Origin: Candidatus Eiseniibacteriota bacterium
Lineage (GTDB): Bacteria; Orphanbacterota; Orphanbacteria; Orphanbacterales; Orphanbacteraceae
Assembly (NCBI GenBank): GCA_016867715.1
Contig: VGIW01000007.1
Span: 717 to 64,716 of the forward strand
Length of the DNA stretch: 64,000 bases
Direction: 5' to 3'
In this document: one piece after another, positions 1-64,000 of the stretch
Layout of the letters: each line of letters begins with the position of its first letter
How positions within the stretch are numbered: the first letter of the stretch is position 1
Translations under genes and position numbers: made by a program
The notes under the pieces: generated by a model
Databases searched by the model: none
What the model saw: only the letters and a program-made list of their open reading frames with translations
What the model was told of the DNA's origin: nothing

Positions 1-455
1 GCCGTGCCCGTCGCGGGCTTTCTCTTTCGCCGCACGGGCCCTGCACCTTCCTCGTGAAACCCGAGCCTCTCGTAGAACCGGCGGAGCTTCTCGCGACCGC
101 GCGCGATCCGAGACTTCACCGCCGGCACGGAGGCTCGTTGGAGAACCGCGATCTCTTCGACCGGAAAGTCCTCGAGCTCGAAGAGAACAACGGCCTCGCG
201 TGGGAGCGCGGGCAGCCGCGCGAGGGCTCCCGAAACCCGCCGCGCCCGCCGCCGAACGGACCGCTGTTGGGAGGGTTCACGAGTGCCGATGATCTGGAGT
301 GGAGGCCGAGCATGTCTTCTCTGCCATCTCACGTGCAAGTTTTTTCGCACAAACGCGTTGTGGGGATCCCGCGGCGGCTCGGCGATCCCTGCCGGCGGGC
401 ACGCGGATTGCGGACCTGCCGGGGAGAGGGGTGACCGTGAGGCGGAAGAAGACAT
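1..455 (-). CDS. Possible ECF sigma-70 family factor. Only a C-terminal region-4 helix-turn-helix is recognisable; the 3' end runs off the window and no region 2 is found upstream, so possibly frameshifted or a pseudogene.
   Basis: Minus-strand translation of about 61-230 gives ALARLPALPREAVVLFELEDFPVEEIAVLQRASVPAVKSRIARGREKLRRFYERLG, a classic sigma-4 (VKSRIARGREKL) motif. The frame is open to position 1. Upstream in the same frame is only Arg/Pro-rich low-complexity sequence back to an ATG near 455. This frame is not in the ORF track because no stop lies inside the window. Confidence 0.3.
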   Translation of the reverse strand, partial: MSSSASRSPLSPAGPQSACPPAGIAEPPRDPHNAFVRKNLHVRWQRRHARPPLQIIGTREPSQQRSVRRRARRVSGALARLPALPREAVVLFELEDFPVEEIAVLQRASVPAVKSRIARGREKLRRFYERLGFHEEGAGPVRRKRKPATGT

Positions 456-927
456 CCCAGCGCCTCTTGGAGATGATCCAGGGGCCGGAGGTTCGCGCGG
501 CGCTCCCGCTCGCCGTGCGGACGTTTGCGCTCGTCGCGGTCGGCATCGTGTCCGCCAGAGGTTTCCTCGCCGTCTTTCGCCGGGTTCTCGTCTCGCTTCT
601 CGGGTCGGGTCTTCCCTAAGCGCAGTCCGCTAGAAGCTTCTCTGTTGGTTTTTCGGCCGGCAACGTGAGACGCCCTCTTGCGCCGGGCGCACGTCATGCC
701 GCCGGTTCGGCAGGGCCGGGCGTGCTCCCGACCGCGCCGTCGACGGATGGACGCCGAGCCGTGTCCCCTCCTATTGGTCGCACGCCGATTCCCAAGAAGC
801 CTTGGTTGCTCCATCCACCGGTTCCGCTTATGTTCCGTGCGAGTGAATCGGCAAGTGCGGTCATACGTACCGATGTCCGCTTCAACCAAACGATAGGAAG
901 CGGCTCGTTGCGGAAAGGAGAAACAGG

Positions 928-1431
928 ATGGCCAGGATCGCGTTCAAGGGACAGCCGGTCGAGACGATCGGCACTCTGCCGAAGGTGGGGAGCGCGGCTC
1001 CCGATTTCAAGCTCGTGAAGACCGACCTCTCGGAGGCGTCGCTCGGCGACTTTGCGGGGAAGCGCGTCGTGCTCAACATCTTTCCGAGCCTCGACACGCC
1101 GGTCTGCGCAACGTCGGTCCGGCGTTTCAACCAGGAGGCCGGGAAGCTCGCGAACACGGTCGTGCTCTGCGCGTCGATGGACCTCCCGTTCGCGCACGGG
1201 CGTTTCTGCACGACCGAAGGACTGAAGGACGTGCGCGGCGTCTCGGACTTCCGCTCCGGTTCCTTGGGCAAGAACTACGGCGTGCGAATCACCAGCGGAC
1301 CGCTTGCGGGACTTCTCTCTCGCGCGGTCGTGGTGATCGACGAGAAGGGGAAGGTCGCCCACACCGAGCAGGTGCCGGACATCGTCCAGGAGCCGAACTA
1401 TGACGCGGCGCTCGCGGCGCTCTCGGGTTGA
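928..1431 (+). CDS. tpx: Thiol peroxidase (lipid hydroperoxide peroxidase, Tpx / atypical 2-Cys peroxiredoxin)
   Basis: 167 aa with the Tpx hallmark [17 protein letters not shown] and a second Cys in [26 protein letters not shown] lies 7 nt upstream of the ATG. Confidence 0.9.
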
Positions 1432-1649
1432 TTCTCTCCCGGACTTCCCGGCGGTGTTCCCGCGGAATGCCTTGATCGGCGGGGTGGCCCCCTCCATCCC
1501 GCCGATGAGTCCGTTTCCGAGAAGACCGCAACCACTTGTTGCGCAATAGAATACGACACGCGCCCCTCTCGCGCCTTCGGCCCGCGCGGGCACCCGGTTC
1601 CAACCTGTACCCTCCGCCTCGTCGGTTGCGGAGCCCACGCACGCCGGCC

Positions 1650-1679
1650 TTGAGTGAAGAGAGGCGGTTGCGGTACAAT
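1650..1679 (+). promoter_or_regulatory. Candidate sigma-70-type promoter (TTGAGT, 18 nt spacer, TACAAT) upstream of the subtilase gene
   Basis: Seen by eye in the 317-nt tpx-protease intergenic region, giving a roughly 60-nt 5' UTR. An AT-rich hexamer is rare in this GC-rich context. Confidence 0.3.
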
Positions 1680-1747
1680 AAGCCTCGAAGCTCGCTCCCT
1701 TCCCGCCGTGTTCCGGACAAAGGCCCGCCCGGGGCCGAAAGGAGATC

Positions 1748-4660
1748 GTGGTGCGACTTGCCACCGTTCTCGCGACCGCTCTTCTTGCGCTCTCCGTTCT
1801 TGCCGCGCAAGCGGGGACCATCCACCCGATGCTTGAGGCGCGAATGGATGTTCTCCGCGACGGAGAGCCGATCAGCGTTCTCGTTCACATGACCGAACAG
1901 GCGCCGATCGCCGAGCTGAACCAGCACCTCAAGACCGAGCGGTCGACGATGGCCGAGAGGCATCGGCGCGTGATCGAGGCGCTCAAGACCGCCGCCAAGA
2001 GCCAAGAGCCGCTCGCCGCGCAGCTCGAGTCCTCGAAGGGAATCGGCGGCGTGGTCGGCTACACGCCCTACTGGATCTCGAACCTCTTCGTCGTGTACGC
2101 CACGAAGGACGCCATCTACGAGATCGCTGCGCGAAGCGACGTGGACTTCGTGGAGCCGAACTTCACCGTGAGCCTGATCAAGCCGGTGGGGACTCCGGAG
2201 CTCGGCTCGAGCGAGGAAACGCCGGCTCTGCGCGGGATCGGCGTCCCCCCGGGGATCCGGGCCGTGCGCGCGGATCAAGTTTGGTACGAGCTCGGCGTCA
2301 ACGGAAGCGGGCGCCTCATCGGCAGCCTCGACACGGGCGTCGACGGCAACCACCCCGCCCTCGCGAGCCGCTGGCGCGGAACGCACGCGCGGTGGCAGGA
2401 GTGCTGGTTCGACGTGCTCGGCTCGGGCGGGACAACGTTCCCTACGGACACGCACAGCCACGGAACGCACACGACCGGGACGATGACCGGGATGGCGCCG
2501 GACGACACGATCGGGGTCGCGTGGGGCGCCGAGTGGATCGCCTGCAACGCGATCAACCAGGGGGTCGGGAGCGAGTTCGACAACGACATCATCAAGGCGT
2601 TCCAGTGGTTCGCCGACCCGGACAGCAATCCGAACACGATCGACGACGTTCCCGACGTCGTGCAGAACTCGTGGGGGATCAACGAGGGGTTCCCGGGCGG
2701 CTACACCGACTGCGATTCCCGCTGGTGGGCGGTGATCGACAACTGCGAAGCGGCGGGAGTGGCGACGATCTGGTCCGCCGGCAACGAGGGATCGGGCGCG
2801 CAGACCCTTCGCTCGCCCGCCGACCGCGCGACCACGCTGACCAACGCTTTCTCGGTCGGCGCGGTGAACGCGACGAACTACTCGTGGCCGTATCCGATCG
2901 CGGGCTTCTCGAGCCGCGGGCCGACCGGTTGCACCGTCCCCGCCGATCGCAAGATCAAGCCGGAGGTCGTGGCGCCCGGCGTCAGCGTCTACTCGTCGGT
3001 TCCGGGCGGCGGCTACCAGCAGAGCGGATGGGACGGGACCTCGATGTCGGGGCCGCACGTCGCGGGAACCATCGCGTTGATGCGCCAGGCGAACCCGAAC
3101 CTTGACGTCGATACGATGAAGATGATCCTTATGCAGACCGCAAGGGACGAGGGGACCGCGGGCGAGGACAACACGTACGGGCACGGGTTCATCGACGCGT
3201 ATGCGGCCGTTCTCGCCGCGGTGGAAGGATACGGGCGGATCGAGGGGGTCGTGACGAACGGAAGCTACGGCAACGGTCCGCTTCCGGGCGCCGAGGTCGT
3301 GCTCGATGGGACCGGCTACCGCTGGCTGACCGCGGCGAACGGCTCCTACGGCGGCTTCGCGGAGGAGGGAACCTACACGGCCCGGGCGTCCCTCGCGGGG
3401 TTCGCTCCGCTTGAGATCCTCGTCGAGATCGTTTCCAACGACACCACGGTTCAGAACTTCGCTCTGACCGACATCGCGGGCCCCGCGATCACCGAGGTCT
3501 CCGAGCCGTTCGCGACCACCGACGAAACGGGACCCTACGCGATCGGCGCGAACGTCGAAGACTACAGCACCGTGGCCTCGGCGAGCCTCTTCTATCGGGT
3601 GGCCGGCGGTTCGTGGGTCGAGGTTCCGATGACGCGCGGCCGCGCGCTCTACGAGGGATCGATTCCCGGCGCACCCGCGAACACCCAGATCGATTACTAC
3701 GTGTGGGCGGAGGACGGCATCGGGCTCTCTTCCGTGAACCCGTCCGGAGCGCCGGCGGCCTTCTACTCGCTCTTCATCACCGAAACGATGTACGCGCACA
3801 ACGCGGAAGATCCGGGCGACGCGAACTGGATGCTCGGAATGCCGGGGGACGCGGCGACCACCGGGATCTGGGTGCGCGTCGACCCGAACGGAACGTCGTA
3901 CAACAGCGTGCCGATGCAGCCCGAGGACGACCACACGCCGGCGCCGGGCGTGAAGTGCTTCGTCACAGGACAGGGGAGCGTGGGAGGCGGCGCGGGAGAT
4001 GCGGACGTCGACAACGGCTGCACGACCCTTCGGAGCCCGATCTTCGACCTCAGCGACGCGAGCATGGCGTTCGTGCGCTACTGGCGATGGTACGCCGAGG
4101 GAGGGAACTCCACCGACGACCAGTTCGCCGTGGACGTCTCCGACGACGGCGGCACGACGTGGGTCCCGCTCGAGCGCGTCCCGTCGATCGCGAACACGTG
4201 GACGGAGGTAGCGGCGAACGTTTCCGACTTCGTGGATCTCACGCATCAGGTGGTCTTCCGGTTCGTGGCGTGCGATCTCAACACGCAAGGGCTCACCGAG
4301 GCGGCGATCGACGACTTCGCCGTCGAGACCTTCCAGGCGATCGACACGGACGTCGCGGCCGCGGCGGACGGAATCCGCGCGACCGAGCTTTTCGCGAGCC
4401 GTCCGAACCCGTTCCGCGCGGGAGGCGAGGTCTCGATCCGGTTCCAGCTTCCCCGCGCCGAGAATGTCGAGGTGAAGATCTACGACCTCAGCGGGCGCGT
4501 CGTTACGACGCTCGCCGAGGGGCGTTTCGCCGCGGGCGAACACCGTCTCGCTTGGGACGGGCGCGACGCGGACGGCAAGGAAGTCGCTTCAGGTGTGTAC
4601 TTCTATCGCATGAAGAGCGACACGCGGACGGAGAGCCGCCGCCTGACGATCCTGCGGTAG
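1748..4660 (+). CDS. Secreted subtilisin-like serine protease (peptidase S8) with a C-terminal T9SS / FlgD-Ig-like sorting domain
   Basis: 970 aa. The N-terminal signal peptide is MVRLATVLATALLALSVLAAQA. Catalytic motifs are DTGVDGNHP (Asp), HGTHTTGTM (His) and GTSMSGPHVAGT (Ser). The C-terminus ...VKIYDLSGRVVTTLAEGRFAAGEHRLAWDGRDADGKEVASGVYFYRM matches a type-A T9SS CTD. GTG start with RBS AAAGGAG. Confidence 0.9.
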   Translation: MVRLATVLATALLALSVLAAQAGTIHPMLEARMDVLRDGEPISVLVHMTEQAPIAELNQHLKTERSTMAERHRRVIEALKTAAKSQEPLAAQLESSKGIGGVVGYTPYWISNLFVVYATKDAIYEIAARSDVDFVEPNFTVSLIKPVGTPELGSSEETPALRGIGVPPGIRAVRADQVWYELGVNGSGRLIGSLDTGVDGNHPALASRWRGTHARWQECWFDVLGSGGTTFPTDTHSHGTHTTGTMTGMAPDDTIGVAWGAEWIACNAINQGVGSEFDNDIIKAFQWFADPDSNPNTIDDVPDVVQNSWGINEGFPGGYTDCDSRWWAVIDNCEAAGVATIWSAGNEGSGAQTLRSPADRATTLTNAFSVGAVNATNYSWPYPIAGFSSRGPTGCTVPADRKIKPEVVAPGVSVYSSVPGGGYQQSGWDGTSMSGPHVAGTIALMRQANPNLDVDTMKMILMQTARDEGTAGEDNTYGHGFIDAYAAVLAAVEGYGRIEGVVTNGSYGNGPLPGAEVVLDGTGYRWLTAANGSYGGFAEEGTYTARASLAGFAPLEILVEIVSNDTTVQNFALTDIAGPAITEVSEPFATTDETGPYAIGANVEDYSTVASASLFYRVAGGSWVEVPMTRGRALYEGSIPGAPANTQIDYYVWAEDGIGLSSVNPSGAPAAFYSLFITETMYAHNAEDPGDANWMLGMPGDAATTGIWVRVDPNGTSYNSVPMQPEDDHTPAPGVKCFVTGQGSVGGGAGDADVDNGCTTLRSPIFDLSDASMAFVRYWRWYAEGGNSTDDQFAVDVSDDGGTTWVPLERVPSIANTWTEVAANVSDFVDLTHQVVFRFVACDLNTQGLTEAAIDDFAVETFQAIDTDVAAAADGIRATELFASRPNPFRAGGEVSIRFQLPRAENVEVKIYDLSGRVVTTLAEGRFAAGEHRLAWDGRDADGKEVASGVYFYRMKSDTRTESRRLTILR

Positions 4661-4686
4661 ACGATCGCCCGAGCGGAAGAGACGAC

Positions 4687-4722
4687 GCCCGGCCGGAACC
4701 CCTTTCCGGCCGGGCTTTCGTT
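4687..4722 (+). terminator. Rho-independent terminator hairpin after the protease gene
   Basis: GCCCGGCCGGA, 7-nt loop ACCCCTT, TCCGGCCGGGC, followed by TTTCGTT. It lies in the convergent gap between the protease (+) and cyclase (-). Confidence 0.6.
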
Positions 4723-4799
4723 CACCCCAAGCCGATCGAAGCGCGTCGGGTGTTCTCCTCGCAGGGGTGCGGGGCGAGTGCGTGAACCCGCGAGTTTCC

Positions 4800-5687
4800 C
4801 TACCGACGGCTCGCCGAACGGGCGCGGGCCTCTTCGTGAAGCCACTCGTTCAGGGCGCCCGCGACATCGCCGAAGCGGGTGAGCTTCGCTTTCGCCTTCT
4901 TCTTCGTCAGCTCCGCGTGAAGGCCGTCGTCGACGAACGCGAGGATGCGGCAGATGCACGACTCGCCGTCGACGAGGCGCCAAGGGAACGCGCCGATCAC
5001 GGCGCGCCGGTTCAGAAGAAGATCGATGTCGCCGCCGAGGCACTCGGCGTGAACGATCCCGTGATTGAACAGCTCGAGGTGCATGAGCTGGTACTTCGAG
5101 TCGTCGAAGAAGTCGTCGAGCGGCTTGCCGTGCTTCTTCCGAAAATGCGTGTCCGCCTCTTTCGCCTGCCGCGGCATCCAGTTCCGGATGATCGTGTTCA
5201 TCGGGTGGTCGGCGCTCCCGCAGTCGACGCCGAGCCAGCGGAGCTTCTTCGCACGGCACCATTCGGCGAACTCCCGGTCCGGACCCGGGTGCTTCACCAT
5301 GTAACGGATCTCATCCGCCGCCGGCTGGTCCCATCCGAAGTGGTGGTAACCGGTGTGGATGACGAGGATGTCCCCCTCGCGCACCTCGACCCGCTCCTCG
5401 ACCATGCGCGAGGTGTAGACGTCGTAGTCTCCCGCCGCGTCGGAAAGATCGACGACGACCCCTTCATGCATCAGGTAATCGAGATCGAGCGAGGCGATGT
5501 CCTTCCCCGGCGTGTGGAAGTGGATCTCGCCGTCGAGGTGCGTGCCGACGTGGTTCGAGTGGGTGAGGATCTGGCCGTTCGCTCCGTTCGGCGCGAGACG
5601 CTTGAAGTACTTCATTTGAAGCGGCTCGTAGGTGGGCCACGCGGGCGTGCCGATCCCGAGCGGGATGGAGAGATCGATGGGGCGCAT
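4800..5687 (-). CDS. Cyclase-family protein (kynurenine formamidase / isatin hydrolase-like metal-dependent hydrolase, PF04199)
   Basis: The real start is the internal Met, MRPIDLSIPLG..., about 295 aa, with RBS AAGGAGG. The ORF-track entry 4800..7217 carries a spurious Arg-rich N-terminal extension. HxGTHxDxxxH-type motif: HSNHVGTHLDGEIHFH. The ATG overlaps the upstream stop (ATGA-type coupling). Confidence 0.85.
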   Translation of the reverse strand: MRPIDLSIPLGIGTPAWPTYEPLQMKYFKRLAPNGANGQILTHSNHVGTHLDGEIHFHTPGKDIASLDLDYLMHEGVVVDLSDAAGDYDVYTSRMVEERVEVREGDILVIHTGYHHFGWDQPAADEIRYMVKHPGPDREFAEWCRAKKLRWLGVDCGSADHPMNTIIRNWMPRQAKEADTHFRKKHGKPLDDFFDDSKYQLMHLELFNHGIVHAECLGGDIDLLLNRRAVIGAFPWRLVDGESCICRILAFVDDGLHAELTKKKAKAKLTRFGDVAGALNEWLHEEARARSASRR

Positions 5688-7153
5688 CAGGACCTCCTTG
5701 TTTCTTCTCTTCGCGCCGCGCAATGCTCGGCGAACGCGAGGAGGGCGTCGTGAAAGCACTTCCAAGGCGGGCGCACGAGCCCCGCGCCGACCTGCCCGAT
5801 GCCCGGTTCCCGGTGGGCGATGCCCGTGTTGATCGTCGGGAGGAGGTTTCGTTCCTCGACCTTTCGAATGTCGATGCCGACCGGCGTTCCCGCGAAGCCG
5901 AGCGCGGGGATCGCGAAGGCGCCGTTCGCGCCGATCGCGATTCGGCGCATCGCGCGCGTCGTTTGAAGAGCGTCTTCGGCCGATCCGCCGACGAACTGAA
6001 CGATCGCCGGAGCGGCCGCCATCGCGAAGCCGCCGAACCCCGCCGTCTCGGTGATCGAGGAATCGCCGATGTCCGCGTTCGCGTCCCCCTCTCCGAAGCC
6101 GGGGAAGTAGAGGCCGCGGACCGTCTCGGCGGGCGCGGTGAACCAGCGCCCGGGCATCGAGGCGAGCCGGATCCCAAAGTCGGTTCCGTTCCTCGCCATC
6201 ACCGAGACCATCGACGACAGCGTTTCCCCCTCCGCCGCGAGGAGCATGCACTTCGCCGCCGGCATCGAAAGGTTCAGGAAGAAATGATCGTTTCCGTGGA
6301 TGAACGCGAGGGCGCGCGCGGCTCTCTCCCGGTCCGCGGCCGCGCGCACGATCGCGGGGGCAAGCTCCCGGAAGAGAAGCGAGGTGGCGGCGCGGTTCCG
6401 GTTGTGTCCCTCGTCCCCCATCTGGAGGGCTTGCGCGAGGAGAGCCTTGAGGTCGATCGGACCGCGCGCGGCGAGCGCGTCCGCGAGAAGCGGCGCGAGA
6501 TCGTCGGATAGATATCGCAGCCGCGCGATCACATCCTCGGAGAACGCGCCGTAGCGGAGGACCTTCCCGAGCCCCTCGTTCAGCGTGGAGAAGGCGCGGT
6601 TTCCGCGGCCCGCTCCTTCCCCGTCCTCGACGATCCAGACCGGCATCGACGGCGTGACGAGACCGGCCATCGGTCCGACCGCTCGGTGTTCGTGGCACGG
6701 CTCGAAGCGAACGCCTCCCGCCGCGGCGATCCTCTCCGCTTCTGCCGCGCTCTTCGCTCGGCGCTCGAAGAGGAGGCCGCCGATCACCGCGCCCCGCATC
6801 GGGCCGCACATCCGCTCCCACGCGACGGGCGGACCGGCATGAAGAAAGAGATCGTCGGCCATGCCGGGGATCGTCTCTCTCGCGACGCCGATCCCGACGA
6901 GGCGGGGGCGGCTTTCGAGAAGACGCGCGAGCGCGCGTTCGTTCGCCGCGTCGATCGCGGGGCCGAGGGGTTCGGAGAGAAGCGCGCGGAGAGCGGCGAT
7001 GCGCGCGGCGTCGCCTCCGGCGGGGGGGAGGAAGGGGACCCGCGCGACCCTCGCGCCGGACGCCTCGGGCGCGCGCGCGACGCTGTCGATCCCGAGATGG
7101 ACGACCTCGATCGGACCGGCAAGAAGCGCGCGCGACGCGGCACGATCGTTCAT
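5687..7153 (-). CDS. DUF1116-family protein (YlbE / AllG-like, partner subunit of FdrA-type enzymes)
   Basis: 488 aa from MNDRAASRALLAGPIEV... with RBS AAGGAGG. It is directly coupled to fdrA upstream (stop/start overlap) and to the cyclase downstream. The call rests on gene context and overall composition matching the E. coli ylbE family. Confidence 0.75.
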   Translation of the reverse strand: MNDRAASRALLAGPIEVVHLGIDSVARAPEASGARVARVPFLPPAGGDAARIAALRALLSEPLGPAIDAANERALARLLESRPRLVGIGVARETIPGMADDLFLHAGPPVAWERMCGPMRGAVIGGLLFERRAKSAAEAERIAAAGGVRFEPCHEHRAVGPMAGLVTPSMPVWIVEDGEGAGRGNRAFSTLNEGLGKVLRYGAFSEDVIARLRYLSDDLAPLLADALAARGPIDLKALLAQALQMGDEGHNRNRAATSLLFRELAPAIVRAAADRERAARALAFIHGNDHFFLNLSMPAAKCMLLAAEGETLSSMVSVMARNGTDFGIRLASMPGRWFTAPAETVRGLYFPGFGEGDANADIGDSSITETAGFGGFAMAAAPAIVQFVGGSAEDALQTTRAMRRIAIGANGAFAIPALGFAGTPVGIDIRKVEERNLLPTINTGIAHREPGIGQVGAGLVRPPWKCFHDALLAFAEHCAARREETRRS

Positions 7154-8688
7154 GGGCGCCCGCCTCCTTGCAGAAGCTCCGCGGCCGCGCGGGCCGCGCG
7201 CGCCGCGCTCGCCGCAACGAGAACGCCGGCTTCGCGGAGAACCCTCTCCTGACGGTCTCGGTCCTGCGGATCGTCCGCCGCGCCGGCGACCGAAGAGACG
7301 ATCTCGAGTCGCGCTCCCTTTCTCGCGGCGCGCGCCTTCTCGATCGCCGCGGCGATCTCCGGAGCCGGATCCGGATGCGCTCCGTCGCCGAGAACGAGAT
7401 CGAGAAGAAGAAGGCCGATCGACGGATCGGCTCCCGCGCTTCGGATGAGATCGCAGCGGACGGTCGGGTCGATCATCGGGTGCGGCTTCCCGATCGTGTA
7501 GAAGTCTTCCCCGAGGTCGACGAGGAGATGCTCCGTCCCCTCGATCGGCCGCCCCGCGGGGAGCGGATGATTCGGCGTCCTCGCCTCGATTCCGCGGAGG
7601 GCGAGCGCGTGCTTCGCCTCCGCCGCAAGGGACCCGCCGCCGAAGAGCCCGAGAAGCCGCCCGCGGACCGGGTCCTTCTCCCGAAGAGCCGCTTCGAGCG
7701 ATCGGTCCGATTCCTCGAGGAAGGCGCTTGCGTCCGCCGCGCGAGACGCATACGCCGCCGCCGCGGCCGCCGCTTCGTCGATCGAGCCCGCGTACACCAC
7801 TCCTTCCTCGGGAGGCCGCCCTGCTTCTCCGAGGAGGCGGACGATGCACGGCTTCCCGATCCCGGCGAGAAGACCGTGAAGGCGCCTGGCGACCTCGAGG
7901 TCCGGGTTCTTCGCGATGAGAAGAATGACCTCGGTCGCCGCGTCCTCCGCGAGAAGGCGGAGGCCGAGCTCCGCGGTGCGTCCGTTCACCGCCCTCGAGA
8001 GATCGCGCCCTCCGGTTCCGATCGCGTGCGAGATCCCGACCCCCATCCGGTCGAGGAGACAACTCGCCTCCTGGATGCCGGTCCCGGACGCGCCGACGAT
8101 GCCGATCGGACCTCGGCGCACGCGGTTCGCGAACCCGAGACCGACGCGCGCGAGGATCGCGGTCCCGCAGTCGGGTCCCATGAGAAGAAGCCCGAGGCGC
8201 CGCGCGCGATCCTTGAGCTCAATTTCATCCTCGAGCGAAACATTGTCGCTGAAAAGAAAGACGTGGCGTTTCTCGTCGAGCGCGCGGTGCGCGACGAACG
8301 CCGCGTACGCGCCCGGCACCGCGATCGACACGAGGTTTGCGGCCGGCCGATCGGCGAGCGCCTCGGAGAGGCTCCCCGGAGCGGCCTCTCCCACGGGCGT
8401 CGCCGCCTCGGAGGCTTCCCCTCGGAGCGTCGCGTCGAGCGCCTCCTCCGCCGCCTCGAGGTCCGTCTCCCGTTCGCCCCGAAGCGCGGCGACGAGGTCG
8501 AGCGGCGTGATCTCCGCCTCTCGGCCCAAGCGGAAACCCGCGCGCGCAAGAAGATCGATGTTCATCGGCGTCCCCATCAGAACCTCGGCCTCGCGGATGC
8601 CGGGAATGGACTTCAAGGCATGCGCCGCCGCCATGAGCCGCGCGGAGTCGTGATAGGCCCCCTTCCGGATCAGCACGCGCTCGGTCAT
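7150..8688 (-). CDS. fdrA: FdrA-family protein (acyl-CoA-synthetase / succinyl-CoA-synthetase-like NAD(P)-binding fold; oxamate carbamoyltransferase large-subunit-like)
   Basis: 512 aa. The N-terminus MTERVLIRKGAYHDSARLMAAAHALKSIPGIREAEVLMGTPMNIDLLARAGF closely mirrors E. coli FdrA (MIHAFIKKGCFQDSVSLMIISRKL...VMMGTP.N). The CoA-ligase-like motif GIVGASGTG is present. The ORF-track entry has a junk N-terminal extension. Confidence 0.85.
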   Translation of the reverse strand: MTERVLIRKGAYHDSARLMAAAHALKSIPGIREAEVLMGTPMNIDLLARAGFRLGREAEITPLDLVAALRGERETDLEAAEEALDATLRGEASEAATPVGEAAPGSLSEALADRPAANLVSIAVPGAYAAFVAHRALDEKRHVFLFSDNVSLEDEIELKDRARRLGLLLMGPDCGTAILARVGLGFANRVRRGPIGIVGASGTGIQEASCLLDRMGVGISHAIGTGGRDLSRAVNGRTAELGLRLLAEDAATEVILLIAKNPDLEVARRLHGLLAGIGKPCIVRLLGEAGRPPEEGVVYAGSIDEAAAAAAAYASRAADASAFLEESDRSLEAALREKDPVRGRLLGLFGGGSLAAEAKHALALRGIEARTPNHPLPAGRPIEGTEHLLVDLGEDFYTIGKPHPMIDPTVRCDLIRSAGADPSIGLLLLDLVLGDGAHPDPAPEIAAAIEKARAARKGARLEIVSSVAGAADDPQDRDRQERVLREAGVLVAASAARAARAAAELLQGGGRP

Positions 8689-9617
8689 GCGGCACTCTCT
8701 TGATGATCGAAGGATCGCGCGAGCCCGAGCGCTCCGTCGATGAGATCGGCGCCGGTGCGGGCGCCGATCGCGGCGAGGCGAAGGGATCGCGCGGCGACCT
8801 CGGAAAGGGGCGCGCGCGGATCCCCGAGGATCGAGACGAAGGCGATCAGCGCCTCGGGAAAGCGGCGGCCCGATGCGTGGAGAAGCATCTCGCGGGCGAC
8901 GGGGGTCGTGTGCCCGCGGGGAACGCGCCCGAGCGCGCCGAGGTAGGTGGAGACCGCCTCGCGAGCGATCCGGCCGCCGCGCGAGAGATGAAGAGCCGCC
9001 GCCGCGAGCCCGACGAGACGGTCGTCTCCGCTCGGCGTGAGGCCGGGGCCGAGGCCGGAGAGGGCGAGGATGCGGCCTCGATACGCCTCTTCGCTCACGC
9101 ATCCCCCGAGGAGCCGCGCGGCGATCTCCTCTTCCGCCGCCGGTTCCGGGAACGGAGCGGAAGGCGGGGGAAAGAACTCGACATGAGCACGAAGCGCCTC
9201 GCGGGAAAGGGCGATCTTCTTCTCGGGAAGCTCGAGCGAAATCCCGGGGCCGCGAAGGAGAAGAGCGCGCGCGCCTTCGGCATCGGCGATCCGAAGCGTT
9301 CTCTTTCGAAAGGAGACGGTCGATCCCTCGCGGGGGAGCGGAACCCCACGGGGAAGCGCGGCCGAGAGCGGAACAAGATCCTTGAGGGATGAAAGAAAAG
9401 TGAGCGCGGGGCCCTCCCGATCGTCCGGCCGGAGAACCGCGGCGTGCGCGAAGACCCGCTCCACCCGCCCGCGCCACTCGCTCGTCCTTCTCGCGAGGGC
9501 GGCGTCGAATCGGTCGACGACATGCGGCGGCGATCTCACCCGCCCTTTTCCTTCCTCTTGAGGGCGGCCCGCACTTTCTCCGCCGTGATCGGGAGATCGA
9601 GGATCCGGATCCCGCAA
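8685..9617 (-). CDS. DUF2877-like protein (YlbF / AllH-like third subunit). The true start is probably 60-90 nt downstream of the ORF-track start.
   Basis: Its stop overlaps the fdrA start. It is Ala/Leu/Gly-rich with a TPSGDD motif. Its position in the FdrA-DUF1116 trio fits the E. coli fdrA-ylbE-ylbF arrangement. The annotated 5' end overlaps the XDH Mo subunit by 80 nt, so the start is uncertain. Confidence 0.5.
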   Translation of the reverse strand: MRDPDPRSPDHGGESAGRPQEEGKGRVRSPPHVVDRFDAALARRTSEWRGRVERVFAHAAVLRPDDREGPALTFLSSLKDLVPLSAALPRGVPLPREGSTVSFRKRTLRIADAEGARALLLRGPGISLELPEKKIALSREALRAHVEFFPPPSAPFPEPAAEEEIAARLLGGCVSEEAYRGRILALSGLGPGLTPSGDDRLVGLAAAALHLSRGGRIAREAVSTYLGALGRVPRGHTTPVAREMLLHASGRRFPEALIAFVSILGDPRAPLSEVAARSLRLAAIGARTGADLIDGALGLARSFDHQESAA

Positions 9618-11866
9618 GCGTCGAAGAGCGCGTTCGCGACCGCGGCGGGTGTCGGGATCATCGTGTGCTCGCCGATCCCGCGCGCGCCGAGAGGCCCGTC
9701 CGCTTGCGGCGTCTCGACGAAATCCAGCCGGATCTCGCGGGGGAGGTCCTCAGTCGTCGGGATCTTGTAGTCCACGAGAGATGCGTTCGCGACGCGGCCG
9801 CTCGCCGGATCGACGACGAGTTCCTCCATCATGCCGGTGCCGAGCCCCTGCACGACGCCTCCGTAGAGCTGTCCCGCGATCATCGCGGGATGGATCACGC
9901 GCCCCACGTCGTAGCACGCGGCCACGCGGTCCACCGTGTATTCTCCCGTTTCCGGATCCACGGTCACATCCACCGCTTGCGCGCCGAACGTCCACTTCGC
10001 GACCGGCTTCGGGCTCTGGCTCGTCTCCGGATCCAGATGGATCAACCCTTCTGGTATGAATGATCCGGCGGCCGCGACCGGCCCTCCGATCGTGTGCCCG
10101 TCCGGGAACTGGTATCCCATCGCGAGCTTCGTGATCGGGATCGAGCGGCCGCTCTTCGCGTGGACGACGTTCTCCTCCTCGACTGCGAGCTCCGAGGCGG
10201 GGACGCCGAGCGTCTCAGCGGCGGTCGCGAAGAGCTGATCGCGAATCTTCTCCGCGGCGCGGAAGATCGCGTTCCCCGTCGCCCACGATTGCCTCGAGGC
10301 GACGGTCTGCCAATCGTACGGGAAGGAATCGGTGTCCGGGTTGCCGCGCACGCGAACCTTCTCGATCGGCATGTTCATCGCTTCGGCGGCGAACTGGGCC
10401 GCGACGGTCTTGAGGCCCTGTCCGATGTCGATCCCGGAGATCAGAACCTCGAGAGTTCCGTCCTCCGCGTACTTGAGAAGAACCGACGAGGCGGCGTCGT
10501 TCGGCATCGCCGGGGCCTTCACCGCGCAGGCGATCCCCTTCCCCCGGTTCGGAGAGCGGGGGCGGTTCTCGCGCATCCCGATCATCTCGGCGACCCGGCG
10601 GATGCACTCGTCCACGCGCCCGGCCTCTTCGCCGAGCACCTCGCCGGTGACGGTCGACTTGCCGGGTCCGAGGCAGTTCAAGAGGCGGAAATCCGCCGGA
10701 TCCATGCCGATCTCGCGGGCGACGATGTCCATCTGCTGCTCGAGAGCCCAATGAATCTCCTGCATCCCAAACCCGCGGTACGCGCTTCCGACCGGACGGT
10801 TCGTGTAGACGCCGATCGAATCGCCCTCTACGTTCGGGAACTCGTACGCGCCGCCGCAGGTGTACCCCGCGGCACGCACGATGTTCACGCCGTAGCCGCC
10901 GTAGGCTCCGCAATCCCAAAGATAGTGCATCTTTTGGGCTTGAACCTTTCCGCTCCGGTCGATCCCGGTCGTCAACGTGGCGGTGAGTCCTTGGCGGACG
11001 ACGGTCCCGTAGAACTCCTCCGGTCGGTCGATGAGAAGCCGCACCCAGCGGCCTCTCGCCTTCATCGCGAGCGCGACCGCGATCGGCTCGATGCCGATGC
11101 CGGCCTTCCCGCCGAACCCGCCGCCGACCGCGGGAACGCGGACGGAGATGTCCCCGTGCGGCATCGAGAAGCAGGCGGCGAGGAGGTGTCGGACCGTGAA
11201 GGGGCTCTGCGCCGACGTGTGGACTTCGATCCTTCCCGAGAGGTCCGCGCGGGCGACCGCGACGTGAGTCTCGAGCGCGACATGCTGCACCTGCGGCACC
11301 GCGAACGTGTTCTCGAACACACAGGCGCACTTCGCCAGCGCTCTCCGGTAGTCCCCTTTCCGCACCTTGAGATGGTTGCAGATGTTCGTGCCGCCTCGGG
11401 GACGGATCCAGGGGACGCACTCGTACGCGCCGAGGTCCGGGTGGACGAGCGGCGCGTCCGGTCCGATTCCGGCGACCGCGTCGAAGTTCGCGGGGAGCGG
11501 CTCGTAGTCGACCTCGACGAGAGCGGCCGCCTCGCGAGCGGCCTCGGGTGTCTCCGCCGCCACGGCGGCGATCGAGTCCCCTACATGACGCGCTCGGTCG
11601 ATCGCGAAAATCGTTTGATCCTTGAGATAAATCCCGGTGTGGAAGGGGAACTCGCGTCCCGTCGCGACGGCCCGCACGCCGGGAACGCGCTCCGCCTTCT
11701 CCGTCCGCACGCCGAGGACCCGCGCGTGCGCGTGCGGGGATCGGACCACGTGCGCGTGCAGCATGCGCGGGAACTTGAGGTCGGCCGTGTAGCGCGCGCT
11801 CCCGGTCACCTTCTCCAACCCGTCGACGCGCGGAACGTCCTTTCCGACCCAGCGGGGCGCGCTCAT
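9536..11866 (-). CDS. Xanthine dehydrogenase / aldehyde oxidase family molybdopterin-binding large subunit (CoxL/XdhB-like)
   Basis: 776 aa from MSAPRWVGKDVPRVDGLEKVTGSARYTADLKFPRMLHAHVVRSPHAHARVLGV... and GGGFGGK, which are typical of molybdenum hydroxylases. The upstream ORF-track extension is junk. The ATG overlaps the stop of the 2Fe-2S subunit (ATGA). Confidence 0.9.
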   Translation of the reverse strand: MSAPRWVGKDVPRVDGLEKVTGSARYTADLKFPRMLHAHVVRSPHAHARVLGVRTEKAERVPGVRAVATGREFPFHTGIYLKDQTIFAIDRARHVGDSIAAVAAETPEAAREAAALVEVDYEPLPANFDAVAGIGPDAPLVHPDLGAYECVPWIRPRGGTNICNHLKVRKGDYRRALAKCACVFENTFAVPQVQHVALETHVAVARADLSGRIEVHTSAQSPFTVRHLLAACFSMPHGDISVRVPAVGGGFGGKAGIGIEPIAVALAMKARGRWVRLLIDRPEEFYGTVVRQGLTATLTTGIDRSGKVQAQKMHYLWDCGAYGGYGVNIVRAAGYTCGGAYEFPNVEGDSIGVYTNRPVGSAYRGFGMQEIHWALEQQMDIVAREIGMDPADFRLLNCLGPGKSTVTGEVLGEEAGRVDECIRRVAEMIGMRENRPRSPNRGKGIACAVKAPAMPNDAASSVLLKYAEDGTLEVLISGIDIGQGLKTVAAQFAAEAMNMPIEKVRVRGNPDTDSFPYDWQTVASRQSWATGNAIFRAAEKIRDQLFATAAETLGVPASELAVEEENVVHAKSGRSIPITKLAMGYQFPDGHTIGGPVAAAGSFIPEGLIHLDPETSQSPKPVAKWTFGAQAVDVTVDPETGEYTVDRVAACYDVGRVIHPAMIAGQLYGGVVQGLGTGMMEELVVDPASGRVANASLVDYKIPTTEDLPREIRLDFVETPQADGPLGARGIGEHTMIPTPAAVANALFDACGIRILDLPITAEKVRAALKRKEKGG

Positions 11867-12369
11867 CCCGTCTTCTCCTCCGGCGCGCGGGCGGCCTCGC
11901 CGCGCATCGCGGCGGCCGCGGCGAGGACCGCGTCGATGATCTGCCGGTATCCGGTGCAGCGGCAGAGGTTCCCGGAAAGCGCGGATCGAATCTCCGCCTC
12001 GGTCGGGCTCGGGTTCTCGCGGAGGAGCGCGAGCCCGGCGAGAATCATGCCGGGGGTGCAGAAGCCGCATTGCACGGCGGTATGCGCGAGGAACGCCGAC
12101 TGGAGCGGATGGAGGCGCGAGGCGTCCCCGATCCCCTCGATCGTCGTCACCGAGCAGCCGTCCGCCTCGACGGCGAGCATGAGACAGCTGTTCACCGGCT
12201 TGTCGTCGACGAGGACGATGCAGGAACCGCATTCCCCCTCGCCGCACCCCTCCTTCGCGCCGGTCAGGTCGAGCGTGTCCCGAAGAAAGGAGAGGAGCGT
12301 TTGGTTCGAGGGAACCGTCCGGCTTTCCTCGAGACCATTGACCCGCAAAGTGATCGTGTGCTCCGTCAT
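11863..12369 (-). CDS. Molybdenum hydroxylase (2Fe-2S)-binding small subunit (CoxS/XdhC-like)
   Basis: 168 aa: MTEHTITLRVNG...CGEGECGSC...CGFCTPGMIL...CRCTGY. Both plant-type and second 2Fe-2S cysteine motifs are present. Confidence 0.9.
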   Translation of the reverse strand: MTEHTITLRVNGLEESRTVPSNQTLLSFLRDTLDLTGAKEGCGEGECGSCIVLVDDKPVNSCLMLAVEADGCSVTTIEGIGDASRLHPLQSAFLAHTAVQCGFCTPGMILAGLALLRENPSPTEAEIRSALSGNLCRCTGYRQIIDAVLAAAAAMRGEAARAPEEKTG

Positions 12370-13289
12370 TTCGTTCGCCGGTCGAGCGCGGCGGCCCCGC
12401 GCCTCACGAGAACGCCCACCATCTCGCGCCGATACGCGGCGGTTCCCCGAAGATCGGTGATCGGGCGGCACGCCTCGCGCGCGATCTCGGCCGCCCGAGG
12501 CGCGGCGGCGGCTCCGTTTCGGTCGAGACAGGCCTCCGCCTCGGGAACGCGGAGCGGCGTCGGCGCGACCGAGGCGAGCGCCACGCGATGGCGTCCCGGA
12601 TCTTCTCCGTTCGAGCGCGCGACGAGCACGCCGACGGTCGCGAGGTCCATGCCGCGCCGGCGCGACAAACGGAAGTAGGCTCCGCGCCATCCCGACGCCG
12701 CGAGAGGGAGAACGACCTCCGTGACGAGCTCGCCCGGAAGGAGGGAGGTCTCGCCGGGTCCCGTGAAGAAATCCGCGATCCGGATCGCGCGCGATCCGGA
12801 CGGTCCGCACGCCGCCGCTTCCGCGTCCAAGGCGAGGAGGGCGACCGCCGTGTCCGCCGCCGGCGAGGCGTTGCAGATGTTCCCGATCATCGTCGCTCGG
12901 CTCCGGAGAGGCCGCGCGCCCACCCGCGTGCAGCATTCGGCGAGCAAAGGATACCGTTCGCGGACGATCGGATGCTCGGCGATCGCCGCGAGGGGAACCG
13001 CCGCCCCGATCGAAAGGTCTCCGTTCGTTCTCTCGCGGATCGCGGAGAGATCGTCGATCCTCTTGATGTCGATGAGAAGCCTCGGCGCGCGCTTCCCGAT
13101 CCTCATCTGCGTGAGGAGGTCGGTTCCTCCCGCGAGATAGGCGGCGCCGGGGCTCTCCCCCCACCGGGAGACCGCCTCTTCGACGGTCCTGGCGGCCGCG
13201 TATTCGAATCGGGAGAGAAGCACGGCGAATCCCCTACGGGCTCGGATCGAAAAGTTGAAGTCCGTAACAATCGCGTCTGACGAGCTCAC
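12366..13289 (-). CDS. Molybdenum hydroxylase FAD-binding medium subunit (CoxM/XdhA-like). The ORF-track start at 13289 is a GTG; an alternative GTG at 13223, preceded by AGGGGA, is more likely.
   Basis: AYLAGGTDLL FAD motif, and CO-dehydrogenase-flavoprotein C-terminal region. The 13289 start would overlap the DUF35 gene by 55 nt. Confidence 0.85.
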   Translation of the reverse strand: MSSSDAIVTDFNFSIRARRGFAVLLSRFEYAAARTVEEAVSRWGESPGAAYLAGGTDLLTQMRIGKRAPRLLIDIKRIDDLSAIRERTNGDLSIGAAVPLAAIAEHPIVRERYPLLAECCTRVGARPLRSRATMIGNICNASPAADTAVALLALDAEAAACGPSGSRAIRIADFFTGPGETSLLPGELVTEVVLPLAASGWRGAYFRLSRRRGMDLATVGVLVARSNGEDPGRHRVALASVAPTPLRVPEAEACLDRNGAAAAPRAAEIAREACRPITDLRGTAAYRREMVGVLVRRGAAALDRRTK

Positions 13290-13632
13290 GGACGAGCCCC
13301 GGACGCGCCTCGAGGAGCGCTCCCGTCTTCGGTTTCTCCGTCATGAGCACGCCCACCGCGCGGATCCCGTTCGTGAACTCGACCACGCCGAAGGCGAGGC
13401 TCGGCCGGTCGATCCCCTCGGGGAGGGCGTAGATCCTCGTCCACGTGAGGAGCTTGCAAGGGCCGCCGAGCGGGACTTTCTCGAAGTCGGAATACACGGT
13501 CGTCGAGGGATCGCGGCGGTTCCGGCACTTCCGGCAGATCATCGGCGCGGGATAGTAGAGCGCGCCGCACTCGGGGCATCGATACGCGTAGACGTTTCGG
13601 TCGACGGCGTAGAGCTCGGTCGTGGTCGGCAT
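13234..13632 (-). CDS. DUF35 Zn-ribbon/OB-fold protein (thiolase-associated)
   Basis: 132 aa with a CPECGALYYPAPMICRKC zinc ribbon followed by an OB-fold. It lies 3 nt after the thiolase stop, the canonical SCP-x-thiolase/DUF35 pair. Confidence 0.8.
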   Translation of the reverse strand: MPTTTELYAVDRNVYAYRCPECGALYYPAPMICRKCRNRRDPSTTVYSDFEKVPLGGPCKLLTWTRIYALPEGIDRPSLAFGVVEFTNGIRAVGVLMTEKPKTGALLEARPGLVRELVRRDCYGLQLFDPSP

Positions 13633-13635
13633 GGT

Positions 13636-14814
13636 CTACTCCTTGGCGAGGATCGTCGCGACGACGTTGTTTCCGAAGCCTCCGAAGTTGACTGCGAGAC
13701 CGTAGCGCGGGTTCTTCACGCGCCGCCCTTCCTCCGCCTCTCCGCGGAGCTGCTTCACGATCTCGTGGATCTGGGAGACGCCGGTCGCGCCGACCGGGTG
13801 CCCTTTCGCCTTGAGGCCGCCCGACGTGTTGATCGGGATGCGCCCTCCGATCTCGGTTTCGCCCCGTTCGATCGCCTTCTTCGCTCCGCCCTTCGGGAAG
13901 AAACCGACCTCCTCGCTCTCGGCGACCTCGAGGATGAGAAACGCGTCGTGCAGCTCCGCGAAGGAGATCTCCTTCGGACCGATCCCCGCCATCGCGTACG
14001 CCCGCTCGGCGGCGAGCCGAACCGCCTTGAGATCGAGAAGGTCGTCCCGATTGAACACGCAATGCGTGTCGGTCGCCTGTCCGATCCCCGCGATGCGGAT
14101 CGGTCTCTTCTTGAACCGTCCGGCCGTATCCATCGCGGTAAGCACGACCGACGCGGCCCCGTCGGAAACGGGACAAAGGTCATAGAGACGTAAAGGATCC
14201 GCCATCACCGGGTTCACGACCTCCCGGTGCGGTCCGTCATAGATCCCGTCGATGCTCGCCGTCTCCTCGATGTGGGCGAAGGGGTTCTTCTCCGCGTTCT
14301 GGTGCGCCTTCACCGCGATCATCGCGAGATGCTTTTCCGTAAGGCCGTGCCGTTCCATGTACGCGCGCGTGAACATCCCGCCGTACGCGGGGAGCGTGAG
14401 CCCGTAGGGGTACTCCGCGTCCGGATGCGTGAGCGTGGCGACGAAATCGGTCGCCTTCCATCCGGTCGTTTCGCGCATCCGCTCGCCGCCGGTCACGAGG
14501 ACCGTGTCCGCCATCCCGGCCGCGATCGCGAGATACCCGCACTTGACCGCGGAAGCGCCGGAGGCGGGGCCGTTCTCGATCGTCTCCGCCATCGCCGGCT
14601 CGAGGAAGATGCGCGAGACGAGCGCCGAGGCGATCCCGGTCTGGTTGTTGATCGCTCCCGCCCCCATGTTGGCGACGAAGACCTGGTCGATGCCCCCCTC
14701 GATGCCCGCGTCCTTGAGCGCCTCGAGAGACGACCAGGCCATGATGTCCACGAGGTCGTAGTCCAAGCGGCCGAACTTCGTGTGTCCGATCCCGGCGATT
14801 CCGACCGCCCTCAT
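13636..14814 (-). CDS. Thiolase-family protein (SCP-x / nonspecific lipid-transfer-protein-type acetyl-CoA C-acyltransferase)
   Basis: 392 aa: MRAVGIAGIGHTKFGR... with active-site Cys context SGASAVKCGYLAIAAG and C-terminal NTSGGLKAKGHPVGATG. Confidence 0.85.
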   Translation of the reverse strand: MRAVGIAGIGHTKFGRLDYDLVDIMAWSSLEALKDAGIEGGIDQVFVANMGAGAINNQTGIASALVSRIFLEPAMAETIENGPASGASAVKCGYLAIAAGMADTVLVTGGERMRETTGWKATDFVATLTHPDAEYPYGLTLPAYGGMFTRAYMERHGLTEKHLAMIAVKAHQNAEKNPFAHIEETASIDGIYDGPHREVVNPVMADPLRLYDLCPVSDGAASVVLTAMDTAGRFKKRPIRIAGIGQATDTHCVFNRDDLLDLKAVRLAAERAYAMAGIGPKEISFAELHDAFLILEVAESEEVGFFPKGGAKKAIERGETEIGGRIPINTSGGLKAKGHPVGATGVSQIHEIVKQLRGEAEEGRRVKNPRYGLAVNFGGFGNNVVATILAKE

Positions 14815-15485
14815 CGCTTGAACCCCGGAATCTGCGGGTACTCGTCCGGAAGGACGAGCGTGTCCGCGGTGCGAAGAACCTCCGGCGGGACGGGGCGCGT
14901 GCCGGCGAGAAGCCGCGTCTTGTACAGGTCGTACAGCTTCCTGGTGAGCGCGTACGACCCGACGCCGCCGAGCTCGTGCTGGAAATCAGGTCTCGGCTCG
15001 AGCTGGTACTCGATCATCCACCGCTTGAAGCCGAGGTAGCTCTCCGCGACGATGAAGACCTCTTCCTGATTCAGGACATCCATGTGATGTTCCATCTTGG
15101 CGGCGAACATGTGGGCGCCGCAACGAAGGCCCCGATGGATCGTCAGCGTGTGATAGCTCATTCCGCGTTTCTCGTCGATCATCCGTCCGTTCACGAGGCT
15201 CGCGATCACGCCGTCGATCGTGCCGACGAGGCAGTACGGATCGAGCGTGCGGTGGAGATACTGGCTCAAGAGCTCGGCGTACATGCGCGCCGCCACGATG
15301 TCGTAGAAATCCTTGCGAACGCGGACGAGAGGTTCGATCGCCTCGAGAAGAATTGGGATGTCGTCCCCCTCGGCCTGGCGCACGACGAGAGTCTTGCCGG
15401 ACGCGAGGACGATCATTTTCGGAGGATAGGGCGGCATCGCCCGCGCGGGCGGCCGGAGCCTCTTCTCGAGTTCGTCCAGGATCAT
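14811..15485 (-). CDS. Hypothetical protein, probably a GNAT-fold acyltransferase
   Basis: 224 aa. Weak GNAT motif-A-like HRGLRCGAHMF. Its stop overlaps the thiolase start by 4 nt, so it is co-transcribed. Confidence 0.45.
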   Translation of the reverse strand: MILDELEKRLRPPARAMPPYPPKMIVLASGKTLVVRQAEGDDIPILLEAIEPLVRVRKDFYDIVAARMYAELLSQYLHRTLDPYCLVGTIDGVIASLVNGRMIDEKRGMSYHTLTIHRGLRCGAHMFAAKMEHHMDVLNQEEVFIVAESYLGFKRWMIEYQLEPRPDFQHELGGVGSYALTRKLYDLYKTRLLAGTRPVPPEVLRTADTLVLPDEYPQIPGFKR

Positions 15486-15607
15486 GAACGCTCCTTTCGC
15501 GAGAGGGGGCGGGCGCCGGAACCGAGCGGGACGAACGGATCGACGCCCGCCCTATGATCGTAAGACGCGCGCCGTGTTCGGCGCAAGAGGCGTTCGCGTG
15601 AACCGTG

Positions 15608-17812
15608 CTACCGCCGGACGCGAATAGAGACCGAGTCCCGGCCCTTCCATTCGGTTTCGAGAGTCCCCTCGTCGAGGAGAAGCCGGACGAACGTCTTCCT
15701 CTGCGGCTCTTTCCAGTACCCGTCGACGATGCGCGAGGCGAGGCGCACGACGCCCCGCGTCTCTCTCGCCTCGAACTCGGTGATCCGAAACGCTCCTTTC
15801 CGGTACTCGAGGCTTTCTCCGTCGTCCTCGTAGAGGGTCCCCTTCGCGCGCCCTTCGGCGTCCAGCCGGACGAGGAGCGTGAGCGGATCGAGCGGCTTCT
15901 CTCCGGTGTGCTGCATGACGGGACCGATCGGGACGATCGCCCCGCCGCGAATGTAGAGCTCCGGAAGATCGGGATCCTCTTCGCCCGCGGTCTCTTCCCA
16001 CGGGATCTTCTTCCAGTCGCCGATCGGCATCACGGGCACGCGGTCGCGCTTCGGGGTCGTCCGCGCCGAGACGAGAAGGTCCGCTCCGAGAAGGAACGCG
16101 TCGTCCTCGGATCGAAGATCCGGGTCGGAAGGGTCGGCGAAGAAGAGGGGTCTCGCGACCGGAAGCCCGGTGAGCGATGTCTCGCGGAAGACGGTGTAGA
16201 GATACGGCATCAAGCGGTAGCGGCGCTCGATCGCCCGCCGGCACGTCGCCTCGGTTTCCGGCCCGAACGACCACGGCTCCTTATCGATGTTCCCCTTCGC
16301 GGTGTGTCCCCTCGCGAACGGAAAGAGCGCGCCGATCCCCATCCATCGCGCGAAGAGCGCGGCGTCCCCCGCTTCGGCGAAGCCGCCGATATCCGGCCCG
16401 CTGAACGGCTGGCCGGAGAGCCCGAGGTTCAAGACGTTCGGGATCGAGACGTCCAAGTGGTACCAAGTCGCCAGGTTGTCGCCGCTCCACGCCGCCGCGT
16501 AACGCTGTCCGCCGAGATGGTTCGCGCGTGAAAGAACGAACGGCCGCTTGTCGGGGCGCGCGAGAAGAGCGCCCTCCCGGGTTGCGCGCGCCATCAGCAT
16601 GCCGTACGCGTTGTGATAGCGCGCGTGCGTGTCCGCTCCGCCGAGCGCCTCGTCCGCCCGGTGGATGTTCGAGAGGGGCATCGTCTTGTCCCACACGTCG
16701 AAGACCGCCGGCTCGTTCATGTCGACCCAAACCCCCCCGATCCCTCGCGCGAGGAAGTCCGCGACGAGATTCGCCCACCAGTCGCGCGCCGCGGGAAGCG
16801 TGAAGTCGGGGAAGACGCATTCGCCCGGCCAGACCCGCCCCGTGTACGGGCTTCCGTCCGCGCTCTCCACCCAGAGATTCCTCTCGCTTCCCGTGTCGTA
16901 CACGCCATACCCGTCTTCCTTCTTGATGCCCGGATCGAGAATCCAGACGGTGTGAAAGCCCCGCGTGCGCAGGTCCTCGTTCAGGCCGAGCGGATCCGGG
17001 AAGCGGGTCGGATGAAACGTGAAGGATCGAAAGCCGTCCATGTAGTCGATATCGAGCCAGACCACATCGCACGGGATTTCCTTCTCACGAAACGCGCGCG
17101 CGATCTCCCGCACGCGCTCATCCGGAAAATACGAATAGCGGCATTGGTGGTAGCCGAGCGCCCAGAGCGGGGGAAGCGGCATGTGTCCGGTGAGATCGGC
17201 GAGCGCGCGCACGACCTCGTCCGGGGATTCGCGGTCGATCGCGAGCACCGCGAACGGCGGACCTTCGGTGATGAAGAGGATGTCCCCCGCGAGGTCGAGA
17301 TGGCTCCGGTAGGTCGTTTCGAAGAGGAGCCCGAACGCGGTTCCGTCCGCGCGGACCGCGAGCACCCAAGGATGCGATTGATAGAGATGAGGGGTTTCGT
17401 CTCCCCATCCGAACGCGTCGTGATTCCAGAGCGTCGTTCTCCGCCCGTTTCGGAGAAGCGGTCCCGGGACCAAGCCGGTCCCATACAGGCTCGTTCCCTC
17501 GTCGATCCTCACGCGGACGCCGTTCCGATTGTGAAGATTCTCGAACCGCGGCCGCACCGGGAAGTCCGCAGGCGCGGGCTGGATCTCCGCGAGCGGTTCC
17601 CGGAGCGCGATCGACGGCGCGGCGCCCGCCCGCGCTTCCTCCGATTCGTGGAAGCGGACGATTCGTTCTCCGACGAGATAGGCCGCCGGGTCGGCGAGCG
17701 CCTCGGACCCGATCGCGAGCGCGAGAATCACGAAGAGGAATCGCAGGGCGAACCTCGGCGCGATCGATTCGGAGCTTCTTTGTTTCTTCCTTCTCATCGT
17801 TGGTCCGCTCAC
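15608..17812 (-). CDS. Glycoside hydrolase family 31 alpha-glucosidase, secreted
   Basis: 734 aa. Signal peptide ...FLFVILALAIGSEALA. GH31 signature blocks are VWLDIDYMDGFRSFTF and GIGGVWVDMNEPA (catalytic Asp), plus WSGDNLATW. Confidence 0.9.
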   Translation of the reverse strand: MSGPTMRRKKQRSSESIAPRFALRFLFVILALAIGSEALADPAAYLVGERIVRFHESEEARAGAAPSIALREPLAEIQPAPADFPVRPRFENLHNRNGVRVRIDEGTSLYGTGLVPGPLLRNGRRTTLWNHDAFGWGDETPHLYQSHPWVLAVRADGTAFGLLFETTYRSHLDLAGDILFITEGPPFAVLAIDRESPDEVVRALADLTGHMPLPPLWALGYHQCRYSYFPDERVREIARAFREKEIPCDVVWLDIDYMDGFRSFTFHPTRFPDPLGLNEDLRTRGFHTVWILDPGIKKEDGYGVYDTGSERNLWVESADGSPYTGRVWPGECVFPDFTLPAARDWWANLVADFLARGIGGVWVDMNEPAVFDVWDKTMPLSNIHRADEALGGADTHARYHNAYGMLMARATREGALLARPDKRPFVLSRANHLGGQRYAAAWSGDNLATWYHLDVSIPNVLNLGLSGQPFSGPDIGGFAEAGDAALFARWMGIGALFPFARGHTAKGNIDKEPWSFGPETEATCRRAIERRYRLMPYLYTVFRETSLTGLPVARPLFFADPSDPDLRSEDDAFLLGADLLVSARTTPKRDRVPVMPIGDWKKIPWEETAGEEDPDLPELYIRGGAIVPIGPVMQHTGEKPLDPLTLLVRLDAEGRAKGTLYEDDGESLEYRKGAFRITEFEARETRGVVRLASRIVDGYWKEPQRKTFVRLLLDEGTLETEWKGRDSVSIRVRR

Positions 17813-17987
17813 CCCTCAGGATCGAGCGCGGCTCCTCGTTCGTCGAAAGGCCCCCGCTCGATCGGTTCGACCCATTGTAACCGAGGAGCGTCTCCGACCC
17901 TCCCGCGAAAAGGGGAGCCGCTCGGCCGGCCGTCCGAGCGGTATCTCCGGATCGCGTTGTGCCGCAATGGATTAAGAGGTCTAAAAA

Positions 17988-18000
17988 GGCGGTTTCCGCC
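17988..18000 (-). terminator. Small GC hairpin followed by a T5 tract when read on the minus strand (intrinsic-terminator-like)
   Basis: Plus-strand AAAAAGGCGGTTTCCGCC; the minus-strand reading is GGCGGAAACCGCC followed by TTTTT. There is no minus-strand gene immediately upstream, so see the findings. Confidence 0.3.
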
Positions 18001-18012
18001 TTCCCGAAGCGG

Positions 18013-18041
18013 TTCTCCCCCGGGCGTCTCTCCGGTATACT
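18013..18041 (+). promoter_or_regulatory. Candidate promoter (TTCTCC, 17 nt spacer, TATACT) for the transketolase-family gene
   Basis: Seen by eye about 50 nt upstream of the RBS AAGGAG and ATG at 18089. Confidence 0.25.
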
Positions 18042-18088
18042 CGTTCCCGAATCGGGCGAGGGTCTTCCAGCCAGCCAAGGAGTCGAAC

Positions 18089-20440
18089 ATGGCGTTTGAA
18101 TTGGGACCGAGGCGCGGGATCGTTGTCGCAATCGCCGGCGAGATAAAAAAGGCGGACCCCCCGCTTTCGGATGAAGACGCGGAGCACTTCGAGACATTCG
18201 ACCTCATCTATCGATCGCTTTGCGCGCTCTTGTACAACTACGTCCCGATGTCGGGACATCCGGGCGGATCGATCTCATCCGGCCCGTTCGTTCAATCGCT
18301 TCTCTTCGATGCGATGGACTACGACCTCTCCGATCCGGACCGCGTGGACGCGGATCTCATCTCCTACGCGGCGGGGCACAAGGCGCTCGGTCTCTACGCG
18401 ATGTGGGCCCTTCGCAACGAGGTGGCCCGGATCGGCGCCCCGGAGCTTCTCCCGAAGGACGAGAGGAAACAGCTTCGTCTCGAGGATCTCCTCGGTTTCC
18501 GGAGAAACCCGGTCACCGACACCCCATTGTTCAAAAAGTTCAGCTCCAAACCACTCGACGGGCATCCTACTCCGGCGACCCCGTTCCTCCGTCTCTCGAC
18601 GGGAGCGTCGGGGGTCGGCGTGGCGACGTCCCTCGGGCTCGCGTATGGGGCGAAGGACTACTACGGCGCCGCGGCACCGCGCGTCCACATCGTCGAAGGA
18701 GAGGGAGGAATGACGCCGGGGCGCGTGGCGGAGGCGCTCGCGGCGGCCGGCACCGCTTCTCTCGACAACGTCTTTCTTCATGTCGACTGGAACCAAGCCT
18801 CGATCGACACGAACCGTGTCTGCCGCGAGGGTACGACGCCGGGCGACTACGTGCAGTGGGATCCGATCGAGCTTCTCCATCTGCACGATTGGAACGTCGT
18901 TCGCGTCGAGGAGGGGAGGGACTTCCGCCGTGTTCTCGCCGCGCAGCGGAAAGCGCTTTCGATCGACAACGGACAACCGACGGCGATCGTCTATCGAACG
19001 GTGAAGGGTTGGAACTACGGCATCACGGGACGCGCCTCGCACGGAGCGGGACACAAGCTCTGCTCCGACGGGTTCTACGAGGCGCTCGATCAGATCCGTC
19101 CGGTGATCGAGCCGAAGCTTCCGCGCTGCTGCGAGGGGGAGCTGCGCTGCAACGGTCCCGACGGCCGCGCGGTGATGGAGGAGTGCTTCTGGGAGGCGCT
19201 CGAGCTCATCCGGAGAGCATTGGAGACCAATCGAGAGACGGTCGACTTCCTCGCAGGCCGCCTGGTCGAGGCGCGGGAGCGCTTGAACCGCCTCGGGAGA
19301 CAGCCGCGCAAGGACGCTCCGAGCGTCGAGAAGATCTATCGGATCGCCTCCGAGTCGGCGGCGAGAGTCCCGGCGGAGCTCGCGCTGAAGCCGGGCGCGT
19401 CGACGACCCTTCGCAACGAGCTCGGACGCGCGCTCGGCTACTATAATAAGGAGAGCGGCGGCGCCCTCTTCGCGGCCGCGGCGGACCTTCTCGGTTCCAC
19501 CAGCATCAATCTCGTGAACGACGGCTTCCCCGACGGCTACTATCACTCGAAGATGAACCCGGACGCCCGTTTGCTTTCGATCGGCGGGATCTGCGAGGAC
19601 GCGATGTCCGGGATTCTCGCGGGTCTCTCCACGTACGGGCGGCATATCGGGGTCGGCTCTTCTTACGGCGCGTTCCTCGCGCCTCTTGGGCACATCTCGG
19701 CGAGGCTGCACGCGATCGGGAACCAGGCGCGGCGCGAGCTTTCCAAGGAGCCGCACAAGCCGATGGTTCTCGTCTGCGCCCACGCCGGGTTGAAGACCGG
19801 CGAGGACGGCCCCACGCACGCGGATCCGCAGGCGCTCCAGCTCCTTCAGGAGAACTTCCCCGCGGGAACCGTCGTCACGCTGACGCCTTGGGATTCGGCG
19901 GAGGTCTGGCCGCTTCTTGCCGCCGCGCTCGCGAAACGGCCGGCGGTGATCGCGCCGTTCGTGACGCGTCCGAACGAGATCGTTCCCGACCGCGCGGCGC
20001 TCCGTCTCGCCCCGGCCGAGGAGGCGGCGAAGGGGGTGTACCGTCTCCGCGCAGCGAAAGGCAAAGCGGACGGAACGGTGGTGTTGCAGGAGAGCGGGGT
20101 CGCATGCGCGTTCGTCGAGGGGGCGCTTCCTCTCCTTGACAAGGAAGGAATCGATCTCGACGTCTACTACGTCGCGAGCGCCGAGCTCTTCGACATGCTT
20201 CCGAGAGAGGAGCGCGAGAGGACCTTTCCCGAGGAGCGCGCGAGCCGTGCGATGGGGATCACCGGCTTCACGCTTCCGACGCTCTACCGCTGGGTCGTGT
20301 CGGAGCGCGGGAGGAAGCACAGCATGCATCCGTTCCAGAAGGGGCATTTCCTCGGGAGCGGGCAGGCGGACATGGTGCTCAAGGAGGCGGGACTCGACGG
20401 GAGGAGCCAATTCGAGGCGATCCGGCGTTTCGTCGCCTAG
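18089..20440 (+). CDS. Transketolase-family thiamine-diphosphate enzyme (long form, about 783 aa)
   Basis: The real start is MAFELGPRRG... with RBS AAGGAG. The ORF-track 5' extension is antisense junk over the GH31 gene. Transketolase N-terminal ThDP motifs are GHPGGSISSGPFV and the DRVDADLISYAAGHKALGLY block. The GDG-like Mg/ThDP site is VEGEGGMTPGRVAEALAAAG...NVFLHVDWN. Confidence 0.75.
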   Translation: MAFELGPRRGIVVAIAGEIKKADPPLSDEDAEHFETFDLIYRSLCALLYNYVPMSGHPGGSISSGPFVQSLLFDAMDYDLSDPDRVDADLISYAAGHKALGLYAMWALRNEVARIGAPELLPKDERKQLRLEDLLGFRRNPVTDTPLFKKFSSKPLDGHPTPATPFLRLSTGASGVGVATSLGLAYGAKDYYGAAAPRVHIVEGEGGMTPGRVAEALAAAGTASLDNVFLHVDWNQASIDTNRVCREGTTPGDYVQWDPIELLHLHDWNVVRVEEGRDFRRVLAAQRKALSIDNGQPTAIVYRTVKGWNYGITGRASHGAGHKLCSDGFYEALDQIRPVIEPKLPRCCEGELRCNGPDGRAVMEECFWEALELIRRALETNRETVDFLAGRLVEARERLNRLGRQPRKDAPSVEKIYRIASESAARVPAELALKPGASTTLRNELGRALGYYNKESGGALFAAAADLLGSTSINLVNDGFPDGYYHSKMNPDARLLSIGGICEDAMSGILAGLSTYGRHIGVGSSYGAFLAPLGHISARLHAIGNQARRELSKEPHKPMVLVCAHAGLKTGEDGPTHADPQALQLLQENFPAGTVVTLTPWDSAEVWPLLAAALAKRPAVIAPFVTRPNEIVPDRAALRLAPAEEAAKGVYRLRAAKGKADGTVVLQESGVACAFVEGALPLLDKEGIDLDVYYVASAELFDMLPREERERTFPEERASRAMGITGFTLPTLYRWVVSERGRKHSMHPFQKGHFLGSGQADMVLKEAGLDGRSQFEAIRRFVA

Positions 20441-20506
20441 CGCTCTTCGGTAGTTCGTTCGTGTGTGAACGATCGGTTTTCGGTTCAGGGCGGAGGGTGC
20501 GGATCC

Positions 20507-23500
20507 ATGAGCGTGGAACTTCGGGAACACGAATCGGCGCTGGCGGCGATCGTCTCCTGGGGGGCGATGGAGCCTCTCCCTCAAGAGATGTCGGTCCGCC
20601 TTCTTCGGGCGGCCGAGGAGCTCGTCGCGTCCGGCGGGGCCGGCGCGGTCGATCCCGTCTTCTGGCACGAGTATCTCGACCGGACGCGCCGTTCGTTCTT
20701 CCTTCGAAGCTTGCCCGACCGCGCGCACCGCGTGCGTTGGGCGGAAACGGCCGCGACGGCGATCGAGATCTCGGGCTACACGCTCGAGATGCTTCTCGAG
20801 CAGCGCCTTCGCGCGCACCCGGATCGGCCGCTCCTGCAAGAGGGGGCGGCCGGCGAGCCGAGACGCTGGAGCTACTCCCAGGTCGCTCGGCGCGCGCGCG
20901 CCTTCGCCGCTGCCTTTCTCCAAGTCGCGGACGGCTCGCCGCGCGTCGCGATCCTCTCGGAGAACTGTGTGGAGGGAGCCTGCGCGGATCTCGCGTGTCT
21001 TATCCACGACATCCTCGTCGCGCCTCTCGATCCGCACTTGAGCGCGGAGACGATCGCTTGGGTCTTCAACGAACTCCGCATCAACCTCGTCGTCACGGAC
21101 TCGGACGAACGGCGAGCGCGCCTCCAGGAAATCCGCTCGTCGGTTCGCGAACCGTACACGATCCTTCTGCTCGACAGCGAGGCGAAGCCGGCGGATCCGC
21201 GGGAGGCGGTTCTCGAGGACCTCGCCTCGCGCCTCTCGCGCGAGACAATCGATCGCCTGCTCGACGCGCGAAAGCGTCTCGGTCCGCGTGAAGCGGCGAC
21301 CGTCATGTTCACCTCCGGATCGACCGGCATGCCGAAGGGAGTCGTCTTCAGCCGGCTCAACCTACTTTCCAAGCGGTTCGCGCGCGCTGCGGCCCTTCCG
21401 GCCGTCGGCGAGGAGGAGGTGCTCTTCTGCTACCTCCCGCTCTTCCACACGTTCGGCCGCTTCCTCGAGCTGATGGGGATGCTCTTCTGGGGAGGGACGT
21501 ACGTCTTCGCAGGAAACCCGTCGAAGGAAACTCTTCTCGCCGGCCTTCGAGAGGTCCGCCCGAGCGGGCTCATCGGGATTCCGCGGCGATGGATGCAGAT
21601 TCGCGAACGCGTGCTGGAGATCGCCGGAGATCGCTCGCCCACGGTCGAGGATTTTCACGAGGTCGTGGGCGACCGGCTCCGATGGGGCCTCTCCGCCGCG
21701 GGTTTCCTCGATCCGAAGGTCTTTCACTTCTTCCAGAGGATGGGCGTCGAGCTCTGCAGCGGCTTCGGCATGACCGAGGGGACCGGCGGGCTCACGATGA
21801 CGCCGCCCGGAGAGTACGAGGACAACACGGTCGGCATTCCGCTCCCTCTCGTCGAGGCGCGCCTCAGCGAGGAAGGGGAGCTCCAGGTCGCCGGACCGTA
21901 CATCGCCGCGTATCTCGACGAGCCCCCTCCCGCGCCCGGCGAGAAGAGATGGCTCCGGACCGGCGACATCTTCCGCGAGCGTCCGAGCGGCTATCTCGAG
22001 ATCGTCGATCGCATCAAGGACATCTACAAGAACAGCCGCGGGCAAACGGTCGCGCCTCGGCGGGTCGAGTCGAAGTTCACGGATGTCCCCGGAATCAAGA
22101 ACACGTTTCTCGTGGGGGACGGACGCGATTTCAACGCGCTCCTCATCGTTCCCGACGAGGAAGACCCGGTTCTCCGCGCCATTCCCGATCCGGAGAATCG
22201 CCGCGAGTATTTCGATCAGATCGTGACCGCCGCGAATCGAGATCTCGCGACGTACGAGCGCGTGGTGAACTTCGCCGTGATTGAACGCGATTTCGATCAG
22301 GAGCACGGCGAGCTGACCCCAAAGCGATCATTCAAACGTAAAACGATTGAAGCGAACTTCGCCGGCGTGATTCACGAGCTGTACAGGAGCGACTCGGTTC
22401 TTCTCGAGGCGGGGGGCGTGAGAGCGCGGATCCCGCGCTGGTTCTACCGGGATCTCGGGATTCTCGAGACCGATATCGTCGCGGTGAGCACGGGGCTCGT
22501 GAACCGGGTGAGCCGGATGGCGCTGCCGCTCGCCGCGCCGGAGGGATCTCCCGGCGTTCTGGTGGGCGATCTCGAGTACGTCGTCCCGGAAGGCCCGATC
22601 GACCTCGGTCTCTTCGCGCGGCAGCCGGCGCTCTGGATCGGCAATCCTTCCCTCGTCGCCTTCTCGCCGTGCAAGGAGGGATGGGATCTTTCCCTCGGCG
22701 ATGTCTCTCCGCAGGTCCTTCTCCCGATTCGGCGCGCGGAGGAAGCGAGGGAGGACCCGGCGCGAGATCTGCCCGCGACCGGAGGACGCAGGCTTGCGGA
22801 GATCAACCGGCTCTCAGTGCTCGCGCTCTATGCGAAGCCGAAGGAGTCGATCGAAGCGCTGCGCCGGCTCGGCGAGGCTCTCGGATCGGTCGATCTTCGC
22901 GTTGGAAGCGTGATTCGAAGACGCATCGAGGCGCTCGCTCGCCATCCGGACTTTGAGGTTCGGTGTCTCGCGTATCGCACTCTGCTTCTCGACGAGCCGA
23001 TGCCGGACTACGGAGAATTGCTCCCGTCGTTCGTCCTCTCCGGTCTCCCGTTCCTGAACGAGGAGAGCATGGAGGAGATCGCGCGCGCGAACATCGAGCG
23101 CCGCCGGCTCGAGGCGCTTCGCATGCGCTTCCTCAGCTACCGGAATCAGCTCGGGTGGCCGGCGACGCCCGCGGTGCGCGCGCAGTTCGAGGTGTTCTTC
23201 ACGCTGCTCGCCAATTTCGCGCGCTACCACCCCGAGTACTACGCGGCGGTTCGGTCGGAGCTCGTCACCTGGATCCAGCACAAGAGCGATCCGGATCTCG
23301 CCCGTTCCGCGGAGCTCGTGTTCATGCAGCTCGCCGACTGGCATCAGAGGAAGCTCGCTGTCGAGGCCAGGGACGAGGGTCCGGAGGAGTGGAAAGGGAA
23401 GATCGTTCTCGAGGACGGGCTTTCGGCATCCGAGGTGAAGCACATCGAGACCGTTCTCGTGGGGACGACCTTTCTCAAGGAATCGGTGGCGCTCGCGTTC

Positions 23501-25084
23501 GACGCGGAGGCCTTCGACGTCCGGGAGGTGCCGCCGGACGGGATCTGGATCTCCCGCGTGCATTCGCTTCACGACCACCGTCTCTATCGGGTGAGCATCA
23601 ACACGGTCAACGACAAACACTACGACCTCCTGCTCCTGCTCCGCCCGGATCTCGACATGTCGATCGTTCATGACACAAACTTCTGGATGATCGCGATTCG
23701 CGGTTATCCGGAGGGCACCCCGGCCGTGCCGCGCTTCGGCATCTGCCGGCCGGAGCTCGGCGCGATCTCTCTCGCGTTCGTGAGCGATCTCACCGTATGG
23801 GAGCGGATCCGCGAGGCCGCCGATTCCTCGGAATTCCAATCCGTGTGCGGGACCTGGCGGAGCCTCTTCGTCCGCGGCATGGCGGCGTTCTTCCTCGGAT
23901 GGCGAAACAGCGGCCGCAGGATCGTGCCCGGAGCCGTGAATCCGAAGAACGTGGCGGTCTCTGAGCCGGACTTCCGCGAGGGCGCTGTGGTCCTTTCTCT
24001 CGCGGGATGGAAGCCCTATCGGAGTCCGGTCGATCTCGTCGGCCCCATGCTGCGCAACTTCTTCCGGCAGATCGAGCACCACTATCCGCGCTGCCGCCAA
24101 GGGCTCGACATCGGCTGGATCTTCGATGCGTGCGTCGAGGGGCTCGGGCAGGAAGAGGGACGGCGATTCCTCGAGGATTTGCGGTCGCGGATCGGTATCG
24201 AGGAGCTTCCGGGGGACGCGAAAAGGCTCGCGCGGTCGCTCGACGATTTTCTCGATCGCGTGCGCCGCGAATACCATCTTCCAGTCCCGCTCCGATGCGC
24301 GATCGATCGCTACGGCGAGTGGGAACGAGCCGATCCGGAAGCGACTTGGAGCGCGAAGCACCAGATCGTTCGCGAGCTGTTCCGTCTCTATCGGCTTTCT
24401 CGTTTCGGGGCGCTCGCCCGCTACACGCTCTACCGCCGCACGGTCTTCGCCTCGGCGCCGCCCGACGTGATCGAGCCCTTCGATCGGCTGCTCGGGCGCA
24501 TGTTCCGCAATCCATCCGAGCGCCCGACGCGGATGGTCGAGCTATCCGATCTGCAGGCGTCCGTCGCGGGGGACGGGGAGCAGAGAGCGGTCTTCAGCGG
24601 GCTCGTCTTCCCGCAGGCGCGGGCGGCCGTCGAGGTCGTCGCGGTGGGCGATCTCGACCGGAAGCACGTCATCGTGCGGTCGGAGCTGATCGACGAGAGA
24701 GGGGAGAAGTACACGGTGCGCGAGCCGGTCGAGCCGGCGGAGATCGGACAGCTGGTCGGTCTGATCATCCAAGGGGGCTTCCCGAACATCGTTTCGAAGA
24801 ACGACAGGTACCTCGTCGCGATCGACGGACAGGAGCGGGTCGTCGGAGGAGTCTTCTACAAGCTGCACGATCCGAAGGTCGCGCATCTCGACGGGATCGT
24901 CGTCGCCGCGTCCCTCCGGAGGCGCGGGATCAGCGGAGCTCTTCTCGAGGATTTCTGCTCCCGCATGGCGGGCCAAGGGATCGAGGTCGTCACGACCCAC
25001 TACTTCGCGCGGCGCTTCTACCTCGCGCACGGCTTCCATGTGGACAAGGCATGGGGAGGGCTCGTTCGATTGCTTAATACATAA
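20507..25084 (+). CDS. Giant multidomain protein: N-terminal long-chain fatty-acid-CoA ligase (AMP-forming), about 700 aa of unknown function, and a C-terminal GNAT N-acyltransferase domain
   Basis: 1525 aa from MSVELREHE... with RBS GGAGGG. The ORF-track GTG 42 nt upstream is less likely. AMP-binding motifs are TSGSTGMPKGV and GFGMTEGTGG, with a FACS-type linker. The C-terminal roughly 150 aa (HLDGIVVAASLRRRGISGALLEDFCSRMAGQGIEVVTTHYFARRFYLAHGF) is a GNAT fold. Confidence 0.85.
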   Translation: MSVELREHESALAAIVSWGAMEPLPQEMSVRLLRAAEELVASGGAGAVDPVFWHEYLDRTRRSFFLRSLPDRAHRVRWAETAATAIEISGYTLEMLLEQRLRAHPDRPLLQEGAAGEPRRWSYSQVARRARAFAAAFLQVADGSPRVAILSENCVEGACADLACLIHDILVAPLDPHLSAETIAWVFNELRINLVVTDSDERRARLQEIRSSVREPYTILLLDSEAKPADPREAVLEDLASRLSRETIDRLLDARKRLGPREAATVMFTSGSTGMPKGVVFSRLNLLSKRFARAAALPAVGEEEVLFCYLPLFHTFGRFLELMGMLFWGGTYVFAGNPSKETLLAGLREVRPSGLIGIPRRWMQIRERVLEIAGDRSPTVEDFHEVVGDRLRWGLSAAGFLDPKVFHFFQRMGVELCSGFGMTEGTGGLTMTPPGEYEDNTVGIPLPLVEARLSEEGELQVAGPYIAAYLDEPPPAPGEKRWLRTGDIFRERPSGYLEIVDRIKDIYKNSRGQTVAPRRVESKFTDVPGIKNTFLVGDGRDFNALLIVPDEEDPVLRAIPDPENRREYFDQIVTAANRDLATYERVVNFAVIERDFDQEHGELTPKRSFKRKTIEANFAGVIHELYRSDSVLLEAGGVRARIPRWFYRDLGILETDIVAVSTGLVNRVSRMALPLAAPEGSPGVLVGDLEYVVPEGPIDLGLFARQPALWIGNPSLVAFSPCKEGWDLSLGDVSPQVLLPIRRAEEAREDPARDLPATGGRRLAEINRLSVLALYAKPKESIEALRRLGEALGSVDLRVGSVIRRRIEALARHPDFEVRCLAYRTLLLDEPMPDYGELLPSFVLSGLPFLNEESMEEIARANIERRRLEALRMRFLSYRNQLGWPATPAVRAQFEVFFTLLANFARYHPEYYAAVRSELVTWIQHKSDPDLARSAELVFMQLADWHQRKLAVEARDEGPEEWKGKIVLEDGLSASEVKHIETVLVGTTFLKESVALAFDAEAFDVREVPPDGIWISRVHSLHDHRLYRVSINTVNDKHYDLLLLLRPDLDMSIVHDTNFWMIAIRGYPEGTPAVPRFGICRPELGAISLAFVSDLTVWERIREAADSSEFQSVCGTWRSLFVRGMAAFFLGWRNSGRRIVPGAVNPKNVAVSEPDFREGAVVLSLAGWKPYRSPVDLVGPMLRNFFRQIEHHYPRCRQGLDIGWIFDACVEGLGQEEGRRFLEDLRSRIGIEELPGDAKRLARSLDDFLDRVRREYHLPVPLRCAIDRYGEWERADPEATWSAKHQIVRELFRLYRLSRFGALARYTLYRRTVFASAPPDVIEPFDRLLGRMFRNPSERPTRMVELSDLQASVAGDGEQRAVFSGLVFPQARAAVEVVAVGDLDRKHVIVRSELIDERGEKYTVREPVEPAEIGQLVGLIIQGGFPNIVSKNDRYLVAIDGQERVVGGVFYKLHDPKVAHLDGIVVAASLRRRGISGALLEDFCSRMAGQGIEVVTTHYFARRFYLAHGFHVDKAWGGLVRLLNT

Positions 25085-25223
25085 ACATGTCCCGGCGGAA
25101 ACGGCCGCCTCGCGACCGGAAGGCGCATGCCGGCGCGGCCCGAGTACAACCGCAAGATCCGAGAGCATCATCAGCCGCGGTCGGCGCGGACAGCGACTCG
25201 AAACCGACCGCAAGGAGGTCCGG

Positions 25224-27191
25224 ATGCGTCATCTCGCGTGGATACTGCTTCTCTCCTTCTCTCCCGCGCTCGCCGCCATCGATCCGCCGTCCGTTCTCGA
25301 TCCTGAGGAAGCGATCGCCCTCCTCGCGGGCGCGGACGCCTCCCGGTACGCGGGGAACGACCGCGTGGTCGTCTTCGATCGGACGGAGGTCGACGTCGAG
25401 GAGACCGGTCTTTCCCATCGCTACGACCACCGTCTCGTGAAGGTGCTGGATTGGTCCGGCGCGCGCGCCCAGGCAACGCTCCGCTTCGACTACGATCCGG
25501 CGTCGAACATCGTCGAGATTCTCGCGGTGCGCATCCACCGCGCCGACTCGACCATCGTGGACATCGATCCGGCCTCCGTCGTCGACGCCACCGCACCCGC
25601 GCACCTCATCTATTGGGGCGGCCGCATGAGGGTGCTCGGAGTCGGCGCGCTCGAGCCGGGCGACGGGGTCGAGACGATCACCTACAAGAAAGGGTTCCAG
25701 ATCGCCTATCTCGACGCGGAGACCGAGGACGAGCGCTATATCCCTCCGATGCGCGGCCACTTCTACGAGGTCCTTCTCTTCCAGGAAGGTCTTCCCCTGA
25801 TCGAGAAGTCGTACACCGTTCATCTCCCGAAGGACAAGCCGCTCCAGTACTCGGTCTACAACGGCGAGGTGATGAGCAGTCTCACCTTCGGCGAGGATGC
25901 GCACATCTACCGCTTCTGGAGGGCAAACGTCCCCGCGCTGAAGCGCGAGCCGGGCATGCCGGACGTCTCGGACGTCGTCCCGAAAGTGGTGATGGCGACC
26001 GTGCCCGATTGGGAGGAGAAAAGCCGCTGGTTCTACGCCGTGAACGAGGATCGCGATATCTTCGGCTGGAACCTCGAGATCGAAGAAAAGGTGAACGAGA
26101 TCACCCGCGGCTTGAAGACCGAGGACGAGAAGATCGCCGCACTCCTTCACTGGGTCGCGCAGAACATCCGTTATAGCGGCCTCAACATGGGAGAAGGAGA
26201 GGGGTACACGCTCCACCCGAGCACGATGACATTCCGCGACCGTTGCGGCGTGTGCAAGGACATCGCCGGAATGCTGGTCACGATGCTTCGCGTGGCCGGC
26301 TACCCGACGTTCGCGGCGATGACGATGGCGGGCTCGCGCGTCGAGAAGATTCCCGCGGACCAGTTCAACCACTGCGTGGTCGCTCTCCGGAAGGAGGACG
26401 GTTCGTATCTGATGCTCGATCCGACGTGGGCTCCGTGGAACAATCCGATTTGGAGCCGCTGGGAGGGCGAGCAGCACTACGTCATCGGATCTCCGGAAGG
26501 AGAGGATCTGATGATGATCCCCGCCTTCGCGCCCGAGGACAACCTCCTCGCCATCCGGAGCGAAGCGAAGATCCTGAAAGACGGCGCGCTCGAAGGAACC
26601 CTCGTTCTCGACGGGAAGGGGGCCCTGGACGGACGCATCCGGAACGCCGCGGCCGACCGAGCGAAGCGGAATGTCCGCTTGGGAATCGAGGAGTGGCTCG
26701 GCGCGGTTTCTCCCGACATCGAGCTGATCGAGTATCGCTTCACCGATCCGCGCGACTTCACGATCGACTCCTCGCTTAGGATCCGCTACCGGGTCCCGCG
26801 GTTCGCCGACCTTCTCGGAGACGATCTCGTCTTCCGCTCCCCCGCGCTCCGTTTCATCGCGGAGAACGCGAGGCTCTCGAGATTGGCGTTCCTGCCGGAC
26901 AACGAGGAGCGCACGCACGGTGCGTTCCTGTGGGGCCCGCAGAGGATCGCGATCGACGAGACGGTGAACCTTCCCTCCGGCTACAAAGCCGAGGAACCGG
27001 AAGGGACTTCCGTCGAGGAGAAGATCGCGGCCGCCAAGCTGAGCTGGGAAGCGAAGGGCGGCGCGCTCGTCCTGAAGGGTGAAACGGTGATCGAGAAACG
27101 CCAGCTCACCGCCGAGGAGTATGCCGGCGCTCGAAAGGCCCGAAACGCCGTCGTGGATGCATCGAACAACGAACTCTATGCCAAGCGATAG
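25224..27191 (+). CDS. Secreted DUF3857 + transglutaminase-like (Cys-His-Asp papain-fold) domain protein
   Basis: Real start MRHLAWILLLSFSPALAA (signal peptide) with RBS AAGGAGG. The TGase core is RCGVCKDIAGMLVTMLRVAGYPT...HCVVAL...D. Confidence 0.8.
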   Translation: MRHLAWILLLSFSPALAAIDPPSVLDPEEAIALLAGADASRYAGNDRVVVFDRTEVDVEETGLSHRYDHRLVKVLDWSGARAQATLRFDYDPASNIVEILAVRIHRADSTIVDIDPASVVDATAPAHLIYWGGRMRVLGVGALEPGDGVETITYKKGFQIAYLDAETEDERYIPPMRGHFYEVLLFQEGLPLIEKSYTVHLPKDKPLQYSVYNGEVMSSLTFGEDAHIYRFWRANVPALKREPGMPDVSDVVPKVVMATVPDWEEKSRWFYAVNEDRDIFGWNLEIEEKVNEITRGLKTEDEKIAALLHWVAQNIRYSGLNMGEGEGYTLHPSTMTFRDRCGVCKDIAGMLVTMLRVAGYPTFAAMTMAGSRVEKIPADQFNHCVVALRKEDGSYLMLDPTWAPWNNPIWSRWEGEQHYVIGSPEGEDLMMIPAFAPEDNLLAIRSEAKILKDGALEGTLVLDGKGALDGRIRNAAADRAKRNVRLGIEEWLGAVSPDIELIEYRFTDPRDFTIDSSLRIRYRVPRFADLLGDDLVFRSPALRFIAENARLSRLAFLPDNEERTHGAFLWGPQRIAIDETVNLPSGYKAEEPEGTSVEEKIAAAKLSWEAKGGALVLKGETVIEKRQLTAEEYAGARKARNAVVDASNNELYAKR

Positions 27192-29097
27192 TGAGGTGAT
27201 CGACGTGAGGAATCGAATTCGGCTCGCTCTTGCTCTTCTCTTCTTCGCTTCCGGCGCGATCGCCCCTCTCCTCGCGCAATCGGCGGGGATCGGCCCGCTC
27301 TCCGACGAGGAGATCCTTCGGCGCGTCCGAACGGCGCCCGCCGAGAACTCGAAGCCCGATCTCGACGCGCTCGTTCTCTTCGACGGCGTCTTCGTCTCGT
27401 TCCGGGACGGGAAGGCCGAGATGCGCCGCCAGCGTCTCACGAGGATCTACACCGAGTGGGCGATGGACGAGCTCGGGGATCCCCGCATCGCGCACGATCG
27501 AAGCCGCCAGGAGCTCGTGATTCACGCGAGCCGCACGGTTCTCGCGGACGGCCGGATCGTGGACGCACCCGAGAACGCGTTCAACGATGTGACGCCCGAC
27601 GGGCTCGATCGTTCGACCGACCATATCGACATCCGCGAGATGGTCGTGACGCACACCGGGCTCGAACCGGGCGCGATGGTTCTTCTCGATTGGACGGTGC
27701 GCGACACGGTTCCGCGGGAACCGCACCCCGGTTTCGCGATCTTTCCTCACGGGAGCTACCCGGTCTTGGAGATGACGATCGCGGCCGAGGGTCTTCACGG
27801 CGAGGTCGTCCGTCCCCGCGACGCGCTCTTCGACATCCCCGACGCGGGCAAGGAGGCGAGACACCTCGTCTGGCGTCTCGACGACCTGCACGCCGTTCCT
27901 CCTCTCCGCGGGCACGAAGGGGATCAGCTCCCGTGGATCGCGCTCTCTCCCTCGGAGTCCTGGGACGAGGTCGTCGGCCCGGTCGCGAGAAGCATCGAGA
28001 ACGCGGCGGCGGAAAGGGAAGGGCTCTCCGCGGCGATCGAGAAAGTGGAAAAGGAGAAGCCTCTTCTCGGGGACCGCGAGGCGCTGGAGCGGTTCGCCAA
28101 GATGGCGGCCGACCGAACGACGCTCGTTGCGTACGGGCCGTGTCGGTATCAGCTCCCGCCGAGAAGCGCGCAAACCCTCCTCGAGAGGGGCACCGCGACC
28201 CCGCTGGAAAGAGCCGTTCTTCTTCTCGCCTTCTGCGAGGAGCGCGATCTCGCGGCCGAAATCATCTTCCCCGGCCGGTGGAAGGATCTCCCGGTCCGAA
28301 CTCCCGCGCTCGGGGCTTTGGGGCATCCGATGCTCCGCGTCGCGGGAGGGCACGGCGAGGTTTGGTGGGTCGATCCGACCGACGGAGCGGTCGCCGCGAC
28401 CCCGCCGTTCGGTTCAGGGATCGAGTATTTCATAATCAATGGAAAGGAGCCCGTGCGGGAGCGGTCTCCCCTGCACGCGAACCGGGTCGAGATCGCCGTG
28501 TATTGGGACCTCGTCTCGGGAGAGGGGAAGTGCGAGGGGATGGTCTCGGGGCCGCACGCGGCGGATCTTGGCATCGAGAACCCCGAGAGCTTCATCGAGA
28601 AGTGGCTCGGGGAATGGAGCGAAGACGCGGAGGCGGCAGAGGTCCGCATCCCCGAATCGCGTCCCGGGCGCTTGATCTTCTCCGGAAGCGCGAAGGCGCC
28701 GCTTTCCGCTCCGGACGATCGGGGACGAATCCTCGTCGCTCTTCCCGTCGCGCCGATCGCCGTGGGGGATCTCCTCCCCTCGCCGCCGAACCCGGCTCAC
28801 GGAACGTCCGACCGTCTCCTCTTCTCTCCCGCTCCGGTCGAGGTGAGCGTCACCTGGAAGCTGCGGGCGCCGCAAGACCGCGCGGTTCTCCCGGGCGAAA
28901 GCGCGGAGGAAGTGTGCGCGGGGGGCGAGTTCTCATTCCGGCGGAACGGAGAGGGAGAGATAATCGAGGCGAACTACACGCTTCTCTGGGACGGTCGGTC
29001 GGTCGGCACGGACGCCTACCGCGAGTTCCGCGCGTTCCGCTCCCGTGTTCTCGACGAGAGGCTGACGCGGATCGTGCTCGAGGCGAAGGAGAAGTAG
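27178..29097 (+). CDS. DUF3858/DUF3857-like secreted protein, partner of the transglutaminase-like protein
   Basis: About 640 aa. The N-terminus holds a signal-peptide-like segment RNRIRLALALLFFASGAIAPLLAQ. The start is ambiguous: an ATG at 27178 overlaps the upstream stop, with in-frame GTG alternatives just downstream. Such TGase-like/DUF3858 gene pairs recur in FCB-group genomes. Confidence 0.65.
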   Translation: MPSDSEVIDVRNRIRLALALLFFASGAIAPLLAQSAGIGPLSDEEILRRVRTAPAENSKPDLDALVLFDGVFVSFRDGKAEMRRQRLTRIYTEWAMDELGDPRIAHDRSRQELVIHASRTVLADGRIVDAPENAFNDVTPDGLDRSTDHIDIREMVVTHTGLEPGAMVLLDWTVRDTVPREPHPGFAIFPHGSYPVLEMTIAAEGLHGEVVRPRDALFDIPDAGKEARHLVWRLDDLHAVPPLRGHEGDQLPWIALSPSESWDEVVGPVARSIENAAAEREGLSAAIEKVEKEKPLLGDREALERFAKMAADRTTLVAYGPCRYQLPPRSAQTLLERGTATPLERAVLLLAFCEERDLAAEIIFPGRWKDLPVRTPALGALGHPMLRVAGGHGEVWWVDPTDGAVAATPPFGSGIEYFIINGKEPVRERSPLHANRVEIAVYWDLVSGEGKCEGMVSGPHAADLGIENPESFIEKWLGEWSEDAEAAEVRIPESRPGRLIFSGSAKAPLSAPDDRGRILVALPVAPIAVGDLLPSPPNPAHGTSDRLLFSPAPVEVSVTWKLRAPQDRAVLPGESAEEVCAGGEFSFRRNGEGEIIEANYTLLWDGRSVGTDAYREFRAFRSRVLDERLTRIVLEAKEK

Positions 29098-29208
29098 GCT
29101 TCGGATTCCGGGGACGCAACACCCGTTGTGCGAGACACGGGACGGGACGCGCGGGATCCCGATCTCGAACGGAGCGAAAGAGAGATTCCGTCCCTGGAAA
29201 CGCCCTTC

Positions 29209-29252
29209 GATGGTGACAGACACGATCCTCCGAGACGGTGTCTGTCACCATC
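29209..29252 (+). terminator. Strong hairpin terminator (15-bp perfect stem GATGGTGACAGACAC / GTGTCTGTCACCATC, 14-nt loop) followed by TTTCC
   Basis: A perfect inverted repeat read directly from the sequence. It lies in the convergent gap between the DUF3858 gene (+) and the SPFH gene (-). Confidence 0.6.
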
Positions 29253-29267
29253 TTTCCATATCCGAGA

Positions 29268-30041
29268 CTACCCCTTCGGGGCTCGTCCCGAGCGGTCCAT
29301 GCTATCGATCATGCCGCGCAAGAGCTCGATCGGAATCGGGAACAGGATCGTCGAGTTCTTCTCCGCCGAGATCTCGGTCAGCGTTTGCAGGTAGCGGAGC
29401 TGGATCGCCACCGGCTCCGCGGCGATCGTATGAGCGGCCTCCGTGAGCTTCCCGGCCGCCTGGAACTCGCCTTCCGCGTGAATCACCTTCGCGCGGCGCT
29501 CCCGCTCCGCCTCCGCCTGTCGGGCGATCGCCCGCTGCATCTCCTGAGGCAAGTCGACGTCCTTCACCTCGACCGCCACGACCTTGATCCCCCAAGGATC
29601 GGTTCTCTCATCGAGGATCTGTTGAAGCTGCTGGTTGATCTTCTCTCGGTTCGCGAGAAGGTCGTCCAGCTCATGTTCTCCGAGCACGCTCCGGAGCGTC
29701 GTCTGCGCCATCTGCGACGTCGCGTAGAGGAACTTCTCCACCGCGACGATCGCCTTCTGGGCGTCCATCACCTGGAAGTAGAGGACGGCGTTCACCTTGA
29801 CGCTCACGTTGTCGCGTGTGATCACGTCCTGCGGGGGGACATCCATCGCGAGCACGCGGAGCGACACCTTCACCATCCGGTCGATGATCGGGACGAGAAG
29901 GACAAGGCCTGGGCCTTTCGAGCCGACGAGGCGTCCGAGCCGAAAGACGACGCCGCGCTCGTATTCGCGAAGAACGCGGACGGCGCTTCCGAAGAGCATG
30001 AGGAGGAGGATCAAGACGATGCTGAGAGAGGGGCCGTACAT
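29268..30041 (-). CDS. SPFH/band-7 (stomatin-like, slipin) membrane protein
   Basis: 257 aa from [18 protein letters not shown]... with band-7 core [33 protein letters not shown]...[16 protein letters not shown]. The ORF-track upstream extension is junk. Confidence 0.9.
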
Positions 30042-30046
30042 CACGT

Positions 30047-31420
30047 CTACCCGTCCTTTCTTTCCTGGTCCGCCGGACGGACCTCGAGAACCAAACCGTC
30101 CACCTTTTCGATGACGATCCTCGTTCCGGCCGCAACCGGCCGATCCGACACGGCCGACCAGTGCGCGCCCGCGACGAACACGGTCCCCTTCGGCGCGATC
30201 TCGGTGCGGGCGACGCCGATCTCCCCGACGAGGCCGCGCCGCCCGGTCGTCGGCTTCTTCCGCCTCGTCCGGAAGGCCATCGCGAGGGCGAAGACGAAGA
30301 ACGCGACGGTCACCGCCACCGCCGGGAGAACCACCGCGAGCGAAACGCGCAGGAACGGAGCCGGAGAGCGGAAGAGGAGAACCGACCCCAAGACGAGGGC
30401 CGCGACACCGCCCGCGGTCAGCACTCCAAAGCTCGGGGTGAACAGCTCCGCCACGAAGAAACCGACGCCGAGAATCATGAGAAGAAGCCCCGTGTAGTTG
30501 ATGGAGAAACTTTTTAGCGCGAAGAGAGCGAGCACCAGACAGATCGCTCCGACCACGCCCGGGAAGACCGTTCCAGGAGAGGAGATCTCGAAGAACAAAC
30601 CGTAGAAACCGAGAAGGAGGAGGATGTAGGCGACCGTGGGATCGTTCAGAAAGGCGAGGAAGCGATAGCGCCGGCTCATCGAGAACTCCTCGACGTCGGG
30701 GTCCCGCAGCGAGAGCACGAGGGCTTCGCCCTCCGAATCGCGGACCTCCATGCCGTCGAGCTTCTCGAAGAGCTCCGCGCGGCTCGCGGCGACGCAATCG
30801 GCGATTCCGATCGCGACCGCCTCGTTCGCCGGGGTCGATTCGCTCGCGCGCACCGCTCGCTCCGCCCATTCCGGGTCGCGGCCCTTCTCCTCGGCGATGC
30901 TCCGGAGATACGCCACCGCGTCGTTCGTCGCCTTGTCGGAGAGGGTGGAGTCCATTTGGGCGCCGCCGATGTTCACCGGATGCGCGGCTCCGATGTTCGT
31001 TCCGGGGGCCATCGCGACGGCGTGCGCGGCCATCGCGATGAAGGCGCCGGCCGAGGCCGCTCTCGATCCGCTCGGGGAAACATAGACGATGACCGGAACC
31101 TCGCTCGAGAGAATCCGCTTCACGATGTCGCGCATCGCCGTGTCGAGCCCGCCCGGCGTGTCGAGCTCGATCACGACGGCGTCCGCGGAGCGCTTCTCGG
31201 CTTCGTCGATCGCGTCGACGAGAAAGCTCGAAGCGACGGTTCCGATCACGCCCTGGAACGGAACCCAAAGCACCCGCGGCGGGCGGCCGGAGGGAGAAGC
31301 CGCGTCGGTGAGGGAATCGTCCTCCGAGGGAACGCCCGGGAGGGGAAGAAGAACGAGCCCCGCGAGAAACAGAATCGCGCACGCGGCGGCGCGGGCGGAC
31401 CGGTTCGTCAAGAACTGCAT
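30047..31420 (-). CDS. NfeD-family membrane-bound ClpP-class serine protease (stomatin operon partner)
   Basis: Start [23 protein letters not shown]. ClpP-like periplasmic domain [18 protein letters not shown]...[12 protein letters not shown]-terminal multi-TM region plus an OB-fold tail. It sits immediately upstream of the SPFH gene. Confidence 0.85.
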
Positions 31421-31547
31421 GCGTCCTTCTCGCTTTCCGTCGGTCGATCCGCTCTCCATAGTAATCCTCGGCCGGACGTGCCGCAAGAAGCGAGATCGGG
31501 ACCGTCTTCGGGGCTCCCGCGCCTCGCCCGAATCCTCGAACGCCGTC

Positions 31548-32870
31548 TCACCGCGGAAGAGAGATTCCGGACAGACGGCGGAAGAGGGAGACCGCGTAGC
31601 CGTCGGTCATGCCGGAGACGAAATCGGTCACGCGGAGGATCTTCTCGTAGTCGCTCGCCGATTCCGGGAAGAGCTCCGGCATCCAGGCGCGGATCCGTTC
31701 GTACTCGGGATGCGCGGGCCGGAGCGCGGCGCCGACGAGCCGATCGAGCAGCGCGCCGATCGCCTCGTAGCCGGCGATCTCGATCTCCAGCACTTCCTCG
31801 CACTGGTAGCACCGGCGCGCAACGAGAGCGGTGATCGCGTCGATCTTCTCTTTGGACGGGATCGCGTCCACCAAGGCTCGATCGAACGCGCCCTCCAGAA
31901 TCCCCGCCTCCTCGCGAAGGAAGAGATCCGCCGCCTCGCGAACCAAGACGTCGATCGAGCGGGCGCGGAGATAACCGACGACCGATTTCTCATCGTCCCG
32001 GTCCGCGGGAGATGGGCTCTCGCCTTCTCCCGCGATCGCCTCCAGAAGATCGCGCGCGTCATCGTAGCGGATCTTTCCGAGGCGAAACCCGTCCTCGAGA
32101 TCGAGGATCTGGTAGCAGATGTCGTCGGCCGCCTCGACGAGGAAGGCGAGAGGATGGCGGCACCACCACGCGCTCTTCTCCGAGAGGGGAAGGAGCCCGA
32201 GCGCGTCCGCCGCCGTCCGGAAGATCTCCTTCTCGCTTTGGAAGACGCCGAACTTCCGCGCGCTCCGGCGGGGCCCCGGGTCCTCCTCGAGAAGCGATTC
32301 CCGCGGATACTTGCAGAACGCGCCGAGGGCGGCGTAGGTAAGACGCAGGCCGCCCCGCCCCCTCGCCATCTGAAGACGCGTGAGAACGCGAAGTCCCTGC
32401 GCGTTCCCTTCGAAACGCTTGAAGTCTTCACTTTCCGCGTCCGCGAGGCGCGCGTTCCGGAACCGCTCCGGATCCCGGAACCACGTGCGGATCGCGTCCT
32501 CTCCCGAATGGCCGAAGGGAGGGTTCCCGATGTCGTGCGCCAAGCACGCGGCGGCGACGATGTCCCCGAAATCGCGGGGAGCCGCGATCGGGCCGAGGCC
32601 GTGCTTCTCGGCGAGGCGCGCCCCGACGAGGGTGCCGAGGCTTCTCCCCACGCAGCTCACCTCGAGGCTGTGCGTGAGGCGGGAGTGGACGTGGTCGTTC
32701 TCCGGCATCGGGAAGACCTGCGTTTTGTCGTGCAGCCTCCGGAACGCGGAAGAGAAGACGATGCGATCGTAATCCCTCTGGAACCCGCTTCGCGCGTCCC
32801 CGGACGGCGAGCGGCCTCCGCCGAGCCGTTCCTCGGCGAGAAGCCGTTCCCAACGCATCGCTTTCTTCAT
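31548..32870 (-). CDS. dgt: dGTP triphosphohydrolase-like HD-domain protein (Dgt family)
   Basis: 440 aa from [11 protein letters not shown]...[21 protein letters not shown]...RLTHSLEV...[14 protein letters not shown], which gives HD motifs and dGTPase family blocks. The ORF-track N-terminal extension is junk. Confidence 0.85.
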
Positions 32871-33029
32871 GAAGCTCTGCCCTCCCGCGAGCGCCCCGAG
32901 TCTATCGGTCTTCGGACCGCACGGCAAGGCGCCATTCGTCGGCAGCCGAGAGACGATCGCCGTCTCCGCTTCCGGAATGCGGTGCGAAGAGACCCCGCTT
33001 CCGCTATACTGCGCGGGCGGGAGCGACCG

Positions 33030-33833
33030 ATGAAGCAGGTGATGACGATCGCCGGATCCGATTCTGGCGCCGGCGCGGGGATCCAAGCGGATCTCAAGGC
33101 GTTCGCCGCGATGGGGGTTTACGGGACCACCGTGATCACCTCGGTCACGGCGCAAAACACGACCGGGGTCACGGATATCCACGATGTGCCGGTCTCGAAC
33201 ATCCGCGCGCAGATCCGCGCGCTCTTCGACGATTTCGACATCGCCGCCGTGAAGACCGGGATGCTCGCTTCCGCGGAGATCGTCGCGTGCGCCGCGGAGG
33301 AACTTGGGCGCGCGGGGGAGCGTCCGATCGTCGTCGATCCGGTGATGATCGCGGCGAGCCGGGCGGCGCTCATGCGGGAGGGAGCTTTCCCGGAGCTGAT
33401 CGCCCGGCTCCTTCCTCTCGCAACCGTGACGACGCCGAACCTGCACGAGGCGTCGGTGCTCGCGGACATGCGGGTCGAGACGAGCGAGGAGATCCGCGAG
33501 GCGGCGCGGCGGATCCGCGATCTCGGGAGCCGCTGGGTGCTGGTCAAGGGAGGGCACGGCGAGGGGAAGGAAGCCGTGGACGTCCTCTACGACGGCCGTA
33601 CGTTTCTCGAGTTCCGGGCGCCTCGTCTTGTGACCCGCTGTGTGCACGGAACGGGATGCACCTTCGCGTCGGCTCTCGCCGCGAGGCTCGCTCTCGGCGA
33701 GTCGGTGCCGCGCGCCGCGCGAAACGCGAAGGTCTTCATCACGGAAGCGATACGCCGCGGCATCGAGGTCGGACGAGGCAACGGCCCGACGAACCCGCTC
33801 TATCTGTTGCCGGAGTGGACGATTGATGCCTGA
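33030..33833 (+). CDS. thiD: Hydroxymethylpyrimidine / phosphomethylpyrimidine kinase ThiD
   Basis: 267 aa: [44 protein letters not shown]...VKTGML...VVDPVM...KGGH...[12 protein letters not shown]. Full set of ThiD/PdxK ribokinase-fold motifs. Confidence 0.9.
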
Positions 33834-33911
33834 ACGAACCGGCAGGTCGGAAGGGATTTCCGCGCGAGGGAGATCTTTCACGTATCAAGTCGATATCCCC
33901 GGGGGGCGCAC

Positions 33912-34460
33912 ATGAACCGGCGGGCGATCGCGATCGGGGATTTTCTGGTCCGATCGCACCATCTCTGGGACTCCCAGTGGCTTTTGCTCGCCGTGGGGGA
34001 TTTCTCGAAGGGCGACTACAACGCGATGGCGGTTGGTTGGGGGAGTTTCGGCACGATGTGGTCGAAGCCGTTCGCTCAAGTGGTCGTCCGCCCCACGCGC
34101 CACACGTTCGAGTTCATGAACCGCCACGCCGGCTTCACGCTCTCTGCCTTTCCCGAGGAGCATCGGAACGACGTCTGGCTTCTCGGAACCTCATCGGGCC
34201 GCGATGGCGACAAGATCGCGCGGACGAGCCTGACGCCCGTCCCGTCCTCGCGCGTGGCCGCTCCATCGTTCGCCGAGGCGGAACTCGTCGTCGAGTGCGT
34301 GAAGATGTACTGGCAAGACATGGATCCGGCTTGTTTTCTCGTCCCCGAGATCGAGGAGAAGTATCCCGAGCGAGATTATCACCGAATCTACTACGGTGAG
34401 ATCGTCGCGGTGTTCGGAACGGATCGATTCCGTTCACCGGAGCCGCCCGCGAAGGAATAA
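33912..34460 (+). CDS. Flavin-reductase-like (FMN-binding split-barrel) domain protein
   Basis: 182 aa: NAMAVGWGSFGTMWSKPFAQVVVRPTRHTFEFM...FTLSAF, typical of PF01613-like flavin reductase domains. Confidence 0.65.
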   Translation: MNRRAIAIGDFLVRSHHLWDSQWLLLAVGDFSKGDYNAMAVGWGSFGTMWSKPFAQVVVRPTRHTFEFMNRHAGFTLSAFPEEHRNDVWLLGTSSGRDGDKIARTSLTPVPSSRVAAPSFAEAELVVECVKMYWQDMDPACFLVPEIEEKYPERDYHRIYYGEIVAVFGTDRFRSPEPPAKE

Positions 34461-34517
34461 CCGCCGAGTCCGCCGATCGGAGCGGCCGACGGACGGACGC
34501 CAAGCAAGGAGCGAGGA

Positions 34518-35027
34518 ATGGAAGAGAGAGTGAAAAACAACCGGCCGCCGGGATCGCCGACGAGCGGAGAGCCGCATGCAGGCCGCGAGGAGCCGCCTCT
34601 CGACCGCAGGCTCGTCCCTGCGGATCGAGCCAAGCGGGCGGGCGCCTTCTTCATCGATTGGTTCATCGGGTTTCTTCTCGGGATGATCCCTGCGATCGGA
34701 TGGCTGGCGGGGTCGGCCTACATGCTTCTCCGCGACGGTTTCTCGAGCGGGATCCTCGACCGCCGCAGTCTCGGGAAGAAGGCGATGCGCATCCGGCCGG
34801 TTGTGCTGGCCGGATCGCCGGTCACGTTTGCCATCTCGGCGCGCCGAAACGTCATCTTCGCGGTTCCGCTCCTTCTTCTCGTGATCCCCGTTCTCGGGCT
34901 CGTGCTCGCGCCCGCCGCGTCGATCGTGATCCTCATCATCGAGACCGGGCTCGTTCTCACGGATCGCGACGGCCGCCGTTACGGCGATCGTATCGCAGGG
35001 ACGCTGGTCGTCGAGTCGGAGGGCTGA
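34518..35027 (+). CDS. RDD-family membrane protein
   Basis: 169 aa with RAGAFFIDWFIGFLLGMIPAIGW...LLRDG and three or four TM segments, matching the RDD (Arg-Asp-Asp) family layout. Confidence 0.65.
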   Translation: MEERVKNNRPPGSPTSGEPHAGREEPPLDRRLVPADRAKRAGAFFIDWFIGFLLGMIPAIGWLAGSAYMLLRDGFSSGILDRRSLGKKAMRIRPVVLAGSPVTFAISARRNVIFAVPLLLLVIPVLGLVLAPAASIVILIIETGLVLTDRDGRRYGDRIAGTLVVESEG

Positions 35028-35065
35028 TCCCCGAGGGCGGAAGAGACCCTTCCCGGAAAGAAGAA

Positions 35066-35093
35066 GGGCGAGGGACGCGTCGCTCCCTCGCCC
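35066..35093. terminator. Bidirectional hairpin (GGGCGAGGGA, 8-nt loop, TCCCTCGCCC) between convergent genes
   Basis: A 10-bp perfect stem read from the sequence, between the RDD gene (+) and the fumarase beta gene (-). Confidence 0.5.
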
Positions 35094-35114
35094 GCGACTT
35101 CGCGGCAGCCGTTC

Positions 35115-35693
35115 CTACTTCTTCAAGAGCTCCTCGAACGCCTTCTTCGATTCGTCCCGCACCTTCTCGTGAATGCTTGTGCCGTGCGAATCGATCGTGA
35201 CGATCACCGGGAAGTCCTCGACGCGAATCACCCAGAACGCCTCGGGCGTCCCGAACTCCTCGAGCTTGTGGACGTCGACGACTTCCTTCACCGATTGGGC
35301 GATCGATGTGCCGCAGCCGCCCACCGCGTGGAAGTAGACGGCGCCGAACTTCCGGCACGCTTCCTTGGTCGACTCGCCCATGCCGCCCTTCCCGATCACG
35401 CCGCGCACCGTGTAACTCTCGATCACCTTCGCCTGATACGGCTCCTCGCGGGCGCTCGTGGTCGGTCCCGCGGCGACGAACGTCCACTTGCTTCCTTCCT
35501 TCCTCACGACCGGTCCGCAATGATAGATGACTCCCTCGCGGAGCAAATCGTCGAGAAAATGAGGCCGCTCTTCCACCATCAGTTTGTGTCCGGCGTCCCG
35601 CGCGAGGACGACGATCCCGCTCAAGAGGACCGTGTCCCCCGCCTTCAGCTCGCGGATCTTCTTCTCCGGGATCGGGATTTCAAGCCTCAGCAT
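35115..35693 (-). CDS. Class I (Fe-S) fumarate hydratase / L(+)-tartrate dehydratase beta subunit
   Basis: 192 aa. KAGDTVLLSGIVVLARDAGHKL...GPVVRKEGSKW...AVGGCG matches the FumB/TtdB C-terminal family. Confidence 0.85.
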   Translation of the reverse strand: MLRLEIPIPEKKIRELKAGDTVLLSGIVVLARDAGHKLMVEERPHFLDDLLREGVIYHCGPVVRKEGSKWTFVAAGPTTSAREEPYQAKVIESYTVRGVIGKGGMGESTKEACRKFGAVYFHAVGGCGTSIAQSVKEVVDVHKLEEFGTPEAFWVIRVEDFPVIVTIDSHGTSIHEKVRDESKKAFEELLKK

Positions 35694-36558
35694 AGACCGC
35701 CTCTCCGTTTCTCAACGTCATCTCCTTGCGCCGGCACGCCCAGCACATATAGGAAACGGCGACATAGAATGTGGCCGGATGACGGTGCTGCTTAGCGGCG
35801 AACACGCCGAGCACCGTCGTCTTTCCGCCGAACCCCATCGGACCGATCCCGAGCTTGTTCAGATCGGCGTGAAGCTCCTTCTCGAAGGCGTCGAGGATCG
35901 GATCCTCGTTCTTCGACCCGAGGCGGCGGAAGAACTGCTCCTTCGAGAGAAGATAAGAGGTCGAGCGATCTCCGCCGATCCCGATCCCGACGACGCCCGG
36001 GGCGCATCCCATTCCCTGCGCTTTGAACACGGCGTCGAGCACGACCTTCCGCACCCCCTTGAGGTCGCGGCCGGCTCCGAGCGCGCCCTCCGGGAGCTTG
36101 TACTGCGTCCCGACGTTCTCGCTTCCGCCCCCCTTCAGCATCAGCCTCACCAAGGTCTCGCTCTTCTCCCACGCCTTGAACGACGCGTACGGGGCGTTCG
36201 TCCCGATGTTGGTCCCCGAGTTCTTCCCGGTCACGGGATCGACCGCGTTCGGCCGAAGAAGGACCTCCTTCGTCGCCTTCTCCGCGGCGGTCTCGATCGC
36301 CTTCCGGAAAGCGATCGTGTCCGCCCCCACCGGGTGATGGACATAGAAGACGAGAGAGCCCGTGTCTTGGCAAATCGGGGTCGCGTTCTCGCGCGCCATC
36401 CGAACGTTGTCGAGAATCGCCGCGAAGGTGTTCGCCGCCGTGCCTCCCGGCGGCTCCATCTTCTCCGCGCCCCGAAGCGCCTTCTCCACGTCCGAGGGAA
36501 GGTCGGTGGAGGCGCTCCGGATCAGCGTGAAGAGCTGTTCGACCAGTTTGTCGTTCAT
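35680..36558 (-). CDS. Class I (Fe-S) fumarate hydratase / tartrate dehydratase alpha subunit
   Basis: Start MNDKLVEQLFTLIRSAS with RBS GAGGTGG. ...ICQDTGSLVFYV... holds the Cys ligand region of hydro-lyase Fe-S alpha subunits. It overlaps the beta gene by 14 nt. Confidence 0.85.
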   Translation of the reverse strand: MNDKLVEQLFTLIRSASTDLPSDVEKALRGAEKMEPPGGTAANTFAAILDNVRMARENATPICQDTGSLVFYVHHPVGADTIAFRKAIETAAEKATKEVLLRPNAVDPVTGKNSGTNIGTNAPYASFKAWEKSETLVRLMLKGGGSENVGTQYKLPEGALGAGRDLKGVRKVVLDAVFKAQGMGCAPGVVGIGIGGDRSTSYLLSKEQFFRRLGSKNEDPILDAFEKELHADLNKLGIGPMGFGGKTTVLGVFAAKQHRHPATFYVAVSYMCWACRRKEMTLRNGEAVYAEA

Positions 36559-36678
36559 GCACCACCTCTGTCGGAAGAAACGAAACACATCTTCCGTCGA
36601 AACGAGAAATCGCGCGGGCCTTCGGCGAGCGGGAGAGGCCGGCGGGGCGTCTCCCCGCCCGACGCGGGCGGGATCGTC

Positions 36679-37977
36679 CTACGGGATGAGCTTGCGTTCC
36701 TTCGCCGACTTCAGAAGTTCGTCGCGGAACTGAGGAGCCGCGATGCCGATGAGAGCCTCCGCCCGCTCCCGGAGGTTCTTCCCGAAGAGCTGCGCGACCC
36801 CGTACTCGGTGACGACGTAGTGAACATCGGCCCGGCTCGTCACGACGCCGGCCCCCATCTGCAGGAAGGGCGTGATCCGGGAACGCTCGCCGTTCTTCGC
36901 CGTGGCCGGGAGCGCGATGATCGGCTTTCCGTTCTTCGAGCGGGCCGCCCCGCGGATGAAGTCGACCTGTCCCCCGAAACCCGAGTACACCTTCCAGCCG
37001 ATCGAGTCGGAACAAACCTGGCCGGTGAGATCCACCTCGATCGCCGAGTTGATCGCCACGAGGTTATCGTTCTGGCTGATGATGAAGGGGTCGTTCACGT
37101 ACTCGACCGGGTGCGCCTCGATGAACGGGTTGTTGTCGAGGTATTCGTAGAGCTCTTGGCTCCCGAGCGCGAACGTGATGATGACCTTGCCCGGATGGAG
37201 CGTCTTCTTGGCGCCCGTCACGATCCCGCTCTGGATGGCGCGCATCGCCCCGTCGGAGATCATCTCGGTATGGATGCCGAGGTCGGCGACCCCTTCCATC
37301 GAGGCGTAGACCGCATCCGGAATCCCCCCGATCCCCATCTGGATCGTCGATCCGCTGTCGATGAGGCGCACGATGTGTCTGCCGATCGAGAGCTCGACGT
37401 CCGTCGACGGTTTCGATTTCAAATTGGGGAGAGGACGGCTCACCTCGACGATCCCGTGCGTCTGGCGGACGTGGATGAACGAGTCGCCGAGGATGCGCGG
37501 CATCCGATCGTTCACCTCCACGACCACCTTCTTCGCGTGTTGGCAGGCCGTCTTGGTCGCGAGGGTCTCCACGCCGAGGCTCATGAAGCCGTGGAGATCG
37601 GGAGGAGAGACCTGAACCATTGCGATATCAAGAGGAACGATTCCCTCGCGGAAAAGCCGCGGGATCATGTAGAGGAAGATCGGCATGTAGTCGGCGCGTC
37701 CCTCGTTGACCGCCTTGCGGTCCGCGGGGCCCACGAAGAGGGAATTGTGCCGGAAATGCCCTTCCATCTCGGGGCGGGAAAGAGGGTCTTCCCCGAGAAG
37801 CAACACGTGATTGAGCTGGACGTTCTCGAGCTCCTCGTAGCGCTCCGCGAGGGCCTCCACGAGGGAGATCGGAATGGCCGCGTTTCCCCCGTAGTAGACC
37901 CGATTCCCGCTCTTGACCAACTTCGCGGCGTCCGTCGCCGAGCATAACTTGGACTTGTAATCGTCGAGCCAGTTCAT
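36679..37977 (-). CDS. Acetyl-CoA hydrolase/transferase family protein (4-hydroxybutyrate / succinyl-CoA:acetate CoA-transferase-like)
   Basis: 432 aa. The family-I CoA-transferase fold has the catalytic Glu-containing segment ...SGFGGQVDFIRGA... and N-terminal GGNAAIP. Confidence 0.85.
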   Translation of the reverse strand: MNWLDDYKSKLCSATDAAKLVKSGNRVYYGGNAAIPISLVEALAERYEELENVQLNHVLLLGEDPLSRPEMEGHFRHNSLFVGPADRKAVNEGRADYMPIFLYMIPRLFREGIVPLDIAMVQVSPPDLHGFMSLGVETLATKTACQHAKKVVVEVNDRMPRILGDSFIHVRQTHGIVEVSRPLPNLKSKPSTDVELSIGRHIVRLIDSGSTIQMGIGGIPDAVYASMEGVADLGIHTEMISDGAMRAIQSGIVTGAKKTLHPGKVIITFALGSQELYEYLDNNPFIEAHPVEYVNDPFIISQNDNLVAINSAIEVDLTGQVCSDSIGWKVYSGFGGQVDFIRGAARSKNGKPIIALPATAKNGERSRITPFLQMGAGVVTSRADVHYVVTEYGVAQLFGKNLRERAEALIGIAAPQFRDELLKSAKERKLIP

Positions 37978-37984
37978 GATCCTT

Positions 37985-39112
37985 CTAGCTTTCCTTCCGG
38001 AGGATTTCCGCCAGCGAAACCTGCGGGATTCCGAGGGCCTCTCCAGCGCGGGCGTTGACCATCTGCCCCTTGTACATGTACGTGCCCCCCGCGAGGCCGG
38101 GATCCTCCAGGAGCGCTCTCTCTAGTCCTTTTTCCGCGATCTTCAAGATGAAGGGCAACGCGCCGTCCGCCATGGCGCGCGTGGCGGTCCGGGGAATGTC
38201 GGAGGTCATGTTGGGAATGCAACAGTGCACGACGTCGTGCACGCGGTAGGTCGGATCCTCGGGAGTGGTCGGCCGGCTCGTTTCGACGCAGCCGCCCTGA
38301 TCGATCGACACGTCGATGATCACGCTTCCCGGCTTCATCGCTCGAACCATCGCATCCGTGACGAGAAGCGGAGACCGGCCTCCCGGGATGAGAACCGCGC
38401 CGATCAGAACATCGGCGATCGCGGTGTAGCGCTCGAGCCTCGCGACGCCGCCGACGGCGGTCATCACCTGACTGCCGAGCAGGCGCGCGGCCCTTCTGAG
38501 CTTGCGGATGTCCTGGTCGATGAGGATGACTTGCGCGCCGCGCGCCACGGCGTGCCGGGCCGCGGTGACCCCGACGGTGCCCGCGCCGAGAATGACGACG
38601 GTGGCCGGCGGTAGACCCGGCGCACTCCCGAGGAGAATTCCTCTCCCCCCCGGCTCGTAGCGGAGAAGCTGCGCCGCCGTATCCACCGCCATCTGCCCGG
38701 CCAGCTCGCTCAGCGGGAGAAGGGCGGAGAGATCTCCGTCCGGGCCGCGGATGATCTCGTAGCCGATCAGGGTGGCCCGCGCCTCGATCAGCTTCTCCAC
38801 GAGCTCGCGCGGGGCGACCGCAAGATGGTGGAACGCGCAGAGGACGCTCTCTTCCTTGAGAAGGCCGACCTCCTCGAGGGAGAGGGCGCCGAAACGACAG
38901 ACGAGGTCCGCGCGGTTGTAGATCTCCTCGGGGCCGTAGACGATCCGGCCGCCCGCGTCGGCGTAGTCCTCGTCGCTGAAATGCGCGGCCTTCCCAGCTC
39001 CTCGCTCGATGTAAACTACGCTGCCGCAATCTGTTAGGCGGGCGACGCCGAACGGGTTGAGCCCCACCCGGTGCTCGTGGCGGCTCGTCTCACGCGGTAC
39101 TCCGATAACCAT
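37985..39112 (-). CDS. ald: Alanine dehydrogenase
   Basis: Start MVIGVPRETSRHEHRVGLNP (compare the AlaDH consensus MIIGVPKEIKNNENRV) with RBS GAGGAGGAAG. Rossmann motif VVILGAGTVGVTAARHAVARGAQV. Confidence 0.9.
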   Translation of the reverse strand: MVIGVPRETSRHEHRVGLNPFGVARLTDCGSVVYIERGAGKAAHFSDEDYADAGGRIVYGPEEIYNRADLVCRFGALSLEEVGLLKEESVLCAFHHLAVAPRELVEKLIEARATLIGYEIIRGPDGDLSALLPLSELAGQMAVDTAAQLLRYEPGGRGILLGSAPGLPPATVVILGAGTVGVTAARHAVARGAQVILIDQDIRKLRRAARLLGSQVMTAVGGVARLERYTAIADVLIGAVLIPGGRSPLLVTDAMVRAMKPGSVIIDVSIDQGGCVETSRPTTPEDPTYRVHDVVHCCIPNMTSDIPRTATRAMADGALPFILKIAEKGLERALLEDPGLAGGTYMYKGQMVNARAGEALGIPQVSLAEILRKES

Positions 39113-39250
39113 GTCATCTTCCTCCTCACGCAACCCGAGAATCGTATCGCGAGCGGGAAGCGGCGACAAGAGGTAACCTTGGTCCGAGCCCGGCGCGCTC
39201 AGAGAGGCGAAGCGGGAGGAAGCGCGCCGAGATCGTTATGGAGGTCAACA

Positions 39251-39583
39251 ATGAGAGTACGAAATGTTCATCACATCGAGCCGAAGGACGCCGGGATGGC
39301 GGGCGTCCGGATCCGGGTCGCGATCGGCAGGGACGAGGGGGCGCCGAACTTCGTGATGCGCTACTTCGATGTCGCCCCCGGGTGTTCGACCGCGGACCAC
39401 GCGCATGCGTGGGAGCACGAAGTGTACGTGGCGAGAGGGCGGGGCGCCGTCGTGACGAAAGAGGGGCCGGCCCCGATCGGGGCGGGCGACACCGTCTATG
39501 TCGCGCCGAACGAGCAGCATCACTTCGAGAATCGCGGGGAGGAACCGCTCGAGTTCGTCTGCGTGGTCCCGCACACGGATTGA
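39251..39583 (+). CDS. Cupin-domain protein
   Basis: 110 aa from MRVRNVHH... with RBS GGAGG. Two-His cupin motifs are ADHAHAWEHEVYV and GDTVYVAPNEQHHFEN. Confidence 0.75.
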   Translation: MRVRNVHHIEPKDAGMAGVRIRVAIGRDEGAPNFVMRYFDVAPGCSTADHAHAWEHEVYVARGRGAVVTKEGPAPIGAGDTVYVAPNEQHHFENRGEEPLEFVCVVPHTD

Positions 39584-39686
39584 CTCAGGCAGAGGACCCG
39601 CCTATCGTGATTCCGCGCAATGGGTTGCGCCGGACGCCGAGAACGGTCCCGGCGATCGCCGGTCGGCCGCTCGGGGAGTTCCGCTC

Positions 39687-39715
39687 TTCCCCGCGGGCGG
39701 AAAGACGTCTATAAT
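39687..39715 (+). promoter_or_regulatory. Candidate sigma-70 promoter (TTCCCC, 17 nt spacer, TATAAT) upstream of the AMP-ligase/carrier/Kbl-like cluster
   Basis: A perfect TATAAT hexamer sits in a 70% GC background, 84 nt upstream of the ATG at 39799. Confidence 0.35.
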
Positions 39716-39798
39716 GCGAGGTCGACCTCGGCGGACATCGCCGCGCCTCGCGGCCATCCATTCGGTCGAAACAGAACCTGCAGCAAGAGGGAATCGAT

Positions 39799-41496
39799 AT
39801 GCCGAGCAACATCGGGAATCCGGAAGAGCGCCGGCTGAGCTTCTCCTGGAGCGACGCGCGCAAGGAACTCGATTTTCCGGAAGATTCGCACAACATCGGG
39901 TGGTACTGCTCGGACCGGATCTGCGATCTCGGGATGGGCGAGAAGACCGCGCTCGTCTGGGAGGCGGTGGACGGCAGGGTCGCGCGCTTCACCTTCAACG
40001 ATCTTCGCGTCTACTCGAACGCCTACGCGAAGCATCTCTCCGGCCTCGGTCTCCGGCCGGGCGATCGCGTGGCGGTCTTTCTGGAGCGCGTTCCGGAGCT
40101 CTACATCGGGATGCTGGGAGGCCTGAAGGCGGGGCTCATCATGCAGCCTCTCTTCTCCGCGTTCGGAGAAGACGCGCTCGAAAAGCGGCTCTCGAACGCC
40201 GAGACGAGCGCGATTCTGACCTGCCGGAAGCTGACCTTTCGTGTGCGAAAGATTCGGGAGCGTTGTCCGTCCCTCCGGCACGTGATCGTCAGCGATCCGG
40301 GCGATCTGTCGTTTCAAGAGGGAGAGACCGCCTTCGGGCTGGAGACGGCGAAGCCGGTCGAGTCGTTCGCGTGTTATCCGGCCGATCCGGAGACCCCGTC
40401 GATCCTGCACTACACGTCGGGAACGACCGGCATGCCGAAGGGCGCGCTTCACGTCCACGGGTCTCTTCCCGCCCAAGCGCTCACCTCGAAGTGGGTGCTC
40501 GACATCAAGGACGGGGATATCTACTGGTGCACCGCGGATCCCGGCTGGGTGACCGGAACGAGCTACGGGATCATCGGGCCGTGGGCGATCGGCGCGACGC
40601 AGTACGTTCTCGAGGCGGGGTTCATCATCGACCGGTGGTACCGCGCGATTCAGGATCAGAAGATCACCGTCTGGTACAGCGCTCCGACCGCCATCCGGAT
40701 GCTGATGAAAGAGGGGGAGGCGAAGACGAAGCAGTACGATCTTTCTTCACTTCGCCACTTGTGCAGCGTCGGCGAGCCCTTGAACCCTGAAGCGGTCGTT
40801 TGGAGCGAGCGCGTCTACGGGCTTCCCTTCCACGACACCTGGTGGCAGACCGAGACGGGGTGCATCCAGGTGACGAACGTGCCGGGGTTGGAGATTCGCC
40901 CGGGGAGCATGGGAAAGCCGTTCCCCGGAGTAACGGCGGCGGTTCTCGCCCACGATTTCACGGAGATCCGCGAGCCGAACAAGCAGGGATTGCTCGCGCT
41001 GAAGCCTCCGTGGCCGTCGATGTTCCGGACCTACTGGCGCAACCCGAGCGCCTACGAGAGCAAGTTCAAGAACGGGTGGTACCTCACCGGAGACCGCGCC
41101 CGGATCGACGAGGACGGATTCTACTGGTTCATGGGGCGCGACGACGACGTGATCAACACCGCGGGGCATCTCGTGGGGCCGTTCGAGATCGAGAGCGCGC
41201 TCCTCGAGCACGAGGCGGTGGCCGAGAGCGCGGCGATCGGAAAGCCGGATCCCGTCAACATGGAGGTCGTCAAGGCGTTCGTTGCCTTGAAGGCGGGTTT
41301 CGAGCCGAGCAAGAAGCTCGAGATGTCGATCATGAACTTCATCCGCAAGAAGCTCTCGCCGCTCGCGATGCCGCAGGAGATCGAGTTCGTCGAGAAGCTT
41401 CCGAAGACGCGGTCGGGGAAGATCATGAGGCGCGTTCTGAGGGCGCAGGAGCTCGGCCAAGAAGTGGGCGATCTATCGACGCTGGACGACAACTAG
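39799..41496 (+). CDS. Acetyl-CoA-synthetase-family AMP-forming acyl-CoA/acyl-carrier ligase (short/medium-chain type)
   Basis: 565 aa. YTSGTTGMPKG (A3), WWQTETG (ACS-family signature), YLTGDRARIDEDGFYWFMGRDDDVINTAGH (A8) and PKTRSGKIMRR (A10). Confidence 0.85.
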   Translation: MPSNIGNPEERRLSFSWSDARKELDFPEDSHNIGWYCSDRICDLGMGEKTALVWEAVDGRVARFTFNDLRVYSNAYAKHLSGLGLRPGDRVAVFLERVPELYIGMLGGLKAGLIMQPLFSAFGEDALEKRLSNAETSAILTCRKLTFRVRKIRERCPSLRHVIVSDPGDLSFQEGETAFGLETAKPVESFACYPADPETPSILHYTSGTTGMPKGALHVHGSLPAQALTSKWVLDIKDGDIYWCTADPGWVTGTSYGIIGPWAIGATQYVLEAGFIIDRWYRAIQDQKITVWYSAPTAIRMLMKEGEAKTKQYDLSSLRHLCSVGEPLNPEAVVWSERVYGLPFHDTWWQTETGCIQVTNVPGLEIRPGSMGKPFPGVTAAVLAHDFTEIREPNKQGLLALKPPWPSMFRTYWRNPSAYESKFKNGWYLTGDRARIDEDGFYWFMGRDDDVINTAGHLVGPFEIESALLEHEAVAESAAIGKPDPVNMEVVKAFVALKAGFEPSKKLEMSIMNFIRKKLSPLAMPQEIEFVEKLPKTRSGKIMRRVLRAQELGQEVGDLSTLDDN

Positions 41497-41548
41497 GAGG
41501 AATGGGGCGGCGGACGCCGCGAGGGCCCCAGCCTGGAGGATCGGATAC

Positions 41549-41806
41549 ATGAGCGACGACCTGAAGCGGAAGATCATCGAGTTCATTCGGGAAGAGTATC
41601 TTGAGGACGACAGCATGGAGCTCAAGGACGACACGCCTCTCATTTCGAGCGGCATCGTCGATTCCTTCTCGATGGTCTCCTTGAAGATGTATCTCGAAGT
41701 GGAGCTCGGAATCAAGATGACGGACGAGGAGGCGAGCACCGAGGCGTTCGACTCGGTGAACAGCATCCTCGAGCTGGTGCGGAAGAAGCTGGCGGAGAAG
41801 AAATAG
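41549..41806 (+). CDS. Acyl/peptidyl carrier protein (phosphopantetheine attachment site)
   Basis: 85 aa, acidic, with LISSGIVDSFSMVSL (GxDS motif Ser). RBS GGAGGA. It begins 52 nt after the ligase gene. Confidence 0.8.
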   Translation: MSDDLKRKIIEFIREEYLEDDSMELKDDTPLISSGIVDSFSMVSLKMYLEVELGIKMTDEEASTEAFDSVNSILELVRKKLAEKK

Positions 41807-41870
41807 CGAGGAGTCTGTTCCGGCGCGGCGGGGCCGACTCGAGCGTCCGGGGTCTTCGCGAGGTGGTCGC

Positions 41871-43085
41871 ATGGCATACACAAGCGCGGTGCGCGAACAA
41901 TTCCGAAACACGCTGAAAGAGGTCGAGGAGGCGGGGCTCTATAAGGACGAGCGCTACATTTGCAGCGAGCAGGGCGTGGAGATCGTCGTCGAGTACCCGC
42001 GCGGCTCCAAGCCGATGAAGGTCCTGAATTTCTGCGCGAACAATTACCTCGGGCTTTCGAGCCATCCGGACGTGACGGCCGCCGCGCAGAAGGGGCTCGA
42101 GGAACGCGGCTACGGGATGAGCAGTGTCCGCTTCATCTGCGGCACGCAGGACCTTCACAACAAGCTCGAGAAGCGGGTCGCGGAGTACCTCGGAAAGGAA
42201 GACGCGATCCTCTTCTCCTCGTGCTTCGACGCGAACGCGGCGATCTTCGAGGTCCTCTTCGACGAGAAGGACGTGCTCCTGAACGACCGATTGATCCACG
42301 CGAGCTTGATCGACGGGATCCGCCTCTGTTCGGCTCAGAGGGACAGCTACAAGAACGCCGATTGCGCGCACCTCGAGAAGAAGCTAGAGATGTGGAAGCC
42401 TCGCGCCCGGAACATCTGCATCGTGACGGACGGCGTCTTCAGCATGGACGGGATCCTTGCGCCGCTCGACAAGATCGCGGATCTCGCCGACCGGTACGGG
42501 GCGATGGTCCTCGTGGACGACAGCCACGCGACCGGCTTCATCGGAAAGACCGGGCGGGGGACGCCGGAGCATTTCGGCGTGATGGATCGGATCGACATCA
42601 TCACGACGACGCTCGGGAAGGCGCTCGGAGGCGCGAGCGGAGGGGTCGTCGCGGGTCCCCGCGAGGTGACCGAGATGCTCCGCAATCGCGGACGGCCCTA
42701 TCTCTTCTCGAACGCCGTCCCGCCCCCCATCATTTCGGCCGCGCTCCGAGTGATCGACCTCGTGAGCGAGACGACGAAGCTCCGCGACAAGCTCGAATGG
42801 AATGCGCGGTATTTCCGGGAGAAGATGGACGCCGCGGGCTTCCGTCTCGTTCCGGGGGAGACCCCGATCGTTCCGGTCATGCTCGGCGACGCGAAGCTCG
42901 CCAACGATATGGCGCGCGAGCTTCTTCAAGAGGGGATCTACGTCATCGGCTTCTCGCACCCGGTCGTTCCGATGGGGAAGGCGAGGATCCGCGTGCAGCT
43001 CTCCGCGGCTCACGAGAAGGAGCACATCGACAAGGCGGTCGATGCGTTCATCAAGGTCGGGAAGAAGCTCGGCGTGATTCGGTGA
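41871..43085 (+). CDS. kbl: Alpha-oxoamine synthase: glycine C-acetyltransferase (2-amino-3-ketobutyrate CoA ligase, Kbl)-like PLP enzyme
   Basis: 404 aa with very high similarity to E. coli Kbl throughout. Matching blocks (this protein / E. coli) are VLNFCANNYLGLSSHPDV / VINFCANNYLGLANHPD, SVRFICGTQDLHNKLE / SVRFICGTQDSHKELE, and TTLGKALGGASGG / GTLGKALGGASGG with the PLP Lys. Confidence 0.9.
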   Translation: MAYTSAVREQFRNTLKEVEEAGLYKDERYICSEQGVEIVVEYPRGSKPMKVLNFCANNYLGLSSHPDVTAAAQKGLEERGYGMSSVRFICGTQDLHNKLEKRVAEYLGKEDAILFSSCFDANAAIFEVLFDEKDVLLNDRLIHASLIDGIRLCSAQRDSYKNADCAHLEKKLEMWKPRARNICIVTDGVFSMDGILAPLDKIADLADRYGAMVLVDDSHATGFIGKTGRGTPEHFGVMDRIDIITTTLGKALGGASGGVVAGPREVTEMLRNRGRPYLFSNAVPPPIISAALRVIDLVSETTKLRDKLEWNARYFREKMDAAGFRLVPGETPIVPVMLGDAKLANDMARELLQEGIYVIGFSHPVVPMGKARIRVQLSAAHEKEHIDKAVDAFIKVGKKLGVIR

Positions 43086-43095
43086 GGACCGACGG

Positions 43096-43884
43096 ATGGC
43101 AAAGAGCCAGTGGGCCGCGTTCTTCGACGATCACGCCCCGCGGTACGACGAGAACGTCTTCACGAAGAACACGCTCGCCGAGGTCGATTTCCTGATCGAA
43201 GCTCTCGGCCTCTCGCGAGGGGACTCGATCTTGGACATCGGGTGCGGCACCGGGCGACACGCGGTCGAGCTCGCCTCGAGGGGGTTCGACGTCACCGGCC
43301 TCGACATCTCGTCCGGGATGCTCGCGGAGGCGAGGAAGCGGGCTTCCTCGGCGGGCGTCGAGGTCGCTTGGGTCCATGCGGACGCGAGGCGCTTCGCCTT
43401 CCGGCGCGGGTTCGACGCGGTCGTCTGTCTCTGCGAGGGGGCCTTCGGGCTTCTGACGGACGCCGACGATCCGATCGGCCAACCGCTCGCGATTCTCCGG
43501 AACGCCGCGGGTTCGATGAAGACCGGCGCCCGCGCCCTCTTCACCGTCTTGAACGCCATGAGGATGATCCGGAGGGCGAAGGGAGAGGGGGCCGAGGATG
43601 CCGAATTCGATCCGATCGCCCTGGCGGAGCGCACCGACTGCTTGCCTCCGGGATCCTCGAGGAAGTACTCCCTCTTCGAACGCGGCTTCGTTCCGACCGA
43701 GCTGGTTCTCCTCTTCGGAACGGCCGGTCTCGAAGTGCTCGAGATCTGGGGCGGAACCGCGGGAAACTGGGGGAGGCGTCCGATCGATCCGGACGAGTAC
43801 GAGATCATGGTTCTGGCGCAGAAGCCCGAGCGTCCTCCCGCTCCCCCCTTCGGCTTCTTCGCACGCCGTGAATTCGGTACCTGA
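43096..43884 (+). CDS. Class I SAM-dependent methyltransferase
   Basis: 262 aa. Motif I is ILDIGCGTGRHAVELASRGFDVTGLDIS; post I is WVHADARRFAF. Confidence 0.8.
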   Translation: MAKSQWAAFFDDHAPRYDENVFTKNTLAEVDFLIEALGLSRGDSILDIGCGTGRHAVELASRGFDVTGLDISSGMLAEARKRASSAGVEVAWVHADARRFAFRRGFDAVVCLCEGAFGLLTDADDPIGQPLAILRNAAGSMKTGARALFTVLNAMRMIRRAKGEGAEDAEFDPIALAERTDCLPPGSSRKYSLFERGFVPTELVLLFGTAGLEVLEIWGGTAGNWGRRPIDPDEYEIMVLAQKPERPPAPPFGFFARREFGT

Positions 43885-43968
43885 TACCCCATTTCGATAC
43901 CCCATTTCACGGAAGGAGTCCGCCGTGCAGCTGGACAGGCATCGGAAGATCGGGTATCAGGTGCCGAA
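43873..43968. repeat. Composite repeat element: two tandem copies of a 13-bp unit (GATACCCCATTTC) nested inside a 17-bp inverted repeat (TTCGGTACCTGATACCC ... GGGTATCAGGTGCCGAA, 1 mismatch)
   Basis: Read directly from the sequence in the methyltransferase-ada intergenic region. The IR arms are about 62 nt apart. An RBS (GGAAGGAG) and a GTG-initiated 38-codon ORF lie inside, and its stop overlaps the ada ATG. Confidence 0.45.
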
Positions 43969-44034
43969 TGTGCGCGGGATTCGACGCCTGATTTTCGGTG
44001 GAGCGGGGATCGGGCGGTTCGCTACACTCTTCAC

Positions 44035-45099
44035 ATGAAGCATCGCCTTCCGCCGATCAGCGAGATGGAGCGGGCCTGCCGCGAGCGCGACGCCTCCTAC
44101 GACGGGATCTTCTTCCTCGCGGTGCGAACGACCGGCGTCTTCTGCCGCCCCTCCTGTCCGGCGCGGAGACCTCTTCCCCGCAATGTCGAGTACTTCCCGA
44201 GCGCTCGCGAGGCCTTGAAGGCCGGCTATCGGGCCTGCATGCGCTGCCGGCCGGCGGACGCCGACGTTCGACCCGAGTGGGTTCGGGCTCTCCTCGAGGA
44301 AATCGACCGCGCGCCGTCCGGTCGAATCACGGAGGAGGATCTTCACGAGCGCGGCATCGATCCCTCAACCGCGCGGAGATATTTTATGAAGCATTATGGG
44401 ATGACGTTTCAAGCGTTTGCTCGATCGCGCCGAATGGGAGAGGCGCAGCGTGTCTTGCGGGGCGGAGGGGCCCTCGACGACGCGGTCTTCGAGTGCGGAT
44501 ACGAATCGCACAGCGGATTCCGGGACGCGTTCGCGCGCGTTTTCGGGAAGCCGCCGGGGAGGAGCCGTGCGTCGGAATGCGTCTCGCTCGGGTGGTTTCC
44601 GAGTCCTCTCGGGCCGCTCGTCGCCGGTTCCATCCCGAGCGGAATCTGCCTTCTTGAGTTCGCCGATCGTTTCCTCGCGGAACCGCGCCTCGCGTCCGCG
44701 CGGAGAGCGTTCCACATCCCCCTGGTCCCCCGCTCCACCGATCTCTTGAAGAGGCTGAGCGAAGAGGTTTCCGGATACTTCGCTCGGGAAGTGCGCCGCT
44801 TCACAGTACCGCTCGTCTGCTCGGGGACCCCGTTCCAACGGAGAGTCTGGGACGAGCTCCTCAAGATCCCATACGGCGAGACGCGCTCTTACGACGACCT
44901 TGCCCGCGCGATCGGCTCTCCGGCGGGGCGGCGCGCGGTGGGAAGCGCGAACGGTCGAAACCCGATCGCGATCGTGATCCCGTGCCACCGGGTGGTGAAC
45001 AAGGACGGACGCCTCGGCGGGTACGGAGGCGGTCTCAGACGAAAGCAATATCTCCTCGATCTCGAGCGCGCGGGAACTCACCCAGCGAGGACGGCCTGA
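44035..45099 (+). CDS. ada: Bifunctional Ada: N-terminal methylphosphotriester-DNA methyltransferase (Zn Cys4) + AraC-type HTH regulator + C-terminal O6-methylguanine-DNA methyltransferase
   Basis: 354 aa. Ada N-terminal Zn cluster FCRPSCPARR...CMRCRP. AraC HTH region. C-terminal MGMT active site IPCHRVV. Confidence 0.85.
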   Translation: MKHRLPPISEMERACRERDASYDGIFFLAVRTTGVFCRPSCPARRPLPRNVEYFPSAREALKAGYRACMRCRPADADVRPEWVRALLEEIDRAPSGRITEEDLHERGIDPSTARRYFMKHYGMTFQAFARSRRMGEAQRVLRGGGALDDAVFECGYESHSGFRDAFARVFGKPPGRSRASECVSLGWFPSPLGPLVAGSIPSGICLLEFADRFLAEPRLASARRAFHIPLVPRSTDLLKRLSEEVSGYFAREVRRFTVPLVCSGTPFQRRVWDELLKIPYGETRSYDDLARAIGSPAGRRAVGSANGRNPIAIVIPCHRVVNKDGRLGGYGGGLRRKQYLLDLERAGTHPARTA

Positions 45100-45306
45100 T
45101 CGTCGGTCGACGGCGGACGCTCGCCGCCGCCACCCGCCGTGGTGGCGTTGGTGGACGGCGGGTCACTCCTTCGCGCCGCATGCGCGAAGGAGCTTCCTCG
45201 CCACCCCGTCGCTCTTCGCGACGGGGAGCTCCGGCTCGGTCGTGTCGGCGGCTGTCCGTTCGATGCTCGTTCTTGCCCGCCGCGGCGGCCTGGGGGAGGG
45301 AATAGG

Positions 45307-47208
45307 CTAGCCCCTGAGCGCGACGGTGAGCACCATGATCACGATGCCGATCAGCGCGCCGCCCGCGATCACTCCGGCGCAGATCGTCTCCTGGTTCGCC
45401 ACGATGTTCACGTTCATCCACGACTTCGGGTTCGTGAAGCGCCGCGCGAGCAGCCAAAAGATGAACGCCCCGAGAAACATCAGCCATGAGTCGGAGAAGC
45501 GAAGCACGAACGCGAGCCCCATCCCGACTCCCGAGATCGGCCAGCGGTTCTTCGTCGTGATCTTCAGCACCTCGAAGAGAATCCCGAGCGTCGCGCCGAT
45601 CACGACGGCGACGAGCGCGGTGACGTGCAGGATGCTGAAACCTCGCGTGAGCACCTCCGCGACCGCTTTCCAGATCATCGCCGCGATCATCGGGAGGCGG
45701 TCCGTGCCGAACACCTCGATGTTCCCGCGGAAGAGTGCGTAGTAGAAGATCGGCGTGCAGGCGAAGCCTCCCGCGATGATCCCGAGCACGTGGCCCATCG
45801 CCTGAAGACGCGGTTTTCCGCCGAGCATGTAGCCCGGCTTGATGTTCATGAGGAGGTTCGACGCATGCCCCGCGACCTCGCCGGTGATCCCGGCGGTGAT
45901 GAGGTTCGTCGGCGCGTTCCCCGGCGCGAGGCCCGCGTACGTGAGCTGCGTGAGCTTGCCGAGCGCGCCCGTCGGCGTGATCGCAGTGAGGCCGGTCGCG
46001 TTGGCCGCGATCAGCGTGAACACGAACACGAGCGGGATCGCGACGACCCCGAGCCACCAGGAGATTTGGAAGAACGCGAGCCCCATCAGAACGATCACCG
46101 CCCCGATGACGGGAATCCCGATCGCGAAGACCTTCATAGGGAGCTCGATGTTTCGGAGAAGATCGGCCTCCGCCTCGGCGCTCTTCTTTCGCCCGATGTT
46201 CTTGAACGCGGCGAGGAGCATCTGGGGCTTCGAGAAGAAAGAGAAAAGCGAGGCGGTCGTCATCATCGCCACGCCTCCCCAGAGAGACCACATCGTGATC
46301 CCGCGGAACCCGGTCTCCGTGATGATCCCCTTCTGGACGAGGATCGGGGCGAGGATGAAGTAGTTCAGCACCGCCCCGATGATGAGCGAAACGCCGGTGC
46401 GGATCCCCATCAGCCCGCCCGCGCCGATCATGACGATCTCTGTGTCCCAGCGAATCGTGAGGTCGCGGAGCGGGGTTCCGAGAAGCTTCGGGGTCGTGAA
46501 CGAGTAGACGAAGTCATCCCAATGCTGCCAGTAATTGTTCACCCATTCGCCGAAACGGCGCGCGCCGAGCGCGATCCAAAGCCCGCCGTCCCGGATGAAG
46601 TTGATCGCTCCGGAGATCCCCGCGAAGGCGAGAAGAAGCTTCTCCTGGGAGATCCCGTCGGTCGTTTCCTTGTGACTGTGCAAGGTGTCCATCACGACGC
46701 CGGCCGCGCGCCCTTCGGGAAACGGGAACTGCTCGTCGTTGATGAACCGCCGCTTGAGGGGGAAGGCGAAGAGCACGCCGAGTATCGCGAGCACGATCAT
46801 CCAAGTGAGGGAGTGCCACATCGGGATCACCCGTCCGGTCACCATCATGTAGGCGGGAAGGCTCGCGATGAGCGGCGCGGTCATGTATCCGGCCGCGGTG
46901 GCGATCGACTGCATGATGTTGTTCTCGAGAACGTGGAACTCCTTCTGCCCCGAGATGCGCGAGATCGCGCGATGCAGAGCGAAGGCGAGGATGACCGCGG
47001 TGATCCCGACGCCGAGCGTCCATCCGGTGCGCACTCCGACATAGAGGTTGGTCAGCGAGAGAACGCCGCCGAGCAGCATTCCGGTGATCACCGCGCGCAA
47101 CGTGAACTGCGGAACGTCCCCTTTATAGACCTCGCGGTGCCACCACTCGTCCTTCTGCTTCAGCGTCCATGTTCGGACTTGTTCTTCCGTCAGCTGCTTG
47201 ATCGCCAT
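45307..47208 (-). CDS. OPT-family oligopeptide transporter
   Basis: 633 aa with 15-16 predicted TM helices, from MAIKQLTEEQVRTW... through NYFILAPILV... and GYMLGGKPR, which fit the bacterial OPT/YGL114w family. Confidence 0.85.
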   Translation of the reverse strand: MAIKQLTEEQVRTWTLKQKDEWWHREVYKGDVPQFTLRAVITGMLLGGVLSLTNLYVGVRTGWTLGVGITAVILAFALHRAISRISGQKEFHVLENNIMQSIATAAGYMTAPLIASLPAYMMVTGRVIPMWHSLTWMIVLAILGVLFAFPLKRRFINDEQFPFPEGRAAGVVMDTLHSHKETTDGISQEKLLLAFAGISGAINFIRDGGLWIALGARRFGEWVNNYWQHWDDFVYSFTTPKLLGTPLRDLTIRWDTEIVMIGAGGLMGIRTGVSLIIGAVLNYFILAPILVQKGIITETGFRGITMWSLWGGVAMMTTASLFSFFSKPQMLLAAFKNIGRKKSAEAEADLLRNIELPMKVFAIGIPVIGAVIVLMGLAFFQISWWLGVVAIPLVFVFTLIAANATGLTAITPTGALGKLTQLTYAGLAPGNAPTNLITAGITGEVAGHASNLLMNIKPGYMLGGKPRLQAMGHVLGIIAGGFACTPIFYYALFRGNIEVFGTDRLPMIAAMIWKAVAEVLTRGFSILHVTALVAVVIGATLGILFEVLKITTKNRWPISGVGMGLAFVLRFSDSWLMFLGAFIFWLLARRFTNPKSWMNVNIVANQETICAGVIAGGALIGIVIMVLTVALRG

Positions 47209-47375
47209 GCGACTCCCCCGACGCGGCTCCGCGGAACCGCGCCATTCGGTCTCTCAAGCCGATTCACGCTCGATCGATCGCGAGCGCGGCTCCGGTCATT
47301 GTAACGGGAAGGCGTTGGAAGCGACAACGCGAATCCAGGCGGGTTCGGGCCTCTCGGACCGCTCGGCCCCGCGCG

Positions 47376-47404
47376 TTGACATCCTCGACCCCCAAAGGTA
47401 AGAT
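47376..47404 (+). promoter_or_regulatory. Near-consensus sigma-70 promoter (TTGACA, 17 nt spacer, TAAGAT) upstream of the TIR-domain gene
   Basis: A perfect -35 hexamer and a 4/6 -10 hexamer with an ideal 17-nt spacer, about 50 nt upstream of the ATG at 47458. GGAG lies 9 nt before the ATG. Confidence 0.45.
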
Positions 47405-47457
47405 GATGCGGCATAGTCACGGACCATGGGCCGGCCGACTCTTCCGGAGACCAGCAA

Positions 47458-48507
47458 ATGCGGATCTTCATCGGGTGGTCGGGCGATTTGAGCCACAGAG
47501 TCGCCGTCCTTGTTAAGGAATGGCTCTCAGACGTTCTTCAGTCCGACAGACCTTTCGTTTCCTCCGAGGACATCAAGAAAGGCGCACGGTGGTCCTCCGA
47601 ACTCGCCGCGGTTCTAAAGGAATGCTCGTTCGGCATCTTCTGCGTTGTTCCAAGCAACGCTCGGGCTCCTTGGATGAACTTCGAAGCAGGTGCGATCGTC
47701 GGGGCTATGCCGACCTCCCGCGTGAGCACGTTCCTTTTCGGGGTCGACCAGTCGGTCATTCAGGATACGCCCCTTTCTATGTTCCAATCGACGGTGTACG
47801 AGGAGACGGATCTTCTCCGGCTCGTCCGCTCGATCAATGATCTGCGAGTCGAGGACCGGATGGACGAAACGCGGCTAAAGAGGAACTTCGGCGCATTCTG
47901 GCCACGTCTCAAGTCCGAGCTCGATGAGCTGCTCCTCGATGCCGCACGGCAACCGTCCCGAGCGGATCCGGATCGACGATTCTCATCCGACGTCGAGAGG
48001 AGGCTAAGCGAGGCGACCGACGACTGGTGGAAGCATCACGACATCGCGATCGAAGATGCCCTCTTTCGCCACATCGCGGGCAACTTGGGGGACTTCGTGG
48101 TCGCCGACCGCCAGCTCGGCTTTCTTGCTGTAGTGGCCTCGTACAAAGGCGAGAAGATGAGGCAATTCACCGAGATCGCGAAAAACAACTCGGTCGTGAT
48201 CCAAGCGCTGGTTGAGCACGTGGCCTTCCACGAGCACAAGCGGCCGGTTTGGCGTGCGGCCGCAATGCTCGAACGCTGCGATCCGGAGATGCTCGGCAAG
48301 AGACTCGCGGCGGCTCTCGCCGGACAAGTGGAGGGGGATGAGCGGCGGCATCTGCTCTCCTCAGTGATCCCCGAGCGCCGAACCTACGCCTACATCGAGG
48401 CACACATCGAGAGCGAGATCATTGAGGCCGAGAGGGAGAAGTCCAGGAAGACGCTCGCCGATTTGCGGCGGCAGCTGGGCGAACCACCGCGAGCCCCGGT
48501 GGAGTGA
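47458..48507 (+). CDS. TIR-domain protein (DUF1863 / TIR_2-like N-terminal domain, about 130 aa) fused to an uncharacterised roughly 210-aa alpha-helical C-terminal domain
   Basis: N-terminal MRIFIGWSGDLSHRVAVLVKEWL...PFVSSEDIKKGARWSSELAAVLKECSFGIFCVVPSNARAPWMNFEAGAIVGAM matches the bacterial TIR-like pattern (xFISYSxxD ... S.EDI..G..W...I...I..S...I.V.S.....S.W...E.G). The C-terminal domain matches nothing I recognise. The gene looks notably lower in GC than its neighbours by eye. Confidence 0.75.
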   Translation: MRIFIGWSGDLSHRVAVLVKEWLSDVLQSDRPFVSSEDIKKGARWSSELAAVLKECSFGIFCVVPSNARAPWMNFEAGAIVGAMPTSRVSTFLFGVDQSVIQDTPLSMFQSTVYEETDLLRLVRSINDLRVEDRMDETRLKRNFGAFWPRLKSELDELLLDAARQPSRADPDRRFSSDVERRLSEATDDWWKHHDIAIEDALFRHIAGNLGDFVVADRQLGFLAVVASYKGEKMRQFTEIAKNNSVVIQALVEHVAFHEHKRPVWRAAAMLERCDPEMLGKRLAAALAGQVEGDERRHLLSSVIPERRTYAYIEAHIESEIIEAEREKSRKTLADLRRQLGEPPRAPVE

Positions 48508-48610
48508 TTCCGGGAGAGGCGGTATCCCAAGGCACGGCGACCCATGAACTCGAGGTGTGGAGCGCCGTGGAACTTCAACAAGAGCCACTTGCCGGATGGA
48601 GCGATTCGCG

Positions 48611-49915
48611 TCACGTGCAGGCCGGCGCGACGAGCCGCCGAAGCCAAAGGAAGAGAAGCACCGCGTGGGCGAGGAGAGCGGCGCCGACCGCTTGGTGCGC
48701 GGTCGTGATCGCGATGTCCGCCGCCGAAGGGGGCCCGGCTTCAGGCGAGAGGTTGACCGCGACGAGAGCGGTGAAACCGAGCACGATCTGGACGCCGAGA
48801 AGGGCGATGAAGAGGAGGCCGGTCCGGCGAAGGGCGGGCACGTCCGCATAGAGACCCCACGCACGCGCTCCGGAGACGGCGCCGAACACGAGAACGACGA
48901 CCGCAAGACCGATATGAAGATGAAGGCCTCCCGCGAAATGCCTCTCTACGGCGCCCGTGGCGATTTGGACAACGAGAAGAAGAAGAAGCGGGACGGAGAG
49001 GCTTCGATCCGCCGCCGCCGAGCGCTTCGCGATCTGCGCGGAGCTCTCGATCCACCGCGCTGAGAGAAAGACCGCGAGCGCGACCGTCATGCCGAAGAAG
49101 AGCTGCGCCACGACGCCGTGAACGAGCGCGAGAAGAAGACTCGGCGCCATCTCTTCCGGTGACGTGCTCAAAGTCGGCCTCCCCGTGACGCGCATGCCGC
49201 CGAGGAAGCCCTGCGCGATCATGAGAACGAGCGCCCCCGCGGCGAACCCCTTGAGCCACGGACGGCGGTCGTGTCGAAAGACGCGAATCGCGAGGACGAG
49301 CGTCGCGAGGCCGACCAGCGTTCCGAGAAGCCGGTGGGCATGCTCGTAGTAGATGTCTTCCGACATCTTCGCGAGCGGATAGAGAAACATATTATACCCA
49401 AAGGAATTTGGCCAGTCGACGACCGCGAGACCGGCGCGCGCGCCCGTGACGATCCCTCCGGCGACGAGAAGGAGAAACGTGGCGGCGACGAGGATGATGG
49501 CGAGGGCGCCGGTCCAGTTGCGCGGCGGCGGCCTCTCCCGTGCGCGGCGCGAAGCCCCGCCGATCCCGCCGAGACAAGCGCCGAGGAGAAGAGACCCGAC
49601 GATCCAGGCCGGGGCCGAGGGACCGAACCGGTTCGGCTCGGGCGACGCGATCACGCTCCCCAGGATGAGAAGGTTGATGAGCGAAGCAATGAGCCCGGTC
49701 TTCGCTCCGGCCTTTGCGCCGTCCCCCGTGAGGCGAGCCGCAAGGCGTCCGCCGGCGACGAGAAGAAGAAGGAGGACCGCAAGCGTGAGGGTGCCTGGCG
49801 CTTCGACCCCTGGGAATCGACAAACGTACGCGGCGGTCCACATCGCGACCGCCGTTCCGAAGCCGAGCGCCAGGGAAGAACCGGGACCGGGAATCTTCTC
49901 CGGATCGACGTTCAT
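48611..49915 (-). CDS. ctaA: Heme A synthase (CtaA / COX15 family)
   Basis: 434 aa polytopic membrane protein with paired His-containing helices (HRLLGTLVG, HQAVGAALLAH), as in COX15/CtaA. It lies next to ctaB and the cox genes. Confidence 0.8.
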   Translation of the reverse strand: MNVDPEKIPGPGSSLALGFGTAVAMWTAAYVCRFPGVEAPGTLTLAVLLLLLVAGGRLAARLTGDGAKAGAKTGLIASLINLLILGSVIASPEPNRFGPSAPAWIVGSLLLGACLGGIGGASRRARERPPPRNWTGALAIILVAATFLLLVAGGIVTGARAGLAVVDWPNSFGYNMFLYPLAKMSEDIYYEHAHRLLGTLVGLATLVLAIRVFRHDRRPWLKGFAAGALVLMIAQGFLGGMRVTGRPTLSTSPEEMAPSLLLALVHGVVAQLFFGMTVALAVFLSARWIESSAQIAKRSAAADRSLSVPLLLLLVVQIATGAVERHFAGGLHLHIGLAVVVLVFGAVSGARAWGLYADVPALRRTGLLFIALLGVQIVLGFTALVAVNLSPEAGPPSAADIAITTAHQAVGAALLAHAVLLFLWLRRLVAPACT

Positions 49916-50085
49916 CGGCGCACCCCTTTCGAATCGGGCGGACCTCTCTCCGGGTGAAGTCTCTCAGGAGCGAGCTGGCGATGGGAAGGAAAAGTTGCCG
50001 GCGGCCGGTGGGCGACATAGTATCAGGAAGGCGCCCCGCGCGCGACCTCGCGCGAACCGCAGCGGATGCGAAGGAAGAACCTATC

Positions 50086-51066
50086 GTGCTTCGACTTCTT
50101 CTTGTCTATCTCGATCTCTCGAAGGCGCGCCTTTCGGCTCTCGTCGTGGCGACCGCCGCGGTTTCCTACATCGCCGCGCGCGGCGAGGAACCGATCGGCC
50201 TTCTTGGTCTTTCTTGGACCGCGATGGGGACCGCCCTCGCGGCGGGGGGCGCGAACGCCCTAAACCAGGTTCTCGAGGCGGACAGAGACGGCCTGATGGC
50301 GCGAACGAGCGGCCGTCCGTTCCCCGCGCGAAGAATCGGACGGCTTCACGGAGTTCTCTTCGGTCTCGCCGCCGCGATCGGAGGTCCGGTTCTCCTCGCC
50401 CTCTCGGTGAATCGTCTTGCTGCGTTGCTCGCGCTCGCGGCGGTCGCGCTCTACGTGCTCGCCTACACCCCGCTCAAGACCCGGAGCCCCGCGTGCACGC
50501 TCGTGGGGGCGGTCTCCGGCGCGGTGCCGCCCGTCATCGGATGGACGGCGGCGACGGGGCGGATCGACGCGGGCGGTCTTCTTCTCGGGGGGATTCTCTT
50601 TGCGTGGCAAGTTCCGCATTTCCTCTCTCTCGCGTGGATGCACCGAGAGGAGTACGCGCGCGCGGGCTTCCGCATGCTCCCCGTGCTCGATCGAACGGGC
50701 CGCGTCGTCTTCCGCATGATCGTTCTCTACAGCCTCGTGCTCATCCCCGCGGCGCTCGCGCTTGTTCTCGTCGGCGCGGCGGGACCCGTATACGCCGCGG
50801 GCTCGCTCCTTCTCGGCATCAGCTTCCTGTTCTTCGGGAAGCGATTCGTCGATCGGCGGACCGCCGGCGAGGCGAAGCGGCTCTTTCTCGCGAGCGTGGT
50901 CTACCTTCCGCTCCTCTTGGGGCTTCTCGCCCTCGATCGCGGTCCGGCCGGCAATCTCGTGCGGCCCGCGCGAGCGGAGACGGCGCTATCCGAGGACTCG
51001 TCCGATCGGTTCGGAATGGGCGAAGGTATGATCGGAGAGAGCGAGACATCCGCGAGCGCCTTCTGA
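50086..51066 (+). CDS. ctaB: Protoheme IX farnesyltransferase (heme O synthase CtaB/CyoE). The preferred start is GTG at 50086 with RBS GAAGGAAG; the ORF track begins at 49954.
   Basis: UbiA-family motifs are NQVLEADRDGLMARTSGRPFPARRI (Asp-rich) and ...YLDLSKARLSALVV at the N-terminus. Confidence 0.8.
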   Translation: MLRLLLVYLDLSKARLSALVVATAAVSYIAARGEEPIGLLGLSWTAMGTALAAGGANALNQVLEADRDGLMARTSGRPFPARRIGRLHGVLFGLAAAIGGPVLLALSVNRLAALLALAAVALYVLAYTPLKTRSPACTLVGAVSGAVPPVIGWTAATGRIDAGGLLLGGILFAWQVPHFLSLAWMHREEYARAGFRMLPVLDRTGRVVFRMIVLYSLVLIPAALALVLVGAAGPVYAAGSLLLGISFLFFGKRFVDRRTAGEAKRLFLASVVYLPLLLGLLALDRGPAGNLVRPARAETALSEDSSDRFGMGEGMIGESETSASAF

Positions 51067-51132
51067 TCCTCGGCCGATGCGGGAAGAAAAGACAGGGAGC
51101 CGCGAACTGCTCCTTCGTCGTCGAATGCTCTC

Positions 51133-52584
51133 TCAATCTTCGACGTAGCCGAGCGATCGAAGCTCCTCGATCAGGCCGGAGTCCGCGAACTCCTCCACGG
51201 TCTCGGCGGAGCCTTGAAGAAGGCTCGCTCTCTTCTCCTGAAGGGACAGAATGCGCTCGATTGAATCGGCGAGCGCGCGCACGATTTCCGGATGGTTTTC
51301 GTGAACGCTCCCAAGCTCGTGCGGATCCGACCGAAGATCGTACAGCTCTTCATGAAATTCGCCAATCCTCCTCTCGACCCGGACGTACTTCCATCCGTTG
51401 GACGTCAGCGCCTTTCTGCGCTCGAGGCCTAGAAAACGCCGACCGCTCTCCTGGCTCAATACCGCACGGGGCCGCCAGCCGCGGGCAAGCACGTCCCGTC
51501 CGCTCGCCTGCTGACGAAAGCCCGCGAACGCATCCGATTCGACGAGCCCAAGAAGGGTCGGGAGCGCGTCCACCGAAGAAACCAGTTCCGCTATTCTCCG
51601 GGCGTCCAACCCGGGCGCGCGGATCATCATCGGGGTTCGCACCTGCTCCTCCCAAGTCGTTCCGTGGGCCAGCCATTCGTGCTGGCCAAGTCCCTCTCCG
51701 TGATCGCCGATCAACAGAACCACGGTCTCATTCCAATCGGGCCGCGAACGGAGACGGTCCAGCAATCGTCCAAGCGCATGATCCATAAAACGAATCTCGC
51801 CGTCATACGAATTGATCGACGCCCGGACGTCTTCCACCGGCTCAGAGAGGCTGATAACCAAGCTGTCCGGGATGCCTCGCTCTCTCATGTGGCGCTCGAG
51901 CGCCTCATCGAACAAGTACATCGACCGGAAAGGCTCAGGAGCGAGGTAGAGCCTGTGAGGGTCGAAGTAGTGGACCCAGATGAAAAAGGGACTCGCGGAG
52001 AGGGTGTCGATCCACGCGAGGACGGAGTCCGTTGTTTCGTCCGCGCCTCGCCGAATCTCCTCGGGTTCGTTGAACGTCTCGAATCCGGCGGCGATTCCGG
52101 TCGCTCTCTTGACCGGCGCGGCGCTGACGAAGGCGGCAGTACGATAGCCGGCGTCCTTGCAAGCTTCTGCGAACGATTGAAGCTGACCCGTGGATTGGAA
52201 GCGCCTGTTTCCACTTGAGAGGTTCGCCAAGATCCCGTGCTCGATTGGATAAGTCGAGGTCAAGATGGAGACGTGACTCGGCAGGGTTGTGGCCATCGGG
52301 ACGATGCAGCGCTCGAAGACCGCCGATTCCGCCGCAAGCGCATCGATGGCCGGGGACGTATCTCGGAAATAGCCGTAGCACCCGAGATGATCCGCGCGCG
52401 CGGTGTCGAGGGTGATCAGCACGAAGTTCGGCCAGTCGAGTCGTGTCCCCTTCGAGCATCCGGAGGTCGCAATTGCAGCGGCGATCACAGCGGTGACTAT
52501 CCGAAGAATCCGTGATCTCCACCGGGGGGCGTGCCGCGCGTTCGATCGTGAATTGCCCGCCATGGGTCGAAGATATCGCCGCAA
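51133..52584 (-). CDS. Sulfatase-like hydrolase/transferase (alkaline-phosphatase superfamily) lipoprotein
   Basis: 483 aa with a lipoprotein signal ...IAAAIATSGCSKG. PF00884-type N-terminus is NFVLITLDTARADHLGCYGY, where the usual CxPxR formylglycine motif is replaced by TARAD. GDHGEGLGQHEWLAHG is also present. Confidence 0.8.
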   Translation of the reverse strand: MRRYLRPMAGNSRSNARHAPRWRSRILRIVTAVIAAAIATSGCSKGTRLDWPNFVLITLDTARADHLGCYGYFRDTSPAIDALAAESAVFERCIVPMATTLPSHVSILTSTYPIEHGILANLSSGNRRFQSTGQLQSFAEACKDAGYRTAAFVSAAPVKRATGIAAGFETFNEPEEIRRGADETTDSVLAWIDTLSASPFFIWVHYFDPHRLYLAPEPFRSMYLFDEALERHMRERGIPDSLVISLSEPVEDVRASINSYDGEIRFMDHALGRLLDRLRSRPDWNETVVLLIGDHGEGLGQHEWLAHGTTWEEQVRTPMMIRAPGLDARRIAELVSSVDALPTLLGLVESDAFAGFRQQASGRDVLARGWRPRAVLSQESGRRFLGLERRKALTSNGWKYVRVERRIGEFHEELYDLRSDPHELGSVHENHPEIVRALADSIERILSLQEKRASLLQGSAETVEEFADSGLIEELRSLGYVED

Positions 52585-52623
52585 GAGAATCGGGTCAAGT
52601 GGAGGTCGCGAGAGGACGTCCCG

Positions 52624-53151
52624 CTACGCGTTCCCGATGAGCAGGACAGCGAAGAGCACGATCCACGCGGCGTCGAGGAAATGCCAGTACAGCGCGCAGG
52701 ATTCGATCCCACCGGGCTCGGAGGCGGAGGACGGGCCGCGATAAGCTCTCGCCGCGACGATCGCGAGGGCGATGAGTCCTCCAAGCACGTGAGCTGCGTG
52801 CAATCCGGTCAACATATAAAACGTAAAGCCGAAAAGAGCGCTCGGCGCGGTCTTTTCGATGGGACCGAGCGCGTTCCAGTTTCGGACTTGGATCACGAGG
52901 AAGAGGATGCCGAGGGCGAAGGCGACAACGAGCGCGCGCCGCGCCGCGGTCTTCTTGCCCGCCCGGGTGCTCGTCTTCGCGAAGTGTACCGCTCCCCCTG
53001 CGAGAAGGAGGACGAGCGTGGCAAGCCAAAGACCCGCCGGAAGAGAAGGGGCGCCGGCGGGAGGCCACTCCGGTGCGCGGAGCCTCACGACGAGATAGCC
53101 GGCGATGCTCGCCGCGAAGAGAACCGAGAGCGAGAGGAGAAAGAGGAACAT
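52624..53151 (-). CDS. Second cytochrome c oxidase subunit III-like protein (short, 4-5 TM)
   Basis: About 175 aa from MFLFLLSLSV.... The C-terminus GFTFYMLTGLHAAHVLGGLIALAIV...ALYWHFLDAAWIVLFAVL is the conserved CoxC helix VI-VII signature. The start is uncertain and may extend upstream via GTG. Confidence 0.6.
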   Translation of the reverse strand: MFLFLLSLSVLFAASIAGYLVVRLRAPEWPPAGAPSLPAGLWLATLVLLLAGGAVHFAKTSTRAGKKTAARRALVVAFALGILFLVIQVRNWNALGPIEKTAPSALFGFTFYMLTGLHAAHVLGGLIALAIVAARAYRGPSSASEPGGIESCALYWHFLDAAWIVLFAVLLIGNA

Positions 53152-53222
53152 TCCGAGACGCCGGTCGCTCCCCGCCCGGGCGCCCGCCCCGCCCGCGCCG
53201 ATCGTTTCGGAAGGGGGGTGGT

Positions 53223-53588
53223 TCACGGCCGCACCGCGGGAGCGTAGCCCGGAATCAGCTCGTGCTGGTAGTGCGCGGTGTCGAGAAGTGCGAGCCCAAC
53301 GAAGAGAACGACGAAGAGGAGCGATCCGACAAGCGCGATCGCGTGAAAGGGCTGATCGTAGCGGAGGTGCATGAAGTAGAGGCCGACGAGAGTCGCCTTC
53401 ACGAACGCGATGCCGAGCGCGATCCAGAGGTTGAGCGATCCGAGTTCGACGCGGACCGCCCCGACGGTCGCGAGGCTGAGAAGAACGAGCGCGAACCAGA
53501 CGGCAAGGAGGACGCGGAGCGGAACGATGTGCCCCAATGATTCCGCCTCCCGGCTTTCGTGCTCTCTCTCGCTTCGGATTTCGCTCAT
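53223..53588 (-). CDS. Cytochrome c oxidase subunit IV (prokaryotic CtaF-like small membrane subunit)
   Basis: About 121 aa from MSEIRSEREHESREAESLGHIVPLRVLLAVWFALVLLSLAT..., with 3 TM segments. It sits between the two subunit-III genes. Confidence 0.6.
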   Translation of the reverse strand: MSEIRSEREHESREAESLGHIVPLRVLLAVWFALVLLSLATVGAVRVELGSLNLWIALGIAFVKATLVGLYFMHLRYDQPFHAIALVGSLLFVVLFVGLALLDTAHYQHELIPGYAPAVRP

Positions 53589-53620
53589 TGTGCTTCTCCT
53601 GCACGTCTTCCGTTCGCTCT

Positions 53621-54418
53621 CTAGTGAATCAAGTAGAGAAGCGGGAAGAGAAAGATCCAAATCAGGTCGACGAGGTGCCAATACAATCCCGCCCGATCGA
53701 CCGGCTCGAAGTTCGAAGGACCGTACGCGCCGCCGCGCGCCCGAACGAACACCCACCCGATCACCAAGAGCCCCGCGATCACGTGAAGACCGTGGAGGCC
53801 GGTCATCGCGAAGTAGACGCCGAAGAAGAGATGGACGTTGCGCGGCTCCTTCGCGCTCGCGTGCGCCGCGCGTTCCTCGTCGGTGGAGGAGGCGAGCCCG
53901 GGCGGACCGATCGCCGCCGGCGGGATGTTCGTCCGATCCCCGGGCGGCGTCTCCCGGGGGATCTCCGGCGCGGAAGAATGTTCCTGCGCCGTCTCCGGGT
54001 GATGCGGCCGGTACTGCTCTCCCCACAGGAGCCCGTGCTTCCACTTGTGCTCGTACTCGACGATCTTCACGCCGAGGAACGCGCCTCCGCCGAGAAGAGT
54101 GAGCGCGAGAAGAAGCGTAAGGAGACGCCTGTTGCCGAGCTGTGCGGAGCGGACCGCCCAAGCCATCGTGAGGCTGCTCGTGATGAGGATGAGCGTGTTG
54201 AGCGCGCCGAGCCGGGCATCGAGAAAGCGATGCGCGTAAACGAAAACCTCGGGATGGTTCCCTCGATAGACCGCGTAGGCCGCGAAGAGACCGCCGAAGA
54301 GAAGAACCTCCGTGGCGAGGAAGATCCACATTCCCAGCTTGCCGGACTCGTAGGCCTGGCGCGGCGTCGCGAAATGATGCGGGATCTCGCGCGCGGCGCT
54401 CTGTTCGGACCGTCTCAA
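53621..54418 (-). CDS. ctaE: Cytochrome c oxidase subunit III (CoxC/CtaE)
   Basis: The likely TTG start just after the coxA stop gives MRRSEQSAAREIPHHFATPRQAYESGKLGMWIFLATEVLLFGGLF..., then HLFFGVYFAMTGLHGLHVIAGLLVIGWVFV and LYWHLVDLIWIFLFPLLY. The ORF-track upstream extension overlaps coxA and was rejected. Confidence 0.8.
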   Translation of the reverse strand: MRRSEQSAAREIPHHFATPRQAYESGKLGMWIFLATEVLLFGGLFAAYAVYRGNHPEVFVYAHRFLDARLGALNTLILITSSLTMAWAVRSAQLGNRRLLTLLLALTLLGGGAFLGVKIVEYEHKWKHGLLWGEQYRPHHPETAQEHSSAPEIPRETPPGDRTNIPPAAIGPPGLASSTDEERAAHASAKEPRNVHLFFGVYFAMTGLHGLHVIAGLLVIGWVFVRARGGAYGPSNFEPVDRAGLYWHLVDLIWIFLFPLLYLIH

Positions 54419-54419
54419 C

Positions 54420-56066
54420 TCATGCCCCCTCGCGCGCGGTTCTCGGCACATAGCCCCCGATCGACTCGTCGTAGACAAGATGCTCGAGATCGTACGGGTC
54501 GCCCGCCTCGGGGGGTTCGGCAAAGTTGTCGTGGGGAGGCGGGGACGCGCACATCCACTCAAGCGTCGCGCTCCCCCACGGATTCGCCGGAGCCTTCCGC
54601 CCGCGGAAGAGGGAGTGAATCAGGTTCCCCGCGAGCACGACGAAGGCGACCGCGAGCACGTACGCGCCGATCGTCGAGAGGACGTGGTAAGGCTGGAAGC
54701 GGTCCAGGTAGTTGTAGTACCTGCGCGGCATGCCTTGGCTCCCCATGACGAACTGGGAGAAGAACGTCAGGTTGAACCCGACGAAGACGAGGAACGCCGC
54801 GAGCCTCCCCGCCTTTTCGCTGTACATTCTCCCGAACATCTTCGGCCACCAATAGTGCATCGCCCCGAGGAACGCGATCAGAACGCCCCCCATCATCGTG
54901 TAGTGGAAGTGGGCGACGACGAAATAGGTGTCGTGGAGATGCACGTCGGTCGCGAGAGCCCCGAGGAAGAGGCCCGTGAGACCGCCGATTCCGAAAAGGA
55001 GCAAAAAGCTCAGCGCATAAAGCATCGGGGTGTCGAGCCGGATCGATCCCTTGTACATCGTCGCGAGCCAGTTGAACACCTTGATCGCCGAGGGGATCGC
55101 CACGCTGAAGGTGAGCGCGCTGAAGATCATGTTGCCGAGATCGGATTGTCCGCTCGTGAACATGTGGTGTCCCCAGACGAGAAAGCTCAGGACCGCGATC
55201 GCGACGCTCGAGTAGGCGATCGCCTTGTAGCCGAAGATGTGCTTGCGGCTGAAGACGGAGATCAGCTCGCTCATCACCCCCATCGCCGGGAGAATCATGA
55301 TGTAGACGGCGGGGTGCGAGTAGAACCAGAAGAAGTGCTGATAGAGGACGGGATCGCCGCCGAGCGCCGGGTCGAAGATCCCGATGCCGAGAAGACGCTC
55401 GACGATGAGAAGAAGAAGCGTGATCCCGAGAACGGGCGTGGCGAGGACTTGGATGATCGCCGTCGAGTAGAGCGCCCACAGAAAGAGAGGAAGACGATTC
55501 CACGACATTCCGGGGGGGCGCATGCGGTGGATCGTCACGATGAAGTTGATGCCGGTGAAGATCGAGCTGAAGCCGAGAATGAACGCGCCGAGCGTCATCG
55601 AGACGACGCTCGTGTGGGTCGTCGTGCTGTACGGGGTGTAGAAGGTCCAGCCGGTGTCGACCGCCCCGAGGAGGATCGACACGACCGAGAAGATCGCGCC
55701 GACGACATAGAGATGGTAGCTGAGGAGGTTGAGGCGCGGGAAGGCGACGTCCTTCGCTCCGAGCATCACGGGAAGGACGAAGTTGCCGAACGCCGCGGGG
55801 ATCCCCGGAATGATGAAGAGGAAGATCATCACCGCGCCGTGCAGGGTGAAGACCTGGTTGTACGTGTCGGCGTCCATGATCGTCCGGCCCGGGGTGAGAA
55901 GCTCGGTCCGGATGAGCATGGCGAAAAAACCGCCGAGAATGAGGAAGAAGAAGATCGAGGCGAGGTACATCACGCCGATCCGCTTGTGGTCGAGCGTGAA
56001 AAACCACGACCGGAATCCGCGCCCGTGGGAAAGGTAGTTATCCGCGACGGCGGTGGAACCGTTCAT
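54420..56066 (-). CDS. ctaD: Cytochrome c oxidase subunit I (CoxA/CtaD), heme-copper oxidase catalytic subunit
   Basis: 548 aa: [41 protein letters not shown] (CuB His) and [14 protein letters not shown]. Confidence 0.95.
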
Positions 56067-56075
56067 GAGAACCTC

Positions 56076-57044
56076 TTACTCCTTGAGTGTTTTCAGGTAC
56101 TCGATCATCGCCGTGATCTCCTGGTCCTTCAGGCGGCCCTTGTATGTCGGCATGACCGGTTCGTAACCGGCCACGATCTCGCTCTGCGGGTCGAGTATCG
56201 CGCGACGGATGTAGTTCTCTTCGACCGTGTACCTTCGCCCGTCCTTGAAAACGCCCTCGCGCCCGTAGATTCCGAGGAAGGTCGGGCCGATGTTCGACTT
56301 CCCATCGATCGAGTGGCACTGCTTGCATCCGCGGGTCGTCATGAGCTTGGCGCCGGCGTCCGCGGGGGCCATCCGCTCGAGGAAGTTCGAGGCGTCCTGG
56401 AGCCATTTCTCGAACTCGCCGGGAGGATGCACGATCACGCGCGCGATCATGTCGGAGTGGCTCGTGCCGCAGTACTCGGCGCAGAAGACGTCGTATTCGC
56501 CCGGCTCGGTCGCTTCAAACCAGAGGTTGGTGTATCGGCCCGGCACGGCGTCTTTCTTCACGCGGAAGGCGGGGACGAAGAAGCTGTGAATCACGTCCTC
56601 GGACGTGAGGACGAGCCGGACCGGCACGTCGAGCGGCACGTGGAGGTTGTCGTCGACATGTCCGTTCGGGTAGGTGAAGAGCCACTTCCATTTCTGTCCG
56701 ACGACGTTCACCTCGTACGTGTTCGCCGGAGGAGTCGCGAGGTTCATGTAGCCCGTGAAGCCGAGGTAGAAGATGATGAAGACGAGGATGAGAGGAATGA
56801 CGGTCCACATGAGCTCGAGACCGGTGTGATGCGTGGCGGTCTTCTCCGCCTCCACGCCCCGCCCCCGGTGGTAACGGATGATGAAGAAGAGCATGAGCGC
56901 GACGATGAGCAGAAAGAAAAAGATGCTCACGTAAAGGATAAAGTCGAAGACGCGGTCGACCGCGGGCGCCGCCGTCGAGGCGGGCGCGGGCATCCAGAAC
57001 GAGCCCTCTCCGAATCGGATCAGCGAAATGGGCATCTTCCCCAT
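56076..57044 (-). CDS. ctaC: Cytochrome c oxidase subunit II with fused C-terminal cytochrome c domain (caa3-type CoxB/CtaC)
   Basis: 322 aa. CuA site HSFFVPAFRVKKDAVPGRYTNLWF...CAEYCGTSHSDM. C-terminal heme c site CKQCHSIDG. Confidence 0.9.
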   Translation of the reverse strand: MGKMPISLIRFGEGSFWMPAPASTAAPAVDRVFDFILYVSIFFFLLIVALMLFFIIRYHRGRGVEAEKTATHHTGLELMWTVIPLILVFIIFYLGFTGYMNLATPPANTYEVNVVGQKWKWLFTYPNGHVDDNLHVPLDVPVRLVLTSEDVIHSFFVPAFRVKKDAVPGRYTNLWFEATEPGEYDVFCAEYCGTSHSDMIARVIVHPPGEFEKWLQDASNFLERMAPADAGAKLMTTRGCKQCHSIDGKSNIGPTFLGIYGREGVFKDGRRYTVEENYIRRAILDPQSEIVAGYEPVMPTYKGRLKDQEITAMIEYLKTLKE

Positions 57045-57062
57045 CGCTCCTTCTTCCGCTCC

Positions 57063-57902
57063 TCAGGCCCTCGGCCTTCGCCCGGCGTCGCGCCGCCAGA
57101 GCGCGGCGAGCGTGATCCCGAGGACGACCACCGCGAGCGCGCCTCCCGCCCGCATGATGTTCAGGGCCGCGGGGGCATATCGCCCGCGAGCCGCGTCGTA
57201 GTGATAACAATAGAGGAGAATCCGATCGAGAGGGGATCCGATCTTCCCTTCGGAAGCCTCGAGGAGGGAGAGCCGCAGGGTCTGCGAGTCGAAGAGGACC
57301 CCGTAGAGGTAGCGCGAGAGCCGCCCGTCCGGCGTGCAGACGATGATCACCGCCGCGTGGATGTACTCGCCGCGCTCCTCGTCGTACGCGTATCGAAATC
57401 CAGCCGCGTCCGTGAGCGCCCGGATCTCTTCTTCTTCGCCGACGAGGAAGTGCCAGCCTTTGGCGGCCCCCGCTCGTCCGTACTCCTCGATCGTGTTCTC
57501 TTTCTTGAGGCGCGCGAGGGTCGACGTCTCGCTCGGATCGATGCTGACCGTGACGATTTCGAACTCTTTACCCGGCGTCCAATCGATACTCTTCAGCGCT
57601 TCGAGGATCCCGTTGAGGACGAGACCGCAGAGCATCGGGCATGTGTAGTACCCGAGGTTGAGGAGAACCGGCCGTTCGCCGAAGAAATCGCCGAGCCGCG
57701 CCGCCTCGCCGCTTTCGTCGGTGAAGAGAAGATCGAGCGGGAGTTTCTCGTTCGGGCGCTCCATGATCCCCACGTTCTCGAGGTCTTTCGGGAGCGGTTC
57801 GGCGCGTCCCCCGGAATCGACGGCTGCGCCCGTCGTTTCGGAGAACCCCGGGACCGCCGGAACGAGAGACAGCACGATGAGAAGCGCGACGATCCGCATC
57901 AC
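57063..57902 (-). CDS. SCO1/SenC-family copper chaperone (thioredoxin fold)
   Basis: 279 aa with a signal/TM N-terminus. CxxxC copper site YYTCPMLCGLVLNG and conserved downstream His (HAAVIIVCTPDGR). Confidence 0.85.
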   Translation of the reverse strand: MMRIVALLIVLSLVPAVPGFSETTGAAVDSGGRAEPLPKDLENVGIMERPNEKLPLDLLFTDESGEAARLGDFFGERPVLLNLGYYTCPMLCGLVLNGILEALKSIDWTPGKEFEIVTVSIDPSETSTLARLKKENTIEEYGRAGAAKGWHFLVGEEEEIRALTDAAGFRYAYDEERGEYIHAAVIIVCTPDGRLSRYLYGVLFDSQTLRLSLLEASEGKIGSPLDRILLYCYHYDAARGRYAPAALNIMRAGGALAVVVLGITLAALWRRDAGRRPRA

Positions 57903-58267
57903 GGTCGATCACCTCCTTCCTCGCCGCGTCGCTTCCCGCTCTCCTCGCCGCGGGAAGAGGCCGCCGCCTCGCGCGCGACGAGCTCCATCGCACGCTCGAT
58001 CGGAATCGAAACGACTCCCGATTCGCGGTCGATCCAACGATAGCTATTCAGCGCCTCGAGCTGCTCCGCTCGGACTCTCGAAAGCTCCTCGGGCGCCTCG
58101 GAGTATGTCTTCCTCTCGACTTCCGCCCTTTCCGCTCGATAGAAGAGAGCCTGGAGCCAAACGATCGCCGCGAAGACGAGCACCGCGCCGACGACACCGA
58201 CGACCGCGATCCGATAGGCGCTCGGATCTTCGGAGAGGTTCACTCGCTTCTCGTCATGCGTTTTCAA
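57899..58267 (-). CDS. Small hypothetical membrane protein (1 TM) between the ACIII and oxidase operons
   Basis: 122 aa with an ordinary codon-like composition. One TM, AVVGVVGAVLVFAAIVWL. It is 4-nt-overlapped with SCO1. Confidence 0.4.
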   Translation of the reverse strand: MKTHDEKRVNLSEDPSAYRIAVVGVVGAVLVFAAIVWLQALFYRAERAEVERKTYSEAPEELSRVRAEQLEALNSYRWIDRESGVVSIPIERAMELVAREAAASSRGEESGKRRGEEGGDRP

Positions 58268-59465
58268 AGGCGATCGACTCCTGTAGCCTGGGGTCCTTTT
58301 CCGGAACGAGCGAGCGGGTCCGGAAGCACCGTCCCGCCGCCGCCACCGAGAGCCCGGCCATTCCGAGAAACACGGTGAAGTAGAGCGGATGTGGTGGAAG
58401 CGCCGGACCCCCCGAGTCGGGAACGGCGAGATAGTAGTGATCGATCGCGTGCATCGCGAGAAGCCAGAGGGCGGCCTGCACGAGCATCGTCTTCCGTCTC
58501 TTCGGAACGCGCGAGAGGAGCGCGAGGAACGGGACGAAGAAGTGTCCGATGACGAGCGCGAGGCTCACCCAAGCCCACGTTCCCGACTGCCGCTTGAGAT
58601 ACCACCCGGTCTCCTCCGGGATGTCCGCGTACCAGATCAGCATGTATTGCGAGAAGGCGATGTAGGCCCAGAAGACGGTGAACGCGAAGAGGAGCTTGCC
58701 GAGATCGTGATAGTGCTCGGCCGTGATCATGCGTTGCATGCGGCCCGCTCGCTGCGTGACGCAAGCGGCGACGACGAGGAGAGCGAAGAAGCCGAGAACG
58801 CCCCCCGCGAAGAAGTAGATCCCGTAGATCGTGCTGTACCAGTGCGGATCGCGGGACATGAGGAGGTCGAATGCGGCGAACGTCGTCGTGAAGGCGAAGA
58901 GGACCATCGCGGGAGCGCTTGCGCGTTCCATGCGGAGCGTGAGACCGACGTCTCCGCTCCGGTCCTGCTCGACCGAGCGGTTCAGGAACCAGCGGGCCGT
59001 GAGGCACCAGACCGCGAAATAGACCGCCCATCGAACCCAGAAGAACGGGACGTTGAGATAGGCCGACTTCGCGCGGACGAGCGGGTCGTGCGCCGCGACC
59101 TCTGCGTCGGCCCACGGATAGAGCGAGCGAAGGCCGAAGAGGAAGAGCGGAACGGAGAGGATCGCGAGAAGCCCCATGTTCGCAGCGATTCCCTCGGCGA
59201 GGCGCCGGAGGACCACGCTCCACCCGGAGCGGGTGAGATGCTGGAGAAGAACGAAGAAGAGCGCGCCGAGGGAAAGGCTGAGGAAATAGGCGAACCCGAC
59301 GAGGTAGGCGCGCCAGAAGTGCGGCCCCGCTCCCTCGACGAGAAGCCCGGCGAGCGCGCTCCCCGCGAGAAGGAGCGCGCCGATTCCCCCCGCGATGCGG
59401 ATGGAAGCGCCGGCCAGCGTCTCGAGAAACATCCGGTCTCGAAAGATGCTACTTGGAAGCTTCAT
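58254..59465 (-). CDS. actF: Alternative complex III subunit ActF (NrfD/PsrC-like polytopic quinol-interacting membrane subunit)
   Basis: 403 aa, about 10 TM, homologous in layout to the ActC gene two genes upstream. It is last in the ActB-C-D-E-F order. Confidence 0.7.
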   Translation of the reverse strand: MKLPSSIFRDRMFLETLAGASIRIAGGIGALLLAGSALAGLLVEGAGPHFWRAYLVGFAYFLSLSLGALFFVLLQHLTRSGWSVVLRRLAEGIAANMGLLAILSVPLFLFGLRSLYPWADAEVAAHDPLVRAKSAYLNVPFFWVRWAVYFAVWCLTARWFLNRSVEQDRSGDVGLTLRMERASAPAMVLFAFTTTFAAFDLLMSRDPHWYSTIYGIYFFAGGVLGFFALLVVAACVTQRAGRMQRMITAEHYHDLGKLLFAFTVFWAYIAFSQYMLIWYADIPEETGWYLKRQSGTWAWVSLALVIGHFFVPFLALLSRVPKRRKTMLVQAALWLLAMHAIDHYYLAVPDSGGPALPPHPLYFTVFLGMAGLSVAAAGRCFRTRSLVPEKDPRLQESIAFENA

Positions 59466-59477
59466 GTCCGTTCTTTC

Positions 59478-60119
59478 TCATCGGATCTTCGGCAGGATGT
59501 CCGCGGGAACATCCTCCGGCGAAGCGCTTCGGCTCCTCTGGAGCGCGCGCAAGTAGGCCACGATCGCCCAGCGATCCTCGGGCGTGATCTGGCCGGCGTA
59601 GCCCGGCATGCTCCGAATCCCGTGCGAGATCGTATGATAGAGGTGCCCCGCGGGCCGCTCCCGGATGAGATCCGTGTGGAACGACGGGGGCGGCGTCCAC
59701 GTTCCTTCCTCGAAGCTCTCGGCGCGCACGGAGACGATCCCCGCACCGCCGCCGTCCAGGCCGTGGCAGGGGGAACAGTAGATGTCGTACCGCTCGCGGC
59801 CGCGCTTCAAGAGGGTCTCCGTCACCGGGAGGGGAATCGAGCGCGTCCACTCCTCTCCCTCTTTCCCGTGGGCGAACGGGTCGTCGTCGTCGAGGCGGCC
59901 GCGCGCCACCGTCCCCGGAACCTCGGGACGCATCGCGCGCCCGTCCGCGAAGAGAGGGTTCGCCTGCTGCGCCTTGAACTTCGGCTGCTGATCCATGTCC
60001 GGGATGATCTGGCGACGGGGCTCGCTCTTCCGCGCCGCTCGATTCTTCGTCGCCACGGCGAACGGAATGAGAGAGAGGGAGACGAGAAGCGCCGCGATCG
60101 CGAGAAATCCTCTCGGCAT
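59478..60119 (-). CDS. actE: Alternative complex III subunit ActE (membrane-anchored monoheme cytochrome c)
   Basis: 213 aa with an N-terminal anchor and a single CSPCHG heme c motif. Confidence 0.8.
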   Translation of the reverse strand: MPRGFLAIAALLVSLSLIPFAVATKNRAARKSEPRRQIIPDMDQQPKFKAQQANPLFADGRAMRPEVPGTVARGRLDDDDPFAHGKEGEEWTRSIPLPVTETLLKRGRERYDIYCSPCHGLDGGGAGIVSVRAESFEEGTWTPPPSFHTDLIRERPAGHLYHTISHGIRSMPGYAGQITPEDRWAIVAYLRALQRSRSASPEDVPADILPKIR

Positions 60120-60121
60120 CT

Positions 60122-60679
60122 CTACTCCTCCACCTCTTCCACCGCCGCGCCGCGGAGCGATTCGAGAAGCGCCCGGGTCGCGCGCGGGTCGAACTTCGGA
60201 TCGCGCGCCTCGATGGAGATGAAGAACCGGTCGTTCGTCGCCCGGAGGAAGCGGCGGCTCTTGAAGAGTGAATGATACCAGAGCGGAAGATTGTTGAACG
60301 CGAGCATCCCGACGAAGGCGGCCGCCGCCGCGAAAAGGACCATCACCTCGAAGAGAACCGGAATGTTCGCTGGGAGGGCGAAGAAGGGTTTTCCGCTAAG
60401 GATGAGCGAGTAGTCGACCGTGTTCGTCCACCACTGGAGTCCGAGCCCGGCGAAGACGCCGAAGACGCCGGCCGCGAAAACGAGATAGGAAAGCTTCGTG
60501 TGCCGAATCCCCATCGCGTCGTCGAGGCCGTGCACCGGGAACGGCGTGTGCGCGTCCCACTTGGTGTAGCCGGCGTCGCGCACCTTCTCCGCTCCCTCGA
60601 TGAGCGCATCCACGTCCGCGAACTCCGCGAGAAGCCCGAAGAGCGGCGCGCCGTCCGCGGTCGTCCACTTGCCGTTCAT
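60122..60679 (-). CDS. actD: Alternative complex III subunit ActD (DUF3341 membrane protein)
   Basis: About 185 aa from [57 protein letters not shown].... It overlaps the actC stop. The ORF-track upstream extension is junk. Confidence 0.75.
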
Positions 60680-62148
60680 CGATTCGTCTCCGGGCCGCCG
60701 AACTGCCGTTCGTGTTGGCGCGGGATGTCCCCGTGGTAATCGCCCTGCCCGTGGTGCACGTCCCGGTCGAGCTTCGCCTCGGGCATCACGCTCTTCACCT
60801 CGGCGATCGCGACGATCGGCAAGAACCTCAGGAAGAGCAGGAAGAGCGTGAAGAAGAGCCCGAAGCTCCCGAGAAGCGTGCAGAGATCGACCCAGGTCGG
60901 CGTGAAGTGCCCCCAGCTCGAAGGAAGGAAATCGCGGCTTAAGGACGTCACGATGATCACGTAGCGCTCGAACCACATCCCGATGTTCACACCGATCGCG
61001 ACGAGGAGAATCGCGGGGATCGAGCGCCGGAACCGTTTGAACCAGAAGAGCTGCGGCAGGATCACGTTGCAGGAGACCATCGTCCAGAACGCCCACGCGT
61101 ACGGGCCCAGCGCGCGGTTCATGAATGTGAACCGCTCGAGGCTGTTCCCGCTGTACCACGCGATGAAGATCTCGATGAGGTAGGCGTAGCCGACCATCGA
61201 GCCGGTCGCCAACACGATCTTCGTCATGTTCTCAAGGTGCCGCATCGTGATGAGGTTCTTGAGCCCGAACCACTCGCGCGACGGAACGATGAGAAGAAGG
61301 ACCATGGCGAACCCGCCGAAGATCGCGCCCGCGACGAAGTAGGGGGGGAAGATCGTTGTGTGCCAACCCGGAACTTGCGACACGGCGAAGTCGAAGCTCA
61401 CCACCGAGTGGACGCTGAGGACGAGAGGCGTCGCGAGCGCGGCGAGGAGAAGATACGCGCGTTCGTAGCGGTGCCACTGGCGGTTCGAACCCCTCCAGCC
61501 GAGGCTGAACAACCCGTAGAAGAAGCGGCGAATGCGCGTGCGGGCGCGGTCGCGGAGCGTCGCGAGATCGGGGATCATCCCCATGTACCAGAAGAGGAGC
61601 GAGACGATCATGTAGGTGCTCACCGCGAAAACATCCCAGAGAAGCGGGCTCCTGAAGTTCGGCCACATGCTCAGGTTGTTCGGGATCGGGAACATCCAGT
61701 ACTCGACCCACGCGCGCCCGACGTGGATCGCGGGAAAGAGACCGGCGCATAGGACCGCGAAGATCGTCATCGCTTCCGCGAAGCGGTTGATGCTCGTCCG
61801 CCACTTCTGCCGAAAGAGAAAGAGGATCGCCGAGATCAGCGTTCCCGCGTGTCCGATCCCCACCCAGAAGACGAAGTTGGTGATGTCGAACCCCCACCCG
61901 ACCGGCACGTTGATTCCCCAAACGCCGGTTCCCTCGATGAGGAGATATCCGATCATCGCGAAGAGGAGCCCGGCGAGCATCGCGGAGATGCCGAACGCGA
62001 CGTACCACGCGCGCGGAGGGCGCGGCTTCTCGACGATCGCGCAGACCGTCTCGGTGACCGAGGCGAGGGTCTCTCCTCCCGCGACGAGAGGCTCGCCGCG
62101 GATCCGCTCATCGAGAGCGGGGACCGCTTCAGCCGTGGATCGGCTCAT
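60676..62148 (-). CDS. actC: Alternative complex III subunit ActC (NrfD/PsrC-family integral membrane quinol-oxidising subunit)
   Basis: 490 aa with 10 TM; NrfD-family features; it overlaps actB by 20 nt. Confidence 0.85.
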
Positions 62149-64000
62149 GCCCTTCCTTCTCTCTCTTCGCGAGGCGCTCGTTCCGGTTCCGGACGCGAGC
62201 GAGATACGCGGTCCTCGGCCGAACGTTCAGCTCGGCGAGCATGCCGTACGCGCGCGCCTCGCCGTGCAGCTTCGCGACGCGGCTCTCCGGATCGTTCAGA
62301 TCGCCGAAGACGATCGCGCGCGCCGGACAGCTCGCGGCGCACGCCGGCACGATCTCCCCGTCCCGAAGAGGGCGGTTCTCGTTCTTGGCGACGATTCGCG
62401 CCGCCTCGATTCTCTGCACGCAGAAGGTGCACTTCTCCATGACGCCCCGGCTCCGAACGGTGACCTCCGGGTTCATCGCCATCTTCTCGACCGGCTCCAG
62501 ATTCTTTCGATAGTTGAAGAAATTGAAGCGCCGTACTTTGTACGGACAGTTGTTCGAGCAGTAACGCGTCCCGATGCAGCGGTTGTACACCATCGCGTTG
62601 AGCCCCTCGCTTGTGTGTACCGTGGCCGCGACCGGGCAAACCTGCTCGCAAGGGGCGTTCTCGCAGTGAACGCACGCGACCGGCTGGTGGACGATCTCCG
62701 GGGAGTCCGGATCGCCCCGGAAGGATCGGTCGATTCGGATCCAGTGCATCTCGCGCTGGTTTCTCACTTGCTTCTTTCCGACGACCGGAATGTTGTTCTC
62801 CGCTTGGCACGCGACGACGCATGCGTTGCAGCCGGTGCAGGCATCGAGATCGATCGCCATCCCCCATCGATGTCCGTCGTACGAATGGGGAGGGAAGAGG
62901 GAGACGAGCGGCGGATGATGCGCCTCGTCGGCGTGCATCGCCTTTGCGGGATTCCGGAGGTACTCGTCCGCCTCGACCTCGCGGACGAGAGAGCCGACCC
63001 GCCGTTCCCGCTCGCGCGTCGCGCGCGGGTCGATCAGATGATGCTCCTCGGTCGCGGCGAGCGGATACCGGCGGCCGGTCCTCTCGATCGCGGCGCCGAA
63101 GGCGAAGTAGGGCGCGCCGCTCGCGCGAAGCGGATAGACATCGAACCCGTCGCCATTTCCGACGCGTCCCGCGCGCGTTCGTCCGTATCCGAGAGGAAGC
63201 GCGATCGTTCCCGCCGCGACTCCCGGAAGCACGTACGCCGCGATCTCGATCGCGCGGCCGTTGATGGAGAGACGAACGACATCCTCCGTTTCGACGCCGA
63301 GCGCCCTCGCCGTCGAGGGACCGACGAGCGCGGCGTTGTCCCACGTGAGCTTCGTCATCGGGTCCGGCGTCTCTTGAAGCCACGCGTTGTTCGCGAAGCG
63401 CCCGTCGTGGACGCTCGCGTCGCGAAGGAAGACGGCCTCGAGACCGTTCTCCCCGGCGTGATCCTTGATGTGCGAAATTTGCTCGAGAGAATCGGCGGTC
63501 GGACCCGCCTGGAACGAAACATCGACCTTCGGGCGCGCGCTCCCTCCGAGCACGCCGTCGTGAAGAAGGCGCCTCCACGACTTCTCGAAGTCGGCCTCGC
63601 CGGAAACGAAAGCCCCGAACACTTCGCGAGCGAGATCGTGGCCGCTTGCAGCGGCTCTTCCATCGAGAAAGACCGCGAGAAGCTCCGCGTCGGTCCTTCC
63701 TCCGTAGAGCGGCTCGATGAGGGGCTGCCGCGCGAGAAGGGTCCCGTCGTGCGCCCGTGAGAGGTCCCACGATTCGAGAAAGTGCGCGCGGGGGATCTGC
63801 CACTCCGCGAGGAGGGAGGTCTCGTTTCGATGGGACGAGAGATGAACCGCGTGCGGGACGCGGGCGAGGAGATCGGCGAAGCCGAGATCGGCCGGAGCGT
63901 CGTACGCCGGGTTTCCGCCGAGAACGACGAGCGTTTCCACGCGCCCCGCTTCGAGTTCCTTCGCGAGCGAACGGATCGCATCGAAATGATTCGGGCGCTC
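62129..64000 (-). CDS. actB: Alternative complex III subunit ActB (molybdopterin-oxidoreductase-like + 4Fe-4S ferredoxin domain), 5'-truncated by the window edge
   Basis: Multiple ferredoxin cysteine clusters ([50 protein letters not shown]), a TAT-less molybdopterin-like N-terminal region, and a C-terminus ...[12 protein letters not shown]. The frame is open to position 64000. Confidence 0.85.

Follow-up and report, generated by a model that had tools for sequence, protein, structure and literature searches.

A conserved molybdenum hydroxylase, AllHFG-like and cyclase operon in Candidatus Eiseniibacteriota: a candidate route of uracil catabolism

In E. coli, AllFGH has been shown biochemically to be an oxalurate/oxamate carbamoyltransferase, and the purified proteins are active without CoA (PMC11326118). 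Cyclase-family enzymes, for their part, open the rings of isatin and of dihydrophloroglucinol, the latter six-membered and trione-like (PMC10470551). Homologues of both systems occur with a three-subunit molybdenum hydroxylase in the DNA analysed here, a 64-kb stretch hereafter called the window, where they form part of a ten-gene operon on the minus strand (15485..4800; Table 1).

An earlier note on this sequence described seven consecutive minus-strand genes, from the FAD subunit to the cyclase; an open reading frame check recovered all seven at those coordinates, and Pfam backs the family identity of each product. Every junction among the seven is an overlap of stop and start codons, as read directly from the sequence: ATGA at 12369-12366, 11866-11863, 8688-8685 and 7153-7150, GTGA at 9539-9536, and TGATG at 5689-5685. 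The four overlaps previously listed are correct, and two more complete the set. The unit itself is larger than the seven genes proposed, extending upstream through a tightly packed and conserved module that had been overlooked, with genes for a GNAT-fold protein, a thiolase-like protein and a DUF35 protein, the first two sharing an ATGA overlap. These overlaps suggest that the genes are co-transcribed and translationally coupled. Two GTG codons, at 13223 and 13289, could start the FAD gene; the former, rather than the one first chosen, is more likely, because the DUF35 stop lies at 13234 and, in the model that starts at 13223, the Pfam match begins at residue 5. At the 3′ end, a hairpin (stem of 12 bp, 10 of them GC pairs) is likely a bidirectional terminator. 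The first gene carries an AAAGGAG Shine-Dalgarno sequence and follows a presumed promoter region of 122 nt. This region has no match to the sigma-70 consensus, a result that says little in this phylum. Upstream of the operon lies a GH31 gene, which is conserved in no related locus.

Table 1. Coordinates of the operon genes and flanking features in the window
Feature	Coordinates	Strand	Length	Remarks
Intergenic region	15486..15607	-	122 nt	Upstream of GNAT-fold gene
GNAT-fold protein	14811..15485	-	224 aa	First operon gene; first part of the "T-module"
Thiolase-like protein, archaeal/SCP-x type	13636..14814	-	392 aa	Pfam Thiolase_N + Thiolase_C_1
DUF35-type Zn-ribbon/OB-fold protein	13234..13632	-	132 aa	Pfam zf-ChsH2
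FAD-binding subunit, XDH/CoxM-type Mo hydroxylase	12366..13223	-	285 aa	Pfam FAD_binding_5 + CO_deh_flav_C
[2Fe-2S] subunit	11863..12369	-	168 aa	Pfam Fer2 + Fer2_2; ATGA overlap on either side
Molybdopterin-binding large subunit	9536..11866	-	776 aa	Pfam Ald_Xan_dh_C + MoCoBD_1/2
AllH/YahE-like DUF2877 protein	8685..9539	-	284 aa	Pfam AllH, 48.6 bits; GTGA + ATGA overlaps
AllF/FdrA/YahF-like subunit	7150..8688	-	512 aa	Pfam CoA_binding + Ligase_CoA
AllG/YlbE/YahG-like DUF1116 subunit	5687..7153	-	488 aa	Pfam AllG, 314.8 bits
Cyclase-family (PF04199) metal-dependent hydrolase	4800..5687	-	295 aa	Pfam Cyclase, 115 bits
GC-rich hairpin	4687..4715	.		Between convergent cyclase and protease genes

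The AllH-like protein is 37% identical to the C-terminus of E. coli YlbF and 26% identical to YahE over its full length. The AllF-like subunit, whose fold resembles the succinyl-CoA synthetase alpha subunit, passes the NCBIfam FdrA model (439.7 bits; cutoff, 433), shares 41% identity with E. coli FdrA and 35% with YahF, and aligns its SHAIGTGGRD with THAIGLGGRD of FdrA. The AllG-like subunit shares 46% identity with YlbE over 415 aa, 44% with YahG over its full length, and 65-78% with homologues from other phyla; it also has the N-terminal extension seen in YahG. In gene order and AllG architecture, the triplet is closer to E. coli yahEFG than to allFGH, the type to which it was originally assigned. 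In the cyclase, the invariant motif H46-x-G-T-H50-x-D52-x3-H56 corresponds in alignment to the metal site of KynB, and across 73 homologues conservation reaches at least 97% at 73 of the 295 positions.

The neighbourhood census of FdrA/DUF1116 loci suggested in the earlier note drew on 80 species-representative genomes picked by AllG similarity alone (identity 52-95%), including 33 long loci flanked on each side by 8 kb or more. AllF lies directly upstream of AllG in 68 of 68 loci, the cyclase gene is found within 500 bp downstream of AllG in 60 of 66, and the Mo subunit is linked in 28 of the 33 long loci, although these are counts of non-independent events, the loci often coming from related MAGs, Spirochaetota above all. 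The order FAD-FeS-Mo-(AllH)-AllF-AllG-cyclase recurs in 22 of the 80, in unrelated genomes, and other linked orders occur in 20 more. The subfamily motifs are matched by at least 584 genome stretches, and the cluster reaches several hundred bacterial species, mostly anaerobic, in about a dozen phyla; the cultured acetogens Clostridium autoethanogenum and Moorella thermoacetica are among them. Such conserved synteny indicates that the grouping is not due to chance and bears out the proposal of one functional unit. It is highly improbable that the hydroxylase and the allHFG-cyclase genes serve independent functions and are neighbours in this MAG only by accident. Five of the 33 long loci have no Mo subunit within 10 kb, and the hydroxylase genes do not always occupy the same place, but linkage in many phyla and in at least three gene orders points to selection for co-location rather than one inherited arrangement, and overlapping start and stop codons join all seven genes in the window. 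No curated family was found for the cluster, nor any paper in a literature search outside subscription journals, and the operon is probably an uncharacterised, still-undescribed uracil route.

Specifically, there is, in our estimation, an even chance that the ten genes provide for oxidative, oxygen-independent catabolism of uracil, and of cytosine following its deamination; we infer both the substrate and every reaction from gene families and their neighbours. The Mo enzyme, its large subunit acting as the proposed uracil dehydrogenase, would hydroxylate uracil at C6 to give barbiturate. The cyclase-family hydrolase is the proposed ring-opening enzyme, yielding ureidomalonate and standing in for classical barbiturase, to which it is unrelated. 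The AllH/AllF/AllG-like complex would then cleave this acyl-urea with phosphate to carbamoyl phosphate and malonamate, by analogy with the action of E. coli AllFGH on oxalurate. Hydroxylation, ring opening and FdrA-type carbamoyl transfer in that order, as first suggested, are still the best reading. Carbamate kinase, which is clustered in some relatives and would be encoded elsewhere, if at all, in the source genome, could convert carbamoyl phosphate to ATP, CO2 and NH3. If so, ATP would be gained from uracil breakdown. Finally, the C3 amide would be taken to a CoA thioester or acetyl-CoA by either of two modules, one comprising a CoA-transferase III and an amidase, and the other, with a putative role, being the GNAT-like/Cys-less thiolase-like/DUF35 set present in the window.

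Permease, carbamate kinase, regulator and amidase genes are all absent from the 64-kb window, so the substrate assignment comes wholly from relatives. At four loci the linked NCS2 permeases exceed the 477-bit cutoff of the NCBIfam uracil-permease equivalog, scoring 644 and 588 bits in two census loci (L001 and L039), 644 in C. autoethanogenum and 650 in Moorella, and UraA/RutG models outscore the xanthine-permease model in 12 of the 14 linked permeases tested. The Moorella cluster also includes an NCS1 permease and an amidohydrolase resembling cytosine deaminase. Similar amidohydrolases, and PnrA-type nucleoside-binding proteins, are present at three further loci (L026, L038 and L084). A pyrimidine, uracil or cytosine, is therefore a likelier substrate than the purine-, pyridine- or indole-type compound envisaged before. 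Carbamate kinase, correctly reported as missing from the window, does occur in some relatives, both cultured acetogens included: the C. autoethanogenum gene scores 395 bits against TIGR00746 (cutoff, 358), Moorella has an AA_kinase-family gene, and genes resembling carbamate kinase, with 35-42% identity to E. coli AllK, lie near the cluster in only six of the 80 loci, a scarcity that counts against the uracil scheme. Their presence fits the formation of carbamoyl phosphate and is not a sign of an allantoin locus. Indeed, as had been argued, this is not such a locus; neither allantoinase nor AllC/D/E is encoded anywhere in the window, and the only allantoin-type gene at the 80 related loci is one weak AllD-like match.

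In the Mo subunit the catalytic Glu is retained, as is the YRGFG Arg, and the motifs GGGFGGKAGI, YRGFG and GIGEH are shared with cluster-linked orthologues from Acidobacteriota, C. autoethanogenum and Moorella. The protein scores below all NCBIfam equivalog cutoffs, and its nearest PDB entry is 4-hydroxybenzoyl-CoA reductase alpha (1rm6_A; E = 5e-100), from a reductase of a CoA ester, which does not favour uracil either. On these grounds it was rejected as a bona fide xanthine dehydrogenase, the grouping that would have counted against a new pathway. A purine (xanthine/hypoxanthine) or other five-membered ureide pathway is nonetheless an alternative, albeit an unlikely one. The Mo enzyme would oxidise a purine- or hydantoin-type ring, the cyclase would open an imidazolidine-trione-like ring to oxalurate, the AllHFG-like proteins would be a true oxamate carbamoyltransferase, and oxamate would pass to oxalate (amidase) and oxalyl-CoA (CoA-transferase). 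XdhA/B/C models are among the top NCBIfam matches of all three hydroxylase subunits, the FAD subunit aligning end to end with XdhB, but their scores fall far under the cutoffs; the residue after GGK is Ala, at the position that in bovine XDH holds the purine-binding Glu802. Oxalurate is the substrate of the only characterised AllFGH, yet the AllG-like subunit is no more than 46% identical to YlbE and has YahG architecture. PucR-type regulators, named for purine catabolism, occur in Firmicutes clusters, two linked permeases (L026 and L082) score best as xanthine-type, and the CoA-transferase best matches CoA:oxalate CoA-transferase (377 bits; cutoff, 522). Against these stand the predominance of pyrimidine-type permeases, the cytosine-deaminase-like genes, and the absence of guanine deaminase, uricase, allantoinase and AllC/D/E from the genes that recur around the 80 loci.

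The GNAT-fold protein of the upstream module has no Pfam or NCBIfam match; its AF2 model (pLDDT 91) matches GNAT acetyltransferases in Foldseek at a TM of about 0.5, and homologues with 55-60% identity adjoin the cluster in 22 of the 80 loci, as well as in C. autoethanogenum and Moorella. In the PDB, the thiolase-like protein best matches two archaeal acetoacetyl-CoA thiolases, 7yvy and 6esq, whose EAACASG, with the canonical nucleophile Cys, is replaced by ENGPASG, invariant across 19 cluster-linked homologues. The DUF35 protein, whose Moorella homologue has an additional OB_ChsH2_C match, is probably its partner, since its gene follows the thiolase-like gene in 16 of 16 T-module loci.

A pathway for aromatic or heteroaromatic acids as CoA thioesters is a distinctly improbable reading. 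FdrA and its partners would then make up an ADP-forming acyl-CoA synthetase and the Mo enzyme would be a 4-hydroxybenzoyl-CoA-reductase-like (de)hydroxylase, while the thiolase-like/DUF35 pair would split a beta-oxoacyl-CoA. The nearest structure of the Mo subunit and the same name in public Clostridium annotations agree with it, as do the CoA_binding and Ligase_CoA domains of FdrA, the thiolase-like, DUF35 and CoA-transferase III genes of the cluster, and the 3-hydroxyacyl-CoA dehydrogenase gene next in line in C. autoethanogenum. However, the 4-hydroxybenzoyl-CoA reductase equivalog scores are about half their cutoffs (509 versus 995), the FAD subunit matches XdhB in extent, having no long insertion, purified E. 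coli AllFGH needs no CoA, and the thiolytic Cys is missing. Likewise, the genes that recur nearby encode nucleobase permeases, carbamate kinases and cytosine-deaminase-like proteins, with no aromatic-acid transporters or ring reductases among them.

Within the favoured uracil scheme it is hard to assign a function to the thiolase-like module, and the route may run via CoA esters from an earlier step. The alternative module, an amidase (AS-family or nitrilase-superfamily) plus CoA-transferase III, lies downstream of the cyclase in 18 loci and never co-occurs with the thiolase module of 16 loci (Fisher p = 1.6e-4 for mutual exclusion in the 33 long loci). Finally, in 3-4 loci the cluster borders on genes for biotin-dependent carboxyltransferase and OAD_beta Na+-decarboxylase, which fits malonyl- or methylmalonyl-CoA as a product.

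The seven minus-strand ORFs that run from 13289 to 4800 were assigned with Pfam and NCBIfam to the FAD, [2Fe-2S], and molybdenum (Mo) subunits of a hydroxylase, followed by AllH (DUF2877), an FdrA-like protein (AllF), AllG (DUF1116), and a PF04199 cyclase. All seven identities given in an earlier note on this DNA were matched in this way, and since the junctions were also read directly from the sequence, with start codons placed from a list of all in-frame starts and the upstream sequence, the note's observation of stop-to-start overlaps is borne out at all six junctions between the seven genes. Specifically, there are four ATGA overlaps (12369-12366, 11866-11863, 8688-8685, and 7153-7150), a GTGA overlap (9539-9536), and a TGATG overlap (5689-5685). 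The note's account of the operon holds for its seven genes and falls short in extent, as three more same-strand genes directly upstream make for a larger unit (see the table). The outermost of these, encoding a 224-aa protein, is preceded by a 122-nt gap and a good Shine-Dalgarno sequence. At the other edge, a 12-bp GC-rich hairpin is likely to serve as a bidirectional terminator. The GC content of the window is 62-71%, and a promoter scan across 4400-16200, uninformative for the host's phylum, found no sigma-70-like sites. The α-glucosidase-type gene that lies next upstream of the operon, on the same strand, is conserved in no related locus.

Coordinates of the genes that extend the operon and of other features in the window
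Feature	Coordinates	Strand	Remarks
DUF35-type Zn-ribbon protein	13632..13234	-	stops 10 nt 5' of the probable FAD gene start, 13223
Thiolase-like protein	14814..13636	-	3 nt ahead of the DUF35 gene
224-aa protein, without family match	15485..14811	-	ATGA overlap with the thiolase-like gene
GC-rich hairpin, 12-bp	4687-4715		between the convergent cyclase and S8 protease genes
GH31 α-glucosidase-type gene	15608-17812	-	122 nt upstream of the operon
Secreted subtilase (Peptidase_S8), 970 aa	1748-4660	+	
Transketolase-like ORF	ends at 20440		just ahead of the 1539-aa ORF
1539-aa ORF	20465-25084	+	

Purified E. coli AllFGH interconverts oxalurate plus phosphate with carbamoyl phosphate plus oxamate (PMC11326118), and all three of its subunit families are present and adjacent in the window. 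AllF scores 439.7 bits on the NCBIfam FdrA model (cutoff 433) and is 41% identical to E. coli FdrA and 35% to YahF; AllH and AllG are matched by Pfam. AllG shares 46% identity with YlbE over 415 aa and 44% with the whole of YahG, N-terminal extension included (422 bits; residues 7-476 against YahG 2-468), and AllH shares 37% with YlbF, at the C-terminus only, and 26% with YahE over its full length. Relative to AllFGH, the oxamic transcarbamylase of anaerobic allantoin catabolism, the protein families are the same, but the order is H-F-G rather than the F-G-H-K of the E. coli allantoin operon, AllG carries an N-terminal extension of ~65 aa that YlbE lacks, and the allB/C/D/E context is missing. 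Also unlike the E. coli triplet, triplets of the window type have a cyclase gene downstream and, usually, a linked Mo hydroxylase and uracil-type permease. Carbamate kinase genes cluster with some relatives of the operon, as they do with E. coli AllFGH, which fits phosphorolysis of an acyl urea to carbamoyl phosphate. An allantoin locus as such was rejected: a homologue search of the full 64 kb found no carbamate kinase and no AllC, AllD, AllE, or AllK homologue, in agreement with the earlier note, and the sole allantoin-type match among related loci was one weak AllD-like gene. The substrate of the triplet is probably one carbon longer than that of AllFGH, namely ureidomalonate instead of oxalurate.

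The window triplet has both the long-form DUF1116 protein (about 470-490 aa) and the DUF2877, FdrA-like, DUF1116 gene order of the E. coli cluster yahE-yahF-yahG-(yahH)-yahI-yahJ. The yah cluster includes carbamate-kinase-like and amidohydrolase-family genes, as does the Moorella locus described below, but it lacks a cyclase, an Mo hydroxylase, and a thiolase-like module, and, being composed of uncharacterised paralogues, it offers no mechanistic precedent. In E. coli K-12, yahE-yahF-yahG-yahI-yahJ occupies 335925-342507, and the cluster may act on a related ureide.

AllG homologues in other phyla are 65-78% identical to the window protein, and three homologous loci that were mapped preserve the order FAD-FeS-Mo-AllH-AllF-AllG-cyclase; next to it lies a nucleobase permease, an amidase, or both. 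A neighbourhood census, which the earlier note had proposed, was then run by scanning an AllG-subfamily alignment against one genome per GTDB species. Of more than 584 matching stretches, the 80 best (52-95% identity) were taken together with 10 kb of sequence on either side; window and reference proteins were mapped onto them by tblastn, and unassigned ORFs were clustered by BLAST, with labels verified using Pfam. AllF lies immediately upstream of AllG in all 68 loci with enough sequence, and the cyclase lies within 500 bp downstream of AllG in 60 of 66. Among the 33 long loci (those with at least 8 kb of flank on both sides), all 33 carry the cyclase, 28 the Mo subunit, 19 an NCS2 permease, and at least 23 a DUF2877 gene. 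In these loci, chosen by AllG, linkage of the hydroxylase has been kept through rearrangements, since the Mo genes are found directly 5' of (AllH-)AllF in 22 loci, which is the window arrangement, whereas in 12 they follow the cyclase and in eight they lie elsewhere. The notion that hydroxylase and allHFG-cyclase genes were juxtaposed by chance is hardly credible in the face of this conservation. Median identity to the window protein is highest for the cyclase (75%), followed by AllG (58%), the Mo subunit (45%), and AllF (42%). A Pfam census of 121 neighbouring ORFs, together with the BLAST clustering, yielded only low-frequency items as further recurrent neighbours (Na+-decarboxylase subunits, a nucleoside ABC transporter, PucR/GntR regulators, and MobA) and no new core component.

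Hosts are found among the Acidobacteriota, Myxococcota, Spirochaetota, Thermotogota, Bipolaricaulota, Caldisericota, Chloroflexota, Eisenbacteria, Riflebacteria, Ignavibacteria, Atribacterota, and Firmicutes. Searching with the 224-aa protein also turned up homologues in cultured acetogens. In Clostridium autoethanogenum (the locus around CLAU_0414, AGY74652-AGY74661), the genes run PucR, AllH, AllF, AllG, cyclase, 224-aa homologue, thiolase-like, DUF35, FAD, FeS, and Mo, and continue with an NCS2 permease, carbamate kinase, and 3-hydroxyacyl-CoA dehydrogenase. In Moorella thermoacetica, AllF, AllG, cyclase, FAD, FeS, Mo, permease, PucR, 224-aa homologue, thiolase-like, and DUF35 genes are followed by an amidohydrolase, an NCS1 permease, a second XDH-type (xanthine dehydrogenase) enzyme, and an AA_kinase-family (carbamate-kinase-type) gene. 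These last four neighbours lie within 12505-20134 of L089, the Moorella locus, and the second three-subunit enzyme is closer to XdhA, at 572 bits, but still below the cutoff. As for the host of the window itself, its AllG matches, at 100% identity, a protein annotated from a Candidatus Eisenbacteria MAG. It is 95% identical to that of a MAG labelled Gemmatimonadetes (L008) and 73-77% identical to those of Thermoanaerobaculia and Holophagales, whereas identity to the AllG of three other Eisenbacteria MAGs (L024, L029, and L061) is no more than 56-59%, a pattern suggestive of horizontal transfer or of mis-binning.

The hydroxylase has three separate subunits, with FAD_binding_5 and CO_deh_flav_C, Fer2 and Fer2_2, and Ald_Xan_dh_C, MoCoBD_1, and MoCoBD_2 domains, respectively, all scoring above the Pfam gathering thresholds; by its domains, it is a member of the XDH/CoxLMS-family three-subunit molybdenum enzymes. 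Near the C-terminus, GIGEH of the Mo subunit aligns with LGEPP of E. coli XdhA. The Glu of this GEPP-type motif, the catalytic base that marks hydroxylases, is retained, as is the Arg of YRGFG, and GGFGGK is followed by Ala in the window and in all cluster-linked orthologues. The purine-binding Glu after GGFGGK is Glu802 in bovine XDH numbering. As E. coli XdhA itself has GNKQ at the position, the argument from this residue leans on the bovine enzyme and is a weak one. The Mo subunit passed no NCBIfam equivalog cutoff for XDH, 4-hydroxybenzoyl-CoA reductase (4-HBCR), CODH, PaoC, or glyceraldehyde dehydrogenase. A bona fide XDH was rejected on this basis (bits/cutoff: XdhA_XDHase, 508/780; PRK09970, 477/916; pucD, 406/784; xdhB, 301/850). 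The closest solved chain is 1rm6_A, yet the 4-HBCR cutoffs were missed for all three subunits (alpha, 509/995; beta, 141/405; gamma, 187/258), and this identity was set aside as well. The similarity to 4-HBCR and the CoA-related genes of the cluster could also be read as a route for aromatic acids processed as CoA esters; with the recurrent neighbours in conflict, and the activity of AllFGH being independent of CoA, such a route appears quite improbable. A MobA-like NTP-transferase gene lies close to the hydroxylase genes in three loci (L026, L027, and L062), where it probably serves in maturation of the molybdopterin dinucleotide cofactor.

The cyclase matches PF04199 at 115 bits (threshold 23.1) and keeps the HxGTHxDxxxH metal motif, with H46, H50, D52, and H56 (as aligned to KynB) at least 97% conserved among 73 homologues; its sequence places it with the PF04199 metal-dependent hydrolases. 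Enzymes of this family open isatin and the six-membered dihydrophloroglucinol ring (PMC10470551), so that KynB, isatin hydrolase, and dihydrophloroglucinol cyclohydrolase share the family and metal motif with the window protein and provide a precedent for opening both cyclic amides and a six-membered 1,3-dicarbonyl ring. The window cyclase, however, is only distantly related to characterised members (E = 5e-7 to KynB), is ~85 aa longer than KynB, and belongs to a distinct subfamily unusually conserved across phyla. Kynurenine formamidase (arylformamidase) was rejected, given 43 bits against a TIGR03035 cutoff of 223 and no tryptophan-pathway genes nearby.

Pointers to the substrate come from transporters and amidohydrolases in related loci, as the 64-kb window itself contains neither a transporter nor a regulator. 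The permeases of L001 (Acidobacteriota), L039 (Anaeromyxobacter), C. autoethanogenum, and Moorella pass the uracil-permease equivalog cutoff (477) with 588-650 bits, and 12 of 14 linked permeases fit the UraA and RutG (pyrimidine) models with better scores than the xanthine-permease model. The Moorella amidohydrolase reaches 430.5 bits on the cytosine-deaminase model (cutoff 438), and three other loci have similar amidohydrolases and PnrA-type nucleoside-binding proteins. The main rival is a route for purines or five-membered ureides that would end with genuine cleavage of oxalurate, with which the PucR regulators, the two xanthine-like permeases, and a CoA-transferase whose best match is oxalate-like would all agree; given that UraA-type permeases predominate, that cytosine-deaminase-like genes adjoin, and that purine-specific enzymes are absent from the recurrent neighbours, it seems unlikely.

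In the classical oxidative pyrimidine pathway of Rhodococcus, Mycobacterium, and Corynebacterium, uracil/thymine dehydrogenase, barbiturase, and ureidomalonase act in turn, and the known uracil dehydrogenase is a three-subunit Mo/FAD/Fe-S enzyme. Barbiturase and ureidomalonase are both mentioned in the literature (PMC4051656, PMC3758960). From AllFGH chemistry, ring opening by the cyclase, uracil-type permeases, and the occasional carbamate kinases, the most economical scheme for the window cluster, conjectural at every step, would be uracil to barbiturate to ureidomalonate to carbamoyl phosphate plus malonamate. The Mo hydroxylase would convert uracil to barbiturate, the cyclase-family enzyme would open the barbiturate ring to ureidomalonate, the AllHFG-like complex would cleave ureidomalonate with phosphate to carbamoyl phosphate and malonamate, and carbamate kinase would use the carbamoyl phosphate to form ATP. 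The proposed first step and the intermediates barbiturate and ureidomalonate would be those of the classical pathway. Ring opening, though, would fall to a cyclase-family metalloenzyme rather than an AtzD/TrzD-family barbiturase, and cleavage of the ureide would be phosphorolytic and energy-conserving, yielding carbamoyl phosphate, instead of hydrolytic, yielding urea and malonate; the enzymes of both these steps would be unrelated to the classical ones. In addition, the hosts of the window-type cluster are mostly anaerobes, whereas the classical pathway is aerobic. Judged by Pfam match, AtzD/TrzD-family barbiturase and amidase-type ureidomalonase are absent from the 25 commonest families of the neighbours; AS-family amidases occur in 16 loci.

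It is tempting to suggest, if only tentatively, that the cluster encodes an undescribed, widespread, O2-independent oxidative pyrimidine pathway with a non-homologous barbiturase, a ureidomalonate phosphorylase, and a GNAT/thiolase-like/DUF35 enzyme; the full proposal is a possible reading that may well prove wrong. The cyclase-family enzyme would then be a barbiturase non-homologous to the known one, and the YahEFG/AllFGH-like complex would be the phosphorylase, its carbamoyl phosphate allowing substrate-level ATP synthesis. The complex of GNAT-like, Cys-less thiolase-like, and DUF35 proteins would be an enzyme of a new kind, converting the C3 amide that is left to a CoA thioester, in place of an amidase and CoA-transferase.

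The 224-aa protein has a predicted GNAT fold (pLDDT 91) and belongs to a family of ~1190 homologues, including those of C. autoethanogenum, C. ljungdahlii, C. ragsdalei, and Moorella, for which there is no Pfam or NCBIfam model. The thiolase-like gene always lies between the GNAT-fold gene and the DUF35 gene, and its product is closest to archaeal acetoacetyl-CoA thiolases. At the nucleophile position, however, it reads ENGPASG against EAACASG in archaeal 7yvy and 6esq, and Pro replaces Cys in all 19 cluster-linked homologues (among them those of L023, L025, L029, L032, L035, L038, L039, L041, L046, L055, L056, L058, L061, L068, L069, L081, L088, and L089); C214 (in DLCPVSDG) and the His of GHP are invariant. 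With the (A)CASG nucleophile missing from the window protein and every homologue, the chemistry is probably not ordinary thiolysis. A thiolase proper (acetyl-CoA C-acetyltransferase) was rejected on these grounds, and thiolysis of ureidomalonyl- or malonamoyl-CoA is unsupported; decarboxylative condensation of malonyl-CoA by the module was also considered and found unsupported. A thiolase-fold gene adjoining a DUF35 Zn-ribbon/OB gene is the arrangement of known thiolase/DUF35 complexes, and the window proteins share the SCP-x/archaeal-type thiolase fold and DUF35 with the archaeal thiolase/HMG-CoA synthase/DUF35 complex (6esq/6et9), PhlACB, BbsAB, and Ltp2-ChsH2. A third partner gene is adjacent in both cases, but a GNAT-fold partner is unlike the known assemblies, and so is a thiolase-like subunit with Pro at the position of the nucleophile.

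The GNAT-fold/thiolase-like/DUF35 block recurs in 16 loci, and a module of CoA-transferase III and/or amidase, the latter usually of the AS family (16 loci), is found after the cyclase in 18. In L072, a nitrilase-superfamily hydrolase takes the place of the amidase, as it does in L053 and L070, both without a recognised CoA-transferase. The two modules never occur together in the 33 long loci (Fisher p = 1.6e-4, a test weakened by phylogenetic non-independence), a pattern that suggests alternative solutions for one intermediate with both an amide and a carboxylate group; malonamate would fit. Biotin-dependent carboxyltransferase, biotin-carrier, and OAD_beta Na+-pump subunit genes adjoin the cluster in three to four loci from a few Spirochaetota and Chloroflexota (L064, L070, L079, and L084), which fits decarboxylation of malonyl- or methylmalonyl-CoA.

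Apart from the work on E. coli AllFGH, a search that covered literature outside subscription journals found only unrelated papers and no description of the cluster, and no such pathway appears in a 2025 preprint reviewing routes for pyrimidines and purines (10.1101/2025.05.19.654654). None of the AllG, AllH, or GNAT-like proteins has a model in NCBIfam (June 2026), and public names are generic, such as "DUF1116 domain-containing", "cyclase family", "xanthine dehydrogenase family", and "4-hydroxybenzoyl-CoA reductase subunit alpha". Oxidative pyrimidine pathways and AllFGH-type carbamoyltransferases are known kinds of system; the combination proposed here, and parts of it, would be new. If true, the proposal would add a further route of pyrimidine catabolism to the reductive, Rut, URC, and classical oxidative ones, one suited to anoxic habitats and conserving energy through carbamoyl phosphate. 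It would also provide functions for DUF1116 and DUF2877 proteins that do not belong to the allantoin context of E. coli, for an unusually conserved branch of the cyclase family, for an XDH-family branch often mislabelled as 4-hydroxybenzoyl-CoA reductase, and for a family without a Pfam model, as well as a first functional lead for E. coli yahEFG. Likewise, sediment and subsurface Eisenbacteria, Thermoanaerobaculia, Spirochaetota, Bipolaricaulota, and Caldisericota would have more capacity for nitrogen and nucleobase recycling than is now credited to them. Because acetogens amenable to genetics (C. autoethanogenum, C. ljungdahlii, and M. thermoacetica) carry the cluster, the hypothesis is directly testable.

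Two other genes of the window deserve mention. The secreted subtilase that converges on the operon carries, besides CarboxypepD_reg-like and FlgD_ig domains, a C-terminal sorting domain for type IX secretion. Finally, the 1539-aa ORF combines an AMP-binding, acyl-CoA-synthetase-like N-terminal part, with a TSGSTGMPKG motif in its translation, and a long, uncharacterised C-terminal region.

What the first reader, a model, noticed from the sequence alone, without database searches (positions are those of the whole stretch)
20507..25084. 1525-aa fusion of a long-chain fatty-acid-CoA ligase, a roughly 700-aa unknown region and a C-terminal GNAT acyltransferase
The N-terminal 620 aa carry all core AMP-binding motifs of long-chain acyl-CoA synthetases (TSGSTGMPKGV, GFGMTEGTGG, the FACS linker). 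The last roughly 150 aa form a GNAT fold. I cannot assign the middle roughly 700 aa to any family.

GNAT enzymes that N-acylate amino acids or lipids normally depend on separately supplied acyl-CoA or acyl-ACP. Examples are N-acyl amino acid synthases, OlsB and bacterial ceramide synthase.

A covalent fusion of the activating enzyme with a GNAT suggests a self-contained N-acyl amino acid, lipoamino acid or other acyl-amide synthase. I do not recognise this architecture as characterised.
Basis: partly seen in the sequence, partly recalled or inferred. Interest (0 to 1): 0.55.

Follow-up and report, generated by a model that had tools for sequence, protein, structure and literature searches.

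The report
Acyl-CoA synthetase–pseudokinase–GCN5 acetyltransferase fusion protein
This is a real, widespread and uncharacterised 1525-residue bacterial protein that joins an acyl-activating enzyme, a hidden inactive-looking kinase-like module and a histone-acetyltransferase-like domain, and it looks more like a regulator at the acyl-CoA node than a lipid-making enzyme.

Summary
Window 20507-25084 (+) is one intact 1525-aa ORF with an AMP-binding (ANL) domain at aa 97-628 and a C-terminal GNAT at aa ~1373-1525.

The unassigned middle now resolves by structure prediction into three parts:
- a small beta-rich domain (aa 630-760);
- a HEAT-like helical domain (aa 761-954);
- a protein-kinase-like (PKL) domain (aa 955-1372).

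The PKL domain is invisible to sequence profiles. It lacks the canonical kinase Lys, HRD-Asp and DFG-Asp, so it is probably a pseudokinase.

The GNAT is specifically GCN5-like. It is not of the OlsB / N-acyl-amino-acid-synthase type.

The middle module occurs only in this three-part architecture. The architecture is found in at least 473 species across about ten phyla, including a clade only ~25% identical. I found no publication describing it.

There are no lipid genes, carrier domain or membrane segments. In Bacteroidota the gene sits among citrate synthase, aconitase and isocitrate dehydrogenase genes.

My best reading (about 0.4) is an acyl-CoA synthetase with a built-in GCN5-type protein acyltransferase and a pseudokinase scaffold or sensor. 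The function is untested.

The parts
20507..25084 (+). Complete ORF, 1525 aa plus stop (TAA 25082-25084).
   Evidence: About 100% identical to P0001, and same length as P0002 at 83% identity.
20492..20496 (+). Shine-Dalgarno GGAGG, 10 nt before the ATG at 20507.
   Evidence: Read directly from the sequence.
20455..20472 (+). Terminator-like hairpin with a T-rich tail in the 66-nt gap after the upstream gene. It suggests the ORF has its own transcription start.
   Evidence: This is a consensus match only, and the number of such sites in the region is not above shuffled expectation.
20507..20794 (+). N-terminal extension, aa 1-96. Family-specific, with no known domain.
   Evidence: No Pfam hit. 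It is the least conserved part: 0.29 identity within the main clade and 0.17 between clades.
20795..22006 (+). ANL (AMP-binding) N-terminal subdomain, aa 97-500. It carries motifs A3 (TSGSTGMPKG), A5 (GFGMTEGTGG) and A7 (TGD).
   Evidence: Pfam PF00501 at 2.2e-58. Motifs at least 90% conserved. 79 positions are conserved across both clades.
22007..22393 (+). ANL C-terminal (mobile) subdomain, aa 501-629, with A8 (DRIKDIYK). It is the most conserved segment of the whole protein.
   Evidence: PF23562 at 5.4e-11. Identity is 0.55 within the main clade and 0.44 between clades.
22310..22342 (+). A10 loop, E602-L-T-P-K606-R-S608-F-K-R611-K612. The canonical A10 lysine register is occupied by Ser/Thr, and an invariant Lys lies two residues upstream.
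   Evidence: The HMMER alignment to CAR adenylation domains puts S608 on their Lys. K606 is 116/116, S/T608 is 116/116 and R611 is 116/116. The pattern is the same in the distant clade.
22394..22786 (+). Small beta-rich domain plus loop, aa 630-760.
   Evidence: AF2 model of aa 601-1525 has seven strands at aa 630-691, with block pLDDT mostly 78-94 over aa 631-760. No Pfam hit.
22787..23368 (+). All-helical, HEAT-like repeat domain, aa 761-954.
   Evidence: AF2 helices at aa 761-953. A HEAT_2 Pfam hit falls at the equivalent place in the distant homologue P0222. Together with the next domain it draws Foldseek hits to PI3K/PIKK helical-plus-kinase structures.
23369..24622 (+). Protein-kinase-like (PKL) domain, aa 955-1372. 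The bilobal core is aa ~1010-1170 and a helical C-terminal extension follows.
   Evidence: AF2 model has pLDDT 92.3 and pTM 0.90. Foldseek against PDB gives 92 hits at E<=1e-3. All 50 listed are kinase-fold proteins; the best is Bud32/PRPK at TM 0.60-0.65, and JAK2 JH2 is among them. There is no sequence-level hit to any kinase.
23927..23998 (+). Degenerate 'catalytic loop to DFG' stretch of the PKL domain, aa 1141-1164 (PGAVNPKNVAVSEPDFREGAVVLS).
   Evidence: Column counts in 116 homologues: the HRD-Asp position 1143 is A/P/T (Asp 6/116), N1148 is 115/116, and the DFG-Asp position is S1164 (105/116). There is no beta3 Lys.
24623..25081 (+). GCN5-type GNAT domain, aa 1373-1525.
   Evidence: Pfam Acetyltransf_1, _7 and _10 are above their cut-offs. 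The family profile against PDB gives tGCN5 at 2.5e-9. Foldseek gives GCN5 at TM 0.59 and Ard1 at 0.65.
24917..24934 (+). GNAT motif A (acyl-CoA pyrophosphate-binding loop), R1471-R-R-G1474-I-S1476. The family consensus is R/K-G-R-G-L-G/S/A.
   Evidence: G1474 is 114/116. The loop aligns to QVRGYG of tGCN5.

Best explanation
The protein is a cytosolic, single-polypeptide regulatory enzyme that acts at the acyl-CoA node. Only the domain anatomy is shown; the reaction steps below are inferred.

1. The N-terminal ANL domain adenylates a carboxylic acid and makes its CoA thioester. The chain length of that acid is unknown.
2. The C-terminal GCN5-type GNAT spends an acyl-CoA (acetyl-CoA or the product made next door) on an amino group of a protein rather than a lipid or free amino acid. 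The target is either the enzyme's own mobile ANL C-subdomain, which would give product-dependent feedback like a covalent version of the Acs-Pat / AcsA-AcuA pair, or other metabolic enzymes.
3. The beta domain, HEAT-like domain and pseudokinase module hold the GNAT in a fixed position. This module probably acts as a scaffold or ligand sensor, in the role that the large non-catalytic domain plays in Salmonella Pat or the cAMP-binding domain plays in mycobacterial Pat.
For: Shown:
- Intact ANL core motifs.
- Intact GNAT motif A.
- The GNAT is specifically GCN5-like. The family profile against PDB gives tGCN5 at 2.5e-9 with 'IVGGICYR' aligned to 'VIGGICFR'. Structural neighbours are GCN5, Ard1/Naa and RimI, all protein acetyltransferases.
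- The PKL fold is confident, but the kinase catalytic residues are missing family-wide. This fits a sensor or scaffold.
- The 925-residue C-terminal part is predicted as one compact body (pTM 0.83).
- The middle module exists only in this architecture: 307 representatives among 1.84 billion proteins, always starting near residue 620-710 in the long proteins, which is directly behind the ANL domain in the members whose domains were checked. The distant clade has the same order.
- The ANL domain, and above all its mobile C-subdomain, is the most constrained part (0.44 identity between clades against 0.18-0.26 for the rest). This is what one expects if the synthetase is the core activity and the rest is accessory.
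- No TM segments, no carrier domain, no defence-system match.
- The only recurrent neighbours are citrate synthase, aconitase and isocitrate dehydrogenase, in Bacteroidota/Ignavibacteria-type loci. These enzymes sit around acetyl-CoA entry into the TCA cycle.

From established knowledge:
- AMP-forming acyl-CoA synthetases are the paradigm substrates of bacterial GNAT lysine acetyltransferases.
- AcuA and AcsA form a stable complex (abstract of PMC11255334, listed).
- Salmonella Pat is a multidomain GNAT (PMC3195501, listed).
Against: - No experiment exists for any member.
- The Pat recognition motif PX4GK is absent. The residue in the canonical A10 lysine register is Ser/Thr, so if there is a target it must be the shifted K606.
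- The GCN5 catalytic Glu position is His, Tyr or Gln here.
- None of the solved GNATs matched by the family profile at E<=1 is labelled as a bacterial Pat or AcuA.
- No deacetylase gene is a recurrent neighbour.
- The TCA synteny is restricted to some clades and is absent from this window.
- The AF2 model did not place the A10 loop anywhere (pLDDT below 50 for model residues 1-7).
- GNAT sequence or fold similarity is a poor predictor of the acceptor.
Confidence: 0.4

Rival explanations
1. One reading: a self-contained acyl-amide synthase. The ANL domain activates a (long-chain) fatty acid to acyl-CoA. The fused GNAT then transfers that acyl group to a free amino acid, a polyamine or a lipid head-group amine, giving an N-acyl amino acid, lipoamino acid or N-acyl lipid. 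The pseudokinase module would bind the acceptor.
For: - The fusion is obligate and ancient, with both catalytic motif sets conserved.
- The best, though sub-threshold, NCBIfam labels for the ANL domain are long-chain FACS / FadD11.
- One homologue's locus has an LPG_synthase_TM gene 30 nt upstream.
- Known precedents couple an ANL enzyme to an acyltransferase: Aas, and MbtM/MbtL/MbtK (own knowledge).
Against: - The GNAT shows no hit to the OlsB/NAS-type Pfam family at E<=1. It is instead GCN5-like.
- There is no carrier domain and no membrane anchor.
- No lipid or amino-acid-lipid genes are conserved nearby.
- The chain length of the ANL substrate is not established.
Confidence: 0.2
2. A pure allosteric appendage. 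Neither the PKL module nor the GNAT is catalytic. They would be ligand sensors (acyl-CoA on the GNAT, a nucleotide or metabolite on the pseudokinase) that gate the domain rotation of the ANL enzyme. The protein would then simply be a heavily regulated acyl-CoA synthetase.
For: - The ANL domain is far more conserved than the rest.
- The PKL domain lacks kinase catalytic residues.
- The GCN5 catalytic Glu is not conserved.
- The ANL C-subdomain, which must rotate during catalysis, is the best-conserved segment and is directly tethered to the module.
Against: - GNAT motif A and the GGIC(Y/F)R strand are kept even in the ~25%-identical clade. This is more than a mere CoA-binding fold would need.
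- Many active GNATs lack a Glu general base (own knowledge).
Confidence: 0.15
3. A three-activity pathway enzyme. The PKL domain would have a non-canonical active site (R1028, D1040, N1148, D1155, S1164) and carry out a chemical step of its own, such as phosphoryl or nucleotidyl transfer or ATP hydrolysis, on the same substrate that the ANL and GNAT domains handle.
For: - A distinct set of polar residues is nearly invariant in the main clade.
- R1028, D1155 and S1164 persist in the distant clade, where half the sequences have Asp at the HRD position.
- The top structural neighbours are Bud32/PRPK, atypical kinases that act as ATPases (their function is from own knowledge).
Against: - No beta3 Lys and no DFG Asp in either clade.
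- The module is the least conserved part between clades (0.18-0.22 identity).
- No sequence similarity to any kinase family.
Confidence: 0.1

Closest known systems
Type I bacterial protein lysine acetyltransferase Pat/YfiQ/PatZ, and the AcsA-AcuA complex
   Same: - A GCN5-like GNAT of ~150 aa sits at the C-terminus of a very large, apparently non-catalytic module.
- The functional partner is an AMP-forming acyl-CoA synthetase.
- The enzyme is cytosolic and tied to acetyl-CoA and central carbon metabolism.
   Different: - Pat's large domain is an NDP-forming acyl-CoA-synthetase-like fold. Here it is a beta domain, a HEAT-like domain and a pseudokinase.
- Here the AMP-forming synthetase is covalently fused.
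- The PX4GK acetylation motif is absent and the canonical A10 Lys is replaced by Ser/Thr.
- None of the solved GNATs matched by the family profile at E<=1 is labelled Pat or AcuA.
Eukaryotic GCN5/PCAF histone acetyltransferase catalytic domain
   Same: - It is the best sequence and structural match of the GNAT.
- The motif D strand 'GGIC(F/Y)R' is shared.
- Motif A is shared.
   Different: - The catalytic Glu (Glu122 of tGCN5) is mostly His here.
- The N-terminal half of the fold is atypical, with an extra beta-hairpin and a single helix before beta2.
- There is no bromodomain or chromatin context.
Long-chain acyl-CoA synthetases of the FadD11/ACSL type and carboxylic-acid-reductase adenylation domains
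   Same: - The ANL fold, the A3/A5/A7/A8 motifs and the AMP-binding_C_3 type C-subdomain.
   Different: - All curated family models score far below their cut-offs.
- The A10 lysine is displaced by two residues.
- There is a 96-aa N-terminal extension and a 900-aa C-terminal extension.
Atypical or minimal protein-kinase-like proteins (Bud32/PRPK, RIO) and pseudokinases (JAK2 JH2); PI3K/PIKK helical-plus-kinase layout
   Same: - A bilobal PKL fold with TM 0.60-0.65 to Bud32.
- A helical repeat domain immediately N-terminal of the kinase-like domain, as in VPS34, PI3K and PIKK.
- The catalytic-loop Asn is kept.
   Different: - No beta3 Lys, no HRD/DRH Asp and no DFG Asp.
- No Pfam kinase hit.
- Global TM to PI3K structures is only 0.2-0.3.
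- The domain is fused between an ANL enzyme and a GNAT.
Aas (acyl-ACP synthetase / lysophospholipid acyltransferase); FadD33-MbtL-MbtK; N-acyl amino acid synthases / OlsB
   Same: - The concept of coupling fatty-acid activation to an acyltransferase.
   Different: - Aas uses a PlsC-type acyltransferase and is membrane-bound.
- MbtK and NAS need a carrier protein.
- OlsB/NAS belong to a different GNAT-like family that is not matched here.

Membership tests
ANL superfamily (AMP-forming acyl-CoA synthetase) | Pfam AMP-binding domain above the gathering score, with a C-terminal subdomain. | tested here: met
   PF00501 at 198.3 bits against 29.9; PF23562 at 43.4 against 20.8.
ANL superfamily (AMP-forming acyl-CoA synthetase) | Core motifs A3 (T/SSGTTGxPKG), A5 (GxTE), A7 (TGD) and A8 (DRxKD). 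| tested here: met
   At least 90% conserved in 116 homologues and conserved in both clades.
ANL superfamily (AMP-forming acyl-CoA synthetase) | Catalytic A10 lysine in the canonical register. | tested here: not met
   S608 (Ser/Thr in 116/116) aligns with the Lys of CAR adenylation domains. An invariant K606 lies two residues upstream and may substitute for it.
Long-chain fatty-acid-CoA ligase (NCBIfam equivalogs / FadD11) | Score above the curated family cut-off. | tested here: not met
   Best hit is PRK06187 at 151.6 bits against 476; FadD11 scores 136.3 against 950.
GNAT superfamily | Pfam GNAT model above the gathering score, GNAT fold, and motif A Q/R-x-x-G-x-G/A. | tested here: met
   Acetyltransf_1 at 35.7 against 20.7, Acetyltransf_7 at 34 against 27, Acetyltransf_10 at 24.7 against 23.6. 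Foldseek TM 0.59-0.68 to solved GNATs. Motif A is conserved.
GCN5/PCAF-type acetyltransferase | Specific sequence similarity to the HAT core, and the catalytic Glu in beta4. | tested here: inconclusive
   The profile hits tGCN5 at E 2.5e-9, well ahead of all other GNATs. However, the position aligned to Glu122 is His 79, Tyr 16, Gln 9 of 116.
N-acyl amino acid synthase / OlsB-type N-acyltransferase (Pfam Acetyltransf_5; assignment of that Pfam family from own knowledge) | A match to the family model. | tested here: not met
   Not among the Pfam hits at E<=1. No such structure is among the profile hits against PDB.
Carrier-protein-dependent acyl transfer (NRPS/FAAL-like) | A PP-binding (ACP/PCP) domain in the protein or next to it. 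| tested here: not met
   No PP-binding hit. No ACP gene recurs in the neighbourhoods.
Protein-kinase-like superfamily | A bilobal PKL fold. | tested here: met
   Model pLDDT 92.3. Foldseek gives 92 PDB hits at E<=1e-3, and all 50 listed are kinase-fold proteins.
Protein-kinase-like superfamily (active kinases) | Beta3 Lys, catalytic-loop Asp (HRD/DRH, five residues before the Asn) and DFG Asp. | tested here: not met
   There is no beta3 Lys. Position 1143 is A/P/T (Asp 6/116). The DFG position is Ser 105/116. Only the Asn is kept.
PI3K/PI4K/PIKK kinases | A PI3_PI4_kinase domain with DRHxxN and DFG motifs, preceded by a helical domain. | tested here: not met
   The helical-plus-kinase layout draws Foldseek hits (E 5e-5), but TM is only 0.2-0.3. 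The PKL core on its own matches Bud32 and eukaryotic protein kinases, not PI3K. There is no Pfam hit and the motifs are absent.
Type I Pat/YfiQ protein acetyltransferase | An N-terminal NDP-forming acyl-CoA-synthetase-like domain plus a C-terminal GNAT, with acetylation of the A10 Lys of AMP-forming synthetases. | tested here: not met
   No Pfam match to an NDP-forming CoA-ligase domain. The large domain is HEAT-like plus PKL. Acetylation activity cannot be tested with these tools.
Anti-phage defence systems (PADLOC) | A match to any defence-protein model. | tested here: not met
   0 families at E<=0.01.

The most novel reading that the evidence does not exclude
The protein would be the first 'writer with its own fuel supply' in bacteria. 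It would be a single polypeptide that makes an acyl-CoA from a free acid (possibly a fatty acid) and immediately uses it, through a GCN5-type domain positioned by a pseudokinase scaffold, to acylate lysines on itself or on central-metabolic enzymes such as citrate synthase, aconitase or isocitrate dehydrogenase. This would link the availability of free carboxylic acids directly to protein acylation. In addition, its middle module would define a previously unrecognised, sequence-undetectable bacterial protein-kinase-like family.
Probability: 0.15. Interest if true: 0.85.

Novelty: new variant of a known kind. Interest (0 to 1): 0.6.

Why it matters
- Each of the three parts belongs to a well-known superfamily. 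Their obligate combination is undescribed, yet it is present in at least 473 species-level genomes from about ten phyla. Public databases annotate it only as 'GNAT family N-acetyltransferase' or 'long-chain acyl-CoA synthetase'.
- It hides a protein-kinase-like domain that no sequence profile detects.
- If the regulatory reading is right, it is a new class of bacterial protein acyltransferase fused to its paradigm substrate class. It would give a direct handle on how acyl-CoA synthesis and protein acylation are coupled.
- Either way it is a clean, single-gene and soluble target for biochemistry. Cultivable carriers may exist, for example Draconibacterium orientale (seen here only in a MAG labelled as that species).

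Tried and rejected
1. Sequence assignment of the middle region failed. Pfam at E<=1, NCBIfam, phmmer against PDB and a 41-sequence profile of the PKL region against PDB gave nothing meaningful. Only structure prediction worked.
2. PI3K/PIKK membership was suggested by the first Foldseek run. I rejected it as membership because the isolated core matches Bud32 and eukaryotic protein kinases instead and the motifs are absent. I keep it only as a resemblance in layout.
3. I checked whether stand-alone 'middle + GNAT' proteins of ~920-950 aa exist. Both cases examined are artefacts. One is three abutting same-strand ORFs on a long-read contig (L086). The other is a contig-end fragment (L087).
4. 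There is no universally conserved operon partner. Only clade-restricted TCA-gene synteny was found.
5. Defence-system membership: none.
6. Five literature searches found no description of this architecture.
7. The idea that the A10 loop docks into the GNAT could not be tested.
8. I did not attempt to infer the ANL substrate from the pocket, because all characterised relatives are too distant.
Full report
**1. Observation**

The window has a 1539-codon open frame at 20465-25084 on the + strand. The ATG at 20507 is preceded by GGAGG at 20492-20496. It gives a 1525-aa protein that matches a database protein at ~100% (P0001, found on 4 contigs). An 83%-identical protein has exactly the same length.

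Pfam finds these domains:
- AMP-binding at aa 97-460 (2.2e-58)
- AMP-binding_C_3 at aa 510-628 (5.4e-11)
- GNAT models at aa 1431-1513 (Acetyltransf_1 at 1.2e-08, above its cut-off)
- nothing between aa ~630 and 1430

No 19-residue window is hydrophobic enough for a membrane helix (maximum Kyte-Doolittle 1.55).

The fusion is not an assembly or frameshift artefact.

One correction applies. The label 'long-chain' rests only on sub-threshold NCBIfam hits (151.6 bits against a 476-bit cut-off). The nearest solved structures are carboxylic-acid-reductase adenylation domains at E ~4e-22. The acyl substrate is open.

**2. The middle region**

An AlphaFold2 model of aa 601-1525, built with 50 homologues, is confident (pLDDT 86.9, pTM 0.83). 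It shows four units:
- a small beta-rich domain at aa ~630-700, with a loop extending to aa 760
- an all-helical domain at aa 761-953
- an alpha/beta domain followed by helices at aa 960-1367
- the GNAT at aa 1375-1525

The high pTM for 925 residues means these pieces are predicted to pack as one body.

Foldseek against the PDB returned VPS34, PI3K-gamma, ATM, mTOR and ATR over 550-650 aligned columns (E down to 5e-5). The TM-scores were only 0.2-0.3.

I therefore modelled aa 955-1372 alone (pLDDT 92.3, pTM 0.90) and searched again. That gave 92 hits at E<=1e-3. All 50 listed are protein-kinase-fold proteins:
- Bud32/PRPK, the best, with TM normalised to the target of 0.60-0.65
- FGFR2, EphA2 and CK1
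- the JAK2 JH2 pseudokinase
- an antibiotic phosphotransferase

So the middle is a HEAT-like helical domain followed by a protein-kinase-like (PKL) domain. A HEAT_2 Pfam hit appears at the equivalent place in a distant homologue. This layout recalls PI3K/PIKK, but the core itself is a minimal Bud32/RIO-like kinase fold.

The similarity is structural only. Neither Pfam nor a 41-sequence profile against PDB sequences sees any kinase.

**3. Is the PKL domain a kinase?**

I counted columns in 116 full-length homologues, placing them on the model's secondary structure:
- The strand in the beta3 position reads K/R1037-H1038-Y-D1040-L-L-L, with no VAIK-type lysine.
- The catalytic-loop stretch is I-V-P-G-[A/P/T]-V-x-P-x-N1148. 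The Asn is kept (115/116). The residue five positions before it, which is the HRD/DRH aspartate, is A/P/T (Asp in 6/116).
- The residue after the beta8 strand, where the DFG aspartate sits, is Ser1164 (105/116).

A different polar set is almost invariant in the main clade: R1028, N1032, H1038, D1040, S1135, N1148, D1155 and R1157.

In the distant clade only R1028, D1155 and S1164 persist. Interestingly, half of those sequences have Asp at the HRD position.

I conclude that the module descends from a kinase-like ancestor and is most probably a pseudokinase acting as scaffold or ligand sensor. A non-canonical activity is not excluded. The mapping of motifs onto strands is my inference from DSSP and spacing, not from a residue-level structural alignment.

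**4. The GNAT**

Motif A is canonical. It reads R1471-R-R-G1474-I-S1476 in the window protein, and the family consensus is R/K-G-R-G-L-G/S/A (G1474 in 114/116).

A 41-sequence profile of the domain hits Tetrahymena GCN5 at E 2.5e-9. The next solved GNAT scores 1.8e-5. The alignment pairs the family's 'IVGGICYR' with GCN5 'VIGGICFR' and aligns motif A. The position aligned to the GCN5 catalytic Glu is His in 79 of 116, Tyr in 16 and Gln in 9.

Structural neighbours are GCN5, Ard1/Naa, RimI and YhbS. No OlsB / N-acyl-amino-acid-synthase-type model is matched.

The domain therefore looks like a short-acyl, protein-directed GNAT. Fold and sequence similarity are only weak predictors of the acceptor.

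**5. The ANL domain**

All core motifs are conserved, including in the distant clade.

One oddity stands out. HMMER alignments to three CAR adenylation domains place S608 on their A10 lysine (…G-L-L-T-G-I-R-K-L-A-R-P… against …G-E-L-T-P-K-R-S-F-K-R-K…). Position 608 is Ser or Thr in every homologue. K606, two residues upstream, and R611 are invariant. The identification of that CAR lysine as A10 rests on the general ANL pattern GK[ILV]xR[RK], which is my own knowledge.

The mobile C-terminal subdomain is the best-conserved part of the whole protein. Its identity is 0.55 within the main clade and 0.44 between clades, against 0.18-0.26 for the middle and the GNAT.

**6. Distribution and architecture**

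The phyla and groups include:
- Gemmatimonadota
- Fibrobacterota
- Zixibacteria
- Krumholzibacteriota
- NC10
- Ignavibacteria / Kapaibacteria
- Calditrichota
- Bacteroidales, including a MAG labelled Draconibacterium orientale and Prolixibacteraceae
- Acidobacteriota
- Polyangiaceae
- Riflebacteria
- some Gammaproteobacteria

The window's closest relatives are labelled Eisenbacteria or Gemmatimonadetes.

An exhaustive HMMER scan of 1.84 billion cluster representatives with aa 630-1372 found only 307 proteins at E<=1e-3. In every long one the module starts around residue 620-710, which in the members whose domains I checked is directly behind the ANL domain. A clade with only 21-29% identity (1475-1710 aa) has the same AMP-binding, middle and GNAT order.

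Apparent 'middle + GNAT only' proteins are artefacts. The three parts thus form an obligate, ancient unit.

**7. Context**

In the window:
- The upstream gene is a transketolase-like protein ending at 20440, with a terminator-like hairpin at 20455-20472.
- The downstream gene is a secreted DUF3857/transglutaminase protein that really starts at 25221.

Across 85 loci no neighbour is universal. The only functionally coherent recurrence involves TCA-cycle genes:
- In ten Bacteroidales-type loci, isocitrate dehydrogenase follows 43-204 nt downstream on the same strand.
- In eight of these ten, aconitase lies divergently ~90-180 nt upstream. In four of those eight, citrate synthase lies beyond the aconitase.
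- Citrate synthase is also directly adjacent in several other loci (L013, L027, L064, L069).
- A further fragment has IDH downstream.

This points to the acetyl-CoA / TCA entry node rather than to lipid synthesis. It is clade-restricted and is not seen in this window.

**8. Interpretation**

I favour, at about 0.4, a regulatory enzyme: an acyl-CoA synthetase carrying a built-in GCN5-type protein acyltransferase, positioned by a HEAT/pseudokinase scaffold or sensor. It would act on itself (product-dependent feedback, a covalent analogue of Acs-Pat or AcsA-AcuA) or on other metabolic enzymes.

Points against this reading:
- The PX4GK motif is absent.
- The A10 lysine is displaced.
- The GCN5 glutamate is not conserved.
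- No deacetylase is linked.
- There are no experimental data.

The rivals are:
- a purely allosteric appendage (~0.15)
- a non-canonical catalytic PKL domain (~0.1)

**9. Novelty**

Five literature searches found no description of this architecture. Databases give only generic names, and no curated family model reaches its cut-off.

I rate it a new variant of known kinds. The domains are familiar, but their combination is new and includes a kinase-like module that sequence methods cannot detect. Interest is 0.6.

Noticed in passing
Loci L057, L059, L062, L065, L067, L072, L074, L075, L078, L080 (Bacteroidales-type); L013, L023, L027, L047, L064, L069; L087: The big gene is embedded among TCA oxidative-branch genes. 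Isocitrate dehydrogenase lies 43-204 nt downstream on the same strand in ten loci. Aconitase lies divergently ~90-180 nt upstream in eight of them, with citrate synthase beyond it in four. Citrate synthase is also adjacent in non-Bacteroidales loci. This synteny is not present in this window.
   Followed up: partly
window 22310-22342 (aa 602-612): The residue in the canonical A10 catalytic-lysine register of the ANL domain is Ser/Thr in every homologue. An invariant Lys (K606) sits two residues upstream. This is unexplained. It could mean a shifted catalytic or acylatable lysine, or an altered adenylation mechanism.
   Followed up: partly
Proteins P0195-P0259 (distant clade, 1475-1710 aa): A second clade, only 21-29% identical in the middle module, keeps the same three-part architecture. 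Half of its members have Asp at the kinase HRD position that is A/P/T in the main clade. This hints that the ancestral module may have been an active kinase-like enzyme.
   Followed up: partly
window 25038-27191 (+): The downstream DUF3857 + transglutaminase-core ORF most likely starts at ATG 25221, not 25038. That ATG has an AAGGAGG ribosome-binding site and encodes the signal peptide MRHLAWILLLSFSPALAA. The gene therefore does not overlap the big gene and encodes a secreted protein.
   Followed up: yes
window 15608-17812 (-) and 16613-20440 (+): A strong GH31 glycoside hydrolase on the minus strand (5.6e-118) overlaps the first ~400 codons of the 1275-aa plus-strand ORF. The transketolase-like domains of that ORF begin only at its residue ~624. 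The plus-strand gene must therefore start much later, around 17.9 kb. It scores far below the transketolase cut-offs, so it is an atypical ThDP enzyme.
   Followed up: partly
window 31089-33833 (+): This 914-aa ORF has a phosphomethylpyrimidine kinase (ThiD) domain only in its last 250 residues (aa 658-902). The first ~650 residues have no Pfam match. Either the ORF is over-extended or this is an unusual fusion.
   Followed up: no
L086 4005-8772: In a 1.68-Mb contig with a 'contig_N' name (I take it to be a long-read assembly), the homologue is split into three abutting same-strand ORFs of 469, 186 and 923 aa. These are probably frameshift errors, so they are not evidence for a naturally split enzyme.
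   Followed up: yes
L002 6769-7971: One homologue has an LPG_synthase_TM (MprF flippase-like) membrane protein gene 30 nt upstream on the same strand. This is the only lipid-related neighbour seen, and it does not recur.
   Followed up: partly
window 22775-22777 (aa 757): The window protein differs from the otherwise identical database protein P0001 at one residue: Ala757 in the window against Val in P0001. This is strain-level variation in a poorly conserved loop.
   Followed up: no
window 1748-4660 (+); 7150-9477 (-); 9536-13164 (-); 13636-14814 (-); 36679-37977 (-): Other genes in the window:
- a subtilase with a type IX secretion sorting domain, which fits an FCB-group organism
- a CoA-ligase (succinyl-CoA-synthetase-like) domain protein
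- a molybdenum hydroxylase with its 2Fe-2S subunit
- a thiolase
- an acetyl-CoA hydrolase/transferase

Several of these are acyl-CoA enzymes, but none is adjacent to the big gene.
   Followed up: no

Follow-up and report, generated by a model that had tools for sequence, protein, structure and literature searches.

A TIR protein with a predicted HEAT-like C-terminal domain, inserted between housekeeping genes of a Candidatus Eisenbacteria bacterium: a candidate single-gene immune protein

Defence proteins that combine an NADase and HEAT repeats in a single chain are known from Vulcan and DSR2. Vulcan is composed of a NIR/DUF4062 NADase with C-terminal HEAT repeats and has been proposed to sense phage proteins and respond by NAD+ depletion (bioRxiv 10.64898/2026.09.04.749371), while DSR2 joins a SIR2 NADase to a HEAT-repeat sensor and depletes NAD+ upon binding of phage tail tube protein (PMC11263360). 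A TIR protein is part of the three-gene 2TM-1TM-TIR system of the P2-like phage AC1, which defends E. coli against lambda, LF82_P8, and P2 (Rousset et al. 2022, PMC9122126). Annotation tools represent this system by the PADLOC models 2TM-TIR, 1TM-TIR, and TIR-TM and by DefenseFinder Rst_2TM_1TM_TIR, and scanning the P2_AC1 proteins fixed the identity of the PADLOC TIR-TM model as the TIR gene of the system. Here, we analyse a gene in a 64 kb stretch of DNA from the candidate phylum Eisenbacteria (the whole stretch is referred to as the window) that may encode a self-contained sensor-effector immune protein, i.e., a putative NADase with its own sensor like Vulcan or DSR2; we give this reading a probability of about one half. 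The locus has the following features:

47209 to 48610, no strand: accessory segment from the start codon of OPT (oligopeptide transporter) to the stop codon of CtaA (heme A synthase), 1,402 bp; the junction of a related lineage has 125 bp without the TIR gene
47376 to 47404, plus strand: sigma-70-type promoter, with -35 TTGACA at 47376-47381, a 17-nt spacer, and -10 TAAGAT at 47399-47404
47446 to 47449, plus strand: Shine-Dalgarno-like GGAG, 8 nt 5' of the ATG, read from the sequence
47458 to 48507, plus strand: coding sequence of the TIR plus HEAT-like protein, 349 aa, stop codon included, from the ORF list
47458 to 47952, plus strand: TIR head, aa 1-165 (~165 aa), ending in a family-specific "F..WWP.L" helix, from PADLOC PDLC03016 and Pfam TIR_2
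47683 to 47685, plus strand: codon GAA of E76, the putative catalytic Glu, invariant in 46 family members
47968 to 48477, plus strand: predicted HEAT/ARM-like helical domain, aa ~171-340, ten helices, signature R-P-x-W-R-A-A-A-M-L-E (aa 262-272)

The 349-aa ORF contains all three motifs quoted in a first-pass annotation of this DNA and has the same sequence as a MAG protein at NCBI that carries the annotation [quoted passage not shown] and is assigned PF13676 in precomputed Pfam data; neither an NCBIfam scan of the protein nor an Rfam scan of positions 47000-48800 gave a match. The promoter had been described as near-consensus and atypical, with a TTGACA -35 at ideal spacing, and this description holds, as 10 of the 12 hexamer positions agree with the consensus and TTGACA-N16-18-TAnnnT has its single match in the window at this site (TTGACA itself is found twice compared to 6.8+-2.4 expected occurrences). 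At the orthologous locus L001, the promoter reads TTGACA-18-TAGAAT, with both hexamers and the following GATGCNGCA kept relative to the window, and GAGGA lies at the equivalent Shine-Dalgarno position. The dN/dS of the window gene versus its orthologue is 0.19 (dS ~1.3), with 0.12 for the TIR part and 0.26 for the C-terminal domain compared to 0.09 for the flanking OPT gene, whose dS is about half that of the TIR gene; both domains are under purifying selection, and the gene is functional but faster-evolving than its OPT flank.

Profile and motif comparisons identify the N-terminus of the protein as a genuine but divergent TIR domain with a catalytic-type Glu. The PADLOC TIR-TM model (PDLC03016) matches aa 1-170 with E=3.9e-61 over profile positions 1-169 of 293, and over 158 aa the head shares 41.5% identity with the TIR protein of P2_AC1 (E=4e-33). 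Pfam TIR_2 (PF13676) matches with E=6.1e-6 and 27.2 bits, marginally (0.8 bit) below the curated gathering cut-off of 28, a shortfall that counts against an immune reading of the gene. Besides TIR_2, the Pfam scan at E<=1 returned only TIR (PF01582, E=0.007) and Vps4_C. The domain had been announced as TIR-like of the DUF1863/TIR_2 kind, and the TIR_2 half of this assignment stands, but PF08937 (DUF1863/ThsB_TIR) gave no match on the protein at E<=1, nor did the PADLOC models for ThsB, SAVED, STING, APAZ, and STAND proteins. The family profile also matches the plant TIR 3jrn (E=0.007), and in the alignment E76 coincides with the W-x-x-x-E Glu of SSWCLDE (AtTIR 3jrn), STWCLEE (Roq1 7jlv), and NWTEYE (7uxr, a solved structure of a bacterial TIR domain protein), a position established as catalytic in TIR enzymes. 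This Glu, whose absence had been named beforehand as refuting the proposal, is present, and the family-invariant residues (G42, W72, E76, A77, G78, A79, F109, Q110, and W148) are all intact.

The C-terminal part had been described as all-helical and impossible to place in any family. By sequence it remains so, with no Pfam match for the C-terminal ~185 aa and no sequence relative of the domain in the PDB, but the AlphaFold model of the domain alone (pLDDT 92.8) adopts a HEAT/ARM-like solenoid. Its motif R-x-x-W-R-A-A-A-M-L-E resembles the HEAT-like repeat signature V-R-x-A-A-A-x-A-L-G (PBS-lyase/HEAT-like), a lead to a possible relationship; unlike PBS-lyase/HEAT-like proteins such as CpcE/F and alphaRep designs, the domain matches no Pfam HEAT model at E<=0.1, and a Foldseek search with the model gave nothing significant. 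A phmmer search seeded with the window domain yields matches up to E=1.2e-20, and a profile search adds 15 members, with W, G, R, W-R-A, A, and L as invariant columns. We regard the domain as a rare, previously unannotated HEAT/ARM-like family without a Pfam model, its fold being a high-confidence prediction. The exact architecture of a TIR-TM-type head with this domain is known from only two sequences, and this scarcity speaks against an immune reading; in other proteins, the domain follows either a classical TIR_2 head or one of NDT-like type. The genes beside these proteins are mostly of TIR, SIR2, SLOG, or SLATT type and encode ThsB_TIR+SLATT, TIR_2+TPR-S, TIR-WD40, SIR2_2+DUF4145, and TIR_2+SLOG, including multi-gene sets of the form [NDT-like-Cdom]-[ThsB_TIR]-[SLATT] and [TIR_2]-[SLOG]-[?]-[TIR_2-Cdom], and one further member adjoins an SMC/AAA_21-like ATPase (faint Pfam matches only). 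No C-terminal domain of this family was found in a search of viral contigs. A 324-aa unannotated gene upstream of P0052 was considered as a further member and rejected, as its product is not a protein of this family.

The TIR-TM head is far more widespread, with at least 594 genomic loci and 138 viral contigs (IMG/VR). Family members are mostly stand-alone, with no recurrent neighbour gene among 80 genomic loci, and 2TM/1TM partner genes accompany them at 2 of 80 viral loci and at none of the genomic ones. The tails behind the conserved head form 45 clusters among 122 members, and this coupling of a conserved head to highly variable tails has the appearance of an effector with an exchangeable sensor. 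P2_AC1, L012, and a Serratia plasmid protein match the TIR-TM profile from position 1 to 280-286. Members occur as accessory cargo at the P2 hotspot and at the lambdoid moron site between Q and holin, and a 4.7 kb mobilizable plasmid carries one as its only cargo. The sole relative that has been validated, the P2_AC1 TIR protein, acts jointly with two TM proteins, and their absence from our locus weighs against an immune reading of the latter. Taking both families together, we tentatively suggest, at somewhat less than even odds for the two proposals jointly, that the TIR-TM family generally consists of single-gene defences whose sensor tails can be exchanged, with the three-gene system of P2 as a special case, and that the "RPxWRAAAMLE" domain is an undescribed dedicated immune sensor/adaptor module carried by at least three NAD/nucleotide-cleaving heads (TIR-TM-type TIR, TIR_2, and NDT-like). 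The latter would then define a new defence family, with some members working alone, as the window protein would, and others in uncharacterised multi-gene sets.

As the first-pass annotation stated, the TIR gene lies between OPT and CtaA and is an orphan without the usual partners, since ThsA, CD-NTase, pAgo, or other canonical partner genes are found neither within +-8 kb nor elsewhere in the window. The 64 kb surroundings are purely housekeeping and not a defence island, another observation that speaks against an immune reading. In the related lineage L100, the CtaA stop (2766) and the OPT start (2892) are 125 bp apart, tblastn finds no TIR gene, and similarity to the window restarts only once the coding sequences of CtaA and OPT are reached. 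Because this junction is empty, the comparison identifies the TIR gene as a ~1.3 kb single-gene accessory insertion between two housekeeping genes; a repeat search for insertion scars found no notable direct or inverted flanking repeats, only short ones at chance level. Acquisition of a self-contained module had indeed been proposed, but as a recent event, and recent horizontal transfer is rejected by an orthologue in another Eisenbacteria MAG that is 66% identical (aa), occupies the same place next to an OPT of 92% identity, has the same promoter, and shows purifying selection. Retention at a single chromosomal site in two diverged lineages is compatible with a domesticated non-immune role and in this respect counts against an immune one. 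The expected low-GC islet is real but modest: The gene has 60.5% GC, and its flanks reach 63.2% (OPT) and 67.0% (CtaA) rather than the supposed ~70%, with a window mean of 65.5%. None of the 41 listed ORFs of >=200 aa, some of which are overlapping shadow frames, has a lower value, and the gene falls into the lowest 1.4% of sliding windows, but the GC3 of 0.75 is only ~1.2 sd lower than the mean of 0.81.

Defence is our best guess for the role of this gene because relatives of both its domains occur in phages, plasmids, and conflict islands. As a sensor-effector immune protein, it would use the TIR domain with E76 to cleave NAD+ or to make an ADP-ribose-derived product, and the HEAT-like solenoid would serve as a protein-binding module that keeps the enzyme inactive until a trigger arrives. 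This trigger would most plausibly be a phage protein whose binding leads to TIR-TIR assembly and catalysis. Because no effector gene is co-encoded, the most likely output would be abortive infection as in Vulcan and DSR2, in which loss of NAD+ halts the growth of the infected cell. Autoinhibition and oligomerisation are put forward by analogy, as the confident model covers the C-terminal domain only and single-sequence AlphaFold of the full protein reached a pLDDT of 46.9; this, too, counts against an immune reading.

Alternatively, the protein could be a Thoeris-like signal generator acting in trans, i.e., the HEAT-like domain would sense infection, the TIR domain would make an NAD-derived messenger, and the effector would be encoded elsewhere in the genome. 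The operons that combine relatives of the C-terminal domain with ThsB_TIR+SLATT or TIR_2+SLOG have the architecture of signalling systems and would fit this scenario, but a PADLOC and Pfam scan of 36 ORFs revealed no SLOG, Macro, SIR2, or SLATT gene in the 64 kb window, and a jackhmmer search of every window ORF of >=40 aa, with the P2_AC1 proteins as queries, found no 2TM/1TM partner either. In Thoeris, CBASS, and Pycsar, the genes of signal generator and receptor are normally adjacent, and most of the 80 genomic and 80 viral loci of the head family lack a recurrent neighbour. On balance, we consider this scenario unlikely.

To a similar degree, we doubt that the protein has been domesticated for a non-immune task such as NAD(P)/nucleotide processing or scaffolding, possibly in co-regulation with OPT. 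It is true that the TIR gene sits stably beside the divergently transcribed OPT gene in two lineages, sharing a promoter region of ~250-340 bp, and that both the housekeeping context and the purifying selection on both domains would be expected for such a role. However, the lineage L100 has OPT without the TIR gene, OPT is a neighbour at none of 80 family loci, the TIR gene has diverged much faster than OPT (66% versus 92% aa identity), and it is in phages, plasmids, and conflict operons that relatives of either domain are concentrated. Functional coupling to OPT in particular is largely rejected by the first two of these observations. It is very improbable that the gene is an inactive orphan left over from what was once a multi-gene system, as the missing 2TM and 1TM partners and the replaced C-terminal half of the TIR-TM profile might suggest, given that selection (dN/dS 0.12-0.26 over dS ~1.3) argues strongly against it, no family-invariant residue, E76 included, has been lost, promoter and Shine-Dalgarno sequence are conserved, the C-terminal domain model folds confidently, and a stand-alone gene is the normal state of the head family.

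The sensor-effector immune protein that we favour is most likely a variant of the known NADase plus HEAT design and not a new class or mechanism, because Vulcan and DSR2 are already known as single-protein defences of this type. If active, it would be a TIR-headed addition to the emerging one-protein "NADase plus HEAT-repeat sensor" defences and, with 349 aa, a compact candidate that folds well and comes from a candidate phylum that has received little study. The family of its C-terminal domain, which in conflict operons has been joined repeatedly to TIR and NDT-like heads, offers a search handle for new systems. PADLOC and DefenseFinder know the TIR-TM family only within 2TM-1TM-TIR, whereas the family is overwhelmingly stand-alone and tail-variable, and annotation pipelines therefore miss most of its members.

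Similar to Thoeris ThsB, TIR-STING, TIR-SAVED, SPARTA TIR-APAZ, and TIR-NLR/Avs proteins, the window protein has a TIR domain with a catalytic-type Glu and relatives in bacterial conflict contexts. Unlike Thoeris, it has no ThsA (SIR2/SLOG or Macro-TM) within +-8 kb or among the 36 window ORFs, and it differs from the TIR effectors of CBASS, Pycsar, and SPARTA in that SAVED, STING, cNMP-binding, and APAZ domains, a cyclase, and pAgo gave no PADLOC or Pfam match on the protein or its neighbours. With 2TM-1TM-TIR it shares the homologous TIR head, motifs including W-x-x-F-E-A-G-A, and the nature of accessory or mobile cargo, but a HEAT-like domain takes the place of the P2_AC1-type tail (profile positions 170-293), so the TIR-TM match is not full-length, and both TM partner genes are missing from the window. 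Like DSR2, it would combine an NADase-type head and a HEAT-type sensor in one chain, whereas DSR2 has a SIR2 head, extra domains, and forms a tetramer of ~1000 aa chains, and no sequence relationship between the two was detected. Compared to Vulcan, the head is TIR (TIR_2/TIR-TM) with no DUF4062 match at E<=1, and the helical domain, which is short (~170 aa), is likened to the HEAT region of Vulcan (WP_050009967.1) on its architecture. What the window protein and Vulcan have in common, besides the proposed sensing of a phage protein followed by NAD+ depletion, is a single chain without partner genes in which an N-terminal TIR-like, NADase-type head with the catalytic Glu is followed by C-terminal HEAT-type helices.

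The reading frame described in the first-pass annotation lies on the forward strand between the genes for an OPT transporter and CtaA (heme A synthase). Its protein is identical to the NCBI record [quoted passage not shown] and is found on 17 metagenomic contigs, with alike surroundings in all.

47376-47404, forward strand: promoter, TTGACA-17-TAAGAT
8 nt upstream of the TIR gene's ATG, forward strand: GGAG (SD)
47458-48507, forward strand: TIR gene, 349 aa, with all three motifs quoted at first pass

The perfect TTGACA -35 is indeed atypical for these surroundings, and the promoter is the sole match to TTGACA-N16-18-TAnnnT in the 64 kb window. TTGACA itself is under-represented there, with 2 occurrences on both strands (one of them this promoter) compared to 6.8±2.4 in dinucleotide-preserving shuffles. 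The proposed lower-GC islet is a genuine dip but weaker than claimed: the gene has 60.5% GC against a window mean of 65.5% (sd 2.4%, gene-sized windows), within the bottom 1.4% of sliding windows and the lowest among 41 listed ORFs of at least 200 aa (including some overlapping shadow frames), but the flanks fall short of the supposed ~70% (OPT 63.2%, CtaA 67.0%). GC3 is 0.75 compared to 0.81±0.05, like that of the nearby sulfatase, Ada, CtaA, and CyoE genes.

The head of the protein is a divergent yet bona fide TIR domain with a catalytic-type Glu, placing the protein in the TIR superfamily and in the head family of PADLOC model PDLC03016, "TIR-TM". This model matches with E=3.9e-61 over residues 1-170 only, corresponding to profile positions 1-169 of 293, while Pfam TIR_2 (E=6.1e-6; 27.2 bits at a curated cut-off of 28) and Pfam TIR (E=0.007) match more weakly and an NCBIfam scan gave no match. 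Across 46 aligned family members, nine positions do not vary: G42, W72, E76, A77, G78, A79, F109, Q110, and W148. The family profile matches solved TIR structures weakly (AtTIR 3jrn with E=0.007, then Roq1, bacterial TIR 7uxr, and AbTIR), and W72 and E76 align with the W and E of their W-x-x-x-E motif, whose Glu is the catalytic residue in enzymatic TIRs. With E76 at this position, the catalytic Glu is not missing and the TIR assignment stands; the more specific DUF1863 label is dropped, since PF08937 had no match in the Pfam scan.

Within 8 kb on either side, precomputed Pfam annotations comprise housekeeping functions only (acyl-CoA ligase, aminotransferase, methyltransferase, Ada, OPT, CtaA, CyoE, sulfatase, and cytochrome oxidase subunits). 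As anticipated, none of the usual partner genes is found there or among the 36 large window ORFs, which gave no match to SIR2, SLOG, Macro, SLATT, CD-NTase, SAVED, or Argonaute. PADLOC matches among these ORFs are limited to a dGTPase-like ORF, a "mad2"-like protein (E=1.7e-23), and a subtilase. The first is a 777-aa mechanical ORF (31551-33881, reverse strand; residues 350-771 match PADLOC dGTPase with E=6.1e-70) that is ~14 kb away from the TIR gene, without linkage to it, and could be either a Dgt-type dGTP triphosphohydrolase with a housekeeping role or a dGTPase that serves in defence. The 970-aa subtilase (1748-4660, forward strand; Peptidase_S8 with a C-terminal FlgD Ig-like domain; PADLOC "subtilase" E=2e-19) is probably a secreted protease.

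The TIR gene stands alone as an accessory gene; its strong promoter is conserved, and it is under purifying selection. At the orthologous locus of a second Eisenbacteria MAG (L001), the TIR gene is likewise divergent from OPT, and the -35 and -10 hexamers, GATGCNGCA after them, and the SD are all kept; the downstream neighbour is a methyltransferase that differs from the window's neighbour and is not orthologous to the window methyltransferase. A metagenomic contig of a related lineage (L100; OPT 88% identical) branches outside these two, its OPT N-terminus being 87% identical to either compared to 92% between them. Here the CtaA stop and OPT start are separated by 125 bp, compared to 1,402 bp in the window, and no TIR sequence was found at this junction, which points to the TIR gene as an accessory single-gene insertion (or to a deletion in L100). 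The insertion ends carry no repeats, and Rfam has no family match at the TIR locus. The insertion is older than the divergence of the two lineages that carry the TIR gene. The recent horizontal acquisition suggested earlier is not supported, given an L001 orthologue with 66% identity beside an OPT that is 92% identical over its first 228 residues. The reading as an accessory module that has a promoter of its own is supported.

Divergence between the window and L001
TIR head: dN/dS 0.12, dS 1.40
C-domain: dN/dS 0.26, dS 1.28
Whole TIR gene (window 47458-48507, L001 1024-2073): dN/dS 0.19, dS 1.34
OPT, N-terminal 228 aa (window 46525-47208, L001 3-686): dN/dS 0.087, dS 0.61

The gene is functional and under purifying selection, and it changes more quickly than its flank. 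At synonymous sites it has diverged about twice as far (~1.3) as the neighbouring OPT (~0.6), either through weaker codon bias, perhaps, or through allelic exchange at this site. The L001 orthologue is slightly GC-poor (63.8% vs 65.7% for its own contig).

Among 5.8 billion protein clusters, the single full-length relative is P0002 from another Eisenbacteria MAG (66% identity), and ~48 more proteins match over the first ~165 residues only. The meaning of "TIR-TM" was traced via family members in annotated records. In P2-like phage AC1, the TIR gene lies 3' of two small ORFs, themselves directly after the replication gene, that match PADLOC "2TM-TIR" (E=7e-58) and "1TM-TIR" (E=3e-75), and its product matches "TIR-TM" over the entire profile (E=3e-118). 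These are the genes of the three-gene AC1 system cloned by Rousset et al., which protected E. coli C against lambda, LF82_P8, and P2 (PMC9122126). Despite the "TM" in the model name, hydrophobic segments are absent from all family proteins examined.

The family is overwhelmingly stand-alone. It occupies at least 594 loci across many phyla in one-genome-per-species bacterial and archaeal genomes as well as 138 IMG/VR viral contigs, and a member in a Methanothrix (archaeal) MAG (L088, 10001-10813) shows that it crosses domains of life. Iterative searches with the AC1 2TM and 1TM proteins found these partners in 2 of 80 viral loci, both P2-like, and in neither the window nor the genomic loci. The commonest neighbour cluster occurs at 5 of 80 genomic loci in scattered positions, and no Pfam or PADLOC family recurs among the 127 immediate neighbours, which include methyltransferases, recombinases, and transposases alongside tRNA synthetases and Hsp70. 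A mobilizable Serratia plasmid of 4.7 kb has the TIR gene as its sole cargo. In lambdoid phage mEp390, the TIR-family gene gp47 (L093, 4001-4819) stands by itself on the opposite strand, flanked by the genes for the Q antiterminator and the holin, and bidirectional terminators are annotated after it; this is a classic lambdoid moron site.

Family tails are highly variable, with 45 BLAST clusters of C-terminal halves among 122 members. The largest class is AC1-like ("ILEElLELxRxQ..PExLLPPxY", 45 members), and the tail of our protein is restricted to the two Eisenbacteria proteins. Some tails resemble, by eye, sigma-70 region 4 or LuxR-type HTH domains ("LTPREEKILRMxYGI"; L075, L082, and L086, genes starting at 10001, 137, and 1738), P0045 carries an FGE-sulfatase/SUMF1 domain, and Nostoc and Pyrinomonadaceae members share a distinct alpha/beta tail (cluster of 9).

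Residues ~165-349 have no match in Pfam and no sequence relative in the PDB, and are predicted with high confidence to form a HEAT-like domain. This C-domain is rare: in an exhaustive phmmer search of 1.84 billion representatives, no more than 10 proteins passed E≤1e-3, a further 11 came from a profile search, and no relative was found on viral contigs. Every relative carries an R-P/V-x-W-R-A-A-A-M-L-E motif, and the domain sits behind three types of head: the TIR-TM-family TIR (P0001, our protein, and P0002), a classical TIR_2 domain (P0052, 58 bits), and a ~140-aa head with "ADLTGxNPNVFYELGxAH" (weak Pfam nucleoside 2-deoxyribosyltransferase match; PADLOC CBASS "Effector/TIR" E=2e-9). NADase-type or related conflict genes occur in 5 of 8 genomic contexts examined.

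Genomic contexts of C-domain genes
L096 424-2796 and L097 382-2754 (Desulfobacteraceae MAG): NDT-like head with C-domain (316 aa), then immediately 3' ThsB_TIR (157 aa) and SLATT (291 aa)
L095: TIR_2, ThsB_TIR, TPR-S protein
L182: 1131-aa TIR-WD40 protein
P0070 contig: SIR2_2 and DUF4145
L183 673-5310: operon of TIR_2 (392 aa), SLOG LD_cluster2 (293 aa), an unannotated protein (324 aa; rejected as a C-domain relative, unrelated by comparison), and TIR_2 with C-domain (323 aa)
L185: SMC/AAA_21-like ATPase, faint Pfam matches only
Other 2 of 8: protein kinases, NOV_C protein, recombinase

The compact L096/L097 operon has the appearance of a Thoeris-like system, as yet uncharacterised, whose effector would be of the pore type. 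Both the TIR-TM and C-domain families have links to phages, plasmids, or conflict islands.

We give a probability of about 0.5 to a one-chain sensor-effector acting by abortive infection via TIR NAD+ cleavage, a mechanism proposed by analogy. The HEAT-like C-domain would bind a trigger and thereby release TIR-mediated NAD+ cleavage, with NAD+ depletion and abortive infection as the likely outcome because no effector gene is present. Trans-acting Thoeris-like signalling, as might operate in the ThsB_TIR-SLATT operon, is unlikely for a gene with neither SLATT nor SIR2 in its window. A domesticated non-immune role would suit the housekeeping surroundings and sits less easily with the conflict associations of both families; it seems just as doubtful, and explanations beyond those named here together carry a similarly small weight. 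An inactive remnant is very improbable given the purifying selection.

The combination of TIR and HEAT-like domains, seen in two sequences only, is new, as is the unannotated C-domain family, though specialists would not find it surprising for a TIR to be joined to a repeat sensor; useful leads are the C-domain family and the mostly single-gene, tail-variable "TIR-TM" family. The protein is no member of Thoeris, CBASS, Pycsar, SPARTA, or DSR2, nor of 2TM-1TM-TIR (tests for the profile tail and for both partner genes were negative) or Vulcan (its head is not DUF4062). Its mode of action is most probably like that of Vulcan or DSR2, both experimentally characterised. DSR2 joins SIR2 to HEAT repeats that bind phage tail tube protein (PMC11263360), and Vulcan joins NIR/DUF4062 to HEAT repeats, is activated by lambda gene lambdap79, and depletes NAD+ dependent on its catalytic Glu (bioRxiv 10.64898/2026.09.04.749371). 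The logic is the same as that proposed here, with other NADase heads.
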